Shown: piece by piece, positions 1 to 64,000 of the stretch | How the letters are laid out: each line of letters starts with the position of its first letter | Numbering within the stretch: the stretch's first letter is position 1 | Assembly (NCBI GenBank): GCA_036444275.1 | Contig: JAZGAD010000012.1 | Span: forward strand, 36,464-100,463 | Length of the DNA stretch: 64,000 nucleotides | Reading direction: 5' to 3' | DNA from: Candidatus Hydrothermarchaeales archaeon | Lineage (GTDB): Archaea; Hydrothermarchaeota; Hydrothermarchaeia; Hydrothermarchaeales; JAZGAD01 | Position numbers and translations under genes: made by a program | The notes under the pieces: generated by a model | Told to the model about the DNA's origin: nothing | Databases searched by the model: none | What the model saw: only the letters and a program-made list of their open reading frames with translations

Positions 1-429
1 AACTTCTGTCTCTTGAACCTCCCCAAGGAAGTCTCCCGGTCCTAAACTATCCCCCTTCTTAGCTAGAGGCTTGAACTCCCATTTCTTGTCCCTAGAAATA
101 GGTGGGACATCTACCCCTCGGGTGATAAATATTCCAGTCTTTCCCTTGATGATCTCCAGCGGCCTTTGGATTCCATCGTAGATCATCCCCAGCACACCAG
201 GTGCGAGTTCTACCGAAAGCTGTGCCCCAGTGCTCATAACCGGTTCCCCCGGCTTTATGCCTGCAGTCTCTTCATATACCTGGATGGTAGCCGTGTCCCT
301 CTCAAGCTCGATGATCTCTCCTATCAATCTCTCCTCCCCAACCTTGACGACCTCGTACATATGAGAACCCCTCATTTCCTTGGCCACAACAACCGGCCCA
401 GCGACCTTTGAGATGCTTCCCTGTACCAT
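1..429 (-). CDS. atpA: A/V-type ATP synthase subunit A (N-terminal part, runs off the window)
   Basis: Not in the ORF track. Manual translation from ATG at 429 gives [40 protein letters not shown]...[15 protein letters not shown]...[19 protein letters not shown] upstream. Confidence 0.95.
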
Positions 430-454
430 TCTCTATCACCTTCACCTACTATTA

Positions 455-781
455 CTATCCAACTTTTATCTCCACACCCACCGCTCTCCTCACCAATTCT
501 CTTATGGGGTCAACCCTTTCGATGGGGCCCTTCTTATCCGGAATCTCCACCACAAGGGGCACTGGTTTACCTTCGGTCAAAGCCTTTATATTTCCCTTGA
601 GCCTATCAGCTAATCTCTCTGATATGATTATCACCCCAGTGTCCTTGTCCTTCATCAACGCCTTGAATATATCTAATGCTTCCTCCGGGCTCGCAACTGC
701 ATGGGAATCCCTAATGCCAGCCAATCGAAAGCCAACGGCGGTCTCGTTGTCCCCTATCACAGAAATCTTCATATCATCCAC
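455..781 (-). CDS. atpF: A/V-type ATP synthase subunit F
   Basis: KISVIGDNETAVGFRLAGI and LVRRAVGVEI motifs; 108 aa; directly upstream of atpA. Confidence 0.95.
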   Translation of the reverse strand: MDDMKISVIGDNETAVGFRLAGIRDSHAVASPEEALDIFKALMKDKDTGVIIISERLADRLKGNIKALTEGKPVPLVVEIPDKKGPIERVDPIRELVRRAVGVEIKVG

Positions 782-782
782 T

Positions 783-1397
783 TCATCCGAACAGGATATT
801 CGCAGCGTTCAGCCTGAGAGAGGGCTTCATTCTCTCCAAGCGAGTTTCCAAGAGGTTAGATACCTCGACTCCTCCCTTCATAGTCCGTACCACTGCACCG
901 GGTCCATTTATCCTTGCATCTGCAATCGAAAGCTTGGCATCTACGCCTTTCCCTTTAAGAGTTTTAGAAATATTGTCCAGCCTCTTCTCAACGATTGTTT
1001 TATCCTCTTCCCTTACCAGGACTGCTATTTCTCCCCCGTCTATCTCGATGCATGCCTCTACAATGAGCTTTACTAAGACGTCCCCATAGTCTGGTGAAGC
1101 CACCAACTTTTGTAGTTCGCCTTCAGCTATATGGAAGGCTCTATTGATTATCTCTTCTCGTGCATTCAGCGTCTTCTTCCTAGCATTGATAGTTGCTTCT
1201 GCGATAATCCGCCTACGCTCTTGCTCTGCCTTCCTCTCAGCCTCCTTGATGATCCCTTCCTTCACGGTTTTAGCTCTAGCCCTAGCCTCACTCTCTATGT
1301 TTTTTGCTTCTTCTGTCCCCTGGGAGACGATTGCATCCTCTTTTTCCTTAGCCTCTGCAAGGATTCTCGAGGTTATCTTCTGCAGTTCTGCTTCCAC
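783..1397 (-). CDS. atpE: A/V-type ATP synthase subunit E
   Basis: Helical N-terminus (LQKITSRILAEAKE), C-terminal VSNLLETRLE...ANILFG; operon context; GTG start. Confidence 0.92.
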   Translation of the reverse strand: MEAELQKITSRILAEAKEKEDAIVSQGTEEAKNIESEARARAKTVKEGIIKEAERKAEQERRRIIAEATINARKKTLNAREEIINRAFHIAEGELQKLVASPDYGDVLVKLIVEACIEIDGGEIAVLVREEDKTIVEKRLDNISKTLKGKGVDAKLSIADARINGPGAVVRTMKGGVEVSNLLETRLERMKPSLRLNAANILFG

Positions 1398-1455
1398 TGA
1401 AATCCTTCCTTCTAGATAAAAAACAACAGTAAAAAAACAAGAGTAACAAATAAAG

Positions 1456-2760
1456 TTATCGTTCGATGAAGTATGCGTTGTTCTTATCGTAACCTAGCTC
1501 TATAAATCTCCCGGTACTCAGAATGCGGTGGCTCTCTTGTATGGGTGCAACCCTCTTTTTAGGTCCTATTTCTGAGCCCCTGATGATAGTCACGCCCTCC
1601 CCAATTACGGGCGTCAAATCTTGATTGCCGATCACCAAATCTACGCCCAGCTTGCCATCGATTATGCTATCCTCTTCTATGGTTGCATACCGTCCTATGA
1701 TGCAGTTATTCAACGTCACATTTTGCTTTATGTCTGCGAAGTCCAATACCACAGAATCTCGCACAGAGGAACCATCACCCAATACGCAGCTATCGCCTAT
1801 GTATGAGTTCGCCACCTCCACATTCTCTCCTATCCTACAGTCGCTTCCAATGATGACATTCCTCCCGATTTTAATGTCCTTGCCCGCTATGGCTTTAAGG
1901 GTAGAGGGATGCACCGCCCGGCCGTTCTCAAAGGGTGGCTGTGCGCCAAAGATCTTCGATAGTGTGGTCTGCCTGCTATCTATCTTAATCCTCTTGAGTT
2001 TTCCGCTTAGGATATCCATGGTGGTCTTCAAGAATAATTCAGGCCTTCCTACGTCAGCCCAGTAGCCCTCGCACATATAACCATAGAGGGGGTATCCATG
2101 CCCTGCAAGATACGGAATGATGTCTGCTCCTATATCCTTAACCCGATCTCCCATTTCCCTGAATACTTCCCTTATCCTAGGGGAAAAGAGGTATATGGAC
2201 GTATTTATGTACCTTGATGGAGGCTCACTGGGCTTTTCCACGAACCTCTTTATCTGCATGTCCTTGTCTACTTCGGCCACGCCGAACTGGCTGATGTCTT
2301 CACTCTTTTCTAGCTTCTTGAGGACGACAGTTAAGAGGTTGCCCTTTTTTCGATGGAATTTCATCAATCCTTTGAGATCAATGTCTAGGATATTGTCGCC
2401 ACTGACCACAAGGATGTCTTTAGTGATGTCGAAGTATTCCATGCAGAAGCGAACAGCATCCCCATTTCCCCTGTCGCAGTAATTCGGCTGGTACATGAAT
2501 CTCGCATCCGGGCGCAGGCGGAGCCTTCTAGAAAATCCTTCACCCCTCTTGAAGTACTCCTTGAAGCGAGTTGAGTTCTCCATGCCTTTGCTGGCCAGGA
2601 TAAACTCCCTACAATCTTGCAGAGCTAGGGTCTCCAGTGCCCTACTCAATATTGCCTCTCCGCACATACTCAAAAGCGGTTTTGGCTGCTTAAGGGTGAG
2701 CGGATACAGTCTCGTACCTTCTCCTCCAACTGTCGCTATAACTACCGGTGCCTCCATCAT
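1456..2760 (-). CDS. Sugar-1-phosphate nucleotidyltransferase (GlgC/GMPP-like) with left-handed beta-helix
   Basis: GGEGTRLYPLT..PKP, SGD, FVEKP and YWADVG motifs; hexapeptide repeats in the C-terminus. Confidence 0.9.
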   Translation of the reverse strand: MMEAPVVIATVGGEGTRLYPLTLKQPKPLLSMCGEAILSRALETLALQDCREFILASKGMENSTRFKEYFKRGEGFSRRLRLRPDARFMYQPNYCDRGNGDAVRFCMEYFDITKDILVVSGDNILDIDLKGLMKFHRKKGNLLTVVLKKLEKSEDISQFGVAEVDKDMQIKRFVEKPSEPPSRYINTSIYLFSPRIREVFREMGDRVKDIGADIIPYLAGHGYPLYGYMCEGYWADVGRPELFLKTTMDILSGKLKRIKIDSRQTTLSKIFGAQPPFENGRAVHPSTLKAIAGKDIKIGRNVIIGSDCRIGENVEVANSYIGDSCVLGDGSSVRDSVVLDFADIKQNVTLNNCIIGRYATIEEDSIIDGKLGVDLVIGNQDLTPVIGEGVTIIRGSEIGPKKRVAPIQESHRILSTGRFIELGYDKNNAYFIER

Positions 2761-2891
2761 CTCACCCCAAAGTGTATTTTGACTGCAGTATTAAAAAAAG
2801 TTTTCATTACTACGTACATCACTAAGCATTGCTTATCAATGATATTAACTCTTCCTAAGCAGACAAACATTTGGAAGAACGGAGTGAGATA

Positions 2892-3641
2892 TTAGTTTGT
2901 TATTGGGATGATCCTTTCAAATAATTCATCATATTCTTGGGGATGCGTCAGATAATCAAACAGCGCTGGGTCCTTCCTTATTAAGCCGTACATCTCCTCC
3001 CCTTTCTTTAGGCCAAGCTCCGAGAGATTTGTAGGTTCTAACCTGCGCAATTCAGGCACTGCCTCATAGCTCCTGTTCTTGATGAAGCTATCATGTAGCT
3101 TGTAGTAGGCTGCTCCTCCCATCCTCTTGTAAGGCTCATAGATAGAAGAGAAGTCCCTTGCAACGAAGTTAGCCATCTTTAGAGTATTATTCGAGGGATT
3201 TATTGTCACGTGCCCATAGCCAGGTGGAATAATAGCTTTATCCCCTTTCTCAGCCTCTATCACTACAGCCTCTATGATTCTTTCTTCCTCTTTTCCTGCC
3301 TCGGGCTTCTGAAGTAGAAAGTGCGCGGTACCCGCGAGGACCTCGTAGAGCTCTGGATAGGTAACCCCGGTTCCAGGCACAAGGGGATGGTAGTGGCCTG
3401 CTGTCTTCACAAACTCGGCTCCAAGCATCCTTGGAGGTATAACCGTTATGTCATAGCGGAGGCCCCTCTCTCTGAGAGTCTCTTTATCTGGTCTGCTTAG
3501 ATATAGATCCCGGTACATATAGTAAAGTTCTTGATTTCCAGTACTCTTCAAATACTCTTTGTCATAGAGCACTTCGCTCATATCGTAAAGCATCCTTATC
3601 TGGGGCTTTGCCTCCAGATTTCCCCTCCTTATAGCCGTCAC
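2892..3641 (-). CDS. Cupin-type glucose-6-phosphate isomerase
   Basis: LYYMYR, RYDITVIPP, KTAGHYHP, YPELYEVL and IPPGYGHVTIN cupin motifs. Confidence 0.88.
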   Translation of the reverse strand: MTAIRRGNLEAKPQIRMLYDMSEVLYDKEYLKSTGNQELYYMYRDLYLSRPDKETLRERGLRYDITVIPPRMLGAEFVKTAGHYHPLVPGTGVTYPELYEVLAGTAHFLLQKPEAGKEEERIIEAVVIEAEKGDKAIIPPGYGHVTINPSNNTLKMANFVARDFSSIYEPYKRMGGAAYYKLHDSFIKNRSYEAVPELRRLEPTNLSELGLKKGEEMYGLIRKDPALFDYLTHPQEYDELFERIIPITN

Positions 3642-3644
3642 TGG

Positions 3645-4811
3645 TCACAACTCCTTGTAAACCCTCTCCATCTTTCCAGCTACCTTGGACCAGGCAAATT
3701 CCTGCATCACCTTTTTCCTGCCATTCTGCCCGAGTTCTTTGACGTAGTTGGGGTCGTCGACTATATAGTCTATCCCCCAGGATATGGATTCAGGGTAGTG
3801 AAATACCTTTATGCCGTTCTTGAAATTATCGATATTCTCTGACAAACCCCCTACATCTGCGGCGACAGGAGCGCTGCCAGCTGACCATGCTTCTAGCAGT
3901 ATCATGCCGAAGGGCTCGTTCCTGCTTGGTATTGCCACGATGTCGCAGGCGTTCAAGAGGACTACACGCTCTTCGTCGGAGATATAACCTGGAAACCTTA
4001 CGGCATGGCTTATTCCCAGTTCATGAGCCCTATACTGCATATGTCCTCGCATATCACCTTGCCCGGCGATGATGAAACAGGCGTCGCGCCTATGCCCTAG
4101 AACATGGGGTATTGCCTCCACTAAAAGGTCAGGCCCCTTTTGACGCACCAGCCGTCCAATAAAGAAAACAAGAGGCGCTAGAGGATGAATGCCATACCTC
4201 TCTTTCACCCTTCCAGCATCCAGATTCCTTTGGTACATCGTGGGATCAATTCCGTTAGGGACTACGTCTATTTTTTCTCCTGGTGTTTGGTATAACTGCA
4301 TAAGCTCCCTCTTCATAGTCTGCGAAACAGTGGTTACCCTATCTGCGATATAGCCACCGTACCACTCCTTGCCGGAGATCTCCCGGTATTCCCACCATTC
4401 CCCGAACTCACCGCCGTTTCTACCGTATTCAGTGGAGTGAAATGTTAAAATCGATGGTCTCCGACCCTTGAGTTCATGCAGGGCATCTACCATATGCCAG
4501 TCGTGGCCGTGTACAAGGTCAAACCTGCTGTTTTCATCTTCCACCGTGGATAACCGCTGGAGCATAGCCATACTCATATTGTGACAGTAGTGGAGGATAT
4601 TTCCACCAGGGTCAAAGATACAGCGATGATAGTGCACCCCATTTATTTCATCATCGCTACTCTGCCCTTCTCCCATTCTTGTGAAAAAATGCACTTCATG
4701 GCCTTTCCTGCTTAGGCTCTCGGCGAGCCCCGTAACCGCCGGTGCTTGACCACCCGTGCGCACTGAATACATGGATTCCCATGAAAAAATAGCTATTCTA
4801 AGAGTTTCCAT
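3645..4811 (-). CDS. GT4-family glycosyltransferase (glycogen synthase-like)
   Basis: HGHDWH, FIGRLVRQKG and PSRNEPFGMILLEAW motifs of the GT-B fold. Confidence 0.88.
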   Translation of the reverse strand: METLRIAIFSWESMYSVRTGGQAPAVTGLAESLSRKGHEVHFFTRMGEGQSSDDEINGVHYHRCIFDPGGNILHYCHNMSMAMLQRLSTVEDENSRFDLVHGHDWHMVDALHELKGRRPSILTFHSTEYGRNGGEFGEWWEYREISGKEWYGGYIADRVTTVSQTMKRELMQLYQTPGEKIDVVPNGIDPTMYQRNLDAGRVKERYGIHPLAPLVFFIGRLVRQKGPDLLVEAIPHVLGHRRDACFIIAGQGDMRGHMQYRAHELGISHAVRFPGYISDEERVVLLNACDIVAIPSRNEPFGMILLEAWSAGSAPVAADVGGLSENIDNFKNGIKVFHYPESISWGIDYIVDDPNYVKELGQNGRKKVMQEFAWSKVAGKMERVYKEL

Positions 4812-4981
4812 TTAGATGCTCCCTTGGTTATCCTTTTTACCCTGCCATTGTGCTGCGCGAAAGTCTAATCAGAGCTCTGCCTATCTCCACGTTTTTCAAG
4901 TATATTTGAAGATGCAAAAGGTATGTAAAATATAAATAGTCTTCGTAGTCTTCACAATTTAATAAAAAGGAGAGAGTCGAA

Positions 4982-6577
4982 ATGCCAAAATTTGATCTAG
5001 AAGAATTTGCCCGAACTGCTGACAGAGTCAGAGAAAAGGCGAAAGAAGAGAACAGATTGATCGAAAATCCTTCTGATAAGGAACTAAAAACTCTTTGTGA
5101 AAAAGAAGTTGGAGTTAAGAAAACAATGTATGCCAACTTAGCTGCTGACAGTGAACCCACTTCTAGAGCAGCAATGTGTACTAAAAATAGCATTGACCAT
5201 CCTTTCGGCGGAGAAGAGCTAAACCTGTTAGCCCAGTGTGAAGAAGTTTTAGCCAAAGAAAGACTGATTTCCATTGATAGGATTGTCGGTGAAGAAGATG
5301 GCACTACGGTGAGATTAATTGTTCCTGAAAGATTTGCCCACGTCGCCTACGGTGGAAAGAATCTTTTTCGCGCACCAAAAAAAGAAGTTAATAAGCCAAC
5401 TTACCAAATTTTATTTTTCGCTGACGAAGCTTTCGAGGCTAATAAATTAAAACCACTTCCCCAAAAGGATATCACCATAAGATTAGGCATGCTAGATGAT
5501 GGAAGGGTTATTAAGATAGTTAGGAACAGCAACTACATCGGTGAATATAAAAAAGGGGTTTTCGCAGCAGAGGACTGGGCAGCTAAGACTAGGAAGGGCG
5601 GAATTTTCCTCCATGCTGGTTGCAGAGAAGATTATCTTCAATCTGTACATGGGGACTATCGAGCAGTGAGGTCTTTGCTTCTTGCTTTAAGTGCCAATGG
5701 AAAAACAACCTTAACTTGTAAGATCTTAGCTAGGAAAAGTAATGAGAAGTCTTGGCTCGTTCAAGACGATGGTGGAACCCTTATGCCAGATGGTTCTTTT
5801 CATGGTTTTGAGGCAGGAGGATTATTTGTCAAAACAGAGGGCGTCAACCCGGCGGAACAACTTGAAATCTACTATAGTTTATTAAAACCTCACACTCTCT
5901 GTGAAAATGTCTATGTAGCCAAGAATGGCGACTTCGATTTCTACAATTTTGAAAGGACATCAAATGGAAGGGCTGTGGTGTTAAGAAAAGATTTCATGCA
6001 TGCGAGCCAGAAAATCAGTGTGCCAAAGATCGATAATTTGATTCTAATTACAAGAAGTCCCGTAATTCCAGCAATATCGAAATTGACCCTTGAACAAGCA
6101 GTTGCCTCAATGGTTGTGGGAATGGCAATGGAATCCTCGGCAGGTGATCCAACTCAGGCGGGAAAGATCAAAAGCGAGTTTTTCTACGATCCATTTGCAA
6201 CCGGCGATAGAGCCGATCACGCCAATAGATTCTATGAAATATTGAGGAGTCTTCCACATATTAATTACTACTTAATAAACACAGGTGGAGTAGGAGAAGG
6301 AATAAGATACAAGGATATAAGGGTAAGTGATACCTGGGGCATATTCGATTCCTTAGTTAGGGGCGGACTTGAAGAGTGGGTAGATTCGCCTACTGGCTTT
6401 AAGGTCCCAGCGGCAATAAGGTACGTAGATGAGGTTTTCTTGCACCCTGAGAAACTCTATTCCCACTCGGAATTCGAAGAACAACAGGAAAAACTAAATA
6501 AAGTTAGACTGGAGGCTATAGAGAAACTAGACAGCGCTCTTCACCCCAATATAAGAAAAGTTTTTAGCAAGAAATAG
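4982..6577 (+). CDS. pckA: Phosphoenolpyruvate carboxykinase (ATP-type fold)
   Basis: YIGEYKKG, LHAG, kinase-1a SANGKTTL, QDD, ENV, NGRA and YLINTG motifs in PEPCK order. Confidence 0.85.
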   Translation: MPKFDLEEFARTADRVREKAKEENRLIENPSDKELKTLCEKEVGVKKTMYANLAADSEPTSRAAMCTKNSIDHPFGGEELNLLAQCEEVLAKERLISIDRIVGEEDGTTVRLIVPERFAHVAYGGKNLFRAPKKEVNKPTYQILFFADEAFEANKLKPLPQKDITIRLGMLDDGRVIKIVRNSNYIGEYKKGVFAAEDWAAKTRKGGIFLHAGCREDYLQSVHGDYRAVRSLLLALSANGKTTLTCKILARKSNEKSWLVQDDGGTLMPDGSFHGFEAGGLFVKTEGVNPAEQLEIYYSLLKPHTLCENVYVAKNGDFDFYNFERTSNGRAVVLRKDFMHASQKISVPKIDNLILITRSPVIPAISKLTLEQAVASMVVGMAMESSAGDPTQAGKIKSEFFYDPFATGDRADHANRFYEILRSLPHINYYLINTGGVGEGIRYKDIRVSDTWGIFDSLVRGGLEEWVDSPTGFKVPAAIRYVDEVFLHPEKLYSHSEFEEQQEKLNKVRLEAIEKLDSALHPNIRKVFSKK

Positions 6578-6665
6578 CAAGGGGATGTTGAAATAAATAG
6601 CATCTGTATCAAAGCATCGCAACTTTGGGACAAAATATTTAGGGAAAGAAAAATTATTTAATTTT

Positions 6666-7490
6666 ATGAGGCTTCCAGCCGTCGCCGGCCAGTTTTATGC
6701 TTCGGATTCTAAGAGCCTAGAGGAGCAGATTGAGCAGTGTTTCCTCCATGAGTTAGGCCCTGGAAAGCTCCCGGAGCGAGGAGGATTAGAAGGCGGGATA
6801 GCTGGCGCCGTAGTGCCTCACGCTGGCTACATGTACTCTGGTCCAGTGGCTGCCCACACGTACTTTGAACTAGCCAAATATGAGAAACCTGAAACCATCG
6901 TCGTCATTGGGCCAAATCACACTGGTAGGGGAAGCGGGGTAGCTGTTTCCAAAGAAGTCTGGAAGACACCTCTGGGCGAGGTACGGGTAGATGAAGATGC
7001 TGCCGATATCCTATGGAAGGGCTGTGACGTAATAGATCTGGATGAGACCGCTCATGAGTACGAGCACTCTATAGAGGTGCAGCTCCCCTTTCTCCAGTAC
7101 ATATACGGCGAATTCCAATTCGTACCACTATGCATAGCACTCCAGGACTTGGAGACCGGTAGGGAGATAGCAGAGGCGCTGTCAAAGATAGAGTTAGATA
7201 AAGCATTGATTTTGGCTAGCAGTGACTTCACACACTATGAATCAAGTGAAACCGCCAAAGCTAAGGATGATGCAGCTATAAAGCACATTCTAGCGCTGGA
7301 CGAAAAAGGCTTTACTCAAACTGTCTACGAGAGGAATATAACCATATGTGGCTATGGGCCAATAGCGACGTGCATTGCAGCCGTTAAGAATAGAGCAGGT
7401 GAGGGAGTGCTCCTGAAGTATGCCACCAGCGGAGATATAACAAAGGATTATTCCCAAGTTGTAGCGTATGCTGCGATAGCCTTTAGATAG
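6666..7490 (+). CDS. MEMO1 / AmmeMemoRadiSam protein B
   Basis: RLPAVAGQFY, PHAGYMYSG, GPNHTG, EHSIEVQLPFLQ, SSDFTHY and ICGYGP motifs. Confidence 0.93.
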   Translation: MRLPAVAGQFYASDSKSLEEQIEQCFLHELGPGKLPERGGLEGGIAGAVVPHAGYMYSGPVAAHTYFELAKYEKPETIVVIGPNHTGRGSGVAVSKEVWKTPLGEVRVDEDAADILWKGCDVIDLDETAHEYEHSIEVQLPFLQYIYGEFQFVPLCIALQDLETGREIAEALSKIELDKALILASSDFTHYESSETAKAKDDAAIKHILALDEKGFTQTVYERNITICGYGPIATCIAAVKNRAGEGVLLKYATSGDITKDYSQVVAYAAIAFR

Positions 7491-7500
7491 GGTATGTATC

Positions 7501-8436
7501 ATGGTCTCTGCTTCTGCACCTGGAAAAGTGATTCTCTTTGGCGAGCACGCAGTAGTCTATGGAGAACCATCGCTCGTGGCAGGCATCGACAAGAGGGTCT
7601 ACGTAGATGCTGAGAAGAAAGGTGATAGAATAAGCATTGCCTCTGACGTGGGTTCGAGTTCTTTTTCTCTGGACGAGATAGGCTTGCCAGCCCAAGATGA
7701 ACTCAGGTATGTCAAGAAGGCTGTAGAGCTTGTCTTCAAGCGTGTAGATAAGAGGACAGGGCTTGAAATAAATATCACATCTGAGGTCCCTTCAGCGTCA
7801 GGCTTGGGTTCTTCGGCTTCAGTATCAGTGGCTACCATACTAGCGGTTTCAAAGCTCTTCGATGCTGATCTAACTTTAAAAGAGATTGCTGAATTGGGCC
7901 ACAGGGTAGAGTTAGAGGTGCAGGGCGCAGCTTCACCCACGGATAGCTCTGTAGCTACATTTGGGGGGGTGCTATTCATACAGCCCACGGAGAAGAAGGT
8001 TGACAGCATCGAGGCGGACCTGTCCTTGATCATCGGCTATACTGGTGTGGAGAGGTCCACCAAGGTGCTGGTCGAGAGGGTGAAATCTCTCAGGGATAGA
8101 TATCCAGGAATCGTGGACCCTATAATTCAGGATATAGGAAGGCTCACCAGAGAAGCTAGGACGAGGCTTGAGAGAGGCGATGACGTCGGGGACCTAATGA
8201 ATGTCAATCACGGCTTACTTGAGGCCCTTGGGGTGAGCACTGAGCAGTTATCGAGGGCGGTTCACGCAGCTAGAGATGCAGGAGCTAGGGGAGCGAAGCT
8301 CACTGGAGCTGGAGGAGGGGGATGCATGATCGCCTTAGCTCCAAATCACCAGGTAGAAGTCACAAGGGCAATCGAAGCAAGCGGATGCTCAGCTATAAGA
8401 GCGTCTCTCTCCAGGGCGGGGGTGAGGATAGAGTAG
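7501..8436 (+). CDS. mvk: Mevalonate kinase
   Basis: SAPGKVILFGEHAVVYG, PSASGLGSSA and KLTGAGGGG GHMP-kinase motifs; usual MEMO1-mvk neighbourhood. Confidence 0.95.
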   Translation: MVSASAPGKVILFGEHAVVYGEPSLVAGIDKRVYVDAEKKGDRISIASDVGSSSFSLDEIGLPAQDELRYVKKAVELVFKRVDKRTGLEINITSEVPSASGLGSSASVSVATILAVSKLFDADLTLKEIAELGHRVELEVQGAASPTDSSVATFGGVLFIQPTEKKVDSIEADLSLIIGYTGVERSTKVLVERVKSLRDRYPGIVDPIIQDIGRLTREARTRLERGDDVGDLMNVNHGLLEALGVSTEQLSRAVHAARDAGARGAKLTGAGGGGCMIALAPNHQVEVTRAIEASGCSAIRASLSRAGVRIE

Positions 8437-8502
8437 AGAAAAGAAAAAAGGAAAAGTAAAAGTAAGAAAATTATTTAAGCCTTTTAATCAAGGAATTAAG
8501 GA

Positions 8503-8576
<74 letters not shown>

Positions 8577-8712
8577 CTCCTGGTTTTACTGTATAAGCCC
8601 TACCCTTTAATAGCTAACTTGGAGGTGAAAAGGGCATGGGCAAAGAAGACCTCAATGCTTTTCCATCTTAAAAAGCCTGCACGATATAATCAGGACTGAA
8701 AAACAGTTGAAC

Positions 8713-8853
8713 TTAGGCTTTGTGGCGTCGCGTTACCTTCGCCGTACTAGCCTCGTTCTTAGTAACGATTTCTATCCTGGGCTTTTCTATGACTAATCCC
8801 TCTCCCGGCTTTAGGTCCAGGACATCTTCCATAGTTACCTTCTTCTTCAACAT
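8713..8853 (-). CDS. Small (46 aa) putative antitoxin
   Basis: Manual ORF MLKKKVTMEDVLDLKPGEGLVIEKPRIEIVTKNEASTAKVTRRHKA, 8 nt downstream of the toxin-like gene. Confidence 0.5.
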   Translation of the reverse strand: MLKKKVTMEDVLDLKPGEGLVIEKPRIEIVTKNEASTAKVTRRHKA

Positions 8854-8861
8854 CTCTATCT

Positions 8862-9140
8862 TTACTTCCTGACTCTCCTTTTATATAATTTCTTATCACT
8901 ATCCGAAGCGATATAGGCGGTTACTACGTCCCAATGCTTCCTCTTTACCATATACGCAACGATAACCTTGATAATCATTCCATAATACTCACACAAAACA
9001 AGGTATTTGTTCCCATAGCTCCTTTGGATGTAAAACCGGCCTCTTAGGGCAGTGGCAACCTGGTTTTTTGTTAGCCCATGTGATTCTATCTTTCTTATCG
9101 CCTTCCCATCGAATACAAATCTAAACTTCATAGGCATCAA
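8862..9140 (-). CDS. BrnT/DUF4258-like (RelE-fold) ribonuclease toxin
   Basis: Basic ~90 aa; FVFDGKAIRKIESHGLT, IIKVIV and VVTAY..S...KLY pattern. Confidence 0.65.
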   Translation of the reverse strand: MMPMKFRFVFDGKAIRKIESHGLTKNQVATALRGRFYIQRSYGNKYLVLCEYYGMIIKVIVAYMVKRKHWDVVTAYIASDSDKKLYKRRVRK

Positions 9141-9152
9141 ACACCAAGATCT

Positions 9153-9278
9153 CTATTCCTCACCTCTGGAACTTTCCAGGTCTTTCAAGATCAAGCCCTC
9201 AAGGTATCGCTGGTATGGTGTAGGTATCTTCTCATAAAGTTCTTTTGTTACCCTGCAGCTCACAACCCTAGGTTTTGC
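9153..9278 (-). pseudogene. 5'-truncated ribbon-helix-helix-like regulator
   Basis: Open frame AKPRVVSCRVTKELYEKIPTPYQRYLEGLILKDLESSRGEE* begins at the att repeat and has no ATG. Confidence 0.4.
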
Positions 9279-9319
9279 CCACCCACGGCATAAATTTGCT
9301 CAATTTTTGCTGTATTTTC

Positions 9320-9454
9320 TTATCTAAAGCTTCCAACTGCGGGTTCTCCCTTTCGTGTATGATACTCGCACTCGTTGCATACCCACTCACAGAGTATAAA
9401 CTCTAGGCTCTTGTTTCTACAATTCGGGCACTTTTTTGCTGTGATCAAATTCAT
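9320..9454 (-). CDS. Zinc-ribbon microprotein (44 aa)
   Basis: Manual ORF MNLITAKKCPNCRNKSLEFILCEWVCNECEYHTRKGEPAVGSFR with two CxxC pairs; TTATAT box upstream. Confidence 0.6.
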   Translation of the reverse strand: MNLITAKKCPNCRNKSLEFILCEWVCNECEYHTRKGEPAVGSFR

Positions 9455-9552
9455 AGTCCCTTTGAAGGGGAATATAACTTCTATACCCTAACGGAATAGA
9501 TCAAGTCGAATTTCCTCAGTAGCTCCAGACGTTCTTCATTTTCCACGAGAAA

Positions 9553-9768
9553 TCAGTCCTGGATTCCTTCATCATTGGAAATTCGCTTTAGTATCACCAT
9601 ATGTTTCCTGGCATCTACCTCGACCAAGCGAGCATTCTCTATCTTCTGGTGCTCGCCTATGAGCCCTACGACTACTACTCCACTGCCTTCTTCCTTTACA
9701 ATGACAGCCTCATCTGCTATCTTCTCCCGCTTCCCATTCACGTCGAGGTAGACCTTGGATTCGCACAT
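9553..9768 (-). CDS. cooT: CooT-family nickel-binding protein
   Basis: MCES.VY N-terminus with Cys2, G.IGE and conserved His in DARKHMV; 71 aa. Confidence 0.8.
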   Translation of the reverse strand: MCESKVYLDVNGKREKIADEAVIVKEEGSGVVVVGLIGEHQKIENARLVEVDARKHMVILKRISNDEGIQD

Positions 9769-9838
9769 ATCACTCTATTCATTCCCGTCCCCGGATAAAA
9801 AACTTCCTTGCACTACAAGAGAATATTTAATGTTTAAT

Positions 9839-10627
9839 TTAAAATAGTGCCAACCCAAACAATACTGCGATAGCACCGAAGAAGAGGCAGAAGGAATCAA
9901 ACCTTAGTTTTCTTGATACGTCAAGGAGGAACCTAATGCCTACCAGGCTTGCAGCTAGAGAAAAGATGACTCCGGCAATAAGGTTAGAGGGTGCCACCCC
10001 ACTTAGCTCACCTCCAAATAATCCCAAGAAATTCGCACCCAAGATGGCCGGGATTGCCATTAAAAAGGAGATCTTTAAAGCTTCTCTTTGATCAAATCTC
10101 CTGAAGAGAAGGAGTGCGATAGTGGCACCGGATCTAGAAATGCCTGGCACTACCGCGATGCCCTGCGCAAAACCCACGAGGAGCATATCAGACAGGTTGC
10201 TTTCCGCCACGCTTTTGCTACCGGTTTCATCCGATGACCTCAAGAACAGGCCAGTAACGATGAGTCCAACGCCGATTAGTATGTTCACCTGGTTGCCCAT
10301 GGATTCAAGCAGCGAGCGTAGCTTGAGATAGATAGGTATGCCAACCACTGCAGTGGCAAGGGTGGAGATCACTAAAAACTCTAGATAGCTGCCTTTCCAT
10401 CTCTTTGCCCTTATAGATGTGTATATCTCCTTGATGTCGTTCCTGAAATAGATTACAACCGCAAGTAGACTGCCTAGATGGAGAAAAAAGGAGAGGCTAA
10501 GTGCCTTGAGCTGGTCTATGCCCATTAGGTTGAACATTACCAGCATACCCTGACCGGAGCTGCTTATGGGCAGCCACTCTATAACTCCCTGGAGGGCTCC
10601 AAGCAAAAGAGCTTGTAAAAGATTCAT
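9839..10627 (-). CDS. uppP: Undecaprenyl/polyprenyl-diphosphate phosphatase (BacA/UppP)
   Basis: QGVIEWLPISSSG and QGIAVVPGISRSGAT motifs; multiple TM helices. Confidence 0.92.
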   Translation of the reverse strand: MNLLQALLLGALQGVIEWLPISSSGQGMLVMFNLMGIDQLKALSLSFFLHLGSLLAVVIYFRNDIKEIYTSIRAKRWKGSYLEFLVISTLATAVVGIPIYLKLRSLLESMGNQVNILIGVGLIVTGLFLRSSDETGSKSVAESNLSDMLLVGFAQGIAVVPGISRSGATIALLLFRRFDQREALKISFLMAIPAILGANFLGLFGGELSGVAPSNLIAGVIFSLAASLVGIRFLLDVSRKLRFDSFCLFFGAIAVLFGLALF

Positions 10628-10718
10628 TTATCTATCTACCAGCCAATATTCAGGGTCCATCTAACTTTTATATATTTGTAAATATATGCGTAAAGTAGCG
10701 TTTAGAGAGGTTTCATTG

Positions 10719-11906
10719 ATGTACGACGTAGTTATAGTAGGCGGAGGCCCCTGCGGCTTGATTGCCGGGAAGGAGCTAGCAAGAAGGGGATACGAGGTCT
10801 GCATCGTGGAGGAGCACCAAGAGATCGGATACCCTGTACAGTGCTCTGGCCTATACAGCATTTCAGGCTTGAAGGCCCTCGGTCTAGAGCTCGACAGCAG
10901 TATAATCGCGAATACTATAAAGGGTGGCAGATTCTATTCTCCATCTGGGGAGGAGATACTCGCCTACTCTGACAATGAAAGGGCCAGGGTGGTGGAGAAG
11001 AAGCTCTTCGACAAATTCCTGGGTAGAGAAACAGCGAGGGCCGGTGCTGAGATTAAGCTCAAAACAAAGGTGCTGGGTATAGAAAGGAATAACGGGATTT
11101 CGGTTAAGGTAGAGGGAATCGAGGGCATAGAGGTATTGAAGTCGCAGCTCATTATAGGCGCAGATGGAATAAGGAGCAACATAGCGAGGTGGTGCGGTCT
11201 GCCAACGCCTAAGAAGATCGTGGCTGCATGCCAGGTAGAGGTGGAAGACGTAGATTTAGAGCAAGATATAGCTGAGATGTATTTCGGCCGGGAATACGCC
11301 CCTGATTTCTATGCCTGGATCCTGCCTAAGGGCGAGGTCTGCGAGATAGGTCTCGGTGTACGACGTGGGAATATGCCCCCAAGGAAATACCTGGAGAAGT
11401 TCATGAAGGAGCATCCCATAGCATCTAAGAAGATAAGGAGCAAGAGTATTCTAGAGGTAAACATGGGTGGGTTCTCGCTAGAGGTCGCTAAGGATACAGC
11501 AGCCGATAGAGTCATGATAGTCGGCGACGCCGCTGGACACACCAAGGCAAGCACAGGTGGAGGCGTAATCACAGGTGGGATAGCAGCCATTATCGCAGCT
11601 GAGGCTGGAGCAAAAGCCCTAGAAGCTGGAGATTTCTCAGAGGAATTCTTGAGGCGTGAGTATGATGATAGATGGAAAGAAGAGCTGGGCCTGCAGTTCA
11701 AGGTACATGAGGCCCTACGCAGGATGTTTGATTCTTTAACAGACGAGCAGCTGGACGCCCTCTTCGGCCTTGCTATCGAGGCAGAAGTACAGGAACTCAT
11801 GGTGAAGTACCCGGACACTGACCGCCCCTCTGAATTCGTCAAAGACCTAATGCAAGACGAGTGCATGGTTGGAGTGATGCAGAAATTCCTGGATTTCCCC
11901 TTATGA
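10719..11906 (+). CDS. Geranylgeranyl reductase family (DGGGPL reductase-like)
   Basis: YDVVIVGGGPCG, IGYPVQCSG, GADG, YAWILP and GDAAGHTKASTGGG motifs; start trimmed to ATG at 10719. Confidence 0.9.
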   Translation: MYDVVIVGGGPCGLIAGKELARRGYEVCIVEEHQEIGYPVQCSGLYSISGLKALGLELDSSIIANTIKGGRFYSPSGEEILAYSDNERARVVEKKLFDKFLGRETARAGAEIKLKTKVLGIERNNGISVKVEGIEGIEVLKSQLIIGADGIRSNIARWCGLPTPKKIVAACQVEVEDVDLEQDIAEMYFGREYAPDFYAWILPKGEVCEIGLGVRRGNMPPRKYLEKFMKEHPIASKKIRSKSILEVNMGGFSLEVAKDTAADRVMIVGDAAGHTKASTGGGVITGGIAAIIAAEAGAKALEAGDFSEEFLRREYDDRWKEELGLQFKVHEALRRMFDSLTDEQLDALFGLAIEAEVQELMVKYPDTDRPSEFVKDLMQDECMVGVMQKFLDFPL

Positions 11907-13181
11907 GATGAGCTCGATCATCTGGCCTTTCTTAAGCTTCATATCGCTATGGGGGAACCTTTCTTCAGATTTGTCTATAACCCTCAAAACCATGAAATCC
12001 AGCTCCCTAATCCTCTTCCCATCCAACTCTGAATCTATCTCTACAAACCGCTTTTTCCAGAAGCCCTTAGTGAAATCCGGCGAGGGTATCCTTAGTTCAT
12101 CCTTATCATGTTTTTCCACCAGGATGTCTACTATCCTTTTCCCAGCTTTTCCGTCTCCGAAGGGGTTCCTAGTTTGCTTCATCTTATCGTAGAGTTTTCT
12201 ATCGCCTAGAATAAGCTGCAGCTTCTCCAGGATATCCTCCTTTTTGACTCCAGCCAAAATATTGCCACCTGCATCTACGCTCTCAGGACGCTCGGTGGTT
12301 GTACGGAGTGTCAAGCAGGGCACCTTCAATGTTACAGCTTCTTCCTGGATACCACCTGAATCGGTAAGCACCAAGTCGGCACTGCTCATTGCATTGAGGA
12401 AGTCCAGATAGCCCATTGGTTCTACGATGGAGATGTTTCCCTTTTTCAGCTTCTCTATAAGCTTGAATTTTTCCAACATCTTTTTGGTCCTGGGATGAAC
12501 CGGAAAAATAATCTTTTGTTTTATCTCTATTAGAGCATCTACTATCCCAGATAGAACTTCGTATTTGTCTACATTCTCAGCTCTATGGAGGGTGAGGAGA
12601 AGATATCCCTCTGGGAGTTTGGAGGGCATCTTATTGGCGAGCTTCAGATTTTGCAGTGTTGCATCCACGATGGTATTTCCGACAATGAATATCTTGTCTG
12701 GGAATATTCCCTCATTTATCAGATTTAAACCAGCGCCGTCTGTTGGGGCGAAGAGCAGCTCGGAGCAGTGATCAGCTAGAATTCTGTTCACTTCTTCTGG
12801 CATGCGCTTGTCAAAGCTTCTTAAGCCAGCCTCTACATGGGCGAATGGTATATGCAGCTTGACGGCTGCCAAGGCACTGCTCAGGACTGAATTCGTGTCA
12901 CCCTCGGCAACGACGACATCTGGCTTCTCTTCAGCCATGAGTTTCTCAAGCTCCATCATTGCTAGTGAGGTCTGATATGCTTGGCTCCCAGATCCTACTT
13001 CCACGTCGTAGTCCGGCTCTCTGAGCTCTAAGTCACTGATGAATCTGTCGAAAAGAGGCTCGTCGTAGTGCTGCCCAGTAGTAACGAATATGTATCCTAT
13101 CCCTCTTGCTTCAAGCTCCCTCATCACCGGGGAGAGCTTTATCAATTCAGGGCGGGTGCTTGCGACTATGAAGGGTTTCAT
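11901..13181 (-). CDS. wecB: UDP-N-acetylglucosamine 2-epimerase (non-hydrolysing) with C-terminal RCK_C-like extension
   Basis: TRPELIK, TGQHYD, GDTNS, HVEAGLRS, LHRAEN, TDSGGIQEEA, TERPE and NPFGDG motifs. Confidence 0.93.
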   Translation of the reverse strand: MKPFIVASTRPELIKLSPVMRELEARGIGYIFVTTGQHYDEPLFDRFISDLELREPDYDVEVGSGSQAYQTSLAMMELEKLMAEEKPDVVVAEGDTNSVLSSALAAVKLHIPFAHVEAGLRSFDKRMPEEVNRILADHCSELLFAPTDGAGLNLINEGIFPDKIFIVGNTIVDATLQNLKLANKMPSKLPEGYLLLTLHRAENVDKYEVLSGIVDALIEIKQKIIFPVHPRTKKMLEKFKLIEKLKKGNISIVEPMGYLDFLNAMSSADLVLTDSGGIQEEAVTLKVPCLTLRTTTERPESVDAGGNILAGVKKEDILEKLQLILGDRKLYDKMKQTRNPFGDGKAGKRIVDILVEKHDKDELRIPSPDFTKGFWKKRFVEIDSELDGKRIRELDFMVLRVIDKSEERFPHSDMKLKKGQMIELIS

Positions 13182-13237
13182 CCCAGAGAAATAAAGCGCA
13201 AATATGGATATATAGGTTGCCCCAGGAGGTTCATTCC

Positions 13238-14251
13238 TTATTTTATGAATTCCTTCTCAAATAGCTCCAGATGATCTTTCTCCCCTATTATTATCAATAC
13301 ATCGCCAGATTCTATTAGGGCATCAGCCCTTGGGTGTATCTTGAGTTTCTCGCCTTTTTTAATTCCCATCACCGTGACGCCGGCCTTTGACCTTATCTTA
13401 GACTCTCCAATGGTCTTTCCAGCCAACTTGTCGCCCCCTGTAACGGTTACCTCTTCAACTCCTATTTCAATGCCTATATCCTCGATGAGCATGTCCATGA
13501 AGTCGGCTACTTCTGGGTGAATTACAGCCCTCGCCATCTTGGTCCCACCCGAGATCTCAGGCGATATTACCTTGCTAACACCGATCCTCTGCAGCTTCTT
13601 CCTGGTCTCAGGCATTTTTGCCCTAGCTATGATATTTATGTCCTCGTTTAGATCTTTGGCAGTCATCGCTACCAGGAGGTTTTGGGCATCATCGTTCAAA
13701 GCCGTTAGGAACCCTAGGGCGTTTTCTACGTTCGCTTGCATAAGGACACTTTCTATGGCGGCATCTCCCACGACCACTGGAATGCCCATCTTGATGACCT
13801 CCTCGGCAACAGTTTGATCCTTATCCACGACCACGATGTCCTTTACGCCGCCGCTTTTCAACACCTCAACCGCTCTTCTGCCAACTGCGCCGAACCCGCA
13901 TACCACGATGTGAGCCTTCATGTCTTTTATCTTCTTTTCCATCCTTACCATCCCGAGTATATCGCTTATCTCCTCTTCCACAAGCAAACCGATTATGTTC
14001 CAGGAAGCGTATAATACTATCCCAACCCCGAAGATCATGAGAAATGAAGTAAAAAGTCTTCCCTCCTCGGTAATCGGCACAAGGTCTCCATAGCCTACTG
14101 TTGTAAGGGTGGTAATGGTTAGGTAAAATGCTTCAGCTAGATCCATTTCCTCTATAAAGACAAAGCCACTTACTCCTATGGCGATTACGAAAAAAAGTAG
14201 GAAGAGGACCTTTATGATCCTCCGGTAGATCGGTATTTCAAAGTAAGTCAT
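13238..14251 (-). CDS. MthK-like potassium channel with RCK_N and RCK_C domains
   Basis: TTVGYGD selectivity filter, two TM helices, CGFGAVG Rossmann motif, TrkA_C tail. Confidence 0.93.
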   Translation of the reverse strand: MTYFEIPIYRRIIKVLFLLFFVIAIGVSGFVFIEEMDLAEAFYLTITTLTTVGYGDLVPITEEGRLFTSFLMIFGVGIVLYASWNIIGLLVEEEISDILGMVRMEKKIKDMKAHIVVCGFGAVGRRAVEVLKSGGVKDIVVVDKDQTVAEEVIKMGIPVVVGDAAIESVLMQANVENALGFLTALNDDAQNLLVAMTAKDLNEDINIIARAKMPETRKKLQRIGVSKVISPEISGGTKMARAVIHPEVADFMDMLIEDIGIEIGVEEVTVTGGDKLAGKTIGESKIRSKAGVTVMGIKKGEKLKIHPRADALIESGDVLIIIGEKDHLELFEKEFIK

Positions 14252-14271
14252 GCTTATCCATCACCTTGCTC

Positions 14272-15216
14272 TTATTTTACCTTTTCAATTTCCTCGATGA
14301 AATCCGGGAACAGGAGCTTCAGGGGGCCGCTGTCTTTGGGAAGCTCGCCAGTTTCGCCGTAGATCAAGGAGGACAGCATTACGTCAGCCGTGGCTGCAGC
14401 TGGAAACATCCATGGTGCGCTCTCGATTGGCCCGTAAAGGAGGAAGTCATTCCATAGTACTCCTAATGCATGAGCAGCGCTATCTACGCCAGCGAAGCCC
14501 AGCTTGCCCCACTTCTCTTTCGGTACCTTCCACATATCAGTGCCGTTAGCTGGAGCGCAGCCTGCAGGCAAGCCGAACTTCTCTTTCACTCTACGATTAG
14601 CTAGAAAAGAAAAGGCACTTGAGGGTATGCTCAGCACCGAGGTGTCAACGAGGATATTCTCTACGCCAGCTTCTTTGGCTCTCGGCAGAAGCCTCTCCAG
14701 CACTTTCAGCCTACCTTCAGTGGTTTTATCGTCAGGGTTAAAGCATACCAAGATTGCATTCCTTATTCCAAGCTTTTTCAGCTCCTTAATCTCTTTCTCC
14801 AAGTCCTCACTCCACGGTGCTATGCTACTGTAGATTGCCCTATCCTGTAGCTTCTGCTCTGCAATATACCTCGCTGCTGCCAGCTTGGGCTTTAACTTCC
14901 AAATGTCGATGGAAAAGGGCATGTCAGTAATGCTGGTTACAAAGTCTATATAGGTGCAGATCTCCTCTGGAAAGTTAGCCACTATGTCAAGCATCCCGGG
15001 AATACCGGTCTCGTCAGACAACACTTCTTGCCTGTTGATGAGCTCTTCAGTGCGTTTCTTATCAAATTCACAGCGTTTCCTGCTCTTTACTACTTTGTGG
15101 CCGGCATAGAATATGGTCCCGAACAGCGCAGTGGGATGCTCCCCTGGTTGCCCCCCTATCTCTATCCCGCCTATATCGCATACCTTCTGCTTCATTTCGA
15201 ACTTCAGCTTAAGCAT
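14272..15216 (-). CDS. mtrH: MtrH-like methyl-corrinoid:tetrahydromethanopterin methyltransferase
   Basis: GGQPGEHPTALFGTIFYAGH and DFLLYGPIE motifs; start at ATG 15216 after a GGTGAGG RBS. Confidence 0.88.
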   Translation of the reverse strand: MLKLKFEMKQKVCDIGGIEIGGQPGEHPTALFGTIFYAGHKVVKSRKRCEFDKKRTEELINRQEVLSDETGIPGMLDIVANFPEEICTYIDFVTSITDMPFSIDIWKLKPKLAAARYIAEQKLQDRAIYSSIAPWSEDLEKEIKELKKLGIRNAILVCFNPDDKTTEGRLKVLERLLPRAKEAGVENILVDTSVLSIPSSAFSFLANRRVKEKFGLPAGCAPANGTDMWKVPKEKWGKLGFAGVDSAAHALGVLWNDFLLYGPIESAPWMFPAAATADVMLSSLIYGETGELPKDSGPLKLLFPDFIEEIEKVK

Positions 15217-15224
15217 AAATAACC

Positions 15225-17126
15225 TCACCATACGTGCTTTACATGAGGGAATTCGTCCACCATGTGTGGGAAGTGCATAGCCTGTATGAACTCTGTCTGA
15301 AAATCTGGATCAACGGTGAGCTCTATGTAATGTATCCTCCTAGCCAGATCATTGGCTTCTTCCCTCTTTTTCTTGTTTATGAGGGCTATCCTTGCTCCAT
15401 CGCCAGCTGCATTCCCAACGGCAAGGACATTTTTCAAGTCACAGTCCGGGTATAAGCCGATTACCATTGCAGCTTCCTTGTCGATATAGTTCCCAAAGGC
15501 GCCAGCTAGGAGCACTTTGTCGACTTTGTCAGTGCCGTAATGCTTCATCAGAATCTTGGAGCCAGCGTACATAGCACCCTTACCAAGTTGAATAGCTCTT
15601 ACATCGCCGAGGGTTATGCTTATCTCCTTCCCGGTAGCACTCTCCTTCTTACCGACTAGCACGAATTCTGGCCCCTCTTTACCCTTCTTGAGCCTCGGTG
15701 TATCTATCTCAGTATTGAAGGTTCCATTCTTCCTTATAATCCCAGCCTTAAACATCTCTGCTACTCCATCTATTATACCAGAACCGCATATTCCACGAGG
15801 CTTCACAATGTCTTCGTCGTCTCCTAGGACTTTGAATTGCACCTCATAGTCGGGGTTTATCGTCAAGTGCTCTATGGCTCCTGGAGCCGCGCGCATCCCA
15901 TGCTTTATATGTGCACCTTCAAAAGCCGGACCAGTTGCACAGGAAGTGGACAGCAATTTATCCTTGTTTCCAAGGACGATCTCGCCATTGGTGCCTATAT
16001 CTATAGTTAAGACTACTTTGGACTGCTTATACGGCTCGGTAGCTATAAGGACACCCACATTGTCAGCGCCTACGAAGCCTGCCTCTATCGGGAGCATGTG
16101 GACATTAGCTCCTCTTCCAATCCCTAGTCCCAGTTCTCTGGCTTTGAGGTCGTAGGAATGATGTATCACGGGTGGAAAAGGCGACAGACCAACGAACTCT
16201 GGGTTGAGTCTGAGGAATATGTGGTGCATCGCAGTGTTGCCCACGACAGTCATCTCTAAGATATCTTCCTGGGATATGCCTATTGCTCCTGCTGTGTTTG
16301 CCGCTATCTTATTCAGTCCTTCTATGATAGCAGAGTGCATCTTCTCTAAGCCATCGTCGTGGGTCATGGCATACGTAATACGGGACATGACATCTTCACC
16401 AAAGGCTACTTGGGGATTCATCATGGAATCCAGCGCAACTACCTCGCCTGTGTTGATATCGGTAAGATAACCCGCCACAGTGGTTGTGCCGATATCTACA
16501 GCTAGCCCATAGCTCTTTTCCACAAGCCCCGGCTGAACCGCTATTATCTTATCGCCCCAGGTAGTGACGGTAACCTTCCATTCGCCTTTCCTCAGTACAC
16601 TTGGGAGCGCCTTCAAAATATCGTAGTCTACGTTCAGCTTCTCTAGTCCATGTACCTTTTCGAGCTCCCTCGTCAGGCGCTCTAGATCACCTGTAGGATC
16701 ATCGAGTTTTGCAGGCTCTAATTCCACATAGTACTTCCGTATCACTGGATCGATGTCTATCACTATCTTTCTAGCCCCTTTCCTTACTATCTGCTTACCC
16801 CCCCGGCTCTCCTCAGGGACAAAGAGGAGGATATCGCCAATAACCTTCGCGGCACAGGAAAGCCTATAATTAGACGCGATTTCTTCTGCTTTCAGCTTCT
16901 TTTTTTCCCCTTCCTCAAGCTTAGATAGATTAGCCGACCTAGAGTCTATGCCGTATTTCTCGAAAAAGCCCTCTTGAATCACGATCTTGCATTTGCCGCA
17001 GGTTTGTTTGCCCCCGCAGATGGATTCTATCTCAACACCCAGCTCATGGGCCGCATCTCTGATACTCGTCCCTTCTTCCACCAAGCCTCTTCTTCCAGAG
17101 GGCTGGAATATCACAGTATACTCCAT
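15225..17126 (-). CDS. ASKHA-fold reductive activator of corrinoid proteins (RACo/DUF4445) with N-terminal [2Fe-2S] domain
   Basis: CGGKQTCGKC...RLSC ferredoxin; DIGTTTV, GEDVMSRI, DIGTNGE, CATGPAFEG, GICGSG and LAGAFG motifs. Confidence 0.93.
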   Translation of the reverse strand: MEYTVIFQPSGRRGLVEEGTSIRDAAHELGVEIESICGGKQTCGKCKIVIQEGFFEKYGIDSRSANLSKLEEGEKKKLKAEEIASNYRLSCAAKVIGDILLFVPEESRGGKQIVRKGARKIVIDIDPVIRKYYVELEPAKLDDPTGDLERLTRELEKVHGLEKLNVDYDILKALPSVLRKGEWKVTVTTWGDKIIAVQPGLVEKSYGLAVDIGTTTVAGYLTDINTGEVVALDSMMNPQVAFGEDVMSRITYAMTHDDGLEKMHSAIIEGLNKIAANTAGAIGISQEDILEMTVVGNTAMHHIFLRLNPEFVGLSPFPPVIHHSYDLKARELGLGIGRGANVHMLPIEAGFVGADNVGVLIATEPYKQSKVVLTIDIGTNGEIVLGNKDKLLSTSCATGPAFEGAHIKHGMRAAPGAIEHLTINPDYEVQFKVLGDDEDIVKPRGICGSGIIDGVAEMFKAGIIRKNGTFNTEIDTPRLKKGKEGPEFVLVGKKESATGKEISITLGDVRAIQLGKGAMYAGSKILMKHYGTDKVDKVLLAGAFGNYIDKEAAMVIGLYPDCDLKNVLAVGNAAGDGARIALINKKKREEANDLARRIHYIELTVDPDFQTEFIQAMHFPHMVDEFPHVKHVW

Positions 17127-17211
17127 ACATTCTTCTTTAGCTTACCTTATTAAAGTTTTAATCCCCTATTTCAAAGCTAATTTTAAGTTTAAATCAGGAT
17201 ATTAAAACAAG

Positions 17212-17366
17212 TGCGGACTTGATCCGGGCAGAAAGTCTCGATAACCCAAACCGAAGTTCAAGTTAGCGGTTCTTTCGTACAAATCCTTACTCCGAAGAGT
17301 AACTGATTTGCCGTCCCATCCCTTATCATTGACAAGAAGATGTTCACAACTCGATCCAAATCCGCA
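17212..17366 (-). ncRNA. Unclassified structured non-coding RNA (~155 nt)
   Basis: Paired ends (UGCGGAUUUGGAUC/GAUCAAGUCCGCA), two C(UUCG)G-capped hairpins, G-U pairs only on the minus strand, TATA box ~30 nt upstream, U-rich tail. Confidence 0.8.
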
Positions 17367-17388
17367 GTATAATATAGTATCTTGAGAT

Positions 17389-17401
17389 ATTTATAATTTT
17401 C
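17389..17401 (-). promoter_or_regulatory. BRE/TATA promoter for the ncRNA
   Basis: Minus strand GAAAA-TTATAAAT; the first T lies 30 nt from the first paired base of the RNA. Confidence 0.65.
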
Positions 17402-17446
17402 TATAGATGCCCATATAGCCGCCGCGCTACGGCATAGAAGATGATA

Positions 17447-19039
17447 TTATTGGAGTGCAACTTTTCTCTCCTTAAGTCTTTCATCTACGTCGCTACCGAG
17501 CATGCAAGGCGGTCTAGGAATCTTGACAAAGAGCGGGACGTCGAAGAGCTCATAGTCCACCAATTTATCCCCTTTTCCAAACCTCCTAATTTTGCCCTTG
17601 ATCTCCTCTGAGAACTTCTTGTAGAGGAGGTCTCCAAGTTCAGCTCCCTTGGTCTTGCCATAGATGTCTGTAGAGACATTTCCTATGATGTTCTGATTCA
17701 CCCTCGACTTGAATTGTTCAGCTCCAAACAAGGCCATTCCAATGCTCCTGCCCCTAGCGCTTATATCTACCAATCTAGCCTTGAGGGAGGCAACATCAGG
17801 CGATGCGTGAGCCGGTGCATACTTGTTTAATTCGTCCATGAATATTATTAGTTTGTCCACCCTGAGCTTCTTGGCTTCTAAGCGCCCTATGAATTCAGTG
17901 ATCACCTTCTCGAAGACCAGCTTCCTCGGATAGAAACCGAGTTGTTGTATATCCACAACCCACACTTCTCTATCCTCCAAGTCATCGTAAGGCAGCTCCA
18001 GCACCTCGTCGGCATAGCTTGTTATCAGGCCGCCGTACTTGGATTCCAGTCCCTTGAGTTGGTTGTAGAGTTTTCCCCAAGTGGCTTTGTAGCTGCCTTT
18101 GACTAGCTCTGTCCACGCCCTGTCGTCTGATAGGAGTTCTTCCCGCATAAAGTTCAGGATCTGGGAGAAAGAAGTTAGTCTCCTGTCTTTGGACATCCTC
18201 TTCAAGTCATAAAAAGCTGTATCCAGCTTCTCCTTCTGGTCCTGGTCTCCAGCTTTCAGCAGTGATGGAATGAAGTCTTCTACTTCTAAGTAGCCCCATC
18301 TGAAGGGTTCTACCTGCTTTCGCAACGACCTTGCCCCAGATAATATGTCTAGAGGGGCGAAGAATCTAGCTTTAAAGGCATTCGGTTCTATCCCACAGTT
18401 ACTGTATACCTCCAGGTCCTCTATTGTAAGCCTCGATGAATCCATATCCACGTATAACAGGTCATCGCTCTTTATATTGAATAAAATACATGCCACTTTG
18501 GATTTCGAGTGGGTGAAGATAGAGCTCAGAAGGAACAGTACAGTTGAGGTCTTCGTGCCGAGGCCAGACATCCCTGAGATGTTGATATGTGCCCCTTCAT
18601 ATCCTAAGATGTAGTTCTCGTCTATACGCACCGGTATTCTAGCTCCATCGGTGTTGATGAATACACCAACAGGGATATCACATCCCTCTAGGTTGAAGAG
18701 TTCTTCTAGTTCCTTTTTTGAGGGATAATAGACCTTTCCATGCCTTAGAGGCCTGTCCAGGTCCTGCTTCAGTACCCTTGCTTTGCATACTATGACCGAC
18801 TGCTCCTCGTTAGGAATCTTGAGTGCTGGATCGCCTCCTCTGGAGAGTTGATGCATCAGGAAGTCCTCTACCTCTGAGTAGCTCTCCATAGCCTCAATAG
18901 CTCCGTAAACTTGTTTACCGTCAGCATCCACCCTAACTACAGAGCCTACCGCTACAGTATCCTCCTCATTGGGAATCCAGAAATGAAACTCCTCAGGCGT
19001 ATTCGGCCTGTTCTTGGTTCCAACTACTGTCCCGATCAT
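17447..19039 (-). CDS. herA: HerA-family ATPase/helicase (bacterial Deinococcus/cyanobacterial-like subtype)
   Basis: N-terminal HAS barrel, atypical Walker A HINISGMSGLGTKTS, Walker B IFMDELNKYAP, RGRSIG.ALFGAEQ. Confidence 0.85.
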   Translation of the reverse strand: MIGTVVGTKNRPNTPEEFHFWIPNEEDTVAVGSVVRVDADGKQVYGAIEAMESYSEVEDFLMHQLSRGGDPALKIPNEEQSVIVCKARVLKQDLDRPLRHGKVYYPSKKELEELFNLEGCDIPVGVFINTDGARIPVRIDENYILGYEGAHINISGMSGLGTKTSTVLFLLSSIFTHSKSKVACILFNIKSDDLLYVDMDSSRLTIEDLEVYSNCGIEPNAFKARFFAPLDILSGARSLRKQVEPFRWGYLEVEDFIPSLLKAGDQDQKEKLDTAFYDLKRMSKDRRLTSFSQILNFMREELLSDDRAWTELVKGSYKATWGKLYNQLKGLESKYGGLITSYADEVLELPYDDLEDREVWVVDIQQLGFYPRKLVFEKVITEFIGRLEAKKLRVDKLIIFMDELNKYAPAHASPDVASLKARLVDISARGRSIGMALFGAEQFKSRVNQNIIGNVSTDIYGKTKGAELGDLLYKKFSEEIKGKIRRFGKGDKLVDYELFDVPLFVKIPRPPCMLGSDVDERLKERKVALQ

Positions 19040-19048
19040 GGTATCGCC

Positions 19049-20065
19049 TCAGATAGCTCGAAGGGTCGCCTTCAAGTGCCGAATGGATGGGATCTGGGTT
19101 CGCAGGTAGTCCTCGCAGATTTGAATCGGGTATATTTGCCTGTCCCACCTAGAGCAGTTGGCGCGTATGCACTTCTCAGCTATCAGCCAAGAAGAGAATT
19201 TGTCAGCCGAGATCGTTGGTCCAGTATATTCAACCCTCAAGAGCCCCATTTCAGGATAATGGGGCGCATGAATCCGCAGGTAGAAAGAATTCACCTTGTA
19301 TCTAGGGGTACCTTCCCTCAGTTGCATGGAGAAGACCATGCTCCGGTAGTACTCGGGCATGCTCCATACCATCTGTTGGATCTCGGGGTACGCCTCTTGG
19401 AGATATATTGTAGCATGCGTCTTTATCACGCCCACTACCTGTTCTGTCTTCATAGAGCCGAAGATATTGCCATCTTTAATGAGCACGTCCCCCCTAGGCT
19501 GTTCAGCGATGAACCTGTGCATCAGGTCATGCTCTATTTCCTGTCGCAGCGCCCTTGACTTTATCATAGCCTTGCTCCTGATTTCGTTGAGGTCCCAGCA
19601 TTTATCAGCTCCTGTATCAGCTAGACCCTCGATGTCTCCCCATGCCTCGTAGAGAAAGCTTGGTACTAAGATCTTGTTCCTGTAGAGAGCTTTTAGGGGT
19701 GCGAATTTATCGCAGTGCCTTCTATGCATTATCACTGCGCCTGAGAAATGGAGGAAAATAGGCACCTTGAATCCATTGAAGTCGTAGTGCTTCCAGAGCA
19801 CGGTCCTCTGCACGCCGTCCATGAAGTAACTGAGCTTGCTCTCACCGCGGTATCCATCTTGTACCCTGTGTACGCCTGGGATCTCTAGAGGCTGGACCTC
19901 TATATTCTCAGGTAGATGCAGGCTACTGGGGAATTCTTGCAACTCTAGCTCCATAAACACAGTAGGGCTAAGACTGTCAGAGGTGGCTCTTTCGAATTCC
20001 CTAGCGCTCTCAAACCAATCCATCCTTCTTTCCATGAACCATAACCCTTTTGCCGATGGTATCAT
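19049..20065 (-). CDS. NurA-like nuclease (RNase H fold)
   Basis: YFMDGVQRT, LIKDG, VGVIKTH, SFYLRI, GLLRVE and YPIQICEDYLR motifs; 9 nt upstream of herA. Confidence 0.75.
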   Translation of the reverse strand: MIPSAKGLWFMERRMDWFESAREFERATSDSLSPTVFMELELQEFPSSLHLPENIEVQPLEIPGVHRVQDGYRGESKLSYFMDGVQRTVLWKHYDFNGFKVPIFLHFSGAVIMHRRHCDKFAPLKALYRNKILVPSFLYEAWGDIEGLADTGADKCWDLNEIRSKAMIKSRALRQEIEHDLMHRFIAEQPRGDVLIKDGNIFGSMKTEQVVGVIKTHATIYLQEAYPEIQQMVWSMPEYYRSMVFSMQLREGTPRYKVNSFYLRIHAPHYPEMGLLRVEYTGPTISADKFSSWLIAEKCIRANCSRWDRQIYPIQICEDYLRTQIPSIRHLKATLRAI

Positions 20066-20540
20066 TAAACTTGTCCTAGGGCGGCTGAAAAGTGAAAAGT
20101 AATAAACATGAACGATAAAAATAGAAAAACATGGGCTTTTCGACCGAAATAAACGGAATCAATATCCAAAATAAACGAACCTTGAGGGGTAATAAGAGTG
20201 GTTGTAAAATTATATATTGCTCTAAATAGCATGTATACTAGACGTTGAGACTCATGAAAAATCCTTCAATCCAATATACTTCTCAAATCCGAAATAAGTT
20301 GCAAATAGAAATCCCTTATTCAAGGATTATCGGGGGAGTATAGAATGAGAAATATAATCCACTTGGGATCGATACAACCCCTGAGGAGGTTCAATGGCTG
20401 CTTGTTCAGCGGTGAGGATGTTCCGGAGCTGGATGTCTCCCTTAACACTGACAACTATCCTACCCAAGAGTTCTCTGTAGCCAGACCTATGTATCAAAAG
20501 GGACCCGTGCCGACCATAAAGTTAGTTGGGGAGTAGAAAC

Positions 20541-23500
20541 ATGGAGTTTAGATATAGTGTAGCCTTCGTCATCTTGATTCCCACCCTCATATTTGGTCTC
20601 ATGTATTATGCCTCTCTGCCTCCAGGGGTTCAGGGTGATGTGGGTCGTGCTGTTGAGCGTCCTATTATATTGGAGGCTGCTGTTGAGCCTTTCAAGGTTC
20701 TCCCGGGAGACACTATGTTGGTCACGGCAGAAGTGGCTGATGATGTAGGAATAGCGGGTGTGATGGCTGATATGGGTGGTATTGAGTCTATTGATCTCGT
20801 TTTGGTTAATGGCACGATTCATCGGGGTGTTTGGCGGGGTGAGTGGTTTGTGCATGATACCGAGGTCAGGGAGTATAATGCGACTATCACGGCGGTAAAC
20901 ATCCTGGGAGAAAGCACTTCTCAAAACGTCGCCTGGTCCGACCCCATTGAGAACCTTTCTGCAACTGTAGAAACTCTCTACGTGCTCACCTCCCAGATGA
21001 GCATTACGGGATGCACTCTTACAACCGAGAGGGAAAGCCACGGCCCCAGTGATAACATCTCTGCATCGGTTGATGGAAAATGGGTTTCAGCCGGCTGCAG
21101 GTGGGAGTTTGAGATGGATAATGCAACGCTGACCGACAACACCTTTGTCAGTGCAAATATAACCATAAGGCATTATGCATCCTCGGGGTACGACAATGAT
21201 ATAGCATTACTGCAGTACTCGATGGACGGTGGTCTGAACTGGGATATTCTGGAGACGTTTAATTCCTCGAATCCCATTCCCTTAACACCCATCACGAAGA
21301 CCTATGCCGCTCCCCTGATAACTTCCTGGGAGCATGTAAGCAATACTATAGTCCGCCTAGTTGCTGAGGAGAAGACGGGCGGCGTTGACACTTGGACATG
21401 GTATGTTGATTTCATAAAGCTCGATGTCAACTTTAGTCAGACCGCCCCTCTTGCCAAGAGAGTCTTCCATGTTCACGACGGCCAGGTGAGCAGCAATCTT
21501 ACATCCGGTAGCGGGAAAGGGCATGCCCGCTCAGCCATAATAGTCTGGAATCGCAACGACACAAGTATGAGCTTCACGAACATCAGCGATACCTACAGAG
21601 ACCCCATCATCAACTCCCTTAACGGCTCCAGTCCACTAGGTGCTACCCTCTCCGGCAACAAGACAGTGGCATGGGCATCTCAGAGCATCTCTGCAAAGAA
21701 TCTCAGCGTCTTTTCTTACTACTGGTACCGCACAACGACCAGTTACCCCGGCGGGAATGTAACCACCAACGCGACCGATGATGAGGGAAGCGGTAAAAGG
21801 ATTTATGGAGATATAAATACCTCAGCTGGTCCTGCAGCAAACATAATCACGCAAATCCAGGACAATATATCTATGAGATGGGACTATGGGGTGTGGAATG
21901 TCATCCAGAACAAAACCAGGAACTTTTCCATACGCCTTGCTACGTGGCAGTGCTCGGCATCACTGAGTACCAGCACTACCCCTGTGCTCTGGGTCAGGGT
22001 TCCCGGGGGATGGAGCAACGTAAGTGGCGCAGGCTGGACGATCTTCGGAAGCGTCGACGAAGGCTGGACATTGAGCAGGAGGGATATGCCTGATGCCTTT
22101 AACGATACTAGCTGTGGCAACGGTGCCTACTCAACGGATTGGAATTTCACCGCAACCTCTCCCTCAGTATCTGAAGCCACCCCCTACGTATTTGACACAA
22201 GGCTTGACTACACTGACAGCAATAGCAGGATTCACCATACAGTTGGGGAGCACCTCGTCCAAGTTGTCATAGATGCTGAGAAGCCTACGTTTGACGGTAA
22301 TACGGCTATAAACACTACTGTTGCGGGTAGTGGTGGTGTGGTGAAGCTTAATGAGACCGTCAACGACAACGTGGGGGTTGAGAGTGTCTGGTTTACGGTG
22401 AACGGCACCAATTATACCTTCAACGGCTCCTCTGGCAATGAGTACTATTTGCTGTGGACTTGCAGCGCCAATGAAAATTATTCTTGGAGTGCGATATATG
22501 CCAAGGATTACGCGGACAACTTCAACAGCGCTACGGTTGACCCGGCTTTGAATTGGACCTGCGACTTAACACCGCCCACCGTGGCAAATACCAGTGTCGA
22601 CCTGACCAGTGTCCCCCGTGATACCCTGATTTGTGTGAATCACACCGCCAACGATACCTGGGGTAGTTTGAATGAGACTTGGGTCATGATCACCTATCCG
22701 GGTGCTGAGAATACTTCGAACTTCACTACCAGCGACACGGGCCCGTACTGTGCTGGTGAGGCTGACGACGGCTGGTACGGCACAGAGATCAACGTGGGCA
22801 ACACGCCGGGCAATTTGACTGTAAATACGTCTTACGCCAACGACACCGTGGCCAACCTCGGATTCCAAACTCCATTTCCAAACCTAACCGTGGAGGTAAT
22901 CGGCGTCATGGTGCCCTCTATTAGAGTCTACAGGGAGCAACCCACCTACGTTGGACCAGACAAGAATATGAGCATCAGATTCTTCATCTGGAACGATTTA
23001 AATGCGACGCGCGGCACTGACAGCACGACCCTCATAGAAGACTACGACGATGCTTGGAGTGGTATTGACCCCTGCTGCGGGGGCACTGACAACGGAACGC
23101 ACGTCATCTGGAACTTGGGTTCTTTGGGTATAGACGACGTGACCACCGTCTACTACAACATTACTGCTAACACAGAGCAAGGGACCTTCTCGGCATATAC
23201 GAATTACACTTACGGTGTTAACTGGAACGAGACTACGCCGGACTCCTACAACACCAGCGTCTCCAGCGGCGGTGCATACTTCGATGCGGAGCTTGACTTG
23301 ATAGCTGGAGGTATGTTGGATAGGACTATTTCGAATGGCACCAACTACACCGCGAGAATCACCCTCAAGAACATAGGAAATGCTTCCACCGACTACTATA
23401 TGGTTCAGTACTACTGGATATTCAATAAGTCCGGCTGGAATGTCTCTGTCCTCTCAGGTTGCGATCAGTCTAAAGTATTCGACTACAACTCTAGCCATAA

Positions 23501-26500
23501 GGCTCTGGAATGCAACATCACTTCCCGCATCAACCCCGGGGAAAGCGTATCCTTCACATTCAACGTGAACTCTACCGCACTGGGTCACACCGAGGCAGTG
23601 ATATCAAATGCTACATACGATCCACCCGTGGCCTCTGAGGCTTCGGTGGGAGAACCTTCGCTTGATCATGGAGATATGAAAATCAAGGTTGTCTCCACAG
23701 GGTTAGAGATTGATGGAGGGAGGGGCAAGCCGTTTAATTCCGTATTCATACTCCTGCTGGCCGTCTTCTTACTCTTCAGTGTAACCTTAGGGATTATCGA
23801 TAGAGGGGATGCAGAGTTTAGCTATGGCGTTGTTTTCGCTATCTTGGTCCCTACTATTGTCTTTGGTTTTATGTACTATTCCTTGGATTCGGGGGTTCAG
23901 GGTGAGGTCGGTCGTGCTGTTGAGCGTCCTATTATAGTGGAGGCTGGTGTTGAGCCTGTCAAGGTTCTCCCAGGAGATACTATGTTGGTTACGGCGGAAG
24001 TGATTGATGATGTAGGAATAGCGGGTGTGACGGCTGATATGGGGGGAATTGAGTCTATTGTTCTCGCTTTGGTTAATGGCACGATTAATCGGGGTGTTTG
24101 GCGGGGTGAGTGGCTTGTGCATGATACTGAGGTTAGGGGGTATAATGCGACTATCACGGCGGTAAACATCTTGGGAGAAAGCACTTCTCAAAACGTCGCC
24201 TGGTTAGATACACCTGACCCCCCGGAGGTCTTCCACATCCATGATAACTACTTCGACAATGACGTTAATCCACCAAGGGGGGGTGGCGCTGGCAATGGAT
24301 TTTTCAGGGTCATCATCCTCCTCTGGAACAACAACTCAGGAAGCACCACTTACACAAACATCAATGACACCTACACTTACCCCACCAGAGACCTCATCGA
24401 TGCTCTGGTAAACTCTTCGCCCACCGCGCAACGCATCCCAAGCAGTGTCTACTGGACGAGCCAGCAGTATACCGTATCTGCTAAAAACTTCAGCCTTTTC
24501 AGATATGACTGGCAAATGAAGAGAAGGCCGGAACCGAGCGCCGAATCTATAGAGGCGAGTGCCACTGACAACGGCGGCGAATCGACCACGGTGTCTTACG
24601 GAAACATAATTGCTCCAGGTGGTCCTGCAGCGTATATTATAACCCAGATCAACGGTAGTGAACAAGGATTCGGATACGGGGTGTGGGACGTGATGGGAGG
24701 CAGCTCCAGGGATTACTCAATAAGATTGGAATCGCCAGTATGCACGTCAGCGTTGGATACCAGTGCATGCACTCCTGACCTGACGGTGAGGATCCCCGGC
24801 GTCTGGAACATAACAGATTGGCCGGGATGGGCAAAGACCGGAAGTGAGATTAATGGCTGGACCCTGACTAGGACGGACATGCCGAATGGCTTCAACGACT
24901 CGGTCTGCGGCTCGCCATCACAGTATTCCACCGACTCAGGCTTGGGTTGGACACCAACGGATTGGAGTTTTACGGCGATTGCACCTTCTCCCCCCACTAC
25001 CAGCAGATACGTCTTCAATACGACCCTGCAATATTGCGATGACCAAACTCAAACCCACGACACTGTTGGGGAACACCTCGTCCAGGTTGCTCCGGATACC
25101 GAGGCGCCTAGTTTTGGCAACCAGGCCGGTGTTAATGCTACTATTGCTGGTAGTAATAAGGTGGTGAAGCTTAACGAGAGCGTCAGCGACAACGTGGGGG
25201 TTGAGAGTGTCTTGTTCACGGTGAACGATTACAATTATACATTCAACGGCTCCTCGGGCAGTGAGTTTTATTTGTTGTGGACCTGTAGCGCCAATGAAAA
25301 TTACTCTTGGAGTGCGATTTATGCTATTGATAGCTCGAACAACTTGAATGGTTCCATATCTGGTTTGCCTTTGAATTGGACTTGTGACGTGACAGCGCCT
25401 AGTGTGGGGAATACGAGTGTCGACCTGACCAATGCCTTCGCTGGTACTGTGGTGTGTGTGAATCATACTGCTAGTGATATTGGGGGTAGTTTGAATGAGA
25501 CTTGGGTCATGATCACCTACCCAAATGGCGATACTTCAAACCGCAACACTAATGATACTGGTGTGTGGTGTGCTGGTGAAGCTGATGATGGCTGGTACGG
25601 CAAGGAGATCAATGTTGGTGGTTCGGAGGGTAATTTGACTGTGAATACGTCTTACGCCAACGACACCGCGGGTAACTTGGGGGTCCAAACTCCCTTCCCA
25701 AACCTAACCATAGAGGTAGTGGGGGATGCTGAGGCGCCTACGTTTGGCAACGATCCGGGTAGGAATGCTACTATTGTTGGTAATGGTAGTGTGGTAAAGC
25801 TTAATGAGACCGTCAACGACACTGGGGTGGGGGTAGACATTGTCTTGTTCACGGTGAACGGCACCAACTACACCTACACGAACTCCTCTGGTGATGAGTT
25901 TTATTTGCTGTGGACTTGCAACGATAATAGCAACTATTCTTGGAGTGCGATTTATGCTAATGATAGTGCTGGTAACTTGAATGGTTCCATATCTGGCTTG
26001 CCTTTGAATTGGACGTGTGACGTGACACCGCCTACCGTGGGGAATACGAGTGTAAACGCGACCAGTGTACTTGCCGACAGTGTGGTGTGTGTGAATCATA
26101 CTGCTAGTGATATTGGGGGTGTTTTGAATGAGACTTGGGTCATGATCACTGATCAAAATGGCGATACTTCGAACGTCCTTACTAATGATACTGGTGTGTG
26201 GTGTGCTGGTGGGGTTGGTGATGGCTGGTACGGCGAGGAGATCAATGTTGGTGGTTCGGAGGGTAATTTGACTGTGAATACGTCGTATGCTAATGATAGT
26301 GCGGGTAACTTGGGGGTCGATCCCGCCTTCCCGAACTTAACTGTAGAGGTAACGGTCGAGGAGGATAATGAGGCGCCTACGTTTGGCAACGTGACCGGTG
26401 TTAACGTCACCATCGCTGGTAGTGGTGGTGTGGTTAAGCTTAACGAAACTGTCAGCGACAACGTGGGGGTAAACGTCACCTTGTTCACGGTGAATGGCTT

Positions 26501-27815
26501 CAATTATACTGCCAACAGCTCCGATGGCGAGAAATATTTGCTCTGGAACTGCAACGATAATGCAACTTACTCTTGGACTGTTATATACGCCAATGATAGT
26601 GAGGGCAACGCGAATAGTTCCACGTCTGGTTTACCTTTGAATTGGACCTGCGACTTAACACCGCCTACCGTGGGGAATACAAGTATCAACGTGACCAGTG
26701 TACTTGCTGGTTCTGTGATTTGTGTGAATCATACTGCCAATGATACGTGGGGTGTTTTGAATGAGACTTGGGTCATGATCACCTATCCAGATGGCTCAGT
26801 CGACAACGTGAGCACCAACGACACGGGTGTGAGCTGTGCTGACACTGCTGACGACAACTGGTACGGCGCAGAGATCAACGTGGGCAACACGCCGGGCAAC
26901 CTTACTGTGAATACGTCTTACGCCAACGACACAGCGGGTAACTTGGGTGTCCAAATACCCTCCCCAAACAAAACCGTGACGGTAATCGATAACCAGATCC
27001 CATGGTACACCGCTGACTCGGACAATTCCAACGGCTTAGTGACCAACGATACCATGGTGAACGTCTCGGTCTATTGGCAGGACGCTGGGGGGCTGGATAC
27101 AGCCATCCTCAGGACAAATGAGAGCGGGACCTGGAAAAATATCAGCAGTGTAAACCTGAGCGGAACTGATGCCTGGGCGAACTTCACCATAAACACTTCC
27201 AACGCTACGGGCAATACCACTTGCTGGAATCAGTACGCCAACGACAACTCTAACAACCTGAACACGAGCATGCTCACCACTGAGCACTGCTTCTACGTAG
27301 TTAATGCCCCTAAGGGCTATTATATCTACACCAGTGAGAACTTCTTCGTCAGGGTGCGGTATCGGCCACCAACGTGGGGGTCCTACAACGATTCAACTCA
27401 CCAAACCCTTGAGGAGATATTCTACAATGACACTACAGCCCCTGTAGGGGATAGGCATAACGTGTATATGTACGGAGAAAACTATCGGGTCAACACTCAA
27501 TACGAGGTTATATATTATTACCCAGATGGTGACTTGGTAGCTACTCAGTATTCCACCTCGAACGCGGATGGAGAACTCCTGGATGTATTTGACGCCGATG
27601 GTTATGAAGCGGGAATCAATTATACCTCAGCGGTCTGCCTATCAGGTTGCCCAGCTCCTTACAATGTGGATGATTCAGACATCATCGCAGTGGACATTTT
27701 CGAGGTCCAAGATGCATTGGTATTACCGGAATTTGGATATGTATTAATCCCACTTTTGACGTCTGGCGCGGCCTATCTATGGCTGAGGAGGAGGTTTAAG
27801 GGTGAACAAGCTTAG
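20541..27815 (+). CDS. Giant (~2,420 aa) cell-surface glycoprotein with internal duplications and PEF-CTERM sorting signal
   Basis: N-terminal TM, two central TMs, very many NxS/T sequons, repeated beta-rich modules, C-terminal LPEF+TM+RRR; start trimmed to ATG at 20541. Confidence 0.85.
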   Translation: MEFRYSVAFVILIPTLIFGLMYYASLPPGVQGDVGRAVERPIILEAAVEPFKVLPGDTMLVTAEVADDVGIAGVMADMGGIESIDLVLVNGTIHRGVWRGEWFVHDTEVREYNATITAVNILGESTSQNVAWSDPIENLSATVETLYVLTSQMSITGCTLTTERESHGPSDNISASVDGKWVSAGCRWEFEMDNATLTDNTFVSANITIRHYASSGYDNDIALLQYSMDGGLNWDILETFNSSNPIPLTPITKTYAAPLITSWEHVSNTIVRLVAEEKTGGVDTWTWYVDFIKLDVNFSQTAPLAKRVFHVHDGQVSSNLTSGSGKGHARSAIIVWNRNDTSMSFTNISDTYRDPIINSLNGSSPLGATLSGNKTVAWASQSISAKNLSVFSYYWYRTTTSYPGGNVTTNATDDEGSGKRIYGDINTSAGPAANIITQIQDNISMRWDYGVWNVIQNKTRNFSIRLATWQCSASLSTSTTPVLWVRVPGGWSNVSGAGWTIFGSVDEGWTLSRRDMPDAFNDTSCGNGAYSTDWNFTATSPSVSEATPYVFDTRLDYTDSNSRIHHTVGEHLVQVVIDAEKPTFDGNTAINTTVAGSGGVVKLNETVNDNVGVESVWFTVNGTNYTFNGSSGNEYYLLWTCSANENYSWSAIYAKDYADNFNSATVDPALNWTCDLTPPTVANTSVDLTSVPRDTLICVNHTANDTWGSLNETWVMITYPGAENTSNFTTSDTGPYCAGEADDGWYGTEINVGNTPGNLTVNTSYANDTVANLGFQTPFPNLTVEVIGVMVPSIRVYREQPTYVGPDKNMSIRFFIWNDLNATRGTDSTTLIEDYDDAWSGIDPCCGGTDNGTHVIWNLGSLGIDDVTTVYYNITANTEQGTFSAYTNYTYGVNWNETTPDSYNTSVSSGGAYFDAELDLIAGGMLDRTISNGTNYTARITLKNIGNASTDYYMVQYYWIFNKSGWNVSVLSGCDQSKVFDYNSSHKALECNITSRINPGESVSFTFNVNSTALGHTEAVISNATYDPPVASEASVGEPSLDHGDMKIKVVSTGLEIDGGRGKPFNSVFILLLAVFLLFSVTLGIIDRGDAEFSYGVVFAILVPTIVFGFMYYSLDSGVQGEVGRAVERPIIVEAGVEPVKVLPGDTMLVTAEVIDDVGIAGVTADMGGIESIVLALVNGTINRGVWRGEWLVHDTEVRGYNATITAVNILGESTSQNVAWLDTPDPPEVFHIHDNYFDNDVNPPRGGGAGNGFFRVIILLWNNNSGSTTYTNINDTYTYPTRDLIDALVNSSPTAQRIPSSVYWTSQQYTVSAKNFSLFRYDWQMKRRPEPSAESIEASATDNGGESTTVSYGNIIAPGGPAAYIITQINGSEQGFGYGVWDVMGGSSRDYSIRLESPVCTSALDTSACTPDLTVRIPGVWNITDWPGWAKTGSEINGWTLTRTDMPNGFNDSVCGSPSQYSTDSGLGWTPTDWSFTAIAPSPPTTSRYVFNTTLQYCDDQTQTHDTVGEHLVQVAPDTEAPSFGNQAGVNATIAGSNKVVKLNESVSDNVGVESVLFTVNDYNYTFNGSSGSEFYLLWTCSANENYSWSAIYAIDSSNNLNGSISGLPLNWTCDVTAPSVGNTSVDLTNAFAGTVVCVNHTASDIGGSLNETWVMITYPNGDTSNRNTNDTGVWCAGEADDGWYGKEINVGGSEGNLTVNTSYANDTAGNLGVQTPFPNLTIEVVGDAEAPTFGNDPGRNATIVGNGSVVKLNETVNDTGVGVDIVLFTVNGTNYTYTNSSGDEFYLLWTCNDNSNYSWSAIYANDSAGNLNGSISGLPLNWTCDVTPPTVGNTSVNATSVLADSVVCVNHTASDIGGVLNETWVMITDQNGDTSNVLTNDTGVWCAGGVGDGWYGEEINVGGSEGNLTVNTSYANDSAGNLGVDPAFPNLTVEVTVEEDNEAPTFGNVTGVNVTIAGSGGVVKLNETVSDNVGVNVTLFTVNGFNYTANSSDGEKYLLWNCNDNATYSWTVIYANDSEGNANSSTSGLPLNWTCDLTPPTVGNTSINVTSVLAGSVICVNHTANDTWGVLNETWVMITYPDGSVDNVSTNDTGVSCADTADDNWYGAEINVGNTPGNLTVNTSYANDTAGNLGVQIPSPNKTVTVIDNQIPWYTADSDNSNGLVTNDTMVNVSVYWQDAGGLDTAILRTNESGTWKNISSVNLSGTDAWANFTINTSNATGNTTCWNQYANDNSNNLNTSMLTTEHCFYVVNAPKGYYIYTSENFFVRVRYRPPTWGSYNDSTHQTLEEIFYNDTTAPVGDRHNVYMYGENYRVNTQYEVIYYYPDGDLVATQYSTSNADGELLDVFDADGYEAGINYTSAVCLSGCPAPYNVDDSDIIAVDIFEVQDALVLPEFGYVLIPLLTSGAAYLWLRRRFKGEQA
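20544..24203 (+). repeat. Duplicated N-terminal module (20544-20936 and 23814-24203)
   Basis: Near-identical DNA and protein (GRAVERPII.EA.VEP.KVLPGDTMLVTAEV.DDVGIAGV...STSQNVAW). Confidence 0.9.
22272..26990 (+). repeat. Four ~210-aa Cys-containing repeats (approx. 22272, 25095, 25725, 26367)
   Basis: Recurring VVKLNE.V.DN.GV, LLW.C, LNWTCD.T.P.V.NTS, LNETWVMIT and NLTVNTSYAND motifs. Confidence 0.9.
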
Positions 27816-28239
27816 GATCGTTTACATCGCATCTCTCGTGGTCTTTGTCAGTCTCATCGCTTTCATAGGGTATTCACTGTTCCGTCAGGCGAACCCCGAG
27901 GATGGTCCTGGGACGGACGTGAGCTATGGTCTGATCGAGCGCAACGACTATTCTATCATCCAGTTCATTATCTCTAACAAGGAGGGTCGCGAGCTACATT
28001 ACATGATCCGTGCCTACATCGATGAAAATACGTTGTGGGATGTATCATTCCCCATTAAACCGGGCAGAACCTTTCAATACAGACGCCCCATCTACCGGGG
28101 GGATAGGGAAAAGGTGGTGAATATCTTGATCTACAGGATGGGTGAGGAGGGCGTGATCTATGAGACAGGAGAGTTTGCAGAGCGCATACACGAGCAAGAG
28201 CTCATAGAGAACGTTACGTATAGCATTAAAGCGAAGTGA
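27802..28239 (+). CDS. Hypothetical membrane-anchored protein
   Basis: N-terminal TM followed by a beta-rich domain; overlaps the stop of the giant gene. Confidence 0.65.
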   Translation: MNKLRIVYIASLVVFVSLIAFIGYSLFRQANPEDGPGTDVSYGLIERNDYSIIQFIISNKEGRELHYMIRAYIDENTLWDVSFPIKPGRTFQYRRPIYRGDREKVVNILIYRMGEEGVIYETGEFAERIHEQELIENVTYSIKAK

Positions 28240-28273
28240 TTTTGTATTTATAGTCAACCCATGAATGGAAGTC

Positions 28274-29581
28274 TCAGGGCTCAAGCCTTTTCCTATCCCT
28301 TGGAAAGAGGACCGCTTCCCTGATATTAGGCAAGTCCAGAAGTTGCATCAGGAATCTCTCCATTCCCAGTCCAAAGCCACCGTGGGGGGGCATGCCGTAT
28401 TTGAAAGCTTCTAGGTAGGAGCCGAAATTCTCTGGGCTTAACCCCTTCTCCTTTATCATCCTCGCTAATAGCTCGGGTATATGAATCCTTTGGGAACCTG
28501 AGACCACCTCCCGCCCCTTGAACTCGAGATCAAAGGAATTTGAGTACTTAGCATCTTCGTCAGGCATTGTGTAGAAGGGCTTCACTTGTAGGGGATATTT
28601 AGTGACAAAATATAGTTCGTAGCCCTTTCGCATCATGGCTTCACCAAGTTTCTTCTCTGACTCTGTGGTAAGGTCTTCGCCGAACGATACCTTCAGTCCC
28701 TCCTCCTCCAGAATCTTTATGGCGTCGTCATACCTCAGTCTTGGGAAAGGCGTCTTTGGCTCGGGCACTTCCCTCTCAAGGTCTTTGAGCGGTTGTATGC
28801 ACCTATCTTTTATCCCTCTGATAATCGCTAGCACAAGAGCCTCTATGATATCCATTATATCGTTCTCGTCCTTGATGAAGGCCATCTCTGCGTCCAGAGC
28901 GGTGACCTCATTCAAGTGCCAGATAGTGTCGTGCTCCTCTGCCCTGAAATAGGTGGCAACTTCATATACCCTGTCCATGCCCGTAGCCATGAGCATCTGT
29001 TTATACAATTGAGGCGACTGTGCAAGGAAAGCTTCCCGCTCGAAGTAGGCAATTGGGAAGAGTTCGGTCCCGCCCTCCGAAGCGGTGGATATGATCCTTG
29101 GTGTGTGAACCTCTAGAAAGCCCTTGCTTCTGAGGTATTGTCGCCCCTCAGCCAAGGCTATATTTCTGATCCTGAATATGGCTCTAACCCGCTCCCTTCT
29201 TAGGTCCATGGTGCGGTGGTCCAGTCTGGTATCTAGATTAGCATCCACTCTACCAGTGGGATCGAGTGGGAGTGGTATGGCAGAGGGATTCAGGACCTCT
29301 ATCTTCTTCGGTATGATCTCATAGCCGCCTGGAGCCTTTTCCTCGGCCTTTACATCCCCTTCTACAGCAACCACACTCTCCTTTGCCAGTCCGCTGCTGC
29401 TCTCGAAGACCTCTTTGGGTACATACTTCTTGGGCAGCGTGATCTGGATGAGGCCCTCTCGGTCTCTCAGCAGCAGGAAGCGCAGTCCACCTAGATCGCG
29501 GACATCATGGACCCAGCCCGCAACCGTAATTGTGGTACCATCCATAGCTGCGTTGATCTCGCTGGAGTATTTCCTCTGCAT
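28274..29581 (-). CDS. aspS: Aspartyl-tRNA synthetase, probably non-discriminating archaeal type
   Basis: OB fold, LAQSPQLYKQ, FRAE, GMPPHGGFGLG.ER and FPRD motifs; His in GWVHD and Pro in KAPGG are the ND-type signatures. Confidence 0.95.
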   Translation of the reverse strand: MQRKYSSEINAAMDGTTITVAGWVHDVRDLGGLRFLLLRDREGLIQITLPKKYVPKEVFESSSGLAKESVVAVEGDVKAEEKAPGGYEIIPKKIEVLNPSAIPLPLDPTGRVDANLDTRLDHRTMDLRRERVRAIFRIRNIALAEGRQYLRSKGFLEVHTPRIISTASEGGTELFPIAYFEREAFLAQSPQLYKQMLMATGMDRVYEVATYFRAEEHDTIWHLNEVTALDAEMAFIKDENDIMDIIEALVLAIIRGIKDRCIQPLKDLEREVPEPKTPFPRLRYDDAIKILEEEGLKVSFGEDLTTESEKKLGEAMMRKGYELYFVTKYPLQVKPFYTMPDEDAKYSNSFDLEFKGREVVSGSQRIHIPELLARMIKEKGLSPENFGSYLEAFKYGMPPHGGFGLGMERFLMQLLDLPNIREAVLFPRDRKRLEP

Positions 29582-29593
29582 GTTACCACCTAA

Positions 29594-30859
29594 TTATTTT
29601 ATCCTCTTCTTAACGCTATCAGCGTGAGCTTGCAGACCTTCAGCTTCAGCCAGCTTTATAACGATCTTGCTCACCCTCTTAATTCCTTCTTCACTAGCCT
29701 CCTGGACAGGGATATGCTTCATGAAATCCCTTACACTAAGACCAGAGAATACCCGGGCATAGCCCATTGTAGGTAACACGTGATTCGTACCGGTTGCATA
29801 GTCGCCTAGAGCTACAGGTGTATATTCGCCTAGGAATACTGAGCCGGCATTCCTTATTCCTGCAAGGACTTCTCTCGGCTCTTTTACCATTATCTGGAGA
29901 TGCTCAGGTGCATATTCGTTAGCGAAGTCTGTAGCTTCCTCGAGACTCTGGGCTATTAGTACAGCGCCGTTCTTCTCCAGCGATTCTTTAGTTTTATCCT
30001 TTACGTGCTTCTCTAATTCCACGACCACTAGCTTTCCAATCTCTGGAGAGGTCGTCACCAGGATACTGGCAGCATTAGGGTCATGCTCCGCTTGAGCAAG
30101 CATATCAAGGGCGATATATTCCGGATTAGCGCCTTCATCGGCGATTATTAAGATCTCACTAGGGCCTGCTGGCATATCGACAGCTACTTCCCTGCTCCTG
30201 CTCAAGACTTCTTTCGCAGCTGTGACGTAGATGTTTCCAGGGCCAACTATCTTCTCAACTTTAGGTATGCTCTCAGTTCCGTAGACAAGGGCAGCTATGG
30301 CATGGGCTCCGCCTACCTTGTAGACTTCTTTTGCACCGGCTATCTCGCAAGCTACGAGCACCAGCTCGTTTGCCCTGCCATCCTTGTTAGGAGGGGTGAC
30401 ACATACAATCCTCTCAACCCCAGCCACCTTAGCTGGAGTTATGGTCATCAAAGCTGTAGAGGGATAGGCGGCTCTCCCGCCAGGGATGTAGCATCCCACA
30501 TTTCGTAGGGGGCGCTGTATCTCTTCCAACCTTATTCCATCCCTATCGTAGCTCCATTCCTCCACCAGCTGACGCTTATGAAAACCAAGGATATTCACAT
30601 GGGCTTCCCTAAGGGCTTCGACGACTTCTTCCTCTACCTTTTCTCGTGCCTCTGCGAATTCCTCTTCAGATACCCTGAAGTCCTCCAGCTTAACTTTGTC
30701 GAATTTCTCTGTGTAGCTGAGGATGGCTTCGTCTCCCTTGAGCTTTACGTCGCTAATTATCTGCTTGACACTAACTATGGCCTCTTCTAGGCTCCCGGTC
30801 CTCTGTAATAGCTTCCTGCGTTCTTTTTCATTTAGATCTTTTATATTTGAGAACAGCAT
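29594..30859 (-). CDS. hisD: Histidinol dehydrogenase
   Basis: YIPGG, GPGNIYV, DMPAGPSE, QAEHD, APEHL and GTNHVLPT motifs. Confidence 0.96.
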   Translation of the reverse strand: MLFSNIKDLNEKERRKLLQRTGSLEEAIVSVKQIISDVKLKGDEAILSYTEKFDKVKLEDFRVSEEEFAEAREKVEEEVVEALREAHVNILGFHKRQLVEEWSYDRDGIRLEEIQRPLRNVGCYIPGGRAAYPSTALMTITPAKVAGVERIVCVTPPNKDGRANELVLVACEIAGAKEVYKVGGAHAIAALVYGTESIPKVEKIVGPGNIYVTAAKEVLSRSREVAVDMPAGPSEILIIADEGANPEYIALDMLAQAEHDPNAASILVTTSPEIGKLVVVELEKHVKDKTKESLEKNGAVLIAQSLEEATDFANEYAPEHLQIMVKEPREVLAGIRNAGSVFLGEYTPVALGDYATGTNHVLPTMGYARVFSGLSVRDFMKHIPVQEASEEGIKRVSKIVIKLAEAEGLQAHADSVKKRIK

Positions 30860-30913
30860 CTTTTACCCTTTTCCGAGTTAAGGCATTTATATTTTAGTAT
30901 TTGGTCAGAGAGT

Positions 30914-31702
30914 CTAGAAACAGGGTTCACATTTCAAACCGCGTTCCCTGCACAGGCGCGTTACTTCTAATTTTACCTTGTTGTAATAATCCTCTGTTAG
31001 CACCTCGAATAGTGGTAATAACTCTGGACAGTGCTCTGCATAAAAGGCATTCATCTTCGGTCTCAGTCCAGGCTTCATCCGCATCTTGTCTACAAGCAGG
31101 GTTTTAACTCCTACTCTTGCAATGCTTTCAATCAAATTTTCCAGGTCATTCCCTTGATTCGTAATGTACGGCATTATAGGACCTAAAAAGACCCATGTAT
31201 CAATTCCTTCTTCTGTCAATTCCTCTAAGGCAGAAAGCCTCTCTTCTACAGGAGATGCTCTAGGCTCGTATTTCTTTCTGGCGGAATCATCTATAGTGGT
31301 TATAGTGAAACCCACTTCCTTCTGTGAGAACCTTTTAATGAGGTCTATATCCCTTAGTACGAGGGACGACTTAGTCTGTATGCAGATAGGAAAATCATGT
31401 TTCAGTAATTCCCCTAGGCACTTTCTCGTCAGCTCGTATCTCCTTTCTACAGGCTGGTATGCATCAGTTACTGTGGGGATTCCGACTACACCTCTTTTCT
31501 TCCTTCTTAGCTCTTTCTTCAGCACTTGAGAAATGTTGACCTTTACATCCACGAAGTTACCCCATTTCCTAGTTTCCCTGAGGATTGAAGGAGCGTAGCA
31601 GTAGATGCATGCGTGCTCGCATCCCCGATAGGGATTCAAGGCGTAGTCATAGAGCCCGGACGGAGAGAGGGCTGTCTTGCATCTAACTTCTTTTAGGATC
31701 AT
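30914..31702 (-). CDS. Radical SAM protein, spore-photoproduct-lyase-like family
   Basis: NPYRGCEHACIYCYA (CxxxCxxC), TDAYQP.E and TKS.LV.RD motifs; start trimmed to 31702. Confidence 0.88.
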   Translation of the reverse strand: MILKEVRCKTALSPSGLYDYALNPYRGCEHACIYCYAPSILRETRKWGNFVDVKVNISQVLKKELRRKKRGVVGIPTVTDAYQPVERRYELTRKCLGELLKHDFPICIQTKSSLVLRDIDLIKRFSQKEVGFTITTIDDSARKKYEPRASPVEERLSALEELTEEGIDTWVFLGPIMPYITNQGNDLENLIESIARVGVKTLLVDKMRMKPGLRPKMNAFYAEHCPELLPLFEVLTEDYYNKVKLEVTRLCRERGLKCEPCF

Positions 31703-31808
31703 AGAACTCCACCAGATGAGGAAGAGCAATAGTATAGATAGCGTTAACTACTGTTAAGAGGTTGTTTAAATATTTTAGAAAACAGGGGGGGGGCGTCAAA
31801 AAACTCTT

Positions 31809-32069
31809 TTACCTGTAGGCCCTCGGCCTCCTGTCAATAACAGATACCAGCACTTCGCCATCATCCCAGAACACGTGATAGAGTATGCGGAAGCTGCCGA
31901 CACGCACCCTGTATGTCTTCTCCTGACGGCCTTCCACCAGCCTTGCGCCCTTGCATAAGGGAGTCTCGGACAGCTCGTCCAGCTTCCTTATAATCCTCAC
32001 CCTATCAGGCTTCGCTAGTCTCTTAAGAAACTTCTTAGGCTGGGAGGCCAGTTCCACCCTGTATGCCAA
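31809..32069 (-). CDS. RelE/ParE-family toxin
   Basis: TTG start after an AGGAGG RBS; Y.VEL...KKFLKRL, YRVRVGSFRILY and IDRRPRAY motifs. Confidence 0.88.
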   Translation of the reverse strand: MAYRVELASQPKKFLKRLAKPDRVRIIRKLDELSETPLCKGARLVEGRQEKTYRVRVGSFRILYHVFWDDGEVLVSVIDRRPRAYR

Positions 32070-32088
32070 AGAAAAACCCCTCCTATGT

Positions 32089-32289
32089 TTACTGCTTGGA
32101 GCCCAGCTCCTTCTTAAGCTCGTTGAGGCTGACGGTCTTGCCTTTTCGTCGCTCGTCAAGAGCCTTCTCCACCAACAACTCCTCCTCGGGAGTGAGGAAA
32201 CGGTCCACAATCTCCTCCCGCACGGCCTCCACAGCGCCCCGCAAGGCCTTCAGCTCATCATAAACCCGCTCGATAGTCACGCTGCCCAT
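32089..32289 (-). CDS. Antitoxin (archaeal RelB-like)
   Basis: 66 aa with LTPEEE and GKTVSLNELKKELG tail; directly upstream of relE. Confidence 0.8.
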   Translation of the reverse strand: MGSVTIERVYDELKALRGAVEAVREEIVDRFLTPEEELLVEKALDERRKGKTVSLNELKKELGSKQ

Positions 32290-32329
32290 ACTGATAATTA
32301 TTACATCCCAATATTTATAACTTGGCTCA

Positions 32330-32367
32330 CGGCTAAAACCCCTTGTTTTAACGAGGAGATACAGCCG
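32330..32367. mobile_element. IS200/IS605-like terminal hairpin
   Basis: CGGCT..CCTTGTT-TT-AACGAGG..AGCCG imperfect palindrome resembling IS605 subterminal hairpins. Confidence 0.45.
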
Positions 32368-32460
32368 CCATGCCGGGATCGATTACTTTTCACGCGCTCT
32401 CCTGCAAGGCATAAATAATCTGCGGAATATCTTTTTTTTGTCAATCTGCAGGCAAAAGAG

Positions 32461-32621
32461 GTCGTGGCGCAAGCTCCGCTCTCAAGCCCTGTGCCACATA
32501 AAGCCGACAGGGAGTTGGAGCGGGACGCAGTAGGGCAGGGACTGCCCGAATTAACGCCTGTGGAGACGCCGCAGGTCGTCGCAGAAGCAGGAAACCATCT
32601 CTTTAGTGGGTGGTAGTTCAC
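32461..32621 (+). mobile_element. Non-autonomous IS200/IS605 remnant carrying a TnpB omegaRNA-like right end
   Basis: GTAGGGCAGGGACTGCCCGAATTAACGCCTGTGGAGA...GAAGCAGGAAACCATCTCTTTAGTGGGTGGTAGTTCAC matches the recalled tnpB 3'-end/right-end pattern; no tnpA or tnpB ORF. Confidence 0.75.
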
Positions 32622-32710
32622 AAGCCATCCTATCCATACCCATTCTATATAAAGCGCAAAACCCTCACAGCATATAGCTTACAAAAGCAAGTGTGGGGGG
32701 AATGTTGATT

Positions 32711-33952
32711 TTAAAAATCCTCCAGTCTCCTCTGATATAATGCATCCTTGAGTACACGGCTGTTCAACATCCAGCGCTCCATTGGTATGTCGAGCCTTGT
32801 GGTTACATACTCCAGGGCTTTTCCCATGGTATCGAATTTTCTAGGTTCATTCTTTAAGGCATTCCTCACGTTCTCCCTCACGTTCCAAACACCCACCGGC
32901 ATTATATACCCTGGATGTGCTTCTCTCAAGATGACTACGCTTGCCTGTTTCTTCTGTCTATTGAGATATTCCGATACAGCCAGTCTAGCGGCGTAATAAC
33001 AACCCCCAATCTCGGCATATGTACTCTTCCCACCATGGCCTTCTACGCTGGAATACATCACTATCCTCCTACCCCTCGGATTCCACACTGTGTTTGGGTA
33101 CCATGCTTCTATTAACTCATAGCTCCAGCCGGAGGGAATCATTAGCACAATGAAGCGGTTGTCTAATCTCCAGGATTCATAGACCCTGAACTCGTCTATA
33201 GTCGGGCAACTCCTGACTTCCTCTACGAGGTTCTTCGATATGATATCGTCTACGGCAGTGATGCTCCATCTCGTTGGCACGAACCTACGGCCCTTCTTCA
33301 ATCCAAAGGCTCCGACGCTGAAGCCCCTCTGGATCTTCGATACCAGCACATCGTCCTCGTATAGCTCCATAACTGCATCTACGGCGTTTAGATCAGTGTC
33401 ATCATAGGCCTTGTCTATCCTGGCATCGATCCGCATTGTGCCTAAGTTCAAATTCTCAATTGGTGCAGAAGGACCGAAAGGCTGAACCTCGTCGTCTAGG
33501 GTTAGTCTTCCAGCCGGTTTTTTAGAGAACTCCATGTCTGCTTCAGCTGGCGATGCGCAGAGGGCTAGCTCCCTAGTGAGATCCACGATCCTCCCGCCTT
33601 TTTCAACATTCTCGACGTCGACGCGGTACTTACCCCTAACTAGCTGGCTCCTAAAGGAAACGATGTCATCGATGCTCTCAGCCGACCATAGCTCAGGAGT
33701 ATCCATTAGAGAAGTATCACCATGGATCGGAGGCACTAGTGGGCCAACATAGACCTTAGGATAACCAATTCTGCCGACAAAGACGCTGGGTGGAGAGCTG
33801 CCGTCTAGATGCAGGGAATCCAGCAAGGGTCTCGTAGAGTTTTGATGATAATACCTGACCAATACGGGGCACCTAGCTTTTCCGCAGAGCATCTTGGCGC
33901 CCCTGCAGAGGACACATCTCGAAGCGCCCCTTGAGTCAGAGAAAAGATCCAT
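32711..33952 (-). CDS. nreA: Nre-family DNA repair protein
   Basis: N-terminal CxxC...CG...CP zinc site, GSSPPSVFVGR.GYP, PTRWSITAVDD, C-terminal PIP box QRRLEDF. Confidence 0.92.
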   Translation of the reverse strand: MDLFSDSRGASRCVLCRGAKMLCGKARCPVLVRYYHQNSTRPLLDSLHLDGSSPPSVFVGRIGYPKVYVGPLVPPIHGDTSLMDTPELWSAESIDDIVSFRSQLVRGKYRVDVENVEKGGRIVDLTRELALCASPAEADMEFSKKPAGRLTLDDEVQPFGPSAPIENLNLGTMRIDARIDKAYDDTDLNAVDAVMELYEDDVLVSKIQRGFSVGAFGLKKGRRFVPTRWSITAVDDIISKNLVEEVRSCPTIDEFRVYESWRLDNRFIVLMIPSGWSYELIEAWYPNTVWNPRGRRIVMYSSVEGHGGKSTYAEIGGCYYAARLAVSEYLNRQKKQASVVILREAHPGYIMPVGVWNVRENVRNALKNEPRKFDTMGKALEYVTTRLDIPMERWMLNSRVLKDALYQRRLEDF

Positions 33953-34148
33953 ATTCTGCTTTTATCTAGTGAGTATTAATAAACTGCGAGAGCAGTTGAA
34001 AAAGTGTAAATTAGTTTTCTTGCTAGCACCGGCTAAACAATTGCAAGCCATAACAGTGAGTAAGGGTTAAGGAAGAATTAAGAGATGATTCACCCAATTT
34101 CGCAGTGATATAGTTGATGCAACCTGCTTCCCGAGTTTGAGTTTGACA

Positions 34149-35363
34149 TTAAGAGCATAATATCTCCTTTATACTGGAACGAATTTCTCTTTTGCTACTA
34201 TATTCCATTAAACCTTGCCAGCGTTTTTGCAATCGGCAAAGATTCTGAAAAGGATCGAACTCTGGCACTGCATCAGTTTCGGCGAGGATAATATTATTTA
34301 GCGCCTCTTCATTGCCTTCTCTGTCGCCATTTGATAAATACTCAATGGCAAGCATTTCACAAGATCTGCGTATCTTCTCATCTAAGTCATCTTTCAGAAA
34401 ACAGCCTGGATACGGGTCGAAATCCTCTGGATAAATCTTCGTCATCCCCTCCTCTTTTTTCTGCTTTGCAATTTTCGCCCGTTCAAACAGGAAACGATAA
34501 ATGTCTTCTCGCAATCGTCGCCATGTGGGATGCACCTTTGGTGGCGGAAGATGCTTGATATCTAGTTGGTTATCCGAGAAGAAATTAAATCCGAACATCT
34601 TCGCATTTATCAAAAAGTCTATATCCTCCCCTCTTGGAACAGAGGGGTCAAAAGGCACGACCGTGAATAAACTGCGATGAACAACCATGTTACCACCAAA
34701 CACAAAAGGCGTCTCCTTCAACCTCGGTTCAGTTCCAATGATTTTATCAAATGCTTCGTTCATCCTCTCATATTGGTCCCAATGTTCCATCCAGGGGTGA
34801 AATGTTTTTTTAATGCGATAACCGCCATCCGGTTGGAGATAATATCCTGCTACTGCGTTGACCGTTTTGCCTCCGGTGCTTTTACCTATAAATTCTTTGG
34901 CTTTCGACATGAATCTCAGGTCTTCAAACACCTCATCTTCATCAATAAGTATCGCCACTTCCGAATCCAGGACATGCGGAATGAACATGCATAGATTTCT
35001 AACATTAGAATATCCACGTAGTTGAAGAAGGTCAACATACTCTTTGCCTTCATTGCGCAATAGATTGTGTACCTGCTCAAGATAAGAGCGTCCAAATAGC
35101 AGCACTTCCACCTTAGTAGCGGTTGATTTTATGATGCGGGCAACTTTCTCTTCAGCTCGCTTTTCAATATCTTCAGCAGTGGCTACTACAAGTATCACCA
35201 ATTGAAAATCCTTATCCTCTAATTTGTCCGTGCTCTGTATCGCTCTAGGCAACGTGCCTTCTTCATCTAACGGGGTGGGATGGTCATAGACGGCATCTCC
35301 TTCTTTCCAACCAACCTCACTATTTCTTGCCCAATACGATGGAATTACCATTGTAACTTTCAT
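34149..35363 (-). CDS. Uncharacterised GT-A-fold glycosyltransferase
   Basis: VIPSYW, YSNVRN, IDEDE (DxD), FGGNMV and RGEDID motifs; start trimmed to 35363. Confidence 0.7.
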   Translation of the reverse strand: MKVTMVIPSYWARNSEVGWKEGDAVYDHPTPLDEEGTLPRAIQSTDKLEDKDFQLVILVVATAEDIEKRAEEKVARIIKSTATKVEVLLFGRSYLEQVHNLLRNEGKEYVDLLQLRGYSNVRNLCMFIPHVLDSEVAILIDEDEVFEDLRFMSKAKEFIGKSTGGKTVNAVAGYYLQPDGGYRIKKTFHPWMEHWDQYERMNEAFDKIIGTEPRLKETPFVFGGNMVVHRSLFTVVPFDPSVPRGEDIDFLINAKMFGFNFFSDNQLDIKHLPPPKVHPTWRRLREDIYRFLFERAKIAKQKKEEGMTKIYPEDFDPYPGCFLKDDLDEKIRRSCEMLAIEYLSNGDREGNEEALNNIILAETDAVPEFDPFQNLCRLQKRWQGLMEYSSKREIRSSIKEILCS

Positions 35364-35486
35364 GTCGTAACTTCCTTTTTTCAAAGGTATAAGGTGAAAT
35401 TGTGTATAACGGTATCGGTGTATGCAAAGTTGCGCCGAAGGCACAATTTGGGTGAGCGTAAGAAAGTGCCCAAATTTAAATAGTAA

Positions 35487-35561
35487 TGGGGCCGCTGAGA
35501 TTCGAACTCAGGTCCATGGCTCCCAAAGCCACGAGGATAGACCATGCTACCCTACGGCCCC
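35487..35561 (-). tRNA. tRNA-Pro (TGG)
   Basis: GGGGCCG/CGGCCCC acceptor stem; GTGGC-TTTGGGA-GCCAT anticodon arm; TTCGAAT T-loop. Confidence 0.95.
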
Positions 35562-35932
35562 TCTTTCTCATCGTCTGTCGATACTCTTATTATTGTTTTA
35601 ACGTTTCCCCTGGGGTTGAAGTCTCCTAGGACCTCGAGGTAGCGTGGTTTAAGGAGTTTCTTCAGGTCTTCATATATACTGTTGGCCGCTGCCTCGTGCA
35701 TGAGATACTTGTCCCTATAGCTGTTCAGGTAGAGCTTCAAGGATTGTAGCTCCACTATATGCTTGTCGGGTATATAGTTTATTTTTATCGTGGCGAAGTC
35801 GGGGTAGCCCGAGCGCGGGCAGAGGCAGGTGAATTCAGGGAAAGCTATCTCTATATGATAGTCCCTTTCCGGGGTGGGGTTTTCCCATACTTCGAGCTTC
35901 GCCTCCTTTATCGCCTTTTCCCCATACTTCAT
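35552..35932 (-). CDS. queF: 7-cyano-7-deazaguanine reductase (preQ1 synthase), single-domain
   Basis: PEFTCLCP (catalytic Cys), PDFA, QueF motif [10 protein letters not shown] and FNPRG. Confidence 0.9.
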
Positions 35933-36125
35933 GGTTTATCATTGTTCACTGGCCTAAAAAGATTTTCTTCCCTGGCGTAAAACCAGAGGATTGCTACTGC
36001 CCCATCTTAGCAAGCATTACAACTACCGCGACTATTTCCCCGTCCACCAAGAAATACAGGGCGTACTCCACCAAGTCCCTACCTCCTGCGTAATTCTTAT
36101 TATGCTTTCGGATGTTTACTCAAAT

Positions 36126-37133
36126 ATGCTTGAGGACTTCGACTATCACCTACCAAAAGAGCGCATCGCTCAAAAACCCTTGACGAAGAGGAGTTCATCT
36201 AGGCTAATGGTTTTAACAGGGAGAGGAATAGAGCATAAAAAATTCTATGACTTACTGGATTATCTTGATGCCAGCGATGTCCTCGCGATAAATGACACGA
36301 AGGTAATCCCAGCCCGCCTTAGGGGTAGAAAAGCTAGTGGAGGTAAGGTCGAGGCATTGCTGCTCAAAAAGCATGATTCCTCGTGGGAGTGTCTAGTCAA
36401 AGGTAAGAATATACAAGAGGGCATGGAACTCGTGTTCAAAGAGATAAAAGCAAAGGTACTGCAAAAAAAAGGAGGGAGATACATACTCGAATTTCAAGAC
36501 AACCTAGAGGATATTCTGGAGAGTATCGGAGAGATCCCTACTCCACCCTATATCAAGGAGAAGCTTGTAGATGGAGAGCGTTATCAAACCATCTATGCTG
36601 AACGGCCTGGCTCTATAGCTGCACCAACAGCAGGCCTTCACTTTACCTCAAAACTCCTTAGGGAACTAGAACGGAGGGGGATTAACATAGCTAGGATAAC
36701 CCTGCATATTGGTTTTGGAACATTTGCACCTGTCAGGGTTCAAGAGCTCTCAAGGCATAGAATGGAGCCTGAATACTTTGAGGTGACTGAAGAAAGCGCG
36801 AGCACTATTAATCACGCCAGGGAAGAAGGCAAATTAATAATCGTCGGTACCTCCACACTAAAGGCCCTAGAAAGCGCCTCCGACAGGCAGGGTAATGTCC
36901 AGCCAACTACAGGCTGGTCTGACCTATTTATCCATCCACCATACGAATTTCGGGTTCCCTCAAGTGGCTTGCTAACCAACTTCCATCTTCCTAAGTCTAC
37001 GCTTCTTATGCTGGTATGCGCCTATGCCGGTAGAGAAAGGATTCTAGAAGCCTATGGCAAGGCCGTAGAAAAAGGATACAAGTTCTACAGCTTCGGAGAC
37101 GCCATGTTGATCATGAGGCATAGCCATGTATGA
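36126..37133 (+). CDS. queA: S-adenosylmethionine:tRNA ribosyltransferase-isomerase
   Basis: DFDYHLP..IAQ.P, NDTKVIPAR, PPYI, RYQTIYA, AAPTAGLHF, TNFHLPKSTL and FYSFGDAM motifs; start trimmed to 36126. Confidence 0.95.
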   Translation: MLEDFDYHLPKERIAQKPLTKRSSSRLMVLTGRGIEHKKFYDLLDYLDASDVLAINDTKVIPARLRGRKASGGKVEALLLKKHDSSWECLVKGKNIQEGMELVFKEIKAKVLQKKGGRYILEFQDNLEDILESIGEIPTPPYIKEKLVDGERYQTIYAERPGSIAAPTAGLHFTSKLLRELERRGINIARITLHIGFGTFAPVRVQELSRHRMEPEYFEVTEESASTINHAREEGKLIIVGTSTLKALESASDRQGNVQPTTGWSDLFIHPPYEFRVPSSGLLTNFHLPKSTLLMLVCAYAGRERILEAYGKAVEKGYKFYSFGDAMLIMRHSHV

Positions 37134-38217
37134 GCTGATCCACGAAGACGAAAAATCAGGGGCAAGAGCTGGAATAATCAATACTAAACATGGGGCGGTT
37201 GAGACACCAGCGTTTATGCCCGTGGCAACAAAGGGAAGCGTGAAGACCTTGAGCTCAGAGGACCTTGCAGATATAGGTGTGCAGGCACTGATAGCTAATG
37301 CCTTCCTTCTCTACCTCAAACCAGGTGTTGGTGTAGTGGAGAACTCAGGTGGGCTCCATGAATTCATGAACTGGCGGAAGGTAATATTCACGGATAGCGG
37401 CGGTTTTCAAATGCTGCGGAAGGATTTTCTGGTCAGGGTTAGCAAAAAGGGCATTACATTCAAGTCCCCCTTTGACAACAGCAGGCATCTGGTCACACCT
37501 GAGAAATGCATACAGGTACAGAATGCTTTAGGTTCAGATGTTGCTATGGTCCTTGACGATCTCCCGCCATATGGAAGCGAGTGTGAACGCACCGCTGAAT
37601 CGGTAAAACGAACTATAGACTGGGCGAAAAGATGCAAAGATGCGCATGGAAGTGAGGAGCAGGGGCTATTCGCAATAGTCCAGGGAGGTGTTTTCGAGGA
37701 TCTTAGACGAGAATGCGCTGGGAAATTAGTTGAGCTGGGTTTCGATGGCTATGGACTTGGGGGACTATCTATCGGGGAGCCGAAGGAAAAAATGTTTGAG
37801 ATTATAGAACGCACACCTTTACCAGTGGAGAAGGCAAGATACCTTATGGGTGTTGGATCGCCAATGGAATTGTTGGAGTCTATCTCCCGGGGCATGGATC
37901 TCTTTGATAGCGCATTTCCAACGAGAAATGCAAGACACAACATGGTATACACAAAGAAAGGTAGGTATGATCTAAGTAGAGGAAAGTATGCTGATGATTT
38001 CACCCCTCTCGAAGAAGATTGTGAGTGTCAAGCTTGCCGCAAGTATACACGGGGGTACATAAGCCATCTCCTCAAGGTGCGAGAGTTCCTGGGCATGCGT
38101 TTGGTGACCGTGCACAACCTCTATTTCCTTCAGAAGCTAATGAAGGATGCTAGGGAAGCGATAATGCGAGATGAATTTGTAGAATTTAAATCTGGACTTA
38201 TAGACAGAGTTGGATGA
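37126..38217 (+). CDS. tgt: Bacterial-type tRNA-guanine(34) transglycosylase
   Basis: TPAFMPVAT, TDSGGFQ, IVQGG, GGLSIGE, YLMGVG, PTRNAR and CxCxxC..H zinc site; 363 aa with no PUA domain. Confidence 0.92.
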   Translation: MYELIHEDEKSGARAGIINTKHGAVETPAFMPVATKGSVKTLSSEDLADIGVQALIANAFLLYLKPGVGVVENSGGLHEFMNWRKVIFTDSGGFQMLRKDFLVRVSKKGITFKSPFDNSRHLVTPEKCIQVQNALGSDVAMVLDDLPPYGSECERTAESVKRTIDWAKRCKDAHGSEEQGLFAIVQGGVFEDLRRECAGKLVELGFDGYGLGGLSIGEPKEKMFEIIERTPLPVEKARYLMGVGSPMELLESISRGMDLFDSAFPTRNARHNMVYTKKGRYDLSRGKYADDFTPLEEDCECQACRKYTRGYISHLLKVREFLGMRLVTVHNLYFLQKLMKDAREAIMRDEFVEFKSGLIDRVG

Positions 38218-38251
38218 TTATCCCCCTTTCTATGAAAGCTGCGAGATGTTT

Positions 38252-38827
38252 TTATGCAGTATGCTTTCGGTAGTAATATCCTCCAAAGAAGAGAAGAATC
38301 ATGAGCACCAAGGAGGTAAAGACGCTCTCCAGTCTAATACCAAATCCAGTTTTATCCAGAGCCAAGCCAAGTAGGGGCACAATTGCTATGCTTAGCCCAA
38401 AGCTGAGGGCAATACGCTCTACCATATCCAGGGTGTCTTCTATCTTAATGACGTTTGGAAAGTTATCTACGAGATCTACTACAACCTTGTTCTCCGGATC
38501 TACAGTGATTCCCAAGTACTCTAGATTCTCGGTTAAAAGGAGGGCCTTAGCATTTGCTAAGATCTCTATTGTCTCAATGTCAGCTGTATAAGGGTCATAG
38601 ATATTTAGGACTATGGAATTCTCCTCTAAAGCAGAGGTAAGACCCTCTGACTCGAAAGACCCCACGGCACATACCTCTGATACATTCTGCTCCTTAAAGG
38701 CTTCAACTACCTCCTTTTGGACATCCTTCTTGCTCTTCGGCCACAACGCTAGAGTCAAAGCGAAGCCAGGAATGAAGAGCACTAGAGCAAAGCCGAAGAT
38801 TATCCTCGCAACCTGTAGGGGATTCAT
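38252..38827 (-). CDS. DUF1616-like membrane protein
   Basis: LVLFIPGFALTLALWP and ERIALSFGLSIAIVPLLGL motifs separated by a soluble insert. Confidence 0.7.
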   Translation of the reverse strand: MNPLQVARIIFGFALVLFIPGFALTLALWPKSKKDVQKEVVEAFKEQNVSEVCAVGSFESEGLTSALEENSIVLNIYDPYTADIETIEILANAKALLLTENLEYLGITVDPENKVVVDLVDNFPNVIKIEDTLDMVERIALSFGLSIAIVPLLGLALDKTGFGIRLESVFTSLVLMILLFFGGYYYRKHTA

Positions 38828-39012
38828 TTAGTAGCACCTTAGGAAATTATATTATATTAGGCTTCTTTTCTCGTTTGCGTTTATACTCGTTGACACATAA
38901 AACTACTTCAGTTTTTAGTGGACCCATAAAGCTCAGGAAACATGCAATGCTAATAGTTTTCTGATGTCTAAGGAGAAATGCATATATGCCTAATTTTGTA
39001 TAGGGGACTGGG

Positions 39013-39618
39013 ATGGGCAGCCGTTGGATGAATGATCGAAAAAGAGAATATTATTACCGAAAGGCCAAAGAGGAGCAGTACCGCTCTAGAGCTGCTTACA
39101 AATTGAAACAGGTGAATAAGCGGTTTGGGCTTATAAAGCAGGGGGATAAAGTCCTTGATCTGGGGGCGGCGCCTGGCGGCTGGATGCAAGTGTTGAGGGA
39201 GATAGTAGGTGACAATGGTTTCGTTCTTGGAGTGGATCTAGAAGAGATTAAACCCTTCGAATATGAAAACATAAAAAGCATTCAAGGGGACTTCACCTCT
39301 GAGGGGGTGCTGGAAGAGATCAAGAAGGCATTGCCCGAGGTAGACGTGATAATATCAGATGCGTCTCCAAGTATTTCAGGTGTGTGGACTATAGACCACT
39401 TAAAGTCTGTGGAACTCTGCGAGAGAGTACTAGAGATAGCAGAGGGGACCCTCAAGCCCAAGGGAAACATGCTACTCAAAATATTCCAAGGGGAAGAGAC
39501 GCGCAGATTCTTTGAGAGCGTAGCAAAAAGGTTCAGCCGAGTCAAAAGGACAAAACCAGAAGCGTCTAGGGGAAAGAGCGCTGAAATGTACATTGTTGCC
39601 AAGGGCAAAATTGCGTAG
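39013..39618 (+). CDS. rlmE: 23S rRNA U2552 2'-O-methyltransferase (FtsJ/RrmJ)
   Basis: YRSRAAYKL, DLGAAPGGW and KPEASR..SAE.Y motifs. Confidence 0.95.
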   Translation: MGSRWMNDRKREYYYRKAKEEQYRSRAAYKLKQVNKRFGLIKQGDKVLDLGAAPGGWMQVLREIVGDNGFVLGVDLEEIKPFEYENIKSIQGDFTSEGVLEEIKKALPEVDVIISDASPSISGVWTIDHLKSVELCERVLEIAEGTLKPKGNMLLKIFQGEETRRFFESVAKRFSRVKRTKPEASRGKSAEMYIVAKGKIA

Positions 39619-39671
39619 ATAAGATAGAAGTATGGAATAGCTGTTATACTTAGATCGAGAAAAAGTCTAAT

Positions 39672-41858
39672 CTAGCCCATGTATACGAGCTTCTCCAGTT
39701 CCTTTGATTCGAACCTGGATAGGAATTTTTCATAGGTTTCCATGACATCCTTGGTGACGCTGGGATGTACCCTCTTCAGAGCTTCCTCGAAGTGCGCACT
39801 CGTTACCTTTTTTGAGTCCATATTCGCACCGTTATTTAGAGCTTCCCTTATAGCGTGGAGCCCTGATTCTCTACACAGGGCTTCTATGTCTGCACCAACA
39901 TAATCCTTGGTCTGCCTCACCAGCGTATCCAAGTCCACATCCTTGCTAAGGGGCATATCGACAGTATGTACCTTGAAGATCTCGCCTCTAGCTTCAGTGT
40001 CGGGCGACGGTACCAAAAGGACCTTATCAAACCTACCCGGGCGCAGCAGAGCTGAATCCAATAGGTCCGGCCTATTCGTGGCTGCTATGACCACAACGTT
40101 ATGAAGCTCCTCTATGCCGTCCATCTCGATCAAGAGCTGGTTCAAAACACGCTCCCCCACCCTGCTTCCAACCTCGACACCACGCATAGAAGAGATAGAG
40201 TCTATTTCGTCGAAGAATATTACGGTGGGAGCAGCCTGCTTCGCAATCTTGAAGATCTGGCGCATCGCCTTCTCACTCTCGCCTACCCATTTACTCAACA
40301 GCTCGGGACCTTTGACAGAGATGAAGTTGGCTTCACTCTCATTCGCTACAGCCTTAGCAAGTAGGGTCTTACCACACCCAGGAGGTCCAAAGAGGAGGAC
40401 TCCTCTCGGTGGAGTTATGCCCATCTTAATGAATGCCTGGGGATGCGTGATAGGCCACTCCACTGTCTCTACTAGCTCTCGTTTTACATCCTTGAGGCCG
40501 CCAACGTCTTCCCACCTCACGTTTGGAATCTCTACGAATACCTCTCTCAAAGCAGAGGGCTCTACCATCTTATATGCCTCCATGAAATCGCCCTTCACCA
40601 CTTGTAAGTTTTCAAGAATGTCAGGGGGGATGATCTCTTCCTTCAGGTTGATCCTAGGTAAGACTTTCCTCAATGCACCCATGGCAGCCTCTTTGCAGAG
40701 GGACTCTAGGTCTGCGCCTACGAATCCGTGGGTTATGTCTGCGAGTTCGTCTAGGTTTACGTCGTCTGATAGTGGCATGCCCCGTGTATGTATCTGGAGT
40801 ACCTCTTTCCTGCCATTCCTATCAGGTACACCTATTACTATCTCTCTGTCAAATCTGCCAGGACGGCGAAGTGCAGGATCGAGGGCGTCAGGCCTGTTTG
40901 TAGCACCGATCACGATAACCTTGCCGCGTCCCTTCAAACCATCCATCAAGGCAAGGAGCTGAGCAACAACGCGGCGCTCAACCTCACCATGCACCTCCTC
41001 ACGTTTAGGCGCAATAGCATCAATCTCATCAATGAAAATTATACTCGGAGCATTAGTCTCAGCCTCCTTAAACATTCTTCGAAACCTCTCCTCGCTCTCA
41101 CCATAGAACTTGCTCATTATCTCAGGACCGTTTAGAGGTATGAAATAGGCGTTGGTCTCGTTGGCAACTGCTTTTGCTATCAGGGTCTTTCCAGTGCCAG
41201 GCGGGCCATGAAGGAGCACACCTTTAGGAGGTTCTATGCCAAGTTTGACAAATAATTCGGGATGCTTCATAGGAAGCTCGATAATCTCCCTAATCTTCTG
41301 AACCTCTTCCTTCAAACCACCTATATCCTCGTAAGCCACACTGGATATGCCGCCCATTTCAGCTTTCAGAGGCTCCTCCTTCACCACTATCTCTGTGTAG
41401 TCTGTGATACGGGTTATTTTAGGGGGGAGTGTCTGGATAACAGCGAAATGAAGTGTCGTACCTAAAACTCCCACAACAAGCTTATCCCCTGTTACAATGG
41501 GCCTGCCTAAGAGCCTGCGCTTGACGAAATCCCCAAAACCCGAAGAGAACCTTATAGATTTAGCTGGTGACAGTACAACCTTTTTAGCGTCACTCACATT
41601 GGCTTTCTTCAGCCTTACCTTATCGCCGAGGGATATCTCTGCGTTCTGACGGATGATGCCGTCCATCCTTATAACTCCTAGGCCCTCATCCTCGGAATAT
41701 GCACGCCAGACTATCGCGCCAGTGGATTTTTTGCCTAGGACCTCTGCCACATCGCCTGGAGACATCCCAAGCTTATCCCTGGTCTTGGTATCTATCCTGA
41801 CTATGCCCCTCCCGACATCGTTCTGGAGGGCTTCCGCAACTTTCAGCTCCAATTCCAT
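39672..41858 (-). CDS. cdc48: CDC48/VAT AAA+ ATPase
   Basis: N-domain plus two AAA modules ([26 protein letters not shown]). Confidence 0.96.
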
Positions 41859-41925
41859 GATAGTATAGCTCCAATTATATAGTATATATTTGAAAGAATG
41901 CCTATAAATAAATAAGGGGGATAGG

Positions 41926-42408
41926 CTACTCCACCTTTATTGTCTTCATAGCTACCTCCTCCGTAGGTAGCGTAATCTCCAGCACGCCGTTATTGTAAGT
42001 GGCTTTAGCCTTGGTGGAATCAACAGTAGCTGGTAGAGGAATCGTTCTATAGAATCTGGAGTATCTCCTCTCCCTCCGTATGTATCCCTGCTCTTCTCTA
42101 GCCTCTTCCGTCTCCTCTTTTCTGTCTGCAGATATCTCTATGCCGCCGTCGATGGCGTGTATCTTAATATCCTCCTTTTTTGTTCCAAGCAGCTCCACTA
42201 GGACTACAACTTCCTTCTGCTTTTTGTCCACTATAACATCCACTAGAGGCTCTTCGAAGTCGTATTCAGATTTTCTCCAGTGTTCTGGTGCGGTGATGTC
42301 AAAATCTTTGGACTCAATCTCGTCCTCAGGGAATATGGAATCCAAGTTCAATGCTCTAAAGATCCTTTGGAACGTTTCATTTATCTCATCAAAGTCGTCG
42401 ATGTTCAT
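41926..42408 (-). CDS. Small heat-shock protein (Hsp20)
   Basis: EPLVDV, RRERRY..FYR.I.LP and [13 protein letters not shown] motifs; start trimmed to 42408. Confidence 0.93.
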
Positions 42409-42442
42409 ACTACGGTCATCAATAGATAACAAGGTTAAATAT

Positions 42443-42466
42443 TTTAGTAACCTAAGGTAACTTTAA
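42443..42466. promoter_or_regulatory. Phr-like operator upstream of hsp20
   Basis: TTTAgtaACctaagGTaActttaa versus the recalled Phr consensus TTTAnnnACnnnnnGTnAnnAAAA; abuts the TATA box. Confidence 0.7.
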
Positions 42467-42594
42467 TGAAATTATTTATTTCCCCCCCGCTGTATTCCAA
42501 AAATAAATACCGCGGCAGAGTTCTTTGCAACCTGCTTTGCCCCTCCTAGACCCAAATAGATATCAGTGAGCATAGCTATCTTCATCGGAAATCC

Positions 42595-43365
42595 CTAATG
42601 CGTTAGATCCTCTCCCCCCATAAATACCTGCTGCGCGGAGTTATAAAGGTCTTCCATACCCCAGTTGGAATTAGAAGATATAGGGATTAAAGTTTTATAG
42701 GCGCCCAGGTTCTCCAGGATTCTAAGGGACTCGAAGTTCACTTCCCTCTCCAAGCCGGACTTTTCTTTTAAGAGTGCTTCTTCTAATTCTACGGCGTCCT
42801 TTCCCCAGGTTAGGATCCTATTAAGTTCCTCTTCCGTTAACATGTCTGTCTTAGAGAGGATATTAGTAAAGGGTAGTGGGAACCTAAATTGAACTGATGC
42901 ACCAAGCATAAGGAGAGAGGTGAAACCCAGAGAGCTCTTGGATAGGACGGGATCATATAGAAAGGCTATCATGGACCTATTAGCCCCCAATATCTGTACT
43001 GCGGTGCGGCTTGATTCTCGATAGGCGAAAAGCTCTATCTGACCAGGAGTATCAATCAACACATAATCTGTTTTAAAATCCTCTATGGCTTCCTTGATCT
43101 CTCGGGCCTTCAAGCCCAGCATGTCAGCGCACATCACTTGGGCGCCATTTGGGCCTAGACTATAGCGATCCATAACCTCAGATAAGCTGATCCAATCGCG
43201 GACATCTACATCCGCGGGATAGGGTATGCGTTCAGCACCTGGGTCAAGGTTCACTGTTATGGCGTCGTAACCCTGTTGCTGCATCCATAACTGGAATGCA
43301 TTGGTCAACGTGCTCTTTCCACTTCCAGCGGTACCCACGAAATATATGTTGGTTGTCTCGTCCAT
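42595..43365 (-). CDS. GPN-loop GTPase
   Basis: GTAGSGKST, NLDPG, LGPNGA and DTPGQIE motifs; real start is ATG at 43365. Confidence 0.93.
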   Translation of the reverse strand: MDETTNIYFVGTAGSGKSTLTNAFQLWMQQQGYDAITVNLDPGAERIPYPADVDVRDWISLSEVMDRYSLGPNGAQVMCADMLGLKAREIKEAIEDFKTDYVLIDTPGQIELFAYRESSRTAVQILGANRSMIAFLYDPVLSKSSLGFTSLLMLGASVQFRFPLPFTNILSKTDMLTEEELNRILTWGKDAVELEEALLKEKSGLEREVNFESLRILENLGAYKTLIPISSNSNWGMEDLYNSAQQVFMGGEDLTH

Positions 43366-43387
43366 AATAAAAAAAGGAAGGAGGGGA

Positions 43388-45058
43388 TTAAAACTCCCCG
43401 CCCATACCACCCATACCACCCATACCCCCGCCAGGCATTGGGGGTGCGCCTCCACCTCCACCTCCACCTCCACCTAGCCCGCTTGCAGCGATGACATCGT
43501 CTATTCTAAGAATCATTACTGCTACCTCGCTGGCACTATCTATGGCCTGTGTCTTCACCTTAAGTGGCTCCACGACGCCTTCTTTCAACATGTCCTTGAC
43601 CTTTCCCTGGTAGACATCCAAGCCGAAGCGATGGCCGTCCTTTTGATGCTTAGCTCTGAGCGCCACTATCATATCTATTGGATCAAGGCCAGCGTTCTCA
43701 GCTAATGCTCTAGGGATAACTTCCATGGAGTCAGCAAAGGCTTCGATGGCGAGCTGTTCTCTCCCACCGATGGTCTTGGCATACTCCCTGAGTCCCTTTG
43801 CTACCTCTACTTCTGGAGCTCCGCCTCCTGCTACCACGCGTTTGTCCCGCATTGCAGCTGGTACAACGCCAAGACAGTCCTCGATGCTGCGCTCCACTTC
43901 ATCTACGATGTGTTCACTTCCACCTCTGATGAGGATGCTCACACTCTTGGGGTCCTTGCAGTCCTTTACGAAGGTCATTTCATCATCGCCGATCTTGAGC
44001 TCCTCAACGACTCCAGCTGCTCCCAGGTCTTTAGCGCTTAGATCATCGATGTTACTCACTATGCTAGCACCAGTAGCCCTCGACAGCTTCTCCATGTCGC
44101 TCTTCTTCACTCTCCGTACTACGTAGACATCCGCTTTGGCAAGGTAGTGCTGGGCCAAATCGTCTAGGCCCTTCTGGCAGAACAGCACAGTAGCCCCGCT
44201 CTCCGTTATCTTATTCACCATCTTCTTGAGCATGCGCTCTTCTTCGTCTAGGAAGGCCTGCATCTGCTGTGGCTCCGTAATGCGTATCTCAGCATCAAAC
44301 TCAGTCTTCTCCACCTCTAAAGCAGTGTTCAGGAGAGCTATCTTGGCCTTCTCCACTTTCCTAGGCATTCCAGAGTGAACACGCTCCTTGTCTATCACCA
44401 CGCCCTGAATCAAGTCAGTATCTTCGATTCCGCCCCCAGTCTTTTTCTCCACCTGGATATCGTCGGTGTCTATTAAGACTTGGTCATCTTCCACTTCAGC
44501 AATTGCTTTCACAGCTTTGACCACGAGGTCAGCGAGATATTCCTTGGAGCTTTCAGCCCCTTTACCAGTCATGGCAGTCATAGCCACTTTCCTAAGCATG
44601 TCCTCATCATCAAGAGTGATCTCCACACTAGTTTCCTTCAGAATCTCTTTCGCTTTTTCTGCGGCGAGGCGATATCCACTGGCCACTACCGTTGAATGCA
44701 CTTCTTGGTCTAACAGGTCTTCTGCGCGCTTCAAAAGCTCGCCTGCTAGCACAACGGCAGTAGTAGTGCCGTCTCCTACCTCGTCGTCTTGGGTCTTCGC
44801 GACCTCTACCATCATCTTCGCCGCGGGATGCTCCACATCCATCTCCTTCAGGATCGCGACACCATCATTCGTGACGACTACATCACCAAGATTATCGACA
44901 AGCATCTTATCCATACCCCTAGGACCCAGCGTCGTCTTGACGCTCTCGGCTATTACTCTAGCCGCTAAAATATTCATTCTCTGGGCGTCCCTGCCCTTAG
45001 TGCGCTGAGTTTTCTCAGACAATATCAGAATGGGTTGCCCACCCATTTGCGCTGCCAT
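43388..45058 (-). CDS. ths: Thermosome (group II chaperonin) subunit
   Basis: [24 protein letters not shown] and LRIDD motifs; GGM tail. Confidence 0.97.
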
Positions 45059-45143
45059 AGTACACTCACCTCCAAATTCTAATGGTATATTTTAATTTTT
45101 TTATTTATAAAAGCACCTACACCTATGTAACATGTTAAATACT

Positions 45144-45167
45144 TTTAGTAACGAAAAGTAAGTAAAG
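45144..45167. promoter_or_regulatory. Phr-like operator in the ths/phr divergent promoter
   Basis: TTTAgtaACgaaaaGTaAgtAAAG is a near-perfect consensus match; a weaker copy lies at 45217-45240. Confidence 0.75.
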
Positions 45168-45267
45168 AAGAACTTTAAATTCTTTCGTCACTCTGCTTCA
45201 AAAGTACTACTAGGATTTTAGTAACAAAATGTATTTTTTTTACATCGTTAAATTTCAAGTCTAGGAC

Positions 45268-45789
45268 ATGAGGCTCGATGAGATTCTTGATATGCTTGGG
45301 AACGAGACTCGGAGGGAGATTCTTCAGCTTTTGTCTGAGAGGCCCTGTTATATCACCGAACTCTCTCAGGAACTGAACGTAGGCCAGAAGGCCGTCATAG
45401 AGCACCTAGAGCTCATGCGCCAGGCCGGTATGCTTAGAGCCGAGTCCAAGAAGATTGAGAAAGGTAGGCCCAGGAAGTACTACGGCATCACTCAAGCCCT
45501 TATACTGGAGATACGGATAGGGCAAGACTCCTTCGACATCGCTAGTGTAGTGCCAGGGATAGATGAAGAGATCTTGGAATCCATGCCCAACCTCAAGCTC
45601 GTAACACAGAGACTGGAGGATGCCACTAACTTAGAAGGCAAGCAGAAGATAATGGAGCTGGAACTGGCCTATGAAGAACTCCAAGACGAAGAGATGAAAC
45701 TTGTTGAGGCTAAAAAGATAATAGAGTATCTCTTGGGAGAGATAAAAAACGAGCTAAAGAAAGAGGCTTATACGTCAGCCTTCTTCTAA
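45268..45789 (+). CDS. phr: Heat-shock repressor Phr (ArsR-type wHTH)
   Basis: LGNETRREIL.LL..RP.Y..ELS.EL.VGQKAV.EHL and GRPRKYY closely follow Thermococcales Phr; heat-shock context. Confidence 0.85.
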   Translation: MRLDEILDMLGNETRREILQLLSERPCYITELSQELNVGQKAVIEHLELMRQAGMLRAESKKIEKGRPRKYYGITQALILEIRIGQDSFDIASVVPGIDEEILESMPNLKLVTQRLEDATNLEGKQKIMELELAYEELQDEEMKLVEAKKIIEYLLGEIKNELKKEAYTSAFF

Positions 45790-45917
45790 CCTACCTCCGG
45801 TGGCTCTGTGACTGTATCTGCCCTTTTCTTGAATCCACTGCGCATCCGCTCATAGTTCCTCATTACGCCCGGTTGCACTGAAGACCTGGTCCTCCCACAT
45901 GGATATATCAATCAATG

Positions 45918-47138
45918 TTATCCCCATTTCTCAAGTGCCAATCTCAATTCATCGTGTGCCTCGGCATACTCTGTTAAGGGGATATCTTCTAAGGCCGCTT
46001 CGACCGCCTGTCTCAATGCTTTAGCTCCAGCAACCGTGCCCTTGGGATGTCCATGTACGCCACCCCCCGATTGGATCACAAAATCCCTGCCAAATATCTC
46101 CCGCAATTGCGGTACCAACCCCGGGTAAAGCCCTCCAGAAGCTACCGGCAAAACAGGCTTCATACCCGGCATATCGCCGCGTAAGGCATCGCAATTTTGA
46201 AGGACCTCCTCTTTACTTTCGAACATCTTCCCTACCCCGGTGCCGACATGCAGTTGATCTAGGCCTATAATCCTCACTAGTTTTGAAATAACCCTCATCG
46301 CTATACCGTGCTTTGGGTTCTTAGTGAAAGCAGCATGCCCAGCTCGATGAGCATGATACACAAGCTCGAAATCTTGATCACGAAGGGACTGTAAGGAGGA
46401 GAAACCGCATGTAAGAACGTCCACCATGGCATACTCGCCTCCATGGTCCACTACCTCCTGTGCTCTTTTCACCATCTCATCGCTCGTCGCTGTTATGTTT
46501 ACCATGTAGACCTTCCGCTCACCGGTCTTAGTTTCAGCTTTATCCCTTGCCTTGAGGGTTTCAATCAGCCTGCGTGAGAATGGATTAAAAGCCTGATCCC
46601 CAAGGTTTTCATCGTCCTTGACTACGTCACAGCCCCCCAGCCATGCCTCGTAAGCGACTCTAGCGTGGTCCTCTGTCTTAAGACCCAACTTGGGCTTGAT
46701 TATAGTGCCCACTAGGGGCCTATCCCTTACTCCAAGTAGGCCCCTAATGCCGCTAATGCCATATTTCGGTCCCTTGAAGCTCGCTAGGAGCTTTTCAGGC
46801 AGGGTGATATCCTCCAGCCTTAGGTTCTGTAAGGCTGCTAGCCCAAAGACGTTTCCAGCGACACTACTCAATAAGTTAGGAATACTTCCAGTCTCAAAGA
46901 GTTCAGCAGGATATGCAATCTTTACCTGGTTGCCCTGTATGCTGAAGACCTTGGCATGGAGTTCTTCTACGTAGGGCGTCGTCGTGGTTAGTTCAGTCCA
47001 TGTGCCTATCGAGCTTTCTGCTGCTACCCCACCAGCAGCCTCTTCTAAGCTTATACCCAAAGGCTCCAAATAGAAGTCGCATATAAGGTCTTCTTCCCCG
47101 GGCTCGTAGTCCAGTTCTACGTAGTCTATATATCTCAC
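45918..47138 (-). CDS. rbcL: RuBisCO large subunit, form III
   Basis: AAESSIGTWT, GTIIKPKLGL, GGCDVVKDDE, HAHRAGH, ASGGL and GGGVHGHP motifs. Confidence 0.95.
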   Translation of the reverse strand: MRYIDYVELDYEPGEEDLICDFYLEPLGISLEEAAGGVAAESSIGTWTELTTTTPYVEELHAKVFSIQGNQVKIAYPAELFETGSIPNLLSSVAGNVFGLAALQNLRLEDITLPEKLLASFKGPKYGISGIRGLLGVRDRPLVGTIIKPKLGLKTEDHARVAYEAWLGGCDVVKDDENLGDQAFNPFSRRLIETLKARDKAETKTGERKVYMVNITATSDEMVKRAQEVVDHGGEYAMVDVLTCGFSSLQSLRDQDFELVYHAHRAGHAAFTKNPKHGIAMRVISKLVRIIGLDQLHVGTGVGKMFESKEEVLQNCDALRGDMPGMKPVLPVASGGLYPGLVPQLREIFGRDFVIQSGGGVHGHPKGTVAGAKALRQAVEAALEDIPLTEYAEAHDELRLALEKWG

Positions 47139-47362
47139 AGATATTTATTGTCGTCAAAAGTATTTCAAGTTTTCAGTCAAAAATCAATGATTAAATGGTT
47201 ACTCTGCTGGTTGGCAATTGCCAGTCCATCCTGGCAACAAGGACCAATCGTGGCAATTAGGCTCTACAGTTGATGGTAGACGGAGTAATACACCCTATTA
47301 TTAGTAGTCATAACAGGCACAAAAATGGAAACTTGTTTATAACACTAATCACTACTTTTTAG

Positions 47363-48664
47363 ATGGTGGCAGAGGTGAGGCGTCATTGGGGAATTGTAAT
47401 ATTAATCACAATAATAGGGCTGATTATTGTAGGTGCTACAATAAAGACTTATTATCCTATTATTCGCCCTCCAGCAGAAGATGGAGCTATAATACTACAC
47501 TGTGAAACATTGAGAGTTGAGGGGATGTGTATTGATGTATCAATCAAGACAACTATCGATGGATGGCATAATACTCCAAGTAAATATGAATTTCCAGATT
47601 TAGTTAGAGTTAACGATTTTGTGGCTGTACAACGCATTGTTGTGGTATACAAAAAACCCATCTTCGGAAAACATCCTCCAAAATCACCTAAATTTAAGTA
47701 TACTTTGGAAATGTCTCCATTGGCAGGGCCCATAGAAGGAGTATACCCAGAGGATTATGCTAAAATTGTTATCGGAATACCCGAATTAAACCAAGGCGAT
47801 GTTTACGAAATTAATTACCTTGGGAATGATAAGTGGGAAACTACAATAAATGGAGAAATCTTTGACAAAGGTCCTCGAAGTATGCGGTTCCCAAGACTAT
47901 ACCGCCCAGGTGATTGGATTATCAGGGATTCTGCTAGACCTACCCCAGAATATAATCTAAATTGGACTGGATATAGTTCATTAATTAATGGAGATTGGTC
48001 AGAAAACGAACTATTCAGAGTCTATTCCCCCGATGAGATTGCGGATATAGAAAGTGCTATAATAGCTCAGACAATGGGTGTTATTACGCTTATTGTTATG
48101 GTTGTAATTGGTGTAGTCACCGTCATAATCGGAATTAGTACCATTGCCGTAGAATATGAGTTCTCACAAAAAATAGACAAAACAATGCGACGTCAAATAG
48201 AGGAAACAAGAAGGGTTTCAGACCATATTATAGAGTCAGGGAACAGACAGCTTCAGGATAAAAAATTATTCGAAAGAAACAAAAGGAAAAATATCCTAAG
48301 CAACCTAAGTCAGGAACTAGAGACTAATGTAAAAAATGCTAATGAAATAATTAGTAAAAAGGAAGATTATACTAAAAAAGGAAATTTGTTATTTCCTACT
48401 ACTGTTTTTTTAACAACGGCATTAGGAAGGGTAGTTTCAGATTATGTAATAGAAGAGGATTTTACTTTGAATGAGTTAGCTTTTCAGGTACTTTCATTAT
48501 TACTTACTGCAAATAGTACCTCAGAAGCAGTTAGAAATACAGGATTATCAATCCCAAATAATTTAGCCATTCTGATAAAGGAATTTGAAGATTCTTTAGT
48601 ACCCAAAACTATTGAATTTAAAGACATGGTAATACAATATAAAGATAAAATCGACAGTTTGTAG
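47363..48664 (+). CDS. Hypothetical protein with two TM segments
   Basis: 433-aa ORF; N-terminal TM, external beta-rich domain, second TM, then a helical domain. Confidence 0.7.
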   Translation: MVAEVRRHWGIVILITIIGLIIVGATIKTYYPIIRPPAEDGAIILHCETLRVEGMCIDVSIKTTIDGWHNTPSKYEFPDLVRVNDFVAVQRIVVVYKKPIFGKHPPKSPKFKYTLEMSPLAGPIEGVYPEDYAKIVIGIPELNQGDVYEINYLGNDKWETTINGEIFDKGPRSMRFPRLYRPGDWIIRDSARPTPEYNLNWTGYSSLINGDWSENELFRVYSPDEIADIESAIIAQTMGVITLIVMVVIGVVTVIIGISTIAVEYEFSQKIDKTMRRQIEETRRVSDHIIESGNRQLQDKKLFERNKRKNILSNLSQELETNVKNANEIISKKEDYTKKGNLLFPTTVFLTTALGRVVSDYVIEEDFTLNELAFQVLSLLLTANSTSEAVRNTGLSIPNNLAILIKEFEDSLVPKTIEFKDMVIQYKDKIDSL

Positions 48665-48705
48665 AAATCCTCTCATTTTAAATACAAAAACCCTTCAACC
48701 TATTT

Positions 48706-49200
48706 ATGGGAGTTTTAGTGACTGACTTTATTATAAGAAACCAGAAAGTAGGCAAATGGACTATGCCCACGGTTGTATTCAAATCTGAGGATAATTTCAT
48801 TGCTTTTGAAGTAAATGGAATCATTGGAAACTCCGTTCCAACTTCGAATTCGGGAAAACAGAAAACAGTCAAATGGAAACGTTTAGTTGCAAGGGCAGCA
48901 AAAGCAGCACGGGGTGAATTACTGCTTGATCCCTCATGGTTATACAGTATATCAGCAGGGTTTTCATTCAATTTACGATTGCACGGTGGGCCAAAATCAG
49001 ATGTAGAGAACTTTTTAAAACCTACGTTTGACGCGCTTGCAGCAGGCTTGTTTTGCACGGTCGAACAGGACACCGATAAAATTGTCAGATATGATTACGA
49101 TGATTCGAATTTTAAATTTTTATTTGTCTATAAACTCGATGATGCTCAAACAGCAGATGATGAAGGTGTGGGCATCACAATAAGTATTAGAAAGCTATGA
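48706..49200 (+). CDS. RusA-like Holliday-junction resolvase/endonuclease
   Basis: DVENFLKPTFDAL...DDS matches the RusA D.DN..K...DAL....DD pattern. Confidence 0.7.
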   Translation: MGVLVTDFIIRNQKVGKWTMPTVVFKSEDNFIAFEVNGIIGNSVPTSNSGKQKTVKWKRLVARAAKAARGELLLDPSWLYSISAGFSFNLRLHGGPKSDVENFLKPTFDALAAGLFCTVEQDTDKIVRYDYDDSNFKFLFVYKLDDAQTADDEGVGITISIRKL

Positions 49201-49210
49201 ACATATGGGA

Positions 49211-49396
49211 TTAAGTAAATGCTGTTGGATTTATCTTATTCAATCCCTCGAAAGTCCCGTTTTCTACTTTGGTCAATGCAACAAACAATAGAAGGCCTAT
49301 TATCGGATTCATTTTCCCTACCTCTTTATACAGACCTACTATTATCAAGAGCATTACACCGATATAAGTCGCAAAATAAATTTTTCTAATTTCCAT
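49211..49396 (-). CDS. Small hypothetical membrane protein
   Basis: 61 aa with two hydrophobic segments; weak support. Confidence 0.35.
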   Translation of the reverse strand: MEIRKIYFATYIGVMLLIIVGLYKEVGKMNPIIGLLLFVALTKVENGTFEGLNKINPTAFT

Positions 49397-49464
49397 TTCC
49401 GCTTGAATTTCATTTTCCCCCTCGTGATAAATAGACTAAATGACTCACAGTTTAAATATGTTTT

Positions 49465-49496
49465 TTTGCTCCTAAAGTCGGCACTTTAAGAGCAAA
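49465..49496. repeat. 14-bp-stem palindrome/hairpin
   Basis: TTTGCTCcTAAAGT-CGGC-ACTTTAaGAGCAAA in an island intergenic region. Confidence 0.6.
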
Positions 49497-49628
49497 GCCG
49501 CCCGAATGGGTTGTTTTATAAGGGATGAATGGTCTTAATAAGAACGAGAGAAGAAAATAATTACTCCAAAATCTCGGGAAGCTTATTAATTGTCATGAAG
49601 GGGATTTATTGGATTAGCATGAGGTCTT

Positions 49629-50189
49629 ATGACTCAAATAGAAGAATTTGACGAGGCCTTGGAAAGAAGTTGGAGGAATGGTGTAAAAAAAGATGTTCAA
49701 GCGGTTACTCGATATTACGGCTTCCACGAAGTAGACTTGGTCAATAGTTTATACTATCATTTGCGAAATAGATTAACAAAGTCTGGGATATGGAAAAACA
49801 TCCAAGTAGAAGCCTTTGGAATTTTCTTTGTTACAAAGAAAAGAAAGGAAGTTCAACCAGACATGCTAATCTATAAAACACATGGTTATAAACCATGGGT
49901 AGCATTCGAATTTAAACGGTTTGAAGGCACTCCTCAGAGAGCGAGAATAGATGCAGACATTGTGAAACTTGCTCACCTTAAAGAAAAGGAAAAAATCACT
50001 AGGGCATATATGGTTTGGGTCGCAAGTCGTAAGCCTGAGCGAAGACAAATTAAACAAAATACGCACTCAAAAAAGGTTGATAAGATTTTGAAGGAAGCAA
50101 AATATCTCAAGATATGTTATGGTTTTTTCGAGGAGGAAGACTGGGGAATACTAGATTTTCCTTTTAAAACATACCCATACCCTTTGTAA
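49629..50189 (+). CDS. PD-(D/E)xK-fold nuclease
   Basis: HEVDL...YYHLR helix, VE, QPDMLIY, AFEFKR and DIVKL motifs. Confidence 0.7.
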   Translation: MTQIEEFDEALERSWRNGVKKDVQAVTRYYGFHEVDLVNSLYYHLRNRLTKSGIWKNIQVEAFGIFFVTKKRKEVQPDMLIYKTHGYKPWVAFEFKRFEGTPQRARIDADIVKLAHLKEKEKITRAYMVWVASRKPERRQIKQNTHSKKVDKILKEAKYLKICYGFFEEEDWGILDFPFKTYPYPL

Positions 50190-50275
50190 TCCATATGGCA
50201 TTATATTGTCAATTAGATTATGCTAATTGCCAGCTTAACCTGGCAATTGCCAACCCCCACTCTAGCTAGTCACTG

Positions 50276-51289
50276 CTATTTCTGCATGTAAACAGTCCTG
50301 ATAGGGAAGGGTATCTCTATTCCCTCTTCCTCGAACATATCCTTTATCCTGCAGTTAATGTAGTCCAGTACTGTTATCTTTTCTTTTACATCATCTATCC
50401 AGACCACGAGCATCAGATTGAGCGAGGAATCTCCGAAGCTCCTGAAAGTAGCCGAGGACGGAGGCTTTTGAAGTACATGGGGTGCTTCATCAGCTATTTC
50501 GAGGAGAATCTTCTTTACCTTGTCTATATCGCTTTCATAGGCCACCCCAATAGGGACCGCGAGTTTCAGCTTTGTATCAGGGGCTGAGATGTTTGTTATC
50601 CTCGTATTGGCTATCCCTGAGTTCGGGATGGTTATCTGGGTGTGATCTATCACATTATAGAGGCGGGTGCTTCTCATGCCGATGTTCATTACCTCGCACA
50701 GCTCACCGCTTTCTAACAAGATGCGGTCCCCTATTGCGAAGGGTCGGTCCACCATTAGATAAAAACCAGAGAATACGTTGGACAGCGTATCTTGGGCTGC
50801 CATGGCGATAGCTATTCCTGCTATACCCATTCCAGCGATCATGGGGGTTATATCTATCCGCAGTATATCCAGTACCACTAGGATGCCGATTGCTATGATG
50901 GTTATCTTGGTGATCTTCTCCGCAACAGGTACGAGAATGTCGTAGATATCGGTGCTGGTTCTAGAAGCCAGGCTCTGACCGTACTCTCTTATTATCACAC
51001 TAGAGATGGAATATCCCACCCAAGTGACAATAACTATTCCGATGACCTTGAAAAAGCCCTCGATTCCGCTGAGCCAGGGAAACTGGACATAAGCCAAGGC
51101 GAAATAGATGCCTAGAAGAATCAAGAGGATATAGATAGGCACCTTTGTTATCCGCAGTATGAAATCATCAATCTTGGTGTCAGTCTTCTTGGCAAATTCC
51201 TCTACGTATCTCTCAACGAAGGTTAAGAAGAGCTTTGAAACTACAATAGCAGCTAGCACAATGGCAAGAGCTACCAGATAATTGGCCAT
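50276..51289 (-). CDS. mscS: Small-conductance mechanosensitive channel
   Basis: AGMGIAGIAIAMAAQDTLSN, DRPFAIGD, IPNS, FGDSSLN and GIEIPFP motifs. Confidence 0.94.
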   Translation of the reverse strand: MANYLVALAIVLAAIVVSKLFLTFVERYVEEFAKKTDTKIDDFILRITKVPIYILLILLGIYFALAYVQFPWLSGIEGFFKVIGIVIVTWVGYSISSVIIREYGQSLASRTSTDIYDILVPVAEKITKITIIAIGILVVLDILRIDITPMIAGMGIAGIAIAMAAQDTLSNVFSGFYLMVDRPFAIGDRILLESGELCEVMNIGMRSTRLYNVIDHTQITIPNSGIANTRITNISAPDTKLKLAVPIGVAYESDIDKVKKILLEIADEAPHVLQKPPSSATFRSFGDSSLNLMLVVWIDDVKEKITVLDYINCRIKDMFEEEGIEIPFPIRTVYMQK

Positions 51290-51448
51290 GAGAGCTAATT
51301 TTTTCTAGGTCTTAAAATCTTTTCGCTGTTTGTGTTGCATACCAACTTCGATTGCATTAATGCCGGTATATGGCATCTCAAAGTATATAATCTCAAATTA
51401 TATATAGTAGATATCCAAATTGTCATTCTTGGATCGGTGGTGTAGTCA

Positions 51449-52729
51449 TTGCCTAAGTTTCTCAGCGCAAAAGAGCTTCCGAAGAAGCTGGTGGAGTTTA
51501 AGGATGCTTGGTATGCGGTAGCTCAGAAATGTGAGGGGCTGAGTGAGTATAAGTCAGGGTTAGACGAAGGCTTCAAAGACAACCTCTCAGAGATCAAAGA
51601 GGGGATTCATTCATGCAGGAATTTAATAAAGAAAATCACTCCCTCTATGAAGCGTATCATGCCCCAAATGAGGCGAGATATCGATGGATTTGTCGCAGGA
51701 TTAGCTGACTCCCTTGAGACATTTGAGAAAACAGTGGAGGGTGACCTAGAGGATGTTAGAGCACTCAAGAGGATTAACAAGCAGCTTATGGATCTAAATG
51801 GGACGCTTGAAGAAACGGAAAGGGAGTTCAGGAAGTCCGAGGGTATAACCTCTGAGATATGCACTAAATACTTCGAACGGAGAAGGGACTACTCCCAAAC
51901 TAGGGAGACGATAACCAACGCTACCAAGGAGAAACTGGAGGGTGTGAAGGAGAGGTTCTTTCAGAAGTTAGAGCCCATAGTGGAGGGATATGGAGTATCT
52001 ATCACCGGGGAAAGCATAGCTCTGGAGGGGCTCTTCAAGGGATTGCTAGAGAAATCTATCGATGTTGAGAGGATAACGCTCTTACCCACGGAGACATCCA
52101 AGGGGCTTCTGGATGTATTCACTGGTAAAAAGAAGATAAATAAAGAGGCAAGGGAAGAGGTTTTGAAATACATTTCTCAGGAGGTATTGGCCGACGCTAA
52201 CCCCATTAAGGCGCAGGAAGCCAAGGAGATAGCCCATCTTGATGTTGAATATGTAGACCTTAAAGCATTGGAACAAGAATGCAAGGAGGCAGAGAATCAG
52301 AGAGAGAAGTTATCCCAGCCTAGAGAATCCTTGATGTCAGAGATCTCCAAGCTGAAGAAGAGCGATGTCTTCATCCTCACCAACTATGATAACATCCTTA
52401 GTATTAGAGATAAATACCTTGCAAACTTTGAGGAGATGGACGCTAACGTAAAAAGGATTCTAGTTACCGCTGACGAGCTCCTAAAAGGCTATACGCAATT
52501 GGAGCCTGATAGGGAGAAGAGGGAAATCAAGCTTCAACTCAAGGACCTGAAGCAGAATCTAGAAGGCCTAGAGATGGAGAGGCTGAGACTGGAGGATGCC
52601 TTGAGAGGTGAGAAGGAGAAGAGTAGACGCGCTGAGGAGATACTTGGCAGATACAGGGAAAAGTTAAAGGGAATGAATTCTAAACTAAAAGGGTTGGAAG
52701 AAGAAATCGCCTCCCTGCTAAAGGAGTAA
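51449..52729 (+). CDS. Coiled-coil protein, paralogue A
   Basis: 426 aa, heptad-rich, no Walker motifs; N-terminus shared with the next gene; TTG start. Confidence 0.75.
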   Translation: MPKFLSAKELPKKLVEFKDAWYAVAQKCEGLSEYKSGLDEGFKDNLSEIKEGIHSCRNLIKKITPSMKRIMPQMRRDIDGFVAGLADSLETFEKTVEGDLEDVRALKRINKQLMDLNGTLEETEREFRKSEGITSEICTKYFERRRDYSQTRETITNATKEKLEGVKERFFQKLEPIVEGYGVSITGESIALEGLFKGLLEKSIDVERITLLPTETSKGLLDVFTGKKKINKEAREEVLKYISQEVLADANPIKAQEAKEIAHLDVEYVDLKALEQECKEAENQREKLSQPRESLMSEISKLKKSDVFILTNYDNILSIRDKYLANFEEMDANVKRILVTADELLKGYTQLEPDREKREIKLQLKDLKQNLEGLEMERLRLEDALRGEKEKSRRAEEILGRYREKLKGMNSKLKGLEEEIASLLKE

Positions 52730-52733
52730 AAGG

Positions 52734-54707
52734 ATGCCCGAAATCATAGCAGCAGAAGAGCTTCCGAAGAAGCTGGTGGAGTTTAAGGATGTTTGGTATG
52801 CGGTAGCTCAGAAGTGTGAGGGGCTGAGCGAGTATAAGTCAGGGTTAGACGAAGGCTTCAAGAATTCTCTCATAGAGCTCAAGGCGGATGGGAATGCCTT
52901 AGGGGAGCTGCTGGATGGGATTTCTATCGCTACCCAGCACCATATCCCCCGCACTAGAGACAAGGTGGAGGAACTTAGGGCGCCGATGATGACTATCCTA
53001 AGGGAGCTGTTGGGCGCTATTGATGCTGACATTAGAGATCTGACGAGGTACCAAGAGCTCTCACCTAAACTAGAGGAGATGATTAAGAACCTCCATGCTC
53101 TACAAGTGCGTCATGAGGATCTGAAGAAGCATGCTACAAGGACCTGTGACCAGTATTCTAAGACGAAAGAAGAACACGAGCAGAAGATAAACAATATTAA
53201 GGAAGCAACTGATAGGGCGCTCAGCAAAATCAAACAAAAATTCACATCTGAAATTAGCTCTATGTTCGAGGGCTACCAAATCGTCACTAAGGGGCGACGG
53301 GAGGAGGTTGACATTGGCTTGCTTCTGGAGAGGCTTATCCAGGACCCAAACTATTACCAGAAGGTGGATGTGGTACACAAGGGCTTATTCGGAAAGAAAA
53401 TATCTGATATAGAGACAAGACTCGTTCTACTCCAGTACAAAGCGGAAGAGGTCACTAAGGCTATAGTACCTATAATCGAGGAGGAAAAGAGGAGGGTCGA
53501 GAAGTTTGAGCCTGAGGAGAAGCGCATTCAGGAGCTAGAAATTCAATGCAGGGAATTGAGGGATGAAGAGAAGAGCATGTCAGCTAAGAGAGAGTCCCTG
53601 GAGAAAGAGGTAAACGAACTCAAAGGAGAAAATGAGGGAATCCGTGAGAGGTTTACTAACTATAACCAGCTCCTGAGTTTGGTGGATTCCTACGTGAGGA
53701 AGTTTGGAGAGACCACTTCCATCAGGAAGGAGATATCTGACCTAATAGAAGCCTCCATGGAGGCATATGAGCCGGTGGAGACGGATGTAGAAAAGAGGGA
53801 GCTCAAGGCACAGGTTAAATTCCTTAAGGATAAGACGATCATACTGATAAAGGAAAAAGGAGAACTCCAAAAAACGTTGAAGGGCGTAAAGAAAGAGCTG
53901 GGGGAGCGCAAAGAAAAAGTCGAGGATTTATCCAATAATCTGGAGAAGCGTAAGTCCGACGTGGCTAGATTAAAGGGTGAGGTATCCAATCTAAAAGATG
54001 TGAAGGGGGAACTAGAGGAGAATCTAAAAGGGATAGAGCAGGAGCTCGATGAGAAGGTGGAGCACATAGAGACTCTGGAAGGTCGAGTTGCAACCCTTGA
54101 GGAGAGTGAGGAGCATCTGCAGAGCAACCTTGAGGAAACAGAAGAGAGACTCAAGGGGAAGACCTCAGAGTTATTAACTGCTCAAGAGGAATTGGATGAT
54201 CGGGGTAAGCGATTAGTAGACTTAGGGGATAACTATGATGCCCTAAAAACACGCTACAAGGAGGTGGGTTCCGAGCTGGCTGTTATCAAGGCAAAAGCAG
54301 ACGGTCTTGAGAAAAAACTCAGACAGACCATGAAGGAGAAAGACATTCTGGATAGGAATTTGGAGGGTAGGGATAGGTCCCTGAAAACGGCTTCGAGGGA
54401 GTTAGAGCGAGCAGCTCGGAAATACGAGAATTCCCAGAAGGAGATTAGCAGGTACAAGGAAAAAGTGGCTGAGGAGAAGAAGCGATATTCAGAACTAAAG
54501 AGCAGACATGAGAAGATGGGCTCTGAATTGAGGGTGGTGAAAGCTGAAGTAGCAAAGTTGGGGCGGGAAATAGCATCTCGCATGAAGCTTAGACCGGTCG
54601 TGGAGAAAAAGGGAAGAAAAAGAAAAGAGAGAGGAAAAGGAAAGGAGACTGGGGAGGAAGAAGTGATAGTAGAGGAGAAGATCAGCGCCTTGCGGAAAAA
54701 AATGTAA
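52734..54707 (+). CDS. Long coiled-coil protein, paralogue B
   Basis: 657 aa; co-linear with paralogue A plus an extended coiled-coil tail. Confidence 0.8.
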   Translation: MPEIIAAEELPKKLVEFKDVWYAVAQKCEGLSEYKSGLDEGFKNSLIELKADGNALGELLDGISIATQHHIPRTRDKVEELRAPMMTILRELLGAIDADIRDLTRYQELSPKLEEMIKNLHALQVRHEDLKKHATRTCDQYSKTKEEHEQKINNIKEATDRALSKIKQKFTSEISSMFEGYQIVTKGRREEVDIGLLLERLIQDPNYYQKVDVVHKGLFGKKISDIETRLVLLQYKAEEVTKAIVPIIEEEKRRVEKFEPEEKRIQELEIQCRELRDEEKSMSAKRESLEKEVNELKGENEGIRERFTNYNQLLSLVDSYVRKFGETTSIRKEISDLIEASMEAYEPVETDVEKRELKAQVKFLKDKTIILIKEKGELQKTLKGVKKELGERKEKVEDLSNNLEKRKSDVARLKGEVSNLKDVKGELEENLKGIEQELDEKVEHIETLEGRVATLEESEEHLQSNLEETEERLKGKTSELLTAQEELDDRGKRLVDLGDNYDALKTRYKEVGSELAVIKAKADGLEKKLRQTMKEKDILDRNLEGRDRSLKTASRELERAARKYENSQKEISRYKEKVAEEKKRYSELKSRHEKMGSELRVVKAEVAKLGREIASRMKLRPVVEKKGRKRKERGKGKETGEEEVIVEEKISALRKKM

Positions 54708-54749
54708 CGGTTTTCATCCTCTCTGGAATTGTATTTGTACCGCGTGTTA

Positions 54750-55397
54750 TCATATTCCTTTTATCTTCAAACAGGTTCTAACTCCATATTTTTTATTTAG
54801 GAACAGAAGGAGGGGCGTGATGGCTTCGAGGGACCTGGAATTTCTCAGGGGGCCGCCATCAAGGGCTCTTACCCCATCTAGCTTTTCCACCAGTCTCATA
54901 ACCTCTCTCTTCGCGTCCTCATGATCACTGCAGGTTATAACGTCGCAGTCAAGACTTTTAGACTCCAAAAGGCTTATAGCACTTATGTCTTTTAGTGCAC
55001 TCACTACCTTTACGTTTGGCACTAGTTTTTGAGCTTCCTCTGCTGCAGATCTCTGGAGATGGATTTTCTCTGTCTCTGTGGGGCCCTCTTCAAATATTGG
55101 GGGCACTACCACATGAATTAAGATCTTGCTGTCTAGAGCGCTCTTAAGGGACTCAAGAATATGCATCTGGGCTTTGTAGGGCACCGTCAAAAATACTAGG
55201 TCTCCGCATTCGGCTGCTTCCTTATTTTCAACACCTCTAACATTTGCCCTAGGAATCTTCGCCCGTAATGCCTTGGTTGCTTCCTCAGCCTTTTCGATGC
55301 TCCTAGAGCCTATTAGTATACCTTCTCCGACAGCTGCAAAGCGCATGGCTAATCCCATTCCTTCTACGCCTGTTCCACCTATGAATGCCAGCATCAT
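54750..55397 (-). CDS. npdG: NADPH-dependent F420 reductase
   Basis: FIGGTG..G.GLA.R, IGSR..EKA, SAAE and DGGPL.NSR..E..T.LL motifs. Confidence 0.9.
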   Translation of the reverse strand: MMLAFIGGTGVEGMGLAMRFAAVGEGILIGSRSIEKAEEATKALRAKIPRANVRGVENKEAAECGDLVFLTVPYKAQMHILESLKSALDSKILIHVVVPPIFEEGPTETEKIHLQRSAAEEAQKLVPNVKVVSALKDISAISLLESKSLDCDVITCSDHEDAKREVMRLVEKLDGVRALDGGPLRNSRSLEAITPLLLFLNKKYGVRTCLKIKGI

Positions 55398-55626
55398 ACT
55401 ACCTCTACTCTGCTCCTGAATCCCAAGAGGCTGTATCTATATTTAAAACTTGTTTAACCCTGCTTTATCTGTTGTATGCTCTCAAAGCCTTAATTGGTGT
55501 ATGTATCAGTCAGCTGTAGGCGTAGTTATAATAGTTATGAGGGGTATTCCTAACTGGACTGCTATGGGCTTGGGTGAGCTACGCGGAGTGCAAAACCGCT
55601 GAGGCATCTGAGAAATCGAAGGAAGG

Positions 55627-56313
55627 CTAGAACTTCTTATCTTTTAGCTTTTCTAAATTGAAGCTGGCTGTCTCAGCTATCGCCATTACCGCCATGATAC
55701 CGGCTTGAACAGGGTCGGTAACGACAAGGTTGCATGCATCAGGCACACGCCCGGCCATGTTCAGGGATATCACCGGAATACCGTGTCTTTCCCTCAGTTC
55801 TTTCACAGCCTCGGCTACGTCTCCGCCCATGAGGGCGCCGGCTAGGACCAAGATCTCGGCCCTGTGCAGCCTGCCTACTGCCTTCACTGCTTCAGCTAGC
55901 ATCTCCTCTCCTACGAGTGGTATGGTATCCACGCTTATCCTCTCCCCACGTATGTTGTGGCGGTCTGCCTCGCTCACGGCCCCCAGCACTACTTGGGAAA
56001 CCTGTGCTCCTCCTCCTATTACGATGACGCGCTTCCCATAGATCTGGGAAAATGGGCGGTAGGTCTCAACGGCTACTACATCTTTGACCTCTTGCAGTTC
56101 CTTTATGAGCTTCTTCAGGTCCGTTACGTCGCTGAGCTCGAAATACATTTGGACCTCTTCTTCTTGGGTAAACTCCTGGATGTACTCTATATTCGCCCCA
56201 TGTGATGCTATAACACTAGAGATGTCCCTGACCAGTCCCTTTCTGTCCCTGCAGGATATCGATATTCCAACTATGTCTTTTTTAGCGCTCATCGCATCTA
56301 CATAGAAGTCCAT
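55627..56313 (-). CDS. ACT-domain + DUF5612 protein (conserved in methanogen-like archaea)
   Basis: N-terminal ACT; GKRVIVIGGGAQV, EADRHNIRGERISVDTIP and DPVQAG motifs. Confidence 0.8.
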   Translation of the reverse strand: MDFYVDAMSAKKDIVGISISCRDRKGLVRDISSVIASHGANIEYIQEFTQEEEVQMYFELSDVTDLKKLIKELQEVKDVVAVETYRPFSQIYGKRVIVIGGGAQVSQVVLGAVSEADRHNIRGERISVDTIPLVGEEMLAEAVKAVGRLHRAEILVLAGALMGGDVAEAVKELRERHGIPVISLNMAGRVPDACNLVVTDPVQAGIMAVMAIAETASFNLEKLKDKKF

Positions 56314-56378
56314 ATTCTTTAAGTTTTCTCCAATTTCTTCAGAAATTTTAAAATAGGGACTAGACGAAGTAATGGTTA

Positions 56379-57416
56379 ATGACTATAAAGCCCGTAGAAT
56401 TCAAGGATGGAAAGATAGTGCTCTTGGATCAAACACTGCTGCCTTTAGAGGTCAAGTACATAGAGTGCGAGGATGTAGAGTGCCTAGCTGAAGCCATAGA
56501 AAACCTGAGGGTGAGGGGTGCGCCTGCGATAGGCGTGGCAGCTGCTCTTGGTTTAGCAGTAGCGGCTTTGAACAATGTAGAGGAAGAGTCAGAGAGACTC
56601 CTAGACGAGATGGAAAAGGCAAAAAAGAGGCTTGAAGCAACTAGGCCGACTGCTGTGAACCTCTTCTGGGCTCTAGATGGTGTGATGAAGAAGGCTAGGG
56701 ACTCAGAGAACCCGGCGGAGGCTGCGATGAAGGAGGCACTTCATATATACCACGATAACCTGGGGGCTGACAAGAAAATCGGAGAATATGGCTCAGAGGT
56801 TATAGAAGATGGAGATACCATTCTTACCCATTGCAATGCCGGTGCCCTTGCTACAGCTGGCTACGGCACTGCTTTGGGCGTGATCAAAGCAGCGTGGGAA
56901 AAGGGAAAGAAGATAAAGGTCTTTGCAGACGAGACCCGGCCCTTGCTCCAGGGGGCTAGGCTTACAGCATTCGAACTTGTGGAGGCAGGTATACCTGTAA
57001 CAGTCATTGTGGATAGTAGTGCTGCTTTCGCTATGAAGCTGGGCAACGTGAGTAAGGTCGTGGTGGGAGCGGATCGTATAGCTGCAAACGGCGACACCGC
57101 GAATAAGATAGGCACATATAGCCTTGCAGTTCTAGCAAAGGAGCATGGTATTCCCTTCCATGTAGTAGCTCCCTTGTCAACTATAGACATGAGCATCGCT
57201 ACAGGTGAGGACATACCCATAGAGTACAGGGATAAAAATGAGATCGAATTCTTTGCTGGAAAGCGCATTGTTGCTGGCGGCGCAGATGTCTTGAATCCTG
57301 CCTTTGATGTTACACCAAATGAGTATATCACCGGGATTATAACCGAGAAAGGGGTATTGAAGCCTCCATATGTAGATAGTATAAATGACGTGTTTAAAGA
57401 GCACTCTAGGGAATGA
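56379..57416 (+). CDS. mtnA: S-methyl-5-thioribose-1-phosphate isomerase (eIF2B-like)
   Basis: LDQTLLP, VRGAPAIG, TRPTAVNL, THCNAGALAT, ETRPLLQGARLT and NPAFDVTP motifs. Confidence 0.92.
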   Translation: MTIKPVEFKDGKIVLLDQTLLPLEVKYIECEDVECLAEAIENLRVRGAPAIGVAAALGLAVAALNNVEEESERLLDEMEKAKKRLEATRPTAVNLFWALDGVMKKARDSENPAEAAMKEALHIYHDNLGADKKIGEYGSEVIEDGDTILTHCNAGALATAGYGTALGVIKAAWEKGKKIKVFADETRPLLQGARLTAFELVEAGIPVTVIVDSSAAFAMKLGNVSKVVVGADRIAANGDTANKIGTYSLAVLAKEHGIPFHVVAPLSTIDMSIATGEDIPIEYRDKNEIEFFAGKRIVAGGADVLNPAFDVTPNEYITGIITEKGVLKPPYVDSINDVFKEHSRE

Positions 57417-57608
57417 ACACAGATATACTGATAATATTTCATGTAAATTCCGTTGAGAATTGAGTACTCCGGGACGGGGCTACAGGAACGTTCTAAGCGT
57501 CGTCAGTTCTCCAATGTAAAAGACTAAGAATGTTTCTTTACGTTAAGAGAGGGCCAAATGCTGGAGAAAAAACCTTTTTTCCGTTGATAACACTGTAGTG
57601 AGTTTCAA

Positions 57609-58871
57609 ATGAAGTTTGAAGAATATAATCTTGGCAAAAGAACCCTTGATGCAATAGATGCTCTTGGTTACAAGACCCTCACACCCATCCAAGAAGAGGT
57701 TCTTCCTTTAGCCCTTTCGGGAAAGGATGTTGTGGGGCAGTCGTGCACCGGTTCAGGGAAGACCGCCACCTTTAGCATACCAATAGCCGAACGGATAAAG
57801 GTGGGAGAAGGTCTAAAGGTACTGGTAGTTGTACCAACACGGGAACTTTGCCTCCAAATAACAAAGGACATTAGGGACATGGCCCGGAACAGCGGGCTAA
57901 AGGTGTTGCCGGTTTACGGTGGTCAGCCGATAAAGGTCCAGTTAAATAAGGTCGGCAGGGCAGATGTAATAGTTGCGACACCTGGAAGACTTCTAGACCA
58001 CCTAAGGCGCAGAAGCATAAGCTTGGGACAGATAGAAATACTCATCCTCGATGAAGCTGACAGAATGCTTGATATGGGTTTTATAGACGACATCAGAAAG
58101 ATCATCAGAGCCACTCCAAGGTATAGACAGACTATGCTTTTCGGTGCCACCATCCCCGGGGCTATACGGCAGCTGAGTCGGAAATACATGAAAAATCCGG
58201 AATATGTGGAAATCTCAAAAGAGGTGGACACTCCCAACATAGAAGAGTTCTTCATCCAGGTGCCTGAGGGGGAAAAGTTTCAGCTGCTTAGGCATCTTCT
58301 TGACACTGAGGTACCTCAATCGGCAATGATTTTCTGCAACACCAGAAGACTTACAGACACCCTTGCAGAGAACCTGAAACATCCGGGGTTTGGCGCCATG
58401 GCTATTCACGGGGACATGAAACAGGCAAAAAGAGAGAGAGTGATAGAGAGCTTCTACAAGAAGGAATTCACCCTCCTTTGCGCGACAGATGTGGCCTCCA
58501 GGGGTCTCGATATCTCAGATGTCTCCCACATAATTAACTATGAGGTGCCCATGGACCCCAAGGACTATACTCACCGTATAGGGCGAACCGCACGAATGGG
58601 AAAGAAAGGCAAGGCTGTCACGTTGTTGAGCCCTTCGGGGTATCGGGACATGAGGAATCTTGAAAAAGAGTTGGGATCTGTTGAATTTACAGAGGTCGCA
58701 GGGTTCAACCCAGAGACGTACGCACCTCTGAATCCAAGACTTCGCAGCAAAGACGGCATCCGGTCAAATAAGAGGAAGGGAGGGTGGAAGTATAAGAAGA
58801 AAGGAAGGCAGAGGTTTTCAGCTGGAAACAGTGGGGGTAAACCCCACCGAAGAGGAAGACGGCAATATTAG
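57609..58871 (+). CDS. DEAD-box RNA helicase
   Basis: TPIQ, TGSGKT, PTREL, TPGR, DEAD, GAT (for SAT), RGLD and HRIGRTAR motifs; basic tail. Confidence 0.95.
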   Translation: MKFEEYNLGKRTLDAIDALGYKTLTPIQEEVLPLALSGKDVVGQSCTGSGKTATFSIPIAERIKVGEGLKVLVVVPTRELCLQITKDIRDMARNSGLKVLPVYGGQPIKVQLNKVGRADVIVATPGRLLDHLRRRSISLGQIEILILDEADRMLDMGFIDDIRKIIRATPRYRQTMLFGATIPGAIRQLSRKYMKNPEYVEISKEVDTPNIEEFFIQVPEGEKFQLLRHLLDTEVPQSAMIFCNTRRLTDTLAENLKHPGFGAMAIHGDMKQAKRERVIESFYKKEFTLLCATDVASRGLDISDVSHIINYEVPMDPKDYTHRIGRTARMGKKGKAVTLLSPSGYRDMRNLEKELGSVEFTEVAGFNPETYAPLNPRLRSKDGIRSNKRKGGWKYKKKGRQRFSAGNSGGKPHRRGRRQY

Positions 58872-58890
58872 TCTGGCTTATTCTTTCAAA

Positions 58891-59130
58891 TCATTTTCCC
58901 CCCTTAACCCATTGGTACCGAAAAAGTTTAGAATTCCCTTTAACCTTTTGGACTTCGCCTTTTGCTACCATTTTGCGTAAAATTTGGGCTAATTTCCAAC
59001 CATTGATTTCAATTCCACGCTTCCATAATCTTTTGTTAATTGACTTAGATTTGAAAGCATAACTTTTATTTCGAAGTAAGATTTCTTTTATGGTACTTTC
59101 CAATTCCACGCTTTCATACTCTTTTTCCAT
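58891..59130 (-). CDS. Small basic winged-helix-like protein
   Basis: 79 aa; LAQILRKMVAKGEV...RYQW wing pattern; AT-rich. Confidence 0.55.
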   Translation of the reverse strand: MEKEYESVELESTIKEILLRNKSYAFKSKSINKRLWKRGIEINGWKLAQILRKMVAKGEVQKVKGNSKLFRYQWVKGGK

Positions 59131-59237
59131 TTTTCTAAAGCCTCGACATTATTTCTTCCGTGATCACTCGAATTTTTCTATAATCTTAAGAAACCTTACA
59201 GGTTGGGGGGCTGGGGGCATTGTCCATGGTTATGGAG

Positions 59238-59312
59238 TGCTCCGGACGGGATTTGAACCCGTGTCATGGGAGTGAGAGTCCCACATGATTGGCCGAGCTA
59301 CACTACCGGAGC
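59238..59312 (-). tRNA. tRNA-Glu (CTC)
   Basis: GCTCCGG/CCGGAGC acceptor stem; TGGGA-CTCTCAC-TCCCA anticodon arm; TTCAAAT T-loop. Confidence 0.96.
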
Positions 59313-59315
59313 AAT

Positions 59316-60404
59316 TTATGATTTCACTAATGCCTTTATAGCAGTAGTTATCTCCTCTGTCAGCGTCTTTATCTGATCCTCCAGTCTGACGATCCTCTGC
59401 TCATATTCCTCTTCTTTATTCTTCCGCTTCCTCTCTACATCATCCAGCTCAGCCTTATAGCTTTCCTGTGTACGCTTCAGCTCATCATCCTTAGATTCCA
59501 CTGCCTCACGTAAACCTTTCTCATCCTCCTTGAACTTGGTTAAACTCGCGTCCAACTCTTTTAGCTCTTCATCCTTCTTGTCTAATGCAGAACCCTTCTT
59601 CTCAATGTCCCTGGCGAGCTTGGATATCCCCTCATCCTTGGTTTTTACATGAGCCTCCAAATCCGCCACCTTTTCTTTCAGACCCTTGAGATCCTCCTCA
59701 GCGTTCTTCTTCGCCTCTTCTACCTGCTTCTTCGCCTCGTTCAGCTCTTCAGCACTTATCTTGAACTCCATATCCTTCGCTTCTAGCTCTCCCTCAAGAT
59801 TCTCAAGCCTCTTTTGCATACCCTCGATTTCCTCTTCCTTTTTACCGGAGCCCTCGGCATCAGATTCTATATATCCCTTTAACTCCGTAATCTCGCCATC
59901 TCTTTTGGAGATCTCCTCATTCAGCCTCTCGACTTCCGTTTCATGTTCCTCCACTTTCTCTTGGAGGTCTTTCAACTGGGCATTGCCTTCCTCAGCCACC
60001 CTTCTAAGCTCCTCCAACTCCTCCGTCGCTTCATCGGGAATTGCTTCTTTACCCTTCAACTCCTCAAGTTGATTCGCCCTCTTCTCTAGCGCCTCCTCCA
60101 GCTCCTTAATCCTAGATTCCCGTTCCTCGACCGCTGACTTGATTTTCTCTACCTCTTCCTCCGTAACTGCGTCTCCAACTCCCTTACGCTCCTCCAGTTC
60201 CTTTTCCTTCGCTTCTAGGCCAGCCTTCAATTCCTGTAATTCATTTTCTTTATCACGCAACTCCCCATCCGTTTTTTCGAGCTGATCCTCGAGTTCCATG
60301 ATCCTGTTCTTCACCATCAGCTCCAGTCGATTAATCTCTACCTGCAGGGCTTCCTCTAATTCCTTTACCTTCTTCCGGTAGGCAAATGGCAGCTTCATCT
60401 TCAA
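59316..60404 (-). CDS. Acidic coiled-coil protein
   Basis: E/K-rich heptads along the whole length; no catalytic motif. Confidence 0.75.
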   Translation of the reverse strand: MKMKLPFAYRKKVKELEEALQVEINRLELMVKNRIMELEDQLEKTDGELRDKENELQELKAGLEAKEKELEERKGVGDAVTEEEVEKIKSAVEERESRIKELEEALEKRANQLEELKGKEAIPDEATEELEELRRVAEEGNAQLKDLQEKVEEHETEVERLNEEISKRDGEITELKGYIESDAEGSGKKEEEIEGMQKRLENLEGELEAKDMEFKISAEELNEAKKQVEEAKKNAEEDLKGLKEKVADLEAHVKTKDEGISKLARDIEKKGSALDKKDEELKELDASLTKFKEDEKGLREAVESKDDELKRTQESYKAELDDVERKRKNKEEEYEQRIVRLEDQIKTLTEEITTAIKALVKS

Positions 60405-60445
60405 CCTAAAAATTTATACCCATTGTATAGTATATAAAATTTGCA

Positions 60446-60862
60446 ATGGCGGTTGTGGAAAATCAGGAAAGGGTCTACGAGCTCATCTATAACTCCAAAG
60501 GAATTAGCAAGGGAAAACTCAAGAACGAACTTGAACTCATAGAAGATGAACTGAAGAATCACCTGGATACCCTCTATCGTTACGGCTTCATCGACTTATT
60601 GAGAGGGGAATATGCCGCTGTAGAAGAGGAGATGATCCTCGAAACCTACTTGGAGCGGAATGTGGACTTGCATTACCTACGGGAAGCCGTAGACTCTGGA
60701 CTCGTTGCATCCATGATGCAAGACGAATTTGGGGGTTTCATAGAAGAGATCAAAAGCATGCCTACAACTGGCCTGGACTGGAAGATTGCAGAGCTCGAGA
60801 GGAAGGTAAAGATCCTTTCCTACTTGTATAACAGCTTCAGAGAACTCAAGAAGGTAAGGTGA
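60446..60862 (+). CDS. Putative winged-helix protein
   Basis: RVYELI...GISKGKLKNEL...LKNHLDTLYRYGFI pattern. Confidence 0.6.
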   Translation: MAVVENQERVYELIYNSKGISKGKLKNELELIEDELKNHLDTLYRYGFIDLLRGEYAAVEEEMILETYLERNVDLHYLREAVDSGLVASMMQDEFGGFIEEIKSMPTTGLDWKIAELERKVKILSYLYNSFRELKKVR

Positions 60863-61026
60863 ATTCTGTCAATATACACGTAACTACTCGACAACTGAGA
60901 ATTTGATTATGTAATTTGGGCAATTGAAAGTCATAGACATTGCGGTACGAAAAAATCACAGAGAATTTGCTTTATGAAAAGTTTATATTAACAATATTTG
61001 ATGTATAGTGGTTCGGGAGCTTTATT

Positions 61027-61218
61027 ATGGTGAGTAGGAAGCATCATTTGGTTAAAAGCGTCGTTTACAGAATCTATGCGACCATAGTATCAATATTGGT
61101 CCTTCAGTTGTTCACTGGCAATTGGGTTGAGAGTGCTTCTATAGGCGCCGTGCTAAATTTTGTTAAAGTCTTCACCTATTACATCTACGAGAGGCTATGG
61201 TTTCACGCTACCAAATAA
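61027..61218 (+). CDS. DUF2061-like small membrane protein
   Basis: KSVVYRI, FTG and K...YYIYERLW motifs. Confidence 0.75.
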   Translation: MVSRKHHLVKSVVYRIYATIVSILVLQLFTGNWVESASIGAVLNFVKVFTYYIYERLWFHATK

Positions 61219-61232
61219 GAATTTAATAATAG

Positions 61233-61307
61233 CGCCCCCGGCGGGATTCGAACCCGCGACTCCCGGCTTAGAAGGCCGGTGCCCTATCCTGACTAGGCTA
61301 CGAAGGC
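61233..61307 (-). tRNA. tRNA-Arg (TCT)
   Basis: GCCTTCG/CGGGGGC acceptor stem (two G-U); CCGGC-CTTCTAA-GCCGG anticodon arm; TTCGAAT T-loop. Confidence 0.94.
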
Positions 61308-62554
61308 ATATTTACGGTGTATCTGCTTAAGGGCTTGCTCAAGTGCCGCATTGCGCTTGCCGGCGCAGAGTATAAACCTTCCTCTAACGTGCGCTTAACT
61401 TCCACTTTATCCTTTTTATCACTACGCGTTTTGCACCTTCTGCACCTGAAACCTTGCTCCCTCCCAGCTGATTCCATCCGCCTGTTGCACACCTCGCAGA
61501 CAGGGTTTTGTTCCCTGTAAACCTCTGCCAGACGTAAAACTTCAACCTTCTCCAAATTTATGGTCATAGGCTCATCGGCAGTGCTGTTGCATCTTATACC
61601 GCCGTATACCCTTATCCTGTCGCCCAGTATTAGGGCTTTCACTACTTTTCTGAAATCCTTAGTCGGCTCGTAGGCTGCGAAGTCTATGCTTTCACTGCCA
61701 TCAGAGAGGGCTGATACGACGTGTCCGCCAAGAATGGTCTTTGGTTCCCTGGCTACAGTACCCTCTAGGATAACTGACGAGTATGGCTTGGCCTCAGATA
61801 TCATTTCTACCTCTCTTAGGTGTGCATCTGTGCCCTGGTTCGTGAGGAAGATTCTAGTCCTCTCTATCGGCTCCTCAGCACGCACCATTGCGAAGGCACT
61901 TTCCAAAACCTCCTTGTTTTCCCCGCGGATTCCGAACAATACTGGACAGGGTGAGCGCGGAGTAATGAGGATGCGCTTTGTCACATGATCTACGTTGTTG
62001 AATGTTAATGGTGCCGTACTCGCGTCCATCTCGAACACAGATTCCTCGTCAATCCTCCTTTCTTTCCCCCAGTTCTCCCTCTGTCGATAGGCGATTATCT
62101 CATAGGTACTATCACCAAAGTCACTGCCTATCGCTGCTAGGGCACCTATCACGCCCCTGCCGTTCTTGAATTTGTGGAGTTCAGCCCCATGTTCTTTAGC
62201 GATACCTTCTGCTTCGTCAAGGCTTACTATACCATGGAGGGCTTGATGATAGAGCTCCTTGAATTTATTGGGCACCTCTCCCTCGAAGAACACCACCCCT
62301 GGGTTAGTGCCCTCGTCCTCTAAAAACGAGTACTCTTCAACGATTTGTAAGACTTTCCTCTTCACATCTTCTATCCCGCAGTCCACTCTCAAGCAGACGC
62401 TGGCGTTTCCCCTGGTCTTCCATGGAACGTTGGGATTCAGCCTCACCAACCTGGCTTCCTCTACGCCTGAGAGCTCGTCAGCTAGAAGAGCTGCTATATA
62501 CGTGGTGCAGCCGCCTCTTTTGGAATCCGTGTCGTCTATGCCGATGCTGAGCAT
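61298..62554 (-). CDS. tiaS: tRNA(Ile2) agmatinylcytidine synthase
   Basis: IGIDDTDS..GGCTTY, LVRLNPNVPWKTRGN, PCPVLFGIRG, TNQGTDAH, zinc ribbon and RHLSKP motifs. Confidence 0.95.
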   Translation of the reverse strand: MLSIGIDDTDSKRGGCTTYIAALLADELSGVEEARLVRLNPNVPWKTRGNASVCLRVDCGIEDVKRKVLQIVEEYSFLEDEGTNPGVVFFEGEVPNKFKELYHQALHGIVSLDEAEGIAKEHGAELHKFKNGRGVIGALAAIGSDFGDSTYEIIAYRQRENWGKERRIDEESVFEMDASTAPLTFNNVDHVTKRILITPRSPCPVLFGIRGENKEVLESAFAMVRAEEPIERTRIFLTNQGTDAHLREVEMISEAKPYSSVILEGTVAREPKTILGGHVVSALSDGSESIDFAAYEPTKDFRKVVKALILGDRIRVYGGIRCNSTADEPMTINLEKVEVLRLAEVYREQNPVCEVCNRRMESAGREQGFRCRRCKTRSDKKDKVEVKRTLEEGLYSAPASAMRHLSKPLSRYTVNMPS

Positions 62555-62592
62555 ACCCCTACTTTGGACGTGGATAAATTAAAACTTCTCCA

Positions 62593-63246
62593 TTACTTGA
62601 TGAGTCCACGGTGCAGAGCCGTGCCTACCAATGCACCTTTAACACCCATCTCTTCCAGCACCTTGAGATCATCGCCCGTTATCCCGCCTCCGACTGTTAT
62701 CTCTTCGCTGCTCCAATCCAGCGCCCTCAAGAAATCGAATCTATTTCCAGTCAGAGTGCCAACCGAGGAGATATCCAGGAAGATGAATCTCTTGGCATCC
62801 ATATTCTTCAAGAAATCAAATGCTTCAGAGACTTCTTCTGGCAGGAATGGGGAGAGCACCTTCCTATCTTTCATATCAATACTTACAATCGCACCATGCA
62901 GCATATCCTGCAGGCGATCTGGGCTCTTTAAAGTCTCAGTTGCAACTATCACATCGACATCCAACGGGTCTAGCTTCTGGAAATCTTTGTAGTCCCTGAT
63001 TCCTATGTCTACTAGAACCTTCTTTACCCTGCTCAGTCTATCCAAGAGTTTAAGATCAGGCTCACCCCGCATTATCCCGTCTAGATCCGCAACGTACAGC
63101 CTATCGAAGGGCAGGGTCTCTGCTATTCCTACTGGGTCTGATGAATCAGAGAAAATGGTTTTAAGCTCAGAGTAGGTCTCCCTCTCTCCGGATTTTCCTG
63201 CTACAGCTCTCTCCCCCATTACATCTAGGACCGGGATTATCTCCAT
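62593..63246 (-). CDS. HisA/HisF-related TIM-barrel protein (C1-cofactor biosynthesis-associated type)
   Basis: IIPVLDVM...AV.G.SG.R..Y, YVADLDGI, LDISSVGT, VGGGI and LVGTALH motifs. Confidence 0.8.
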   Translation of the reverse strand: MEIIPVLDVMGERAVAGKSGERETYSELKTIFSDSSDPVGIAETLPFDRLYVADLDGIMRGEPDLKLLDRLSRVKKVLVDIGIRDYKDFQKLDPLDVDVIVATETLKSPDRLQDMLHGAIVSIDMKDRKVLSPFLPEEVSEAFDFLKNMDAKRFIFLDISSVGTLTGNRFDFLRALDWSSEEITVGGGITGDDLKVLEEMGVKGALVGTALHRGLIK

Positions 63247-63639
63247 CTACTTTTCCTCTTCCTTCTGCAGGTGCTTAGTATGTACTGATTTGCTCACCAC
63301 TTCCTCAGCTTCTGCTCCCTTTTGAATCTGCGCTACTTCCTCCAACTTAGCAACCTTTTCCACCTTGGCTATTCTTGCTATGCGCACGACTCTGAAGAGG
63401 GGTATTATTGCAAGTATATCCAGCCAGTGAGTCCTCGTGAAGGCCTTACCAGACCCTTTGAAGTTTCTATATTCTTTGAAGAGGTCTACAGCGAAGATTC
63501 CTAGGACGGCGACATCAACTATCTCTATAACCTCTTCCTGCTCTTCTGGAAGCTCATAGGCAACTTGCAATATCAATGAAACTACGACGAATATCGCTGC
63601 TAGGAATACAATCCAGTTCCACAATCTCTCCATGTGCAT
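63247..63639 (-). CDS. Stand-alone voltage-sensor-like (S1-S4) protein without a pore
   Basis: IFAVDL (S2), WLDILAIIP (S3), FRVVRIARIAKVEKVAK (S4), then a short soluble tail. Confidence 0.75.
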   Translation of the reverse strand: MHMERLWNWIVFLAAIFVVVSLILQVAYELPEEQEEVIEIVDVAVLGIFAVDLFKEYRNFKGSGKAFTRTHWLDILAIIPLFRVVRIARIAKVEKVAKLEEVAQIQKGAEAEEVVSKSVHTKHLQKEEEK

Positions 63640-63687
63640 TACTTTCTCTCCGCAACTTTTATTATTTCGGTGACCAAGCTAGATTCG

Positions 63688-64000
63688 ATGCATACACATA
63701 CGAAGCTGTTGGTAAGCCCTATTAATCTTCAGGAAGCTAAAGAAGCACTGGAAGGTGGGGCTGATATAATAGATGTCAAGAATCCTAAGGAGGGATCTCT
63801 AGGCGCTAATTTTCCTTGGATAATACGGGAGATAAAGAGTCTTTTACCAAAAAACGTGGAGCTGAGTGCCACTCTAGGCGACTTGGATTTCAAGCCTGGC
63901 ACTGCATCTCTCGCTGCATACGGCCTAGTCAGTATTGGAGTGGATTATGTGAAGGCCGGCTTCTTCGGTGTGCAGGAAGAGCAGGCTTTAGAAATGGCTG
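63688..64000 (+). CDS. mfnB: 4-HFC-P synthase of methanofuran biosynthesis (partial, runs off the window)
   Basis: Not in the ORF track. Manual translation gives MHTHTKLLVSPINLQEAKEALEGGADIIDVKNPKEGSLGANFPW...SATLGD..FKPGTASLAA. Confidence 0.92.
   Translation, partial: MHTHTKLLVSPINLQEAKEALEGGADIIDVKNPKEGSLGANFPWIIREIKSLLPKNVELSATLGDLDFKPGTASLAAYGLVSIGVDYVKAGFFGVQEEQALEMA

Follow-up and report, generated by a model that had tools for sequence, protein, structure and literature searches.

A previously undescribed family of small structured RNAs, with a fold kept by compensatory mutation, in one uncultured archaeal order

The window analysed here is a stretch of 64,000 nucleotides from a Candidatus Hydrothermarchaeales archaeon (GenBank assembly GCA_036444275.1, contig JAZGAD010000012.1, positions 36,464 to 100,463 of the forward strand), and coordinates refer to the window unless another contig is named. 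A structured RNA of about 155 nt, counted from its first to its last paired base, lies on the minus strand at 17212-17366. The gene downstream on the same strand encodes RACo (15225-17126, ATG at 17126), in which Pfam recognised four RACo/Fer2 domains, and the next ORF after it was assigned to MtrH by Pfam. The closest relative of this RACo is encoded by a genome of the same family, G001 (71% identity), followed by proteins of Anaerolineae/Chloroflexota (57-63%) and then of Bathyarchaeia (45-49%). The bacterial relatives are closer than those of Bathyarchaeia, which suggests that the corrinoid-activation genes were horizontally transferred. Two minus-strand ORFs upstream of the RNA had been named as a NurA-HerA pair in the first-pass annotation, a naming that has almost no support from Pfam. 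The ORF of 530 aa (17450-19039) is weakly HerA-like, with a HAS-barrel match at E 3.3e-4, below the cut-off, and only generic ATPase clusters in a protein atlas search; the ORF of 338 aa (19052-20065) had no Pfam match. A 2,429-aa ORF on the plus strand (20526-27815) starts about 460 nt past the NurA-like ORF.

Read on the minus strand, the RNA consists of a closing helix that encloses three arms. The closing helix is formed by UGCGGAUUUGGAUC (17366-17353) and GAUCAAGUCCGCA (17224-17212). The family alignment and its covariation favour a register with an 11-bp P1, one mismatch, and a 6-bp P2 (UCGAGU/GCCCGG). The 5' strands then occupy 17349-17366 (P1 17366-17356, P2 17354-17349) and the 3' strands 17212-17229 (P2 17229-17224, P1 17222-17212). 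The elements of the first-pass annotation are all present, with one slight difference in the closing helix, where the inner GAUC/GAUC extension drawn there gives way to this register. Arm 1 (17317-17342) reads CAUCUUCUUGUC-AAU-GAUAAGGGAUG, and its apical GUC...GAU is kept in most family members. Arm 2 (17279-17311) carries a C(UUCG)G loop. Arm 3 (17231-17276) has a GAAAG/CUUUC base, an A-rich internal loop, an upper stem, and a second C(UUCG)G loop, and its 3' strand continues into P2 without a linker.

The minus strand of the window's copy had a minimum free energy of -57.4 kcal/mol (z = -4.23), which none of 200 shuffled sequences equalled, and the minimum-energy structure reproduced the closing helix, the three arms, and the two C(UUCG)G loops described earlier from the sequence. 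The plus strand folded less well (-37.2 kcal/mol, z = -2.26; 4 of 200 shuffles were as good), which agrees with helices that rely on G-U pairs available on one strand only. At the DNA level, the locus had no reported inverted repeat. The strand-asymmetric folding and the compensatory changes in homologues described below support the earlier claim of selection at the RNA level. The window's copy is a structured RNA gene with a fold selected at the RNA level.

The gene has a predicted promoter and terminator of its own. A BRE/TATA box, GAAAATTATAAAT (GAAAA followed by TTATAAAT), was read at 17389-17401 on the minus strand, and the TATA box begins 30 nt upstream of the first paired base. In 16 of the 25 family members described below, a TATA-like octamer starts between -27 and -32, as judged by a crude consensus score. 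After the last paired base, a C and the U-run UUGUUUU (17210-17204) form a likely archaeal oligo-U terminator at 17204-17211. A U-rich stretch was present no more than 12 nt past P1 in all 25 aligned members, and the flank began with C in 22 of them. The U-run after the window's copy would terminate transcription; the transcript ends and the expression of the gene are likewise predicted from sequence. Of 6 sequencing runs listed as containing this DNA, none is an RNA run. A TATA-like box of RACo, AAAACTTTAATA, was found at 17148-17159 on the minus strand, about 25 nt ahead of the RACo ATG. The promoter 30 nt before the first pair, the U-run after the last, and the separate TATA box of RACo had all been proposed in the first-pass annotation and were all read again here.

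Rfam 15 (4,227 families) was searched at gathering scores and at E ≤ 10 with permissive filters. Over the whole window, the gathering scores gave only four tRNAs, all away from the RNA, and the permissive search gave no match on it. At the RNA position in 19 homologous loci, no Rfam match was obtained at E ≤ 5, and ARAGORN found no tRNA at the window's copy. This is in line with the earlier impression that the RNA belongs to no recognised family. RNase P RNA (201.4 bits), SRP RNA (209 bits), and 5S rRNA (85.7 bits) were all found on other contigs, well above the cut-offs. The RNA is therefore no disguised version of them, and an identity as RNase P, SRP, 5S, or tRNA was rejected. A four-helix junction closed by paired termini is cloverleaf-like, but the loops of this RNA are UUCG caps, and ARAGORN and the Rfam tRNA model find nothing. 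Hairpins with internal loops also recall H/ACA RNAs. However, no C/D boxes, no ACA after any arm, and no K-turn were recognised by eye when the 25-member alignment was compared with the consensus motifs, and no Rfam snoRNA model matched, so a C/D or H/ACA guide was rejected. No other known protein-binding motif was recognised by eye. A MITE or other dispersed repeat was rejected as well: BLAST finds the locus alone in its genome, covariance models find two diverged copies, and no DNA-level repeats were reported at the locus. No description of this RNA was found in the part of the literature that was searched.

Among 40 relatives, BLAST found a single homologue, in G001 (71% identity). The G001 homologue has the same fold (z = -7.9), and the two RNAs differ by 7 compensatory changes among 39 pairs. 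Three covariance models were built, R1 from these two RNAs, R2 from four sequences, and R3 from 25 sequences. R1 gave 4 places, including one in G012 and another, G000:C9, which is a diverged second copy in the genome of the window that BLAST had missed. R2 gave 25 full-length places across the order. R3 gave 28 full-length forward-strand places in 23 of the phylum's 38 genomes, one or two in each of the 23, and two reverse-strand echoes of two forward places. The window's copy matched the models over its full length, with 160.9 bits for R2 and 126.2 bits for R3.

The 38 genomes belong to one class, 35 to the window's order and 3 to other orders. All R3 matches fell in the window's order (23 of 35 genomes), in families f1, f2, f4, f5, f6, f9, and f10. 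The RNA was not found in the other 12 genomes of the order, which comprise families f3, f7, and f8 (5 genomes) and genus g12. It was also not found in the 3 genomes of the phylum's other orders, in 151 genomes sampled from another archaeal phylum, or in 3 further archaea. The misses within the order may reflect model sensitivity or incomplete assemblies. These gaps in its distribution within the order leave a core housekeeping role unsupported. The data indicate that this is a previously undescribed family of small structured RNAs, approximately 155-175 nt long, across one uncultured archaeal order, and the newness applies to the RNA family.

Two archaeal RNAs are useful for comparison. sscA/sRk33 of Thermococcales is described as a lineage-restricted small RNA of function not known, whose basal stem covaries and whose fold is conserved (PMC3124441, PMC4247193). 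The RNA studied here is likewise small, archaeal, and lineage-restricted, with a covarying basal stem and a conserved fold. According to the same reports, sscA is contained in the 118-nt 5'-UTR of the aEF1-alpha gene and is laid out as P1/P2 hairpins (PMC3124441, PMC4247193), whereas our RNA is free-standing, about 155-175 nt long, and built around a four-way junction; neither the sequences nor the models pointed to a similarity between the two. HgcC is also an archaeal non-coding RNA first found in computational screens, as ours was, and its transcripts are tied to IS1341-type transposase (tnpB) genes (PMC4615843). In contrast, no transposase stands beside our RNA, and the Rfam HgcC model had no match.

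The fold was examined in the 25-member alignment. An alignment by MAFFT of the trimmed sequences misplaced arm 3 and was set aside. The alignment used was fitted to the model structure and therefore favours that structure; in it, 90.5% of 1,289 cells were standard pairs, compared with 34-45% when the partners were slid by 1-3 columns. Double changes were present in 48 of 54 pairs, and none of 500 shuffles reached any of five measures. Compensatory changes occurred in all nine helices. Pairs with double changes numbered 9 of 11 in P1 (97.1% of cells paired), 5 of 6 in P2 (92.1% of cells paired), 9 of 11 in arm 1 (helix 4), 8 of 9 in arm 2 (helices 5-6), and 14 of 14 in arm 3 (helices 7-9). A crude all-against-all column scan for pseudoknots or extra pairs gave G/U-type noise and no clear covariation signal. 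These results show that compensatory mutation has maintained the fold in the seven families of the order that carry the RNA.

Sequence conservation was low overall and had distinct foci. These were the ends of P1 (UGCG.. / ..CGCAC), the inner P2 pairs, the base of arm 3 (GARAG / YUC) with its A-rich internal loop, the short strand between arms 1 and 2, and the UUCG-type caps. The strands of the junction are short, and neither their length nor their sequence is constant; unpaired stretches measure 0-7 nt and are poorly conserved. A few junction nucleotides are semi-conserved, such as CGA between arms 1 and 2 in 8 of 25 members.

The 25 RNAs gave a short, weakly resolved tree. The window's copy and its G001 orthologue (G001:C52) paired on a long branch, and the second copies of the two genomes (G000:C9 and G001:C185) paired with each other. 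These pairings point to two RNA lineages in family f1. The window's copy is a diverged paralogue from a faster-evolving duplicate lineage, which occurs in both genera of f1 next to RACo. Family f9 likewise has two copies per genome.

The genomic context of the family genes was then compared. According to mechanical ORF calls at 25 loci, the downstream ORF was convergent at 12, on the same strand within 200 nt at 8, and cut by a contig edge at 5, so that the gene that follows is convergent at 12 of the 20 informative loci. The neighbouring ORFs formed lineage-local synteny groups and nothing wider. Pfam identified among the neighbours topoisomerase VI A, BioY, a BirA-like protein, an arginine-dihydrolase-like enzyme, a methyltransferase, a ParA-like ATPase, an RPA-like OB protein, DUF4416, radical SAM, arginase, a transporter, THUMP, a metallo-beta-lactamase fold, diphthamide synthase, JAB, and flavin reductase. 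5S rRNA or tRNA genes lie about 1.3 kb or nearer to the RNA gene at two family loci. At one (L008, G012:C68, 199-769), a 5S rRNA gene stands with two tRNA matches of 126 and 137 nt, probably intron-containing, and at the other (L034) three tRNA genes lie about 1 kb upstream. The unrelated contexts indicate that the RNA is free-standing, as had been proposed from its own predicted promoter and U-run, and is no leader of a neighbour.

Two roles had been suggested for the RNA in the first-pass annotation, a riboswitch or sRNA for the corrinoid-methyltransferase operon and an RNA partner of the upstream NurA-HerA pair. Neither RACo/mtrH nor herA/nurA tracks with the RNA across the family. Among family members, only the window's copy and its G001 orthologue adjoin RACo. 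In a search with R2, the RNA was present at 1 of 80 RACo loci from public genomes, and that locus is apparently G001 again. It was not found at the closest RACo homologues after G001, which are bacterial (Anaerolineae, 63% identity). Upstream of the G001 orthologue lies a different neighbour, a 120-aa ORF encoded on the opposite strand, and a NurA-HerA neighbour was seen at none of the other copies. Given the differing neighbours, the convergent genes, and the RACo count, both suggestions are unsupported. A riboswitch or cis leader was also rejected for the family as a whole: a same-strand ORF follows within 200 nt at 8 of 20 loci only, and the downstream genes are unrelated.

We believe that the RNA acts in trans as a stably folded molecule, in which the rod and the junction bind protein and the arms are structural spacers; we put the probability of this reading at about one half. 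The long terminal rod of P1 and P2 opens into a four-way junction bearing the three hairpin arms. Because arm 3 joins P2 without a linker, P1, P2, and arm 3 probably form one coaxial rod, and arms 1 and 2 may be stacked alongside it. The conserved parts (the P1 ends, inner P2, the arm 3 base with its A-rich loop, and the strand between arms 1 and 2) would form the protein-contact surface. The arm tips would be inert UUCG-type caps, with sequence free to drift. The RNA would thus serve as the scaffold of a ribonucleoprotein. This reading rests on two features: sequence conservation is confined to P1, P2, the arm 3 base, and the junction while the arms covary, and the loops are UUCG-type caps rather than conserved single strands.

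Most copies carry, abutting the BRE/TATA box upstream, a conserved block of approximately 50 nt that is more conserved than the RNA itself; the window's copy and its orthologue lack it. The block contains an ORB-like (Orc1/Cdc6 box) element, which marks the copies of ancestral type. At 13 of 25 loci, [C/T]TCCA-N2-3-GG stands on the gene's strand at -63, -73, or -82 from P1 and is followed by GGAAG-N3-AGGT. An example lies outside the window at 1430-1500 of L031, the locus of the second copy (G000:C9). The core of this element equals the Pyrococcus mini-ORB, TTCCAGTGGAA, with its conserved TTCC and GAA (PMC1904270). The main-cdc6 spacers of five genomes of the order contain clear TTCCA-NN-GGAAG sites followed by a G-rich run. 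When scored with a weight matrix built only from 16 cdc6-adjacent sites of these 5 genomes, 14 of the 25 RNA promoters exceeded the 99th percentile set by 1,432 control windows, and all of them did so in one 10-bp register. The scores of the window's copy and of its orthologue were 0.9 and 0.1. Since the family loci are homologues of one another, these counts represent conservation and not independent events.

The RNA gene is unlikely to lie at a replication origin, since no inverted ORB pair was found flanking it and cdc6 is not adjacent; in G005, the RNA gene lies at 275 kb and the cdc6 genes at 483 and 1,872 kb. The element is therefore read as a promoter-proximal candidate binding site of initiator type. 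The same upstream element occurs twice more in the window's genome, at G000:C33:51262-51313 (L126) and G000:C53:16898-16954 (L127). One extra copy precedes a 66-aa ORF followed by the GINS51, L44e, S27e, and eIF2-alpha genes, and the other is flanked by a methyltransferase-like ORF and a Trm112-like gene. The extra copies may mark a putative initiator-protein regulon. Beyond the window, an AT-rich region of about 600 bp without coding sequence (G000:C23, approximately 22660-23300) lies beside the main Orc1/Cdc6 gene and contains at least three ORB-like sites (TTCCA-NN-GGAAG with the G-run). It is likely the replication origin of this genome.

The upstream element raises the alternative that the family is linked to replication or the cell cycle. 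An Orc1/Cdc6 paralogue would directly control the ancestral-type gene, and the RNA would aid the replication machinery or report its state. This alternative, which overlaps with the scaffold reading, is in our view unlikely. It would account for the mini-ORB core at fixed positions and for the matrix result. It is also consistent with the two Orc1/Cdc6 genes in each of the 5 genomes checked, with the element ahead of a small ORF and GINS51, and with the replication genes among the neighbours (RPA-like, topoisomerase VI A). However, the window's copy and its orthologue have no box, the RNA gene does not adjoin cdc6 or carry an inverted ORB pair, and the shared descent of the loci limits what the counts can say. 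The putative site could serve another winged-helix factor, and a regulatory input says little on how the RNA acts. A fuller version, in which an Orc1/Cdc6 paralogue switches the ancestral gene through an ORB fused to the promoter and the product acts with the replication apparatus as a ribonucleoprotein RNA, is slightly less likely still. If it were true, the RNA would be a functional analogue of eukaryotic RNAs that assist origin function, and the window's copy would be a duplicate escaped from control.

The RNA could also be a trans-acting antisense regulator that base-pairs with target mRNAs. A free-standing gene with its own promoter and terminator, present in 1-2 copies, would suit such a regulator, and the 3' oligo-U tail could bind Sm-like proteins. 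But nearly the whole molecule is locked in covarying helices, the unpaired stretches are short and poorly conserved, the UUCG-type loops have 4 nt, and no seed region is visible. We consider this function improbable.

A trans-acting ligand-binding or catalytic RNA with the four-way junction as its active core is slightly less credible again. SAM-I and cobalamin aptamers have a four-way junction closed by P1 with pairwise coaxial stacking. Our RNA shares the P1-closed four-way junction, a size of 100-200 nt, and probable coaxial stacking, has a few semi-conserved junction nucleotides, and in the window stands upstream of corrinoid-related genes. In contrast to these aptamers, it has no Rfam match and no conserved ligand-binding core, its genes at 12 of 20 loci cannot be leaders, and the window's copy is separated from RACo by its own terminator and by the promoter of RACo. 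A known aptamer was rejected, with no Rfam match at E ≤ 10 and with short, variable junction strands. For an aptamer or ribozyme acting in trans, the absence of any Rfam riboswitch or ribozyme match at this threshold, the variation of the junction strands in length and sequence, and a crude scan without clear pseudoknot or tertiary-pair covariation are unfavourable.

For family f1 only, the duplicated copy of the window's type could have become a cis leader, riboswitch, or read-through promoter module of the RACo-MtrH operon. In both known copies of this type, 75-125 nt separate the RNA from the RACo gene that follows it in the same orientation, while their other flanks differ, and their lineage has lost the ORB-like element and evolves fast. 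Against this stand the U-run terminator after the RNA, the TATA-like box of RACo itself, the 79 of 80 RACo loci outside the family without the RNA, and the absence of alternative pairings with the RACo start region. The linkage is also limited to two related genomes, so that inherited synteny explains it. We therefore give this role little credence. The site beside RACo/MtrH is a caution in this respect: it resembled a riboswitch, yet the resemblance reflected local synteny only.

Y RNAs and YrlA, the RNAs of Ro60-Rsr RNPs, have a long terminal helix made of their 5' and 3' ends, an oligo-U tail, and few copies, and vertebrate Y RNAs are linked to replication initiation. The ends of our RNA also form a long terminal helix with an oligo-U tail, and there are few copies per genome, but the part enclosed by the helix is a four-way junction rather than a loop or a tRNA-like element. 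A Y RNA or YrlA was rejected on the basis of the Rfam searches and a search for the TROVE/Ro protein (PF05731), which was found in none of 35 genomes of the order while the positive control matched in 2 genomes. A highly diverged member of a known family, Y-RNA-like or another RNP RNA beyond the reach of the models, is thus very improbable despite the terminal helix and the tail, as Rfam matched neither the window's copy nor the 19 homologous loci, the Ro protein is missing, RNase P, SRP, and 5S RNAs are accounted for, and there is no tRNA.

To our knowledge, the list of conserved structured RNAs from archaea is very short once rRNA, tRNA, RNase P, SRP, and guide RNAs are set aside. The RNA described here bears the marks of a functional RNA: its roughly 160 nt form a complex and heavily covarying fold, the gene has a promoter and a terminator of its own, and it is conserved over seven families. 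Since it has no match among 4,227 Rfam families, it points to a ribonucleoprotein or RNA activity not yet described. If the ORB-like box at the promoter of the ancestral copies were bound by Orc1/Cdc6, this would be a rare instance of a non-coding RNA gene under the control of an initiator protein, and it would connect archaeal replication control with RNA biology in a way that can be tested.

Follow-up and report, generated by a model that had tools for sequence, protein, structure and literature searches.

By sequence, a 64-kb window of DNA from a Hydrothermarchaeota archaeon (the window is the whole stretch analysed) encodes intact bacterial-type queF, queA and tgt genes. These genes probably constitute a functional, host-adapted queuosine module of the bacterial type, a reading to which we assign a probability of roughly 0.78. 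The window is a clean and well-contextualised case in which an archaeon encodes late queuosine steps, including the branch enzyme that converts preQ0 to preQ1. The features of the locus are as follows.

queF, 35552-35932, minus strand: unimodular NADPH-dependent 7-cyano-7-deazaguanine (preQ0) reductase / preQ1 synthase, 126 aa
queA, 36126-37133, plus strand: tRNA preQ1(34) S-adenosylmethionine ribosyltransferase-isomerase, 335 aa
tgt, 37126-38217, plus strand: bacterial-type tRNA-guanine(34) transglycosylase, 363 aa, TGT domain only
tRNA-Pro(UGG), 35487-35561, minus strand: detected by both ARAGORN and Rfam (RF00005, 54 bits)
Divergent intergenic region queF/queA, 35933-36125, no strand: 193 bp
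Nre, 32711-33952, strand not given: archaeal left flank
DUF1616, 38252-38827, strand not given: archaeal right flank

Organization of the locus

An earlier note on this DNA had placed queF, queA, tgt and a neighbouring tRNA gene here, and ORFs, profile searches, ARAGORN and Rfam confirmed all four. The queA ORF runs from a TTG at 35991 to 37133 on the plus strand and homology starts at the ATG at 36126, giving the 335-residue protein. The first 8 nt of tgt lie within the 3' end of queA, and the two genes are predicted to form one translationally coupled operon, with queF transcribed divergently from the shared 193-bp region. Both promoters presumably lie within that region. Boxes rich in A/T were spotted by eye about 25-35 nt upstream of the queF and queA ATGs and may be these promoters. 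At the Rfam gathering score the queF/queA region matched neither the preQ1 riboswitch nor any other family, and a search of 35400-36250 at E<=5 gave, besides the tRNA gene, two hits at the level of chance. With no Rfam support at either threshold, we rejected a known RNA element, preQ1 riboswitches included, between the two genes.

The tRNA gene beside the cluster, tRNA-Pro(UGG), follows queF directly and is read from the same strand. The queF stop codon falls within the 5' acceptor arm of the tRNA, and this 10-nt overlap is also present in another locus, L002. tRNA-Pro(UGG) is no queuosine substrate, and GUN tRNA genes accounted for none of the four tRNA genes that ARAGORN found in the window. 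Another neighbour of the cluster is a 431-aa gene at 34149-35444, which had no match in Pfam, NCBIfam or PDB and none in any of 80 loci searched by tblastn. Language-model features gave it a GT2-like label, the sole clue to its nature, and no evidence was found for a functional tie to the queuosine module.

Identity of the three enzymes

The family matches of QueF, QueA and Tgt have E-values far outside chance. QueF scored 161.9 bits against the NCBIfam preQ1 synthase model TIGR03139 (cut-off 86.9), matched Pfam QueF at E 2.8e-32 and aligned with PDB chain 4f8b_A, an NADPH-dependent QueF, at E 3.8e-28. Cys38, Asp45 and the His79-Glu80 pair align with identical residues of 4f8b_A, and the ELQSLKLY stretch (residues 61-68) differs from that of 4f8b_A by one substitution, Gln for Lys. 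The QueF motif, here ELQSLKLY, and the His-Glu pair separate the NADPH-dependent reductase from QueF-Like proteins. The catalytic Cys, Asp and Glu and the motif that had been read in QueF at the outset are in place. According to PMC5485725, the Cys forms the thioimide and the Asp serves as general acid/base. The match to the QueF-Like structure 5jyx reached only E 7.6e-06 and, set against 3.8e-28 for the NADPH-dependent enzyme, led us to reject QueF-Like identity, in agreement with the earlier view that this is not the crenarchaeal QueF-Like case. Database matches to QueF ranged from 73 to 87% identity, with Thermodesulfovibrio/Nitrospirota proteins at 74-82%.

QueA is full length, as had been claimed: it matched Pfam Queuosine_synth at E 2.3e-123 over profile positions 1-322 of 322. 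It also scored 421.1 bits against NF001140 (cut-off 324) and 376.2 bits against TIGR00113 (cut-off 267.45). End-to-end PDB matches were obtained with 1vky_A (E 1.4e-93, spanning QueA residues 3-330) and 1yy3_A (E 1.6e-92). The best relative in a search of genome contigs was 62% identical. To our knowledge the only substrate of QueA is preQ1(34)-tRNA, and we know of no part that the enzyme plays in archaeosine synthesis.

Tgt scored 440.8 bits against TIGR00430, the model of tRNA guanosine(34) transglycosylase (cut-off 306.75), and 165.7 bits against the archaeosine model TIGR00432, far under the cut-off of 350. The Pfam TGT match (E 1.8e-139) covers residues 12-358 of 363, and this single domain leaves no space for a PUA domain or for the C-terminal extension (C1/C2/PUA) of arcTGT. 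The TIGR00432 score and the missing C-terminal domains led us to reject arcTGT identity. The motifs DSGGFQ and GGLSIGE were confirmed, and the earlier description of a short, overlapping TGT with bacterial motifs and no PUA domain was accurate. The best PDB matches were 2ash_A (E 5.4e-99) and Zymomonas-type chains (about 1e-98), with weaker matches to eukaryotic QTRT1 (about 1e-81) and to arcTGT 1iq8 (6.3e-24).

Tgt D90, D144 and D261 align with D102, D156 and D280 of chain 1ozm_A, and C299, C301, C304 and H330 align with C318, C320, C323 and H349. Each of these seven window residues is invariant in all 120 of the closest homologues. In Z. mobilis numbering, we take D102 and D280 to be the catalytic aspartates and Cys318, Cys320, Cys323 and His349 to be the zinc ligands; the base-binding D156 is matched by D144. 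At pocket position 233 the window enzyme has Ile, which it shares with 2ash_A and with 114 of the 120 closest homologues; not one of the 120 has Gly. Gly at this position is tied to queuine use in eukaryotes in PMC3660597. The pocket is small, yet residue 158 (Leu) departs from the preQ1-type Cys158/Val233 pair; among the same 120 homologues, 23 have Leu and 92 have Cys at 158. In Z. mobilis Tgt the Cys158Val substitution raised the Km for preQ1 about tenfold (PMC3660597), so that with Leu at 158 the affinity of the window enzyme for preQ1 may be lower.

The best database relative of Tgt is 71% identical. Named relatives include Methanoperedens, Methanosarcinales and Hydrothermarchaeales, and the Candidatus Methanoperedens enzyme is 58% identical. 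Thermoplasmata tgt is more distant at 45-46% identity. The full-length bacterial Tgt sequences recovered were two, from the Omnitrophota loci L010 and L011. Of the best 120 relatives, the 10 that are named by organism are all archaeal.

An archaeal host and an intact contig

The archaeal host had been recognised in the earlier note, and the window bears this out with genes for thermosome, TiaS, Nre, CDC48, A-type ATPase, MtrH, form III RuBisCO and MfnB. The six best organism-named relatives of its AspRS, at 68-76% identity, all belong to Hydrothermarchaeota. GC content and codon usage of the three genes match the host. The GC z-scores of queF, queA and tgt lie between -0.32 and 0.29, and the codon-usage distances of queA and tgt are mid-range, with 24 of 43 other genes higher than queA and 21 of 43 higher than tgt. 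The codon-usage distance of queF was reached or surpassed by 7.9% of random 126-codon segments, and foreign codon usage as a mark of more recent transfer was rejected on this ground.

Adjacency of queA and tgt was found in eight of the nine archaeal loci recovered. The full layout with divergent queF occurs in two of the nine (L002 and L008), both from Hydrothermarchaeota, and CdhC/D genes of archaeal type border L002. All three genes are bacterial-type and QueF resembles Thermodesulfovibrio/Nitrospirota proteins at the identities given above, as would be expected had an assembly or binning error fused bacterial DNA to an archaeal contig. However, archaeal genes stand within 1.6 kb to the left of the cluster and 35 bp to the right, base composition agrees with the host, the archaeal Tgt relatives point the same way, and the identical layout lies beside archaeal genes in independent Hydrothermarchaeota assemblies, which makes a chimeric contig very unlikely. 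We therefore rejected the chimera, which the earlier note had named as a ground for abandoning its claim, and give such an artefact practically no credence.

Origin of the archaeal genes

All 10 archaeal rows of the QueA tree fell together on one side of a branch with SH-aLRT support of 95. The tree that had been proposed for finding the donor grouped the archaeal proteins but did not pinpoint a bacterial source, because an open polytomy surrounds the archaeal group and bacterial sampling is skewed. The single archaeal QueA group, together with a QueF nearest to that of thermophilic Nitrospirota, suggests old transfers followed by inheritance within archaea. We consider it somewhat better than an even bet that in Hydrothermarchaeota and some Thermoplasmatota Q or oQ has long been a true tRNA modification at position 34, that it shares a single preQ0 pool with archaeosine, the two routes parting at QueF, and that the gene set was inherited within archaea after old bacterial transfers. 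If so, the textbook split of Q for bacteria and eukaryotes and G+ for archaea would be overturned at the level of chemistry.

Proposed pathway and alternatives

The enzyme activities, tRNA targets, preQ0 source and end product (oQ or Q) that we infer for the module are these. QueF would reduce free preQ0, which archaea normally produce for archaeosine, to preQ1 with NADPH. In tRNAs with a GUN anticodon (Asp, Asn, His and Tyr), Tgt would then replace the encoded G34 by preQ1. QueA would move the ribosyl group of S-adenosylmethionine to preQ1-tRNA and rearrange it, which would yield epoxyqueuosine (oQ). For the final conversion of oQ to Q the cell would need a reductase gene outside the window; QueH/DUF208, the type present in other members of Hydrothermarchaeota, is the likeliest candidate. 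With both pathways present, the cell would have to split preQ0 between G+15 and Q34. The window was scanned for pathway genes using all ORFs of at least 110 aa plus 41 gap and contig-end ORFs. None of queC, queD, queE, folE, queG, queH, arcTGT and arcS was found in the 64 kb, and no further queuosine or archaeosine gene was detected in the window.

The lack of QueG and DUF208/QueH from the window, and of QueG/QueH from the scanned ORFs of loci L001, L002, L003, L004, L005, L007 and L014, would fit an organism that has no epoxyqueuosine reductase and whose pathway halts at epoxyqueuosine or at preQ1-tRNA. We regard this as unlikely, since two other Hydrothermarchaeota genomes have DUF208/QueH apart from queA-tgt (PMC8204110, Supplementary Table 5), and with the reductase unlinked in those genomes its absence from one 64-kb window says little. 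Rather less probable still is that the module is fed by preQ0 or preQ1 salvaged from bacteria and not by the cell's own preQ0. The window holds no preQ0 genes, and in the Thermoplasmata loci L007 and L004, which have no queF, a Vut_1/COG1738 (YhhQ-type) gene lies directly upstream of queA-tgt. PMC5372724 links this family to preQ0 uptake. The window, however, has queF and no Vut_1 gene, and according to the same paper archaea that make archaeosine produce preQ0.

The replacement of Cys158 by Leu in the pocket could also mean that Tgt now acts on a different base or target, such as preQ0 at position 34, a different tRNA position or, like DpdA, DNA. This seems to us very improbable for an enzyme that matches the Q34 family at equivalog level, keeps all catalytic residues, is coupled with queA and is linked with a queF that would make preQ1. 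A module that forms oQ or Q at position 34, presumably from the cell's own preQ0, is the reading that we prefer.

Comparison with known systems

Archaea are said to make archaeosine and not queuosine (PMC8204110 and PMC5372724), and textbooks agree. Our literature searches turned up no chemical evidence for Q, oQ or preQ1 in the tRNA of any archaeon. Archaeal queuosine genes, including those of Hydrothermarchaeota, have nonetheless been reported: Castelle et al. (2021, PMC8204110) described QueA, QueH-like and Tgt proteins in 34 archaeal genomes, 12 of them DPANN, plus Methanosarcinales. Supplementary Table 5 of that paper lists the two Hydrothermarchaeota genomes noted above, which have adjacent queA-tgt and a separate DUF208/QueH. 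The earlier note was therefore right to caution that novelty would depend on the lineage. As the genomic inference for the phylum was published in 2021, the value of the window lies in offering a candidate for biochemical proof and for tracing the spread of the module, rather than in discovery.

When set against the late queuosine steps of bacteria (E. coli, B. subtilis, Z. mobilis and T. maritima), all three families reach equivalog-level matches, the structures align end to end with catalytic residues retained, and queA and tgt are adjacent as in those systems. The window differs from them in its archaeal host, the lack of a preQ1 riboswitch and the Leu in place of Cys at Tgt 158. Moreover, its queF faces away from queA-tgt and ends inside a tRNA-Pro gene, and queC/D/E and queG/H are not linked to the cluster in the window.

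The archaeosine pathway (arcTGT/TgtA, ArcS and QueF-Like) shares with the module the precursor preQ0 and homologous folds, the TGT TIM barrel and the T-fold. Unlike the enzymes of that pathway, however, the window Tgt fails the arcTGT model and has no C-terminal domains, and QueF is nearer to the NADPH-dependent enzyme. Eukaryotic QTRT1/QTRT2 belong to the same TGT family and act at the same position 34 (PDB matches at about 1e-81). These enzymes have Val at 158 and Gly at 233 and insert queuine (PMC3660597), whereas the window Tgt has Leu and Ile and stands beside QueF and QueA, both absent in eukaryotes.

The closest comparison is with the archaeal set of Castelle et al. (PMC8204110), which represents the same phenomenon in the same phylum. 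The window proteins form a distinct lineage relative to that set, with the best database Tgt at 71% and the best contig QueA at 62% identity. The main text of that paper mentions QueF, preQ0 and preQ1 zero times and its supplement contains no instance of "quef", whereas in the window queF is physically linked to queA-tgt, a modest addition to the archaeal queuosine genes already described.

Identity and arrangement of the queuosine genes

The cluster that the earlier note read as a queuosine pathway is genuine and its interpretation correct. The ORF listing of 32-42 kb and the Pfam and NCBIfam scores agree on three genes, and the neighboring tRNA was found by both ARAGORN and Rfam.

35487-35561, minus strand, tRNA-Pro(UGG)
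35552-35932, minus strand, queF ORF, 126 aa
35991-37133, plus strand, queA ORF, 380 aa counted from TTG
37126-38217, plus strand, tgt ORF, 363 aa

Judged by profile scores, the family assignment of all three genes is unambiguous. The queF product matched Pfam QueF (E 2.8e-32) and the preQ1 synthase model TIGR03139 (161.9 bits vs a cut-off of 86.9), and the queA product matched Pfam Queuosine_synth (E 2.3e-123) and the QueA model NF001140 (421.1 bits vs 324). QueA is full length, as had been claimed: profile positions 1-322 of 322 are covered and the alignments with PDB chains 1vky_A and 1yy3_A run end to end. Homology begins only at residue 46-47 of the 380-aa ORF, which makes the ATG at 36126 the most likely queA start (335 aa); alignments with solved QueA structures begin at residue 3 of this shorter version. 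The tgt product gave Pfam TGT at E 1.8e-139 and 440.8 bits with the tRNA guanosine(34) transglycosylase model TIGR00430 (cut-off 306.75), whereas the archaeosine model TIGR00432 gave only 165.7 bits vs 350, and an arcTGT reading was rejected. The tgt start sits 8 nt ahead of the queA stop, so that the overlap of a bacterial-type TGT with queA also holds; the same 8-nt overlap is found in six related loci (L002, L003, and L005-L008) and suggests translational coupling. An Rfam search found no riboswitch in the 193-bp divergent queF/queA spacer.

The queF stop codon, TAG, coincides with positions 8-10 of tRNA-Pro(UGG), so that the two genes share 10 nt. If the two were co-transcribed, 5' processing of the tRNA would take away the queF stop codon; alternatively, the tRNA-Pro promoter lies inside queF. 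Locus L002 of Hydrothermarchaeota (4427-4522/4513-4893) retains the overlap; its tRNA has a 21-nt insert after the anticodon and is miscalled tRNA-Gln by ARAGORN.

Active sites of QueF and Tgt

QueF residues 13-112 align with PDB chain 4f8b_A (E 3.8e-28). The catalytic Cys, Asp, and Glu ascribed to the protein are present as Cys38, Asp45, and His79-Glu80, all identical in 4f8b_A, and its motif, ELQSLKLY, differs from that chain by a single substitution, Gln for Lys. In QueF the Cys forms the thioimide and the Asp acts as general acid/base, and NADPH dependence sets QueF apart from the crenarchaeal QueF-Like protein (PMC5485725). A QueF-Like reading was rejected, in line with the earlier note, as 5jyx matched only at E 7.6e-06.

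Among PDB matches of Tgt those to bacterial enzymes are the strongest: the best was 2ash_A (E 5.4e-99), followed by Zymomonas-type chains (about 1e-98), eukaryotic QTRT1 (about 1e-81), and the arcTGT 1iq8 (6.3e-24). Counted along the alignment, D90, D144, and D261 fall on D102, D156, and D280 of 1ozm_A, and C299, C301, C304, and H330 fall on C318, C320, C323, and H349. We take D102 and D280 to be catalytic and the Cys3His set to be zinc ligands. A MAFFT alignment that adds the 119 best database relatives to the window Tgt shows all seven residues invariant (120/120); another histidine, H314, is kept in 118 of 120. Substrate-pocket positions have been tied to preQ1 vs queuine use, with Cys158/Val233 in bacteria and Val/Gly in eukaryotes (PMC3660597). 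The window Tgt has Leu at 158 (Cys in 92 of the 120 homologues, Leu in 23, Ile in 3, Val in 2) and Ile at 233 (Ile in 114, Leu in 5, Val in 1, Gly in none). These positions, together with GGLSIGE, which is also read in 2ash_A, point to a pocket that would be small and of the preQ1 type apart from Leu158. The latter is a real difference, since Cys158Val in Z. mobilis Tgt raised the Km for preQ1 about tenfold (PMC3660597).

Host, flanks, and composition

By gene content the window is archaeal along its whole length. It encodes A-type ATPase subunits, Cupin-type glucose-6-phosphate isomerase, geranylgeranyl reductase, an MtrH-family methyltransferase with RACo activase, non-discriminating AspRS, Nre, CDC48, a GPN-loop GTPase, thermosome, form III RuBisCO, NpdG, TiaS, and the start of MfnB. 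Archaeal genes flank the cluster directly, Nre ending 1.6 kb to the left and a DUF1616 gene lying 35 bp to the right of tgt. Among the best 120 AspRS matches 15 relatives carry organism names; the six best of these (68-76% identity) are all Candidatus Hydrothermarchaeota, Hydrothermarchaeales, or Hydrothermarchaeaceae, and the others include Candidatus Pyrohabitans (same phylum) and one partial match labeled Anaerolineae. The composition of the cluster fits the host. GC of all three genes lies within 0.3 sd of 43 other genes, and in codon usage queA (distance 0.144) and tgt (0.151) rank in the middle. The distance of queF (0.273) is high for a whole gene; of 2000 random segments of 126 codons, 7.9% deviate as much or more.

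Several other features of the window were recorded. A low-GC island at 47363-50189 (GC 0.352 at 48-50 kb vs about 0.47 elsewhere) holds two genes without family match (47363-48664 and 49629-50189), whose codon usage is the most deviant of the window. Pfam gave nothing at E<=1e-5 for a giant ORF (20526-27815, 2429 aa), which is preceded by two more unassigned genes (17447-19039 and 19049-20065). For the 431-aa protein adjoining tRNA-Pro (34149-35444), sequence searches of Pfam, NCBIfam, and PDB gave no match; language-model features offer GT2-type glycosyltransferases as no more than a lead, and its Atlas record begins at residue 28. At 31809-32289 there is probably a small toxin-antitoxin pair, made up of a ParE-like ORF (PF05016, E 1.2e-05) and an overlapping 66-aa ORF of the same strand. 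The DUF1616 gene abutting tgt (38252-38827) encodes a membrane protein; Supplementary Table 5 of PMC8204110 includes a contig of Methanomicrobia on which DUF1616 likewise lies beside tgt-queA.

Relatives and synteny

A scan of genome contigs with QueA matched 495 stretches, of which 464 encode relatives, and the best 80 of the 464 were kept. Since no record matched the window exactly, the representatives do not include its species. By record title nine of the 80 loci are archaeal, with QueA identities of 53-61% (three Hydrothermarchaeota), 62% (one "Methanobacteriota archaeon"), and 52-55% (five Thermoplasmata/Thermoplasmatota); the 71 bacterial loci reach at most 49%. By tblastn of the window proteins, tgt is present in eight of the nine archaeal loci (the ninth contig stops at queA). 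Three bacterial loci out of 71 also have it: L010, L011, and, as a fragment, L055. Linked queF was found in none of the 71 bacterial loci and in two of the nine archaeal ones, the Hydrothermarchaeota loci L002 and L008. In both, queF is divergent as in the window and an M48 peptidase gene comes after tgt; in L002, CdhC and two CdhD-family genes adjoin queF.

In two Thermoplasmata loci a Vut_1/COG1738 gene, of the YhhQ-type 7-deazaguanine transporter family, lies just upstream of queA-tgt (L007, 8854-9525; L004, 473-1126) with no queF within reach. The arrangement suggests that the archaeal module has a salvage-type form. Vut_1-QueA-QueH occurs on a Woesearchaeota contig in Supplementary Table 5 (PMC8204110). 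A non-discriminating AspRS gene lies 1-3 kb upstream of queA in four of the five Thermoplasmata loci (L003, L004, L006, and L007); in the window, where this gene occupies 28274-29581, queA is 6.5 kb away. tRNA-Asp and tRNA-Asn are queuosine substrates, and the proximity may be chance. The two assemblies nearest the window by QueA carry, between queA and tgt, a 130-aa ORF absent from the window (L014, 8587-8979; L001, 2596-2988); the ORF matches no Pfam family and has a hydrophobic N-terminal stretch.

Origin of the genes

All 10 archaeal rows of the QueA tree (81 rows; LG+C20, quick search in IQ-TREE) lie to the same side of a branch whose SH-aLRT is 95, and L001 and L014 are the nearest neighbors of the window. 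The bacterial sample was the top of the similarity ranking, mostly Chitinophagaceae, and six rows had deviant composition. The tree proposed for finding a donor thus groups the archaeal proteins, but as branching around them is unresolved no donor can be named.

Among the best 120 Tgt matches, the 10 with organism names are all archaeal and 55-71% identical (Methanoperedens, Methanosarcinales, Methanocellales, Hydrothermarchaeales, Pyrohabitans, "Methanobacteriota", and two "uncultured archaeon"). Thermoplasmata tgt is only 45-46% identical to that of the window, and its tblastn scores (about 301-305 bits) fall below those of the two Omnitrophota tgt (340-344 bits); these values do not establish a common tgt origin of the two archaeal groups.

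QueF is unusually conserved, with 73-87% identity across the best 120 matches, including 76% to two Thermoplasmata proteins. Its tree (122 rows, 126 columns) placed five named archaeal rows in one 31-row group apart from 15 named bacterial rows, with SH-aLRT only 87. Identity to Thermodesulfovibrio/Nitrospirota proteins is 74-82%, vs at most 49% between QueA and any bacterial locus among the best 80; either QueF is far more constrained or it came from another, later donor.

Proposed pathway and comparison with known archaeal sets

With the bacterial pathway summarized in PMC5372724 as model, we infer enzyme activities, tRNA targets, preQ0 supply, and end product from the observed genes and residues. 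QueF would reduce preQ0 to preQ1, Tgt would put preQ1 in at G34 of tRNA-Asp, -Asn, -His, and -Tyr, QueA would build the epoxycyclopentanediol ring to give oQ, and a QueH encoded elsewhere would finish Q. Pfam or NCBIfam scans of every window ORF of at least 110 aa plus 41 ORFs in gaps and window ends found none of queC, queD, queE, GTP cyclohydrolase, queG, DUF208/QueH, arcTGT, ArcS, or the Vut_1 transporter within the 64 kb. The radical-SAM gene at 30914-31729 was rejected as QueE, as it belongs to the PA0069/Rv2578c type. The four window tRNA genes (Phe, Pro, Glu, and Arg) include no queuosine substrate.

Full-text searches of open PMC and bioRxiv papers gave no case in which Q had been detected chemically in archaea. 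The NCBI pipeline already names Hydrothermarchaeales relatives "tRNA guanosine(34) transglycosylase Tgt". Castelle et al. name QueA, QueH-like, and Tgt among archaeal queuosine genes, and their Supplementary Table 5 contains two Hydrothermarchaeota genomes, GCA_002011125.1 and GCA_003229935.1, each with adjacent queA-tgt and with DUF208/QueH on another contig or region (PMC8204110). The window cluster belongs to this kind already described for Hydrothermarchaeota. QueF, preQ0, preQ1, and QueC have no occurrence in the main text of PMC8204110, nor has "quef" in its supplement. The linked queF of the window is the sole addition to what was known and implies de novo preQ1 rather than salvage alone.

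Follow-up and report, generated by a model that had tools for sequence, protein, structure and literature searches.

The short spacer between the genes for a form III RuBisCO large subunit (rbcL) and an MscS-type mechanosensitive channel (mscS) holds an island of about 3.05 kb, located at about 47206-50258 of the window, that is, of the whole 64-kb stretch of DNA analysed. The evidence supports a discrete, foreign-looking cassette with symmetric ends and without a conventional recombinase gene. How it came to its place is less certain. The reading tentatively preferred here is that of a horizontally acquired, non-autonomous cassette moved in trans, resembling the mobile insertion cassettes (MICs) of bacteria, which have inverted-repeat ends and passenger genes but no transposase.

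Position and composition of the island

The genes on either side of the island are both intact, and both were identified with Pfam:

45918..47138, minus strand: form III RuBisCO large subunit gene (rbcL), left flank
50276..51289, minus strand: MscS-type mechanosensitive channel gene (mscS), right flank

The rbcL product matches RuBisCO_large (E 2.4e-83) and RuBisCO_large_N (E 1.3e-40, covering positions 1-119 of the 120 of the N-domain profile). The gene has a GC content of 0.503, and its start codon lies 70 bp away from the left repeat. On the other side, the first base of the mscS stop codon is 20 bp from the right repeat, and the product matches MS_channel_1st, 2nd and 3rd, its C-terminal domain spanning profile positions 3-88 of 88. 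MscS has its nearest relatives at 73% and 69% identity, and every close protein relative is from a metagenome or MAG. MscS and ORF3, one of the cassette proteins described below, are each on record on two contigs.

The GC content of the island's interior is 0.359; the 3-kb flanks have 0.477 and 0.452, and the whole window 0.468. In 600-nt windows no other long stretch falls below 0.40 GC, and only the short segment 4801-5500 does so as well. The inverted repeat falls exactly on this compositional break, as had been claimed from the letters alone. The three large ORFs of the island are all on the plus strand, opposite to both flanking genes, and have a GC content of 0.35-0.39, against 0.46-0.50 in those genes.

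Terminal inverted repeats

The features found at the two ends, none of them assigned to a strand, are the following:

47201..47205: ACTCT, candidate target-site duplication, left copy, exactly 3 bp outside the arm
47209..47237: left terminal inverted repeat (outer 16 nt 47209-47224, spacer 47225-47230, inner 7 nt 47231-47237)
47212..47223: perfect 12-bp palindrome TGGCAATTGCCA, left copy, on which an att-core or long-duplication reading would rest
47251..47260: fourth TGGCAA half-site TGGCAATTAG, left end only, with no partner at the symmetric position of the other end
50210..50229: second perfect 7-N6-7 palindrome, CAATTAG-attatg-CTAATTG, right end only, sharing 3 nt with the inner arm
50227..50255: right terminal inverted repeat (inner 7 nt 50227-50233, spacer 50234-50239, outer 16 nt 50240-50255)
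50241..50252: perfect 12-bp palindrome TGGCAATTGCCA, right copy, the same 12-mer as on the left
50259..50263: ACTCT, candidate target-site duplication, right copy, exactly 3 bp outside the arm

The longest inverted repeat of the region, as given by a repeat search, is 29 nt long and 83% complementary, with 2989 nt between its arms. All 23 arm bases (16 plus 7) are paired and 5 of the 6 spacer bases are not, so that all five mismatches fall inside the 6-nt spacer (P = 5e-5 if they were randomly scattered). The sequence-only reading had given these ends, with their coordinates and letters, as 23 matching arm bases around differing 6-bp spacers, and it was accurate in each respect. The core TTGCCAG-N6-CTGGCAA occurs without mismatch only at the two island ends in the 64 kb; with up to two mismatches allowed there are three matches against 0.20 expected, a number reached in none of 100 shuffles. 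Similarly, the best 29-mer inverted match between the 300-nt end regions pairs 24 of 29 bases, where the maximum among 40 shuffles was 21. The 3-nt tips beyond the repeat pair at only one position of three, and a 32-nt version of the repeat pairs at 25 of 32. An all-or-none conservation of this kind, with the arms kept and the spacer not, is what is expected where a protein contacts the half-sites but not the spacer between them.

Each repeat contains three TGGCAA/TTGCCA half-sites, at 47212 (+), 47218 (-) and 47232 (+) on the left and at 50227 (-), 50241 (+) and 50247 (-) on the right, and clusters of at least three such hexamers within 60 bp are confined to the island's two ends in the 64 kb. 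The extra motif that had been described as mirrored between the ends is present at 47251-47260, but the copy at 50223-50232 overlaps the inner arm (50227-50233) and is therefore neither independent nor its mirror image. TGGCAATTGCCA is found without mismatch at 47212 and 50241 only in the window and, because it is palindromic, the ends repeat each other directly and not only in inverted orientation. This 12-bp direct repeat follows from an inverted repeat that contains a palindrome, and so adds no independent evidence. Perfect 7-N6-7 palindromes number five in the window, three of them at the island ends.

There is no target-site duplication flush with the 29-nt repeat, in line with the earlier claim, which nevertheless missed the ACTCT offset by a symmetric 3 bp on both sides. 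The chance of a repeat of at least 5 bp at any symmetric offset from 0 to 6 is 0.0088, an empirical figure from 200,000 random pseudo-end pairs that has to be read with the post hoc spotting of ACTCT in mind.

Passenger genes

The content of the cassette is as follows:

47363..48664, plus strand: ORF1, 433 aa, no family, GC 0.351
48706..49200, plus strand: ORF2, 164 aa, probable RusA-like Holliday-junction resolvase (Pfam, PHROG, Atlas, BLASTP)
49211..49396, minus strand: 61-aa hydrophobic ORF, doubtful gene, no family
49465..49496, no strand: strong hairpin or palindrome within the 430 bp of non-coding DNA that separate ORF2 from ORF3 (DNA fold)
49629..50189, plus strand: ORF3, 186 aa, predicted nuclease with the PD-(D/E)XK (restriction-endonuclease) fold, from a very small family (alignment, AF2, Foldseek)

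ORF1 has hydrophobic stretches near residues 9-27 and 236-270, as seen by eye, and its C-terminal part is helical. Only sub-threshold matches to it were found in Pfam, PADLOC, PHROG and NCBIfam, a word-based search returned ORF1 alone among 6167 candidates, and tblastn against phages and plasmids gave no match.

ORF2 is probably a RusA-like junction resolvase. Its match to the Pfam RusA profile (PF05866) has an E-value of 0.056 and 14.5 bits, under the 22.8-bit cut-off, and its matches to PHROG 34 and 140, both annotated as 'RusA-like', have an E-value of 0.014. In the Atlas, 23 of 30 feature matches belong to the RusA set (top score 0.94), and the structure search gives a TM of 0.68 to a RusA cluster. 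The evidence on the fold comes from the Atlas's own model, a separate single-sequence model being unusable (pLDDT 50). BLASTP against RusA from E. coli K-12 gives an E-value of 0.059 over a D-x-(D/E)-N-x-x-K-x-x-FDAL block, with LDDAQ common to both proteins. Residues D99, E101, K105 and D145/D146 of ORF2 align with D70, D72, K76 and D91 of K-12 RusA, which we take to be its catalytic acidic residues and lysine; the second aspartate is replaced by glutamate.

ORF3 is predicted, from its alignment and model, to be a PD-(D/E)XK nuclease with an intact D...ExK motif. Only seven other proteins are related to it at E<=1e-3 among 1.84 billion representatives, and D78, E94, K96, D110 and K113 are invariant in all seven sequences aligned (ORF3 and six relatives). 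Its AF2 model has a pLDDT of 81.4, and the Foldseek matches, all of them weak (best E 1.2e-3, TMq<=0.41), are mostly to PD-(D/E)XK proteins such as restriction enzymes, YaeQ, SfsA, Hjc and viral nucleases of this fold. The Atlas leads are of the same kind, and three of the seven family members touch Pfam HSDR_N (best E 0.0013).

On sequence comparison, the cargo proteins are near-orphans: the word-based search recovered only themselves, and there was no DNA or protein match in plasmids and phages. The passengers are probably DNA-processing or conflict genes derived from viruses or plasmids. The hairpin at 49465-49496 belongs to no Rfam family and has a folding energy of -9.2 kcal/mol (z -3.43), with one of 200 shuffles as good.

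Searches for mobility genes and further copies

The three large ORFs and the 61-aa ORF showed no transposase or integrase family (Pfam, PHROGs, PADLOC, NCBIfam), and neither did 14 small cassette ORFs of at least 30 aa, of 25 listed (Pfam). A transposase or integrase split across the island ends was also sought and none was present, the longest frame over the junction of a hypothetical circle having 44 codons. The 42 large ORFs scanned in the window contain no transposase, integrase or tyrosine recombinase, no DNA-binding protein was found in the cassette, and no tRNA target is present. The description of the island as recombinase-less thus holds for transposases and integrases, but has to be qualified by the RusA-like resolvase and the PD-(D/E)XK nuclease of its cargo.

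An 18-base end motif was searched for in 185,579 species genomes, the source genome not being among them. It has no archaeal copy there. The 39 matches are all bacterial and are singletons on different contigs, with no pairs among the 39 loci; 16 of them lie outside any ORF of at least 150 aa and the other 23 inside long ORFs. Among 18 ORFs scanned next to the bacterial motifs, four encode MazE/AbrB-type antitoxins and follow the motif directly (L013, L021, L026, L029), one is AlpA-like, one HTH_17 and one DUF433. No cognate autonomous element or second insertion was found among these genomes, and one copy of the cassette is known. The refutation test proposed with the sequence-only reading came out neutral: the scan shows no archaeal copy, paired or single, and bacterial singletons of which several are in operator-like positions.

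Proposed movement of the cassette in trans

In the preferred reading, the cassette would have entered the short spacer between mscS and rbcL bearing 29-nt terminal inverted repeats (32 nt with the poorly matched 3-nt tips) built of TGGCAA half-sites in alternating orientation. These would be recognised, as a dimer or multimer, by an enzyme encoded outside the cassette, which may contact the conserved arms and not the 6-nt spacer. An autonomous relative located elsewhere would supply this enzyme, a transposase or some other recombinase that binds the ends, and insertion would have duplicated 5 bp of the target (ACTCT). The passengers would be a membrane protein, a RusA-like resolvase and a PD-(D/E)XK nuclease.

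This reading is favoured because the inverted repeat, which chance is far from explaining, coincides exactly with the compositional break, because arm conservation is all-or-none and TGGCAA clusters are restricted to the ends, and because a 5-bp direct repeat stands at a symmetric offset from both arms. Also in its favour are the co-oriented, low-GC, near-orphan ORFs between complete rbcL and mscS genes, the search that found a transposase or integrase neither in the cassette, nor split across its ends, nor in the 42 ORFs, and the right-end site placed between two convergent stop codons. The earlier proposal of a non-autonomous element acted on in trans likewise stands as the most economical one, given symmetric ends and no conventional recombinase gene. 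Against it count the single copy, the lack of archaeal motif matches in the 185,579 species genomes, and an ACTCT that was spotted post hoc and needs tips pairing at only one position of three. Most DDE transposons conserve their outermost bases best, and internal palindromes within inverted repeats are unusual for insertion-sequence ends.

Transposase-less passenger cassettes are already known in bacteria. If the ends are mobility sites, such a vehicle would now be known from an uncultured relative of the methane- and alkane-cycling archaea, and would point to a new end-binding enzyme recognising TGGCAA half-sites. The cargo itself adds a rare predicted PD-(D/E)XK family and a probable archaeal RusA-like resolvase.

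Alternative explanations

It is unlikely that a small circular element integrated site-specifically at a palindromic att core, its integrase acting in trans or since lost. Here TGGCAATTGCCA would be the duplicated core (attL and attR), a perfect direct repeat found nowhere else in the window without mismatch, and its central CAATTG would be the identical 6-bp overlap region that tyrosine recombinases require. The problem of unequal 'spacers' would disappear and no target duplication would be needed. The three outermost bases at either end would come from a chromosomal target that is itself palindromic, and the inner G/C, the 6 nt and the 7-nt arm from the attP of the element. Joined to each other, the outer 9 nt of the left arm and the outer 9 nt of the right arm would make a perfect 18-bp palindrome. 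For archaea, PMC6563490 reports att sites down to 8 bp in length, with a median of 17 bp, and an intergenic location for 15 of 68 integrations, in Thaumarchaeota; it also makes the integrase the conserved gene of cryptic integrated elements by definition. The cassette has no integrase, whole or split (junction frame of at most 44 codons), and no tRNA target, however; the direct repeat is not independent of the inverted one, and ACTCT would have to be chance (0.9%).

It is rather doubtful that the repeats are sites of a regulator or structural protein, such as operators or anchors of a silencing loop, in an island that arrived by other means; with ends that are regulatory only, this would be an ordinary small genomic island. 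The bacterial motifs upstream of MazE/AbrB-type and similar genes suggest that arrays of the TGGCAA hexamer serve as operator-like sites: they are singletons, 16 of 39 outside ORFs of at least 150 aa and some beside antitoxin, AlpA-like, HTH_17 or DUF433 genes. The left site, in the divergent region between rbcL and ORF1, would suit an operator. The right site does not, since a promoter operator has no obvious use between convergent stop codons, and the cassette has no detected DNA-binding protein. Nor is there a further copy of the motif in the 64 kb; the position of both sites at compositional boundaries and the ACTCT are left unexplained, and the bacterial matches occur in unrelated organisms, 23 of 39 inside long ORFs, as chance matches would.

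Very unlikely is a segment inverted or excised by a tyrosine recombinase at two dif/pdif-like sites, an assignment that the sequence-only reading had suggested together with Tn916 and that gained no specific support. Tyrosine recombinases need matching overlap regions, and the spacers differ at 5 of 6 positions in inverted register, which speaks against these two sites recombining with each other. No Xer-like or other tyrosine recombinase is encoded among the 42 large ORFs of the window. The layout does agree with the reading, with two arms around a 6-nt spacer, an inner 7 nt that is perfectly palindromic, and variable outer arm bases. A dif site consists of two 11-nt arms around a 6-nt centre, 28 bp in all, according to PMC8371274, PMC2958812 and PMC6449649, and the first and last of these describe recombinase-less modules with inversely oriented flanking sites. 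As 11-nt arms, those of the cassette pair at only 7 of 11 (left) and 9 of 11 (right) positions, and no second module or context was found, while dif modules are defined by their recurrence in different contexts.

It is highly improbable that the cassette is a self-mobilising element of a new kind, whose own RusA-like resolvase and PD-(D/E)XK nuclease would cut cruciforms of the palindromic ends or target. Just as improbable is that it would be the first-seen member of an archaeal class without DDE, tyrosine or serine enzyme, host repair completing the insertion. Perfect palindromes crowd at both ends and in the hypothetical target (three of the five 7-N6-7 palindromes being at the ends), the right end folds as single-stranded DNA far better than shuffles (z -4.2; none of 200 as good), and the cassette encodes a probable resolvase with RusA-aligned acidic residues together with a predicted D...ExK nuclease. 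The left end, on the other hand, folds no better than shuffles (z -0.81), the cassette has no strand-joining activity, and it is present in one copy. We know of no precedent for such a mechanism, and viruses and defence islands commonly carry RusA and PD-(D/E)XK genes as passengers.

Chance resemblance or an assembly chimera, which a single copy from an evidently uncultured source might suggest, is scarcely credible given the repeat statistics and the two contigs each for ORF3 and MscS; a shared palindrome of 12-16 nt is shorter than typical assembly k-mers.

Comparison with known systems

The cassette shares with bacterial MICs its terminal inverted repeats, passengers, missing transposase, short candidate target duplication and intergenic insertion. 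It differs from them in having no known cognate insertion sequence that shares its ends, in its single copy and archaeal host, and in ends that hold internal palindromes and three alternating half-sites and have poorly matched tips. In archaea, passenger-carrying composite transposons had gone undetected according to PMC6563490. The cryptic integrated elements described in the same paper resemble the cassette in their small size (from 2.6 kb), intergenic position, short perfect direct repeat (12 bp here), orphan gene content and low GC. They are defined by their integrase, however, whereas the cassette has none and its direct repeat is a palindrome within a longer inverted repeat.

The dif/pdif modules of Acinetobacter plasmids, as presented in PMC6449649, are likewise recombinase-less, with inversely oriented arm-6 bp-arm sites whose inner arm bases are palindromic and conserved and whose central 6 bp vary. 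In contrast, the cassette lacks two defined Xer-binding sites of 11 nt, the pairing of its arms extending over 7 nt, and it is chromosomal and archaeal, without recurrence in other contexts and with no Xer recombinase among the 42 large ORFs scanned in the window. The unequal 6-bp sequences at the two ends are also reminiscent of the coupling sequences of Tn916. Those lie between the end of the element and the target, and Tn916 encodes Int and Xis, whereas the cassette has no integrase and carries its 6-mers inside the repeat, between conserved arms.

Boundaries and genomic setting of the island

The stretch between the RuBisCO large-subunit gene (rbcL) and the mscS gene is a real, well-bounded and foreign island, with unusual, palindrome-rich inverted ends, and it carries two nuclease genes. 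Its features and its two flanking genes are as follows.

Left flank, minus strand: complete form III RuBisCO large-subunit gene (rbcL), with the repeat 70 bp from its start
47209-47237: left end, consisting of the outer arm GGTTGGCAATTGCCAG (47209-47224), the spacer tccatc and the inner arm CTGGCAA (47231-47237)
47363-48664, plus strand: ORF1, 433 aa with hydrophobic segments, no family
48706-49200, plus strand: ORF2, 164 aa, probable RusA-type junction resolvase
49211-49396, minus strand: hydrophobic ORF of 61 aa, lying between ORF2 and ORF3
49629-50189, plus strand: ORF3, 186 aa, PD-(D/E)XK nuclease from a very rare family
50227-50255: right end, consisting of the inner arm TTGCCAG (50227-50233), the spacer cttaac and the outer arm CTGGCAATTGCCAACC (50240-50255)
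Right flank, minus strand: complete MscS gene, whose stop codon is 20 bp from the repeat

Re-reading the sequence confirmed the letters and coordinates that a sequence-only reading had given for both ends. As a pair, they exceed every other inverted repeat of the region in length (29 nt at 83% complementarity, separated by 2989 nt). Without mismatches, the 20-nt arm-spacer-arm pattern occurs within the 64 kb only at these two ends; at up to two mismatches it has three matches against 0.20 expected, a number reached in none of 100 shuffles. When the 300-nt end regions are compared, the best inverted 29-mer matches at 24 of 29 positions, the maximum in 40 shuffles being 21. All five mismatches between the arm repeats fall inside the 6-nt spacer (P = 5e-5 under random scatter).

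The ends are also the only places in the window with at least three TGGCAA/TTGCCA half-site hexamers per 60 bp, and hold three of its five perfect 7-N6-7 palindromes, including one at 50210-50229 that the sequence-only reading had missed. That reading also described an extra copy at 50223-50232 mirroring 47251-47260; the copy is present, but it is no independent site, since it overlaps the inner arm 50227-50233 and consists of that arm plus four bases, and its position does not mirror that of 47251-47260. A perfect palindrome of 12 bp, TGGCAATTGCCA, lies within each outer arm (47212-47223 and 50241-50252), so that besides being inverted repeats the ends share a perfect direct repeat of this length. 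If the left arm's outer nine bases were followed by the right arm's, the result would be a perfect 18-bp palindrome. A literature search for the 12-mer returned only unrelated uses, apparently primers or markers.

The GC content is 0.359 over the 2989 bp between the arms, compared to 0.477 and 0.452 in the 3-kb flanks and 0.468 in the window, where the island is the sole extended stretch with GC below 0.40; the ends do mark a switch to AT-rich DNA, as had been noticed. All three large ORFs of the island lie on the plus strand and both flanking genes on the minus strand. Rfam and tRNA scans found no RNA family and no tRNA at or near the island, a sub-threshold miRNA match (E 0.63) being dismissed. 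Sigma-70 promoter and terminator sites, predicted with a model unsuited to archaea, were no commoner than in shuffles. A strong hairpin of 13 pairs, interrupted by a single internal mismatch (49465-49496, z -3.43, no Rfam match), lies in the 430-bp non-coding gap between divergent ORFs; it may serve as an operator or represent a small RNA.

Neither the island DNA (blastn) nor ORF1, ORF2 and ORF3 (tblastn) matched anything in plasmid and phage collections. The nearest relatives of the MscS protein share 73% and 69% identity with it, values at which intergenic DNA would not align; the named relatives (53-59%) come from metagenome-assembled genomes (MAGs) labelled Syntropharchaeia, Halobacteriota, Methanosarcinales and Methanocellales. 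The window also contains genes for MtrH, RACo, thermosome and Cdc48, which, taken with the MscS relatives, assign it to an uncultured lineage near those groups, one for which no close relative has been sequenced.

Cargo genes

ORF1 gave only sub-threshold matches in Pfam, PADLOC, PHROGs and NCBIfam and, like ORF3, matched itself alone in a word-based search of 5.8 billion clusters.

ORF2 is probably a RusA-type junction resolvase. Its matches to Pfam RusA (E 0.056, sub-threshold) and to the "RusA-like" PHROGs 34 and 140 (E 0.014) are accompanied by 23 of 30 Atlas feature hits within the RusA set and by a TM of 0.68 to a RusA cluster in the Atlas structure search. Pairwise alignment with RusA from Escherichia coli K-12 (BLASTP E 0.059) superimposes a D-x-(D/E)-N-x-x-K-x-x-FDAL block and LDDAQ, which include the catalytic residues of the E. 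coli enzyme. The single-sequence AF2 model (pLDDT 50) was too poor for a fold search, and a PDB sequence search with ORF2 and ORF3 returned nothing meaningful.

ORF3 is a PD-(D/E)XK nuclease. Searching all 1.84 billion representatives with HMMER recovered only seven other proteins at E<=1e-3. Six of them were aligned with ORF3, leaving out P0129, a 2163-aa protein that matched in six short segments (E 7.1e-4), and D78, E94, K96, D110 and K113 are invariant in this alignment. The model built from it (pLDDT 81.4) has Foldseek matches that are all weak (best E 1.2e-3, none at E<=0.001, TMq<=0.41), mostly to restriction enzymes, YaeQ, SfsA, Hjc resolvases and viral PD-(D/E)XK nucleases. CAATTG is the centre of both 12-bp palindromes, and its 13 sites in the window reveal no informative avoidance. 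A MunI-like, CAATTG-cutting role for ORF3 is an idle lead, its Atlas score of 0.78 lying in a range flagged by that tool as often due to chance.

Mobility genes and candidate target duplication

The absence of a transposase or integrase inside the island, already remarked on from sequence alone, held in the family searches: neither the large ORFs nor 14 small ORFs belong to a transposase, integrase or recombinase family, and the island encodes no enzyme able to join DNA. In a hypothetical excised circle, no frame across the junction exceeds 44 codons, which excludes a split SSV-type integrase. Among the 42 longest non-overlapping ORFs, chosen from the 76 ORFs of at least 110 aa listed in the window, none is itself assigned to a family of this kind.

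The sequence-only reading had reported no flush target duplication. This is true at the 29-nt repeat itself, yet ACTCT occurs at a symmetric offset outside the arms, at 47201-47205 and 50259-50263, each exactly three bases beyond the arm. Direct repeats of at least 5 bp, with all symmetric offsets of 0-6 allowed, have a frequency of 0.0088 among 200,000 random pseudo-end pairs drawn from the window, a value to be read with the fact that ACTCT itself was found post hoc. To count as a duplication, it also needs the ends extended by three-base tips, in which a single position pairs (25/32 for the whole).

How the cassette might move

The island could well be a non-autonomous cassette, the preferred though tentative reading, in which its ends are recognized by an enzyme supplied in trans and ACTCT is a 5-bp target duplication. 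This would place it with the bacterial mobile insertion cassettes. The all-or-none conservation of the arms, the position of the sites at the boundaries and the lack of a joining enzyme inside all point to such a trans-acted cassette. A protein dimer or multimer would hold the half-sites, keeping the arms perfectly conserved and the spacer free. Coincidence with the compositional boundaries marks the sites as the termini of the inserted DNA. The end-recognizing enzyme would come from outside the cassette and insertion would duplicate five bases of the target, ACTCT. Present as a single copy, the island is not demonstrably mobile, nor is it demonstrably a new class.

The main rival, itself rather unlikely, is a small circle integrated at the 12-bp palindromic core. 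The unequal "spacers" would then be unrelated attP arms and an identical CAATTG overlap would result. This agrees with PMC6563490, where att sites in Thaumarchaeota are reported to be short and targets to be intergenic. However, the island lacks an integrase, the gene that defines such elements. It is quite doubtful that the end repeats are regulatory sites: the left site is compatible with such a role, but the right one, lying between two convergent stop codons, is not.

The dif/pdif- or Tn916-like tyrosine-recombinase sites proposed from sequence alone are very improbable, although their geometry is correct. According to PMC8371274 and PMC2958812, a 6-nt spacer separates two arms of 11 nt in dif and the DNA is cut where spacer and arms meet, and dif modules are described in PMC6449649 as lacking a recombinase gene and having inversely oriented flanking sites. 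The island resembles them in its recombinase-less content and arm-6-arm sites, but differs in that its arms pair at just 7/11 and 9/11 positions. Moreover, the two spacers are unlike at five of six positions, none of the window ORFs scanned encodes a recombinase of this type, and the recurrence in other contexts that defines dif modules was not found in the collections searched. The boldest alternative, and a remote one, has cruciforms forming at the palindromic ends and being cut by the resolvase and nuclease that the cassette itself encodes.

The end motif in other genomes

The motif TGGCAATTGCCA-N8-TGGCAA (18 specified bases) was found at 39 loci in a collection of 185,579 species genomes that excludes the source genome. 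All are bacterial and on different contigs, with no archaeal and no paired match in this collection; by our own arithmetic, about 17 matches would be expected by chance in 596 Gb. Mechanical ORFs of at least 150 codons contain 23 of the 39, and G and C complete the 7-nt arms at one locus (L010), as chance predicts.

Eighteen ORFs adjoin intergenic matches. Four are MazE/AbrB-type antitoxin genes with the motif immediately 5', one each is AlpA-like, HTH_17, DUF433 and HNH, and ten have no family. Because genes of the antitoxin, AlpA, HTH_17 and DUF433 types are among them, the bacterial hexamer array has the look of an operator for small DNA-binding proteins, which for the archaeal case is a caution rather than a refutation. 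The array lies directly upstream of the antitoxin gene in four bacterial MAGs unrelated to one another, over TATAAT-like boxes, with the motif at about 2001-2040 or 893-918 of the locus:

L013, 2042-2311: antitoxin ORF
L021, 2042-2305: antitoxin ORF
L026, 2044-2337: antitoxin ORF
L029, 539-790: antitoxin ORF

These arrays look as if one toxin-antitoxin family had a common operator layout. Placement is similar in L019 (AlpA-like), L024 (HTH_17) and L010 (DUF433). Three loci from Burkholderiales MAGs (L024, L031, L033) have a tandem TGGCAATTGCCA-N8-TGGCAATTGCCA with a 20-bp period, suggesting a site conserved within the order Burkholderiales; the central 8-mers of L024 and L033 are mutual reverse complements in stored orientation.

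Other features of the window

Pfam assigns no family at E<=1e-5 to an ORF block at 17447-28239, of normal GC (0.47-0.50), which comprises ORFs of 530 aa, 338 aa, a giant 2429 aa (20526-27815) and 145 aa. At 35552-38217, genes for QueF-like, QueA-type (Queuosine_synth, E 2.3e-123) and TGT proteins are clustered. QueA being part of the bacterial queuosine pathway, its presence in an archaeal window hints at gene transfer or at an atypical set of tRNA-modification genes.

The region 41926-45789 is a heat-shock neighbourhood with Hsp20, a GPN-type ATP_bind_1 protein, the thermosome and an ArsR-type regulator, and Cdc48 lies immediately upstream. The regulator gene is convergent with rbcL, and the N-terminus of its product matches the NCBIfam Phr heat-shock regulator (E 4.2e-30, below cut-off). 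Downstream of mscS, at 51449-54707, two neighbouring ORFs of 426 and 657 aa with normal GC have only low-specificity coiled-coil, SMC-like or Rad50-like matches.
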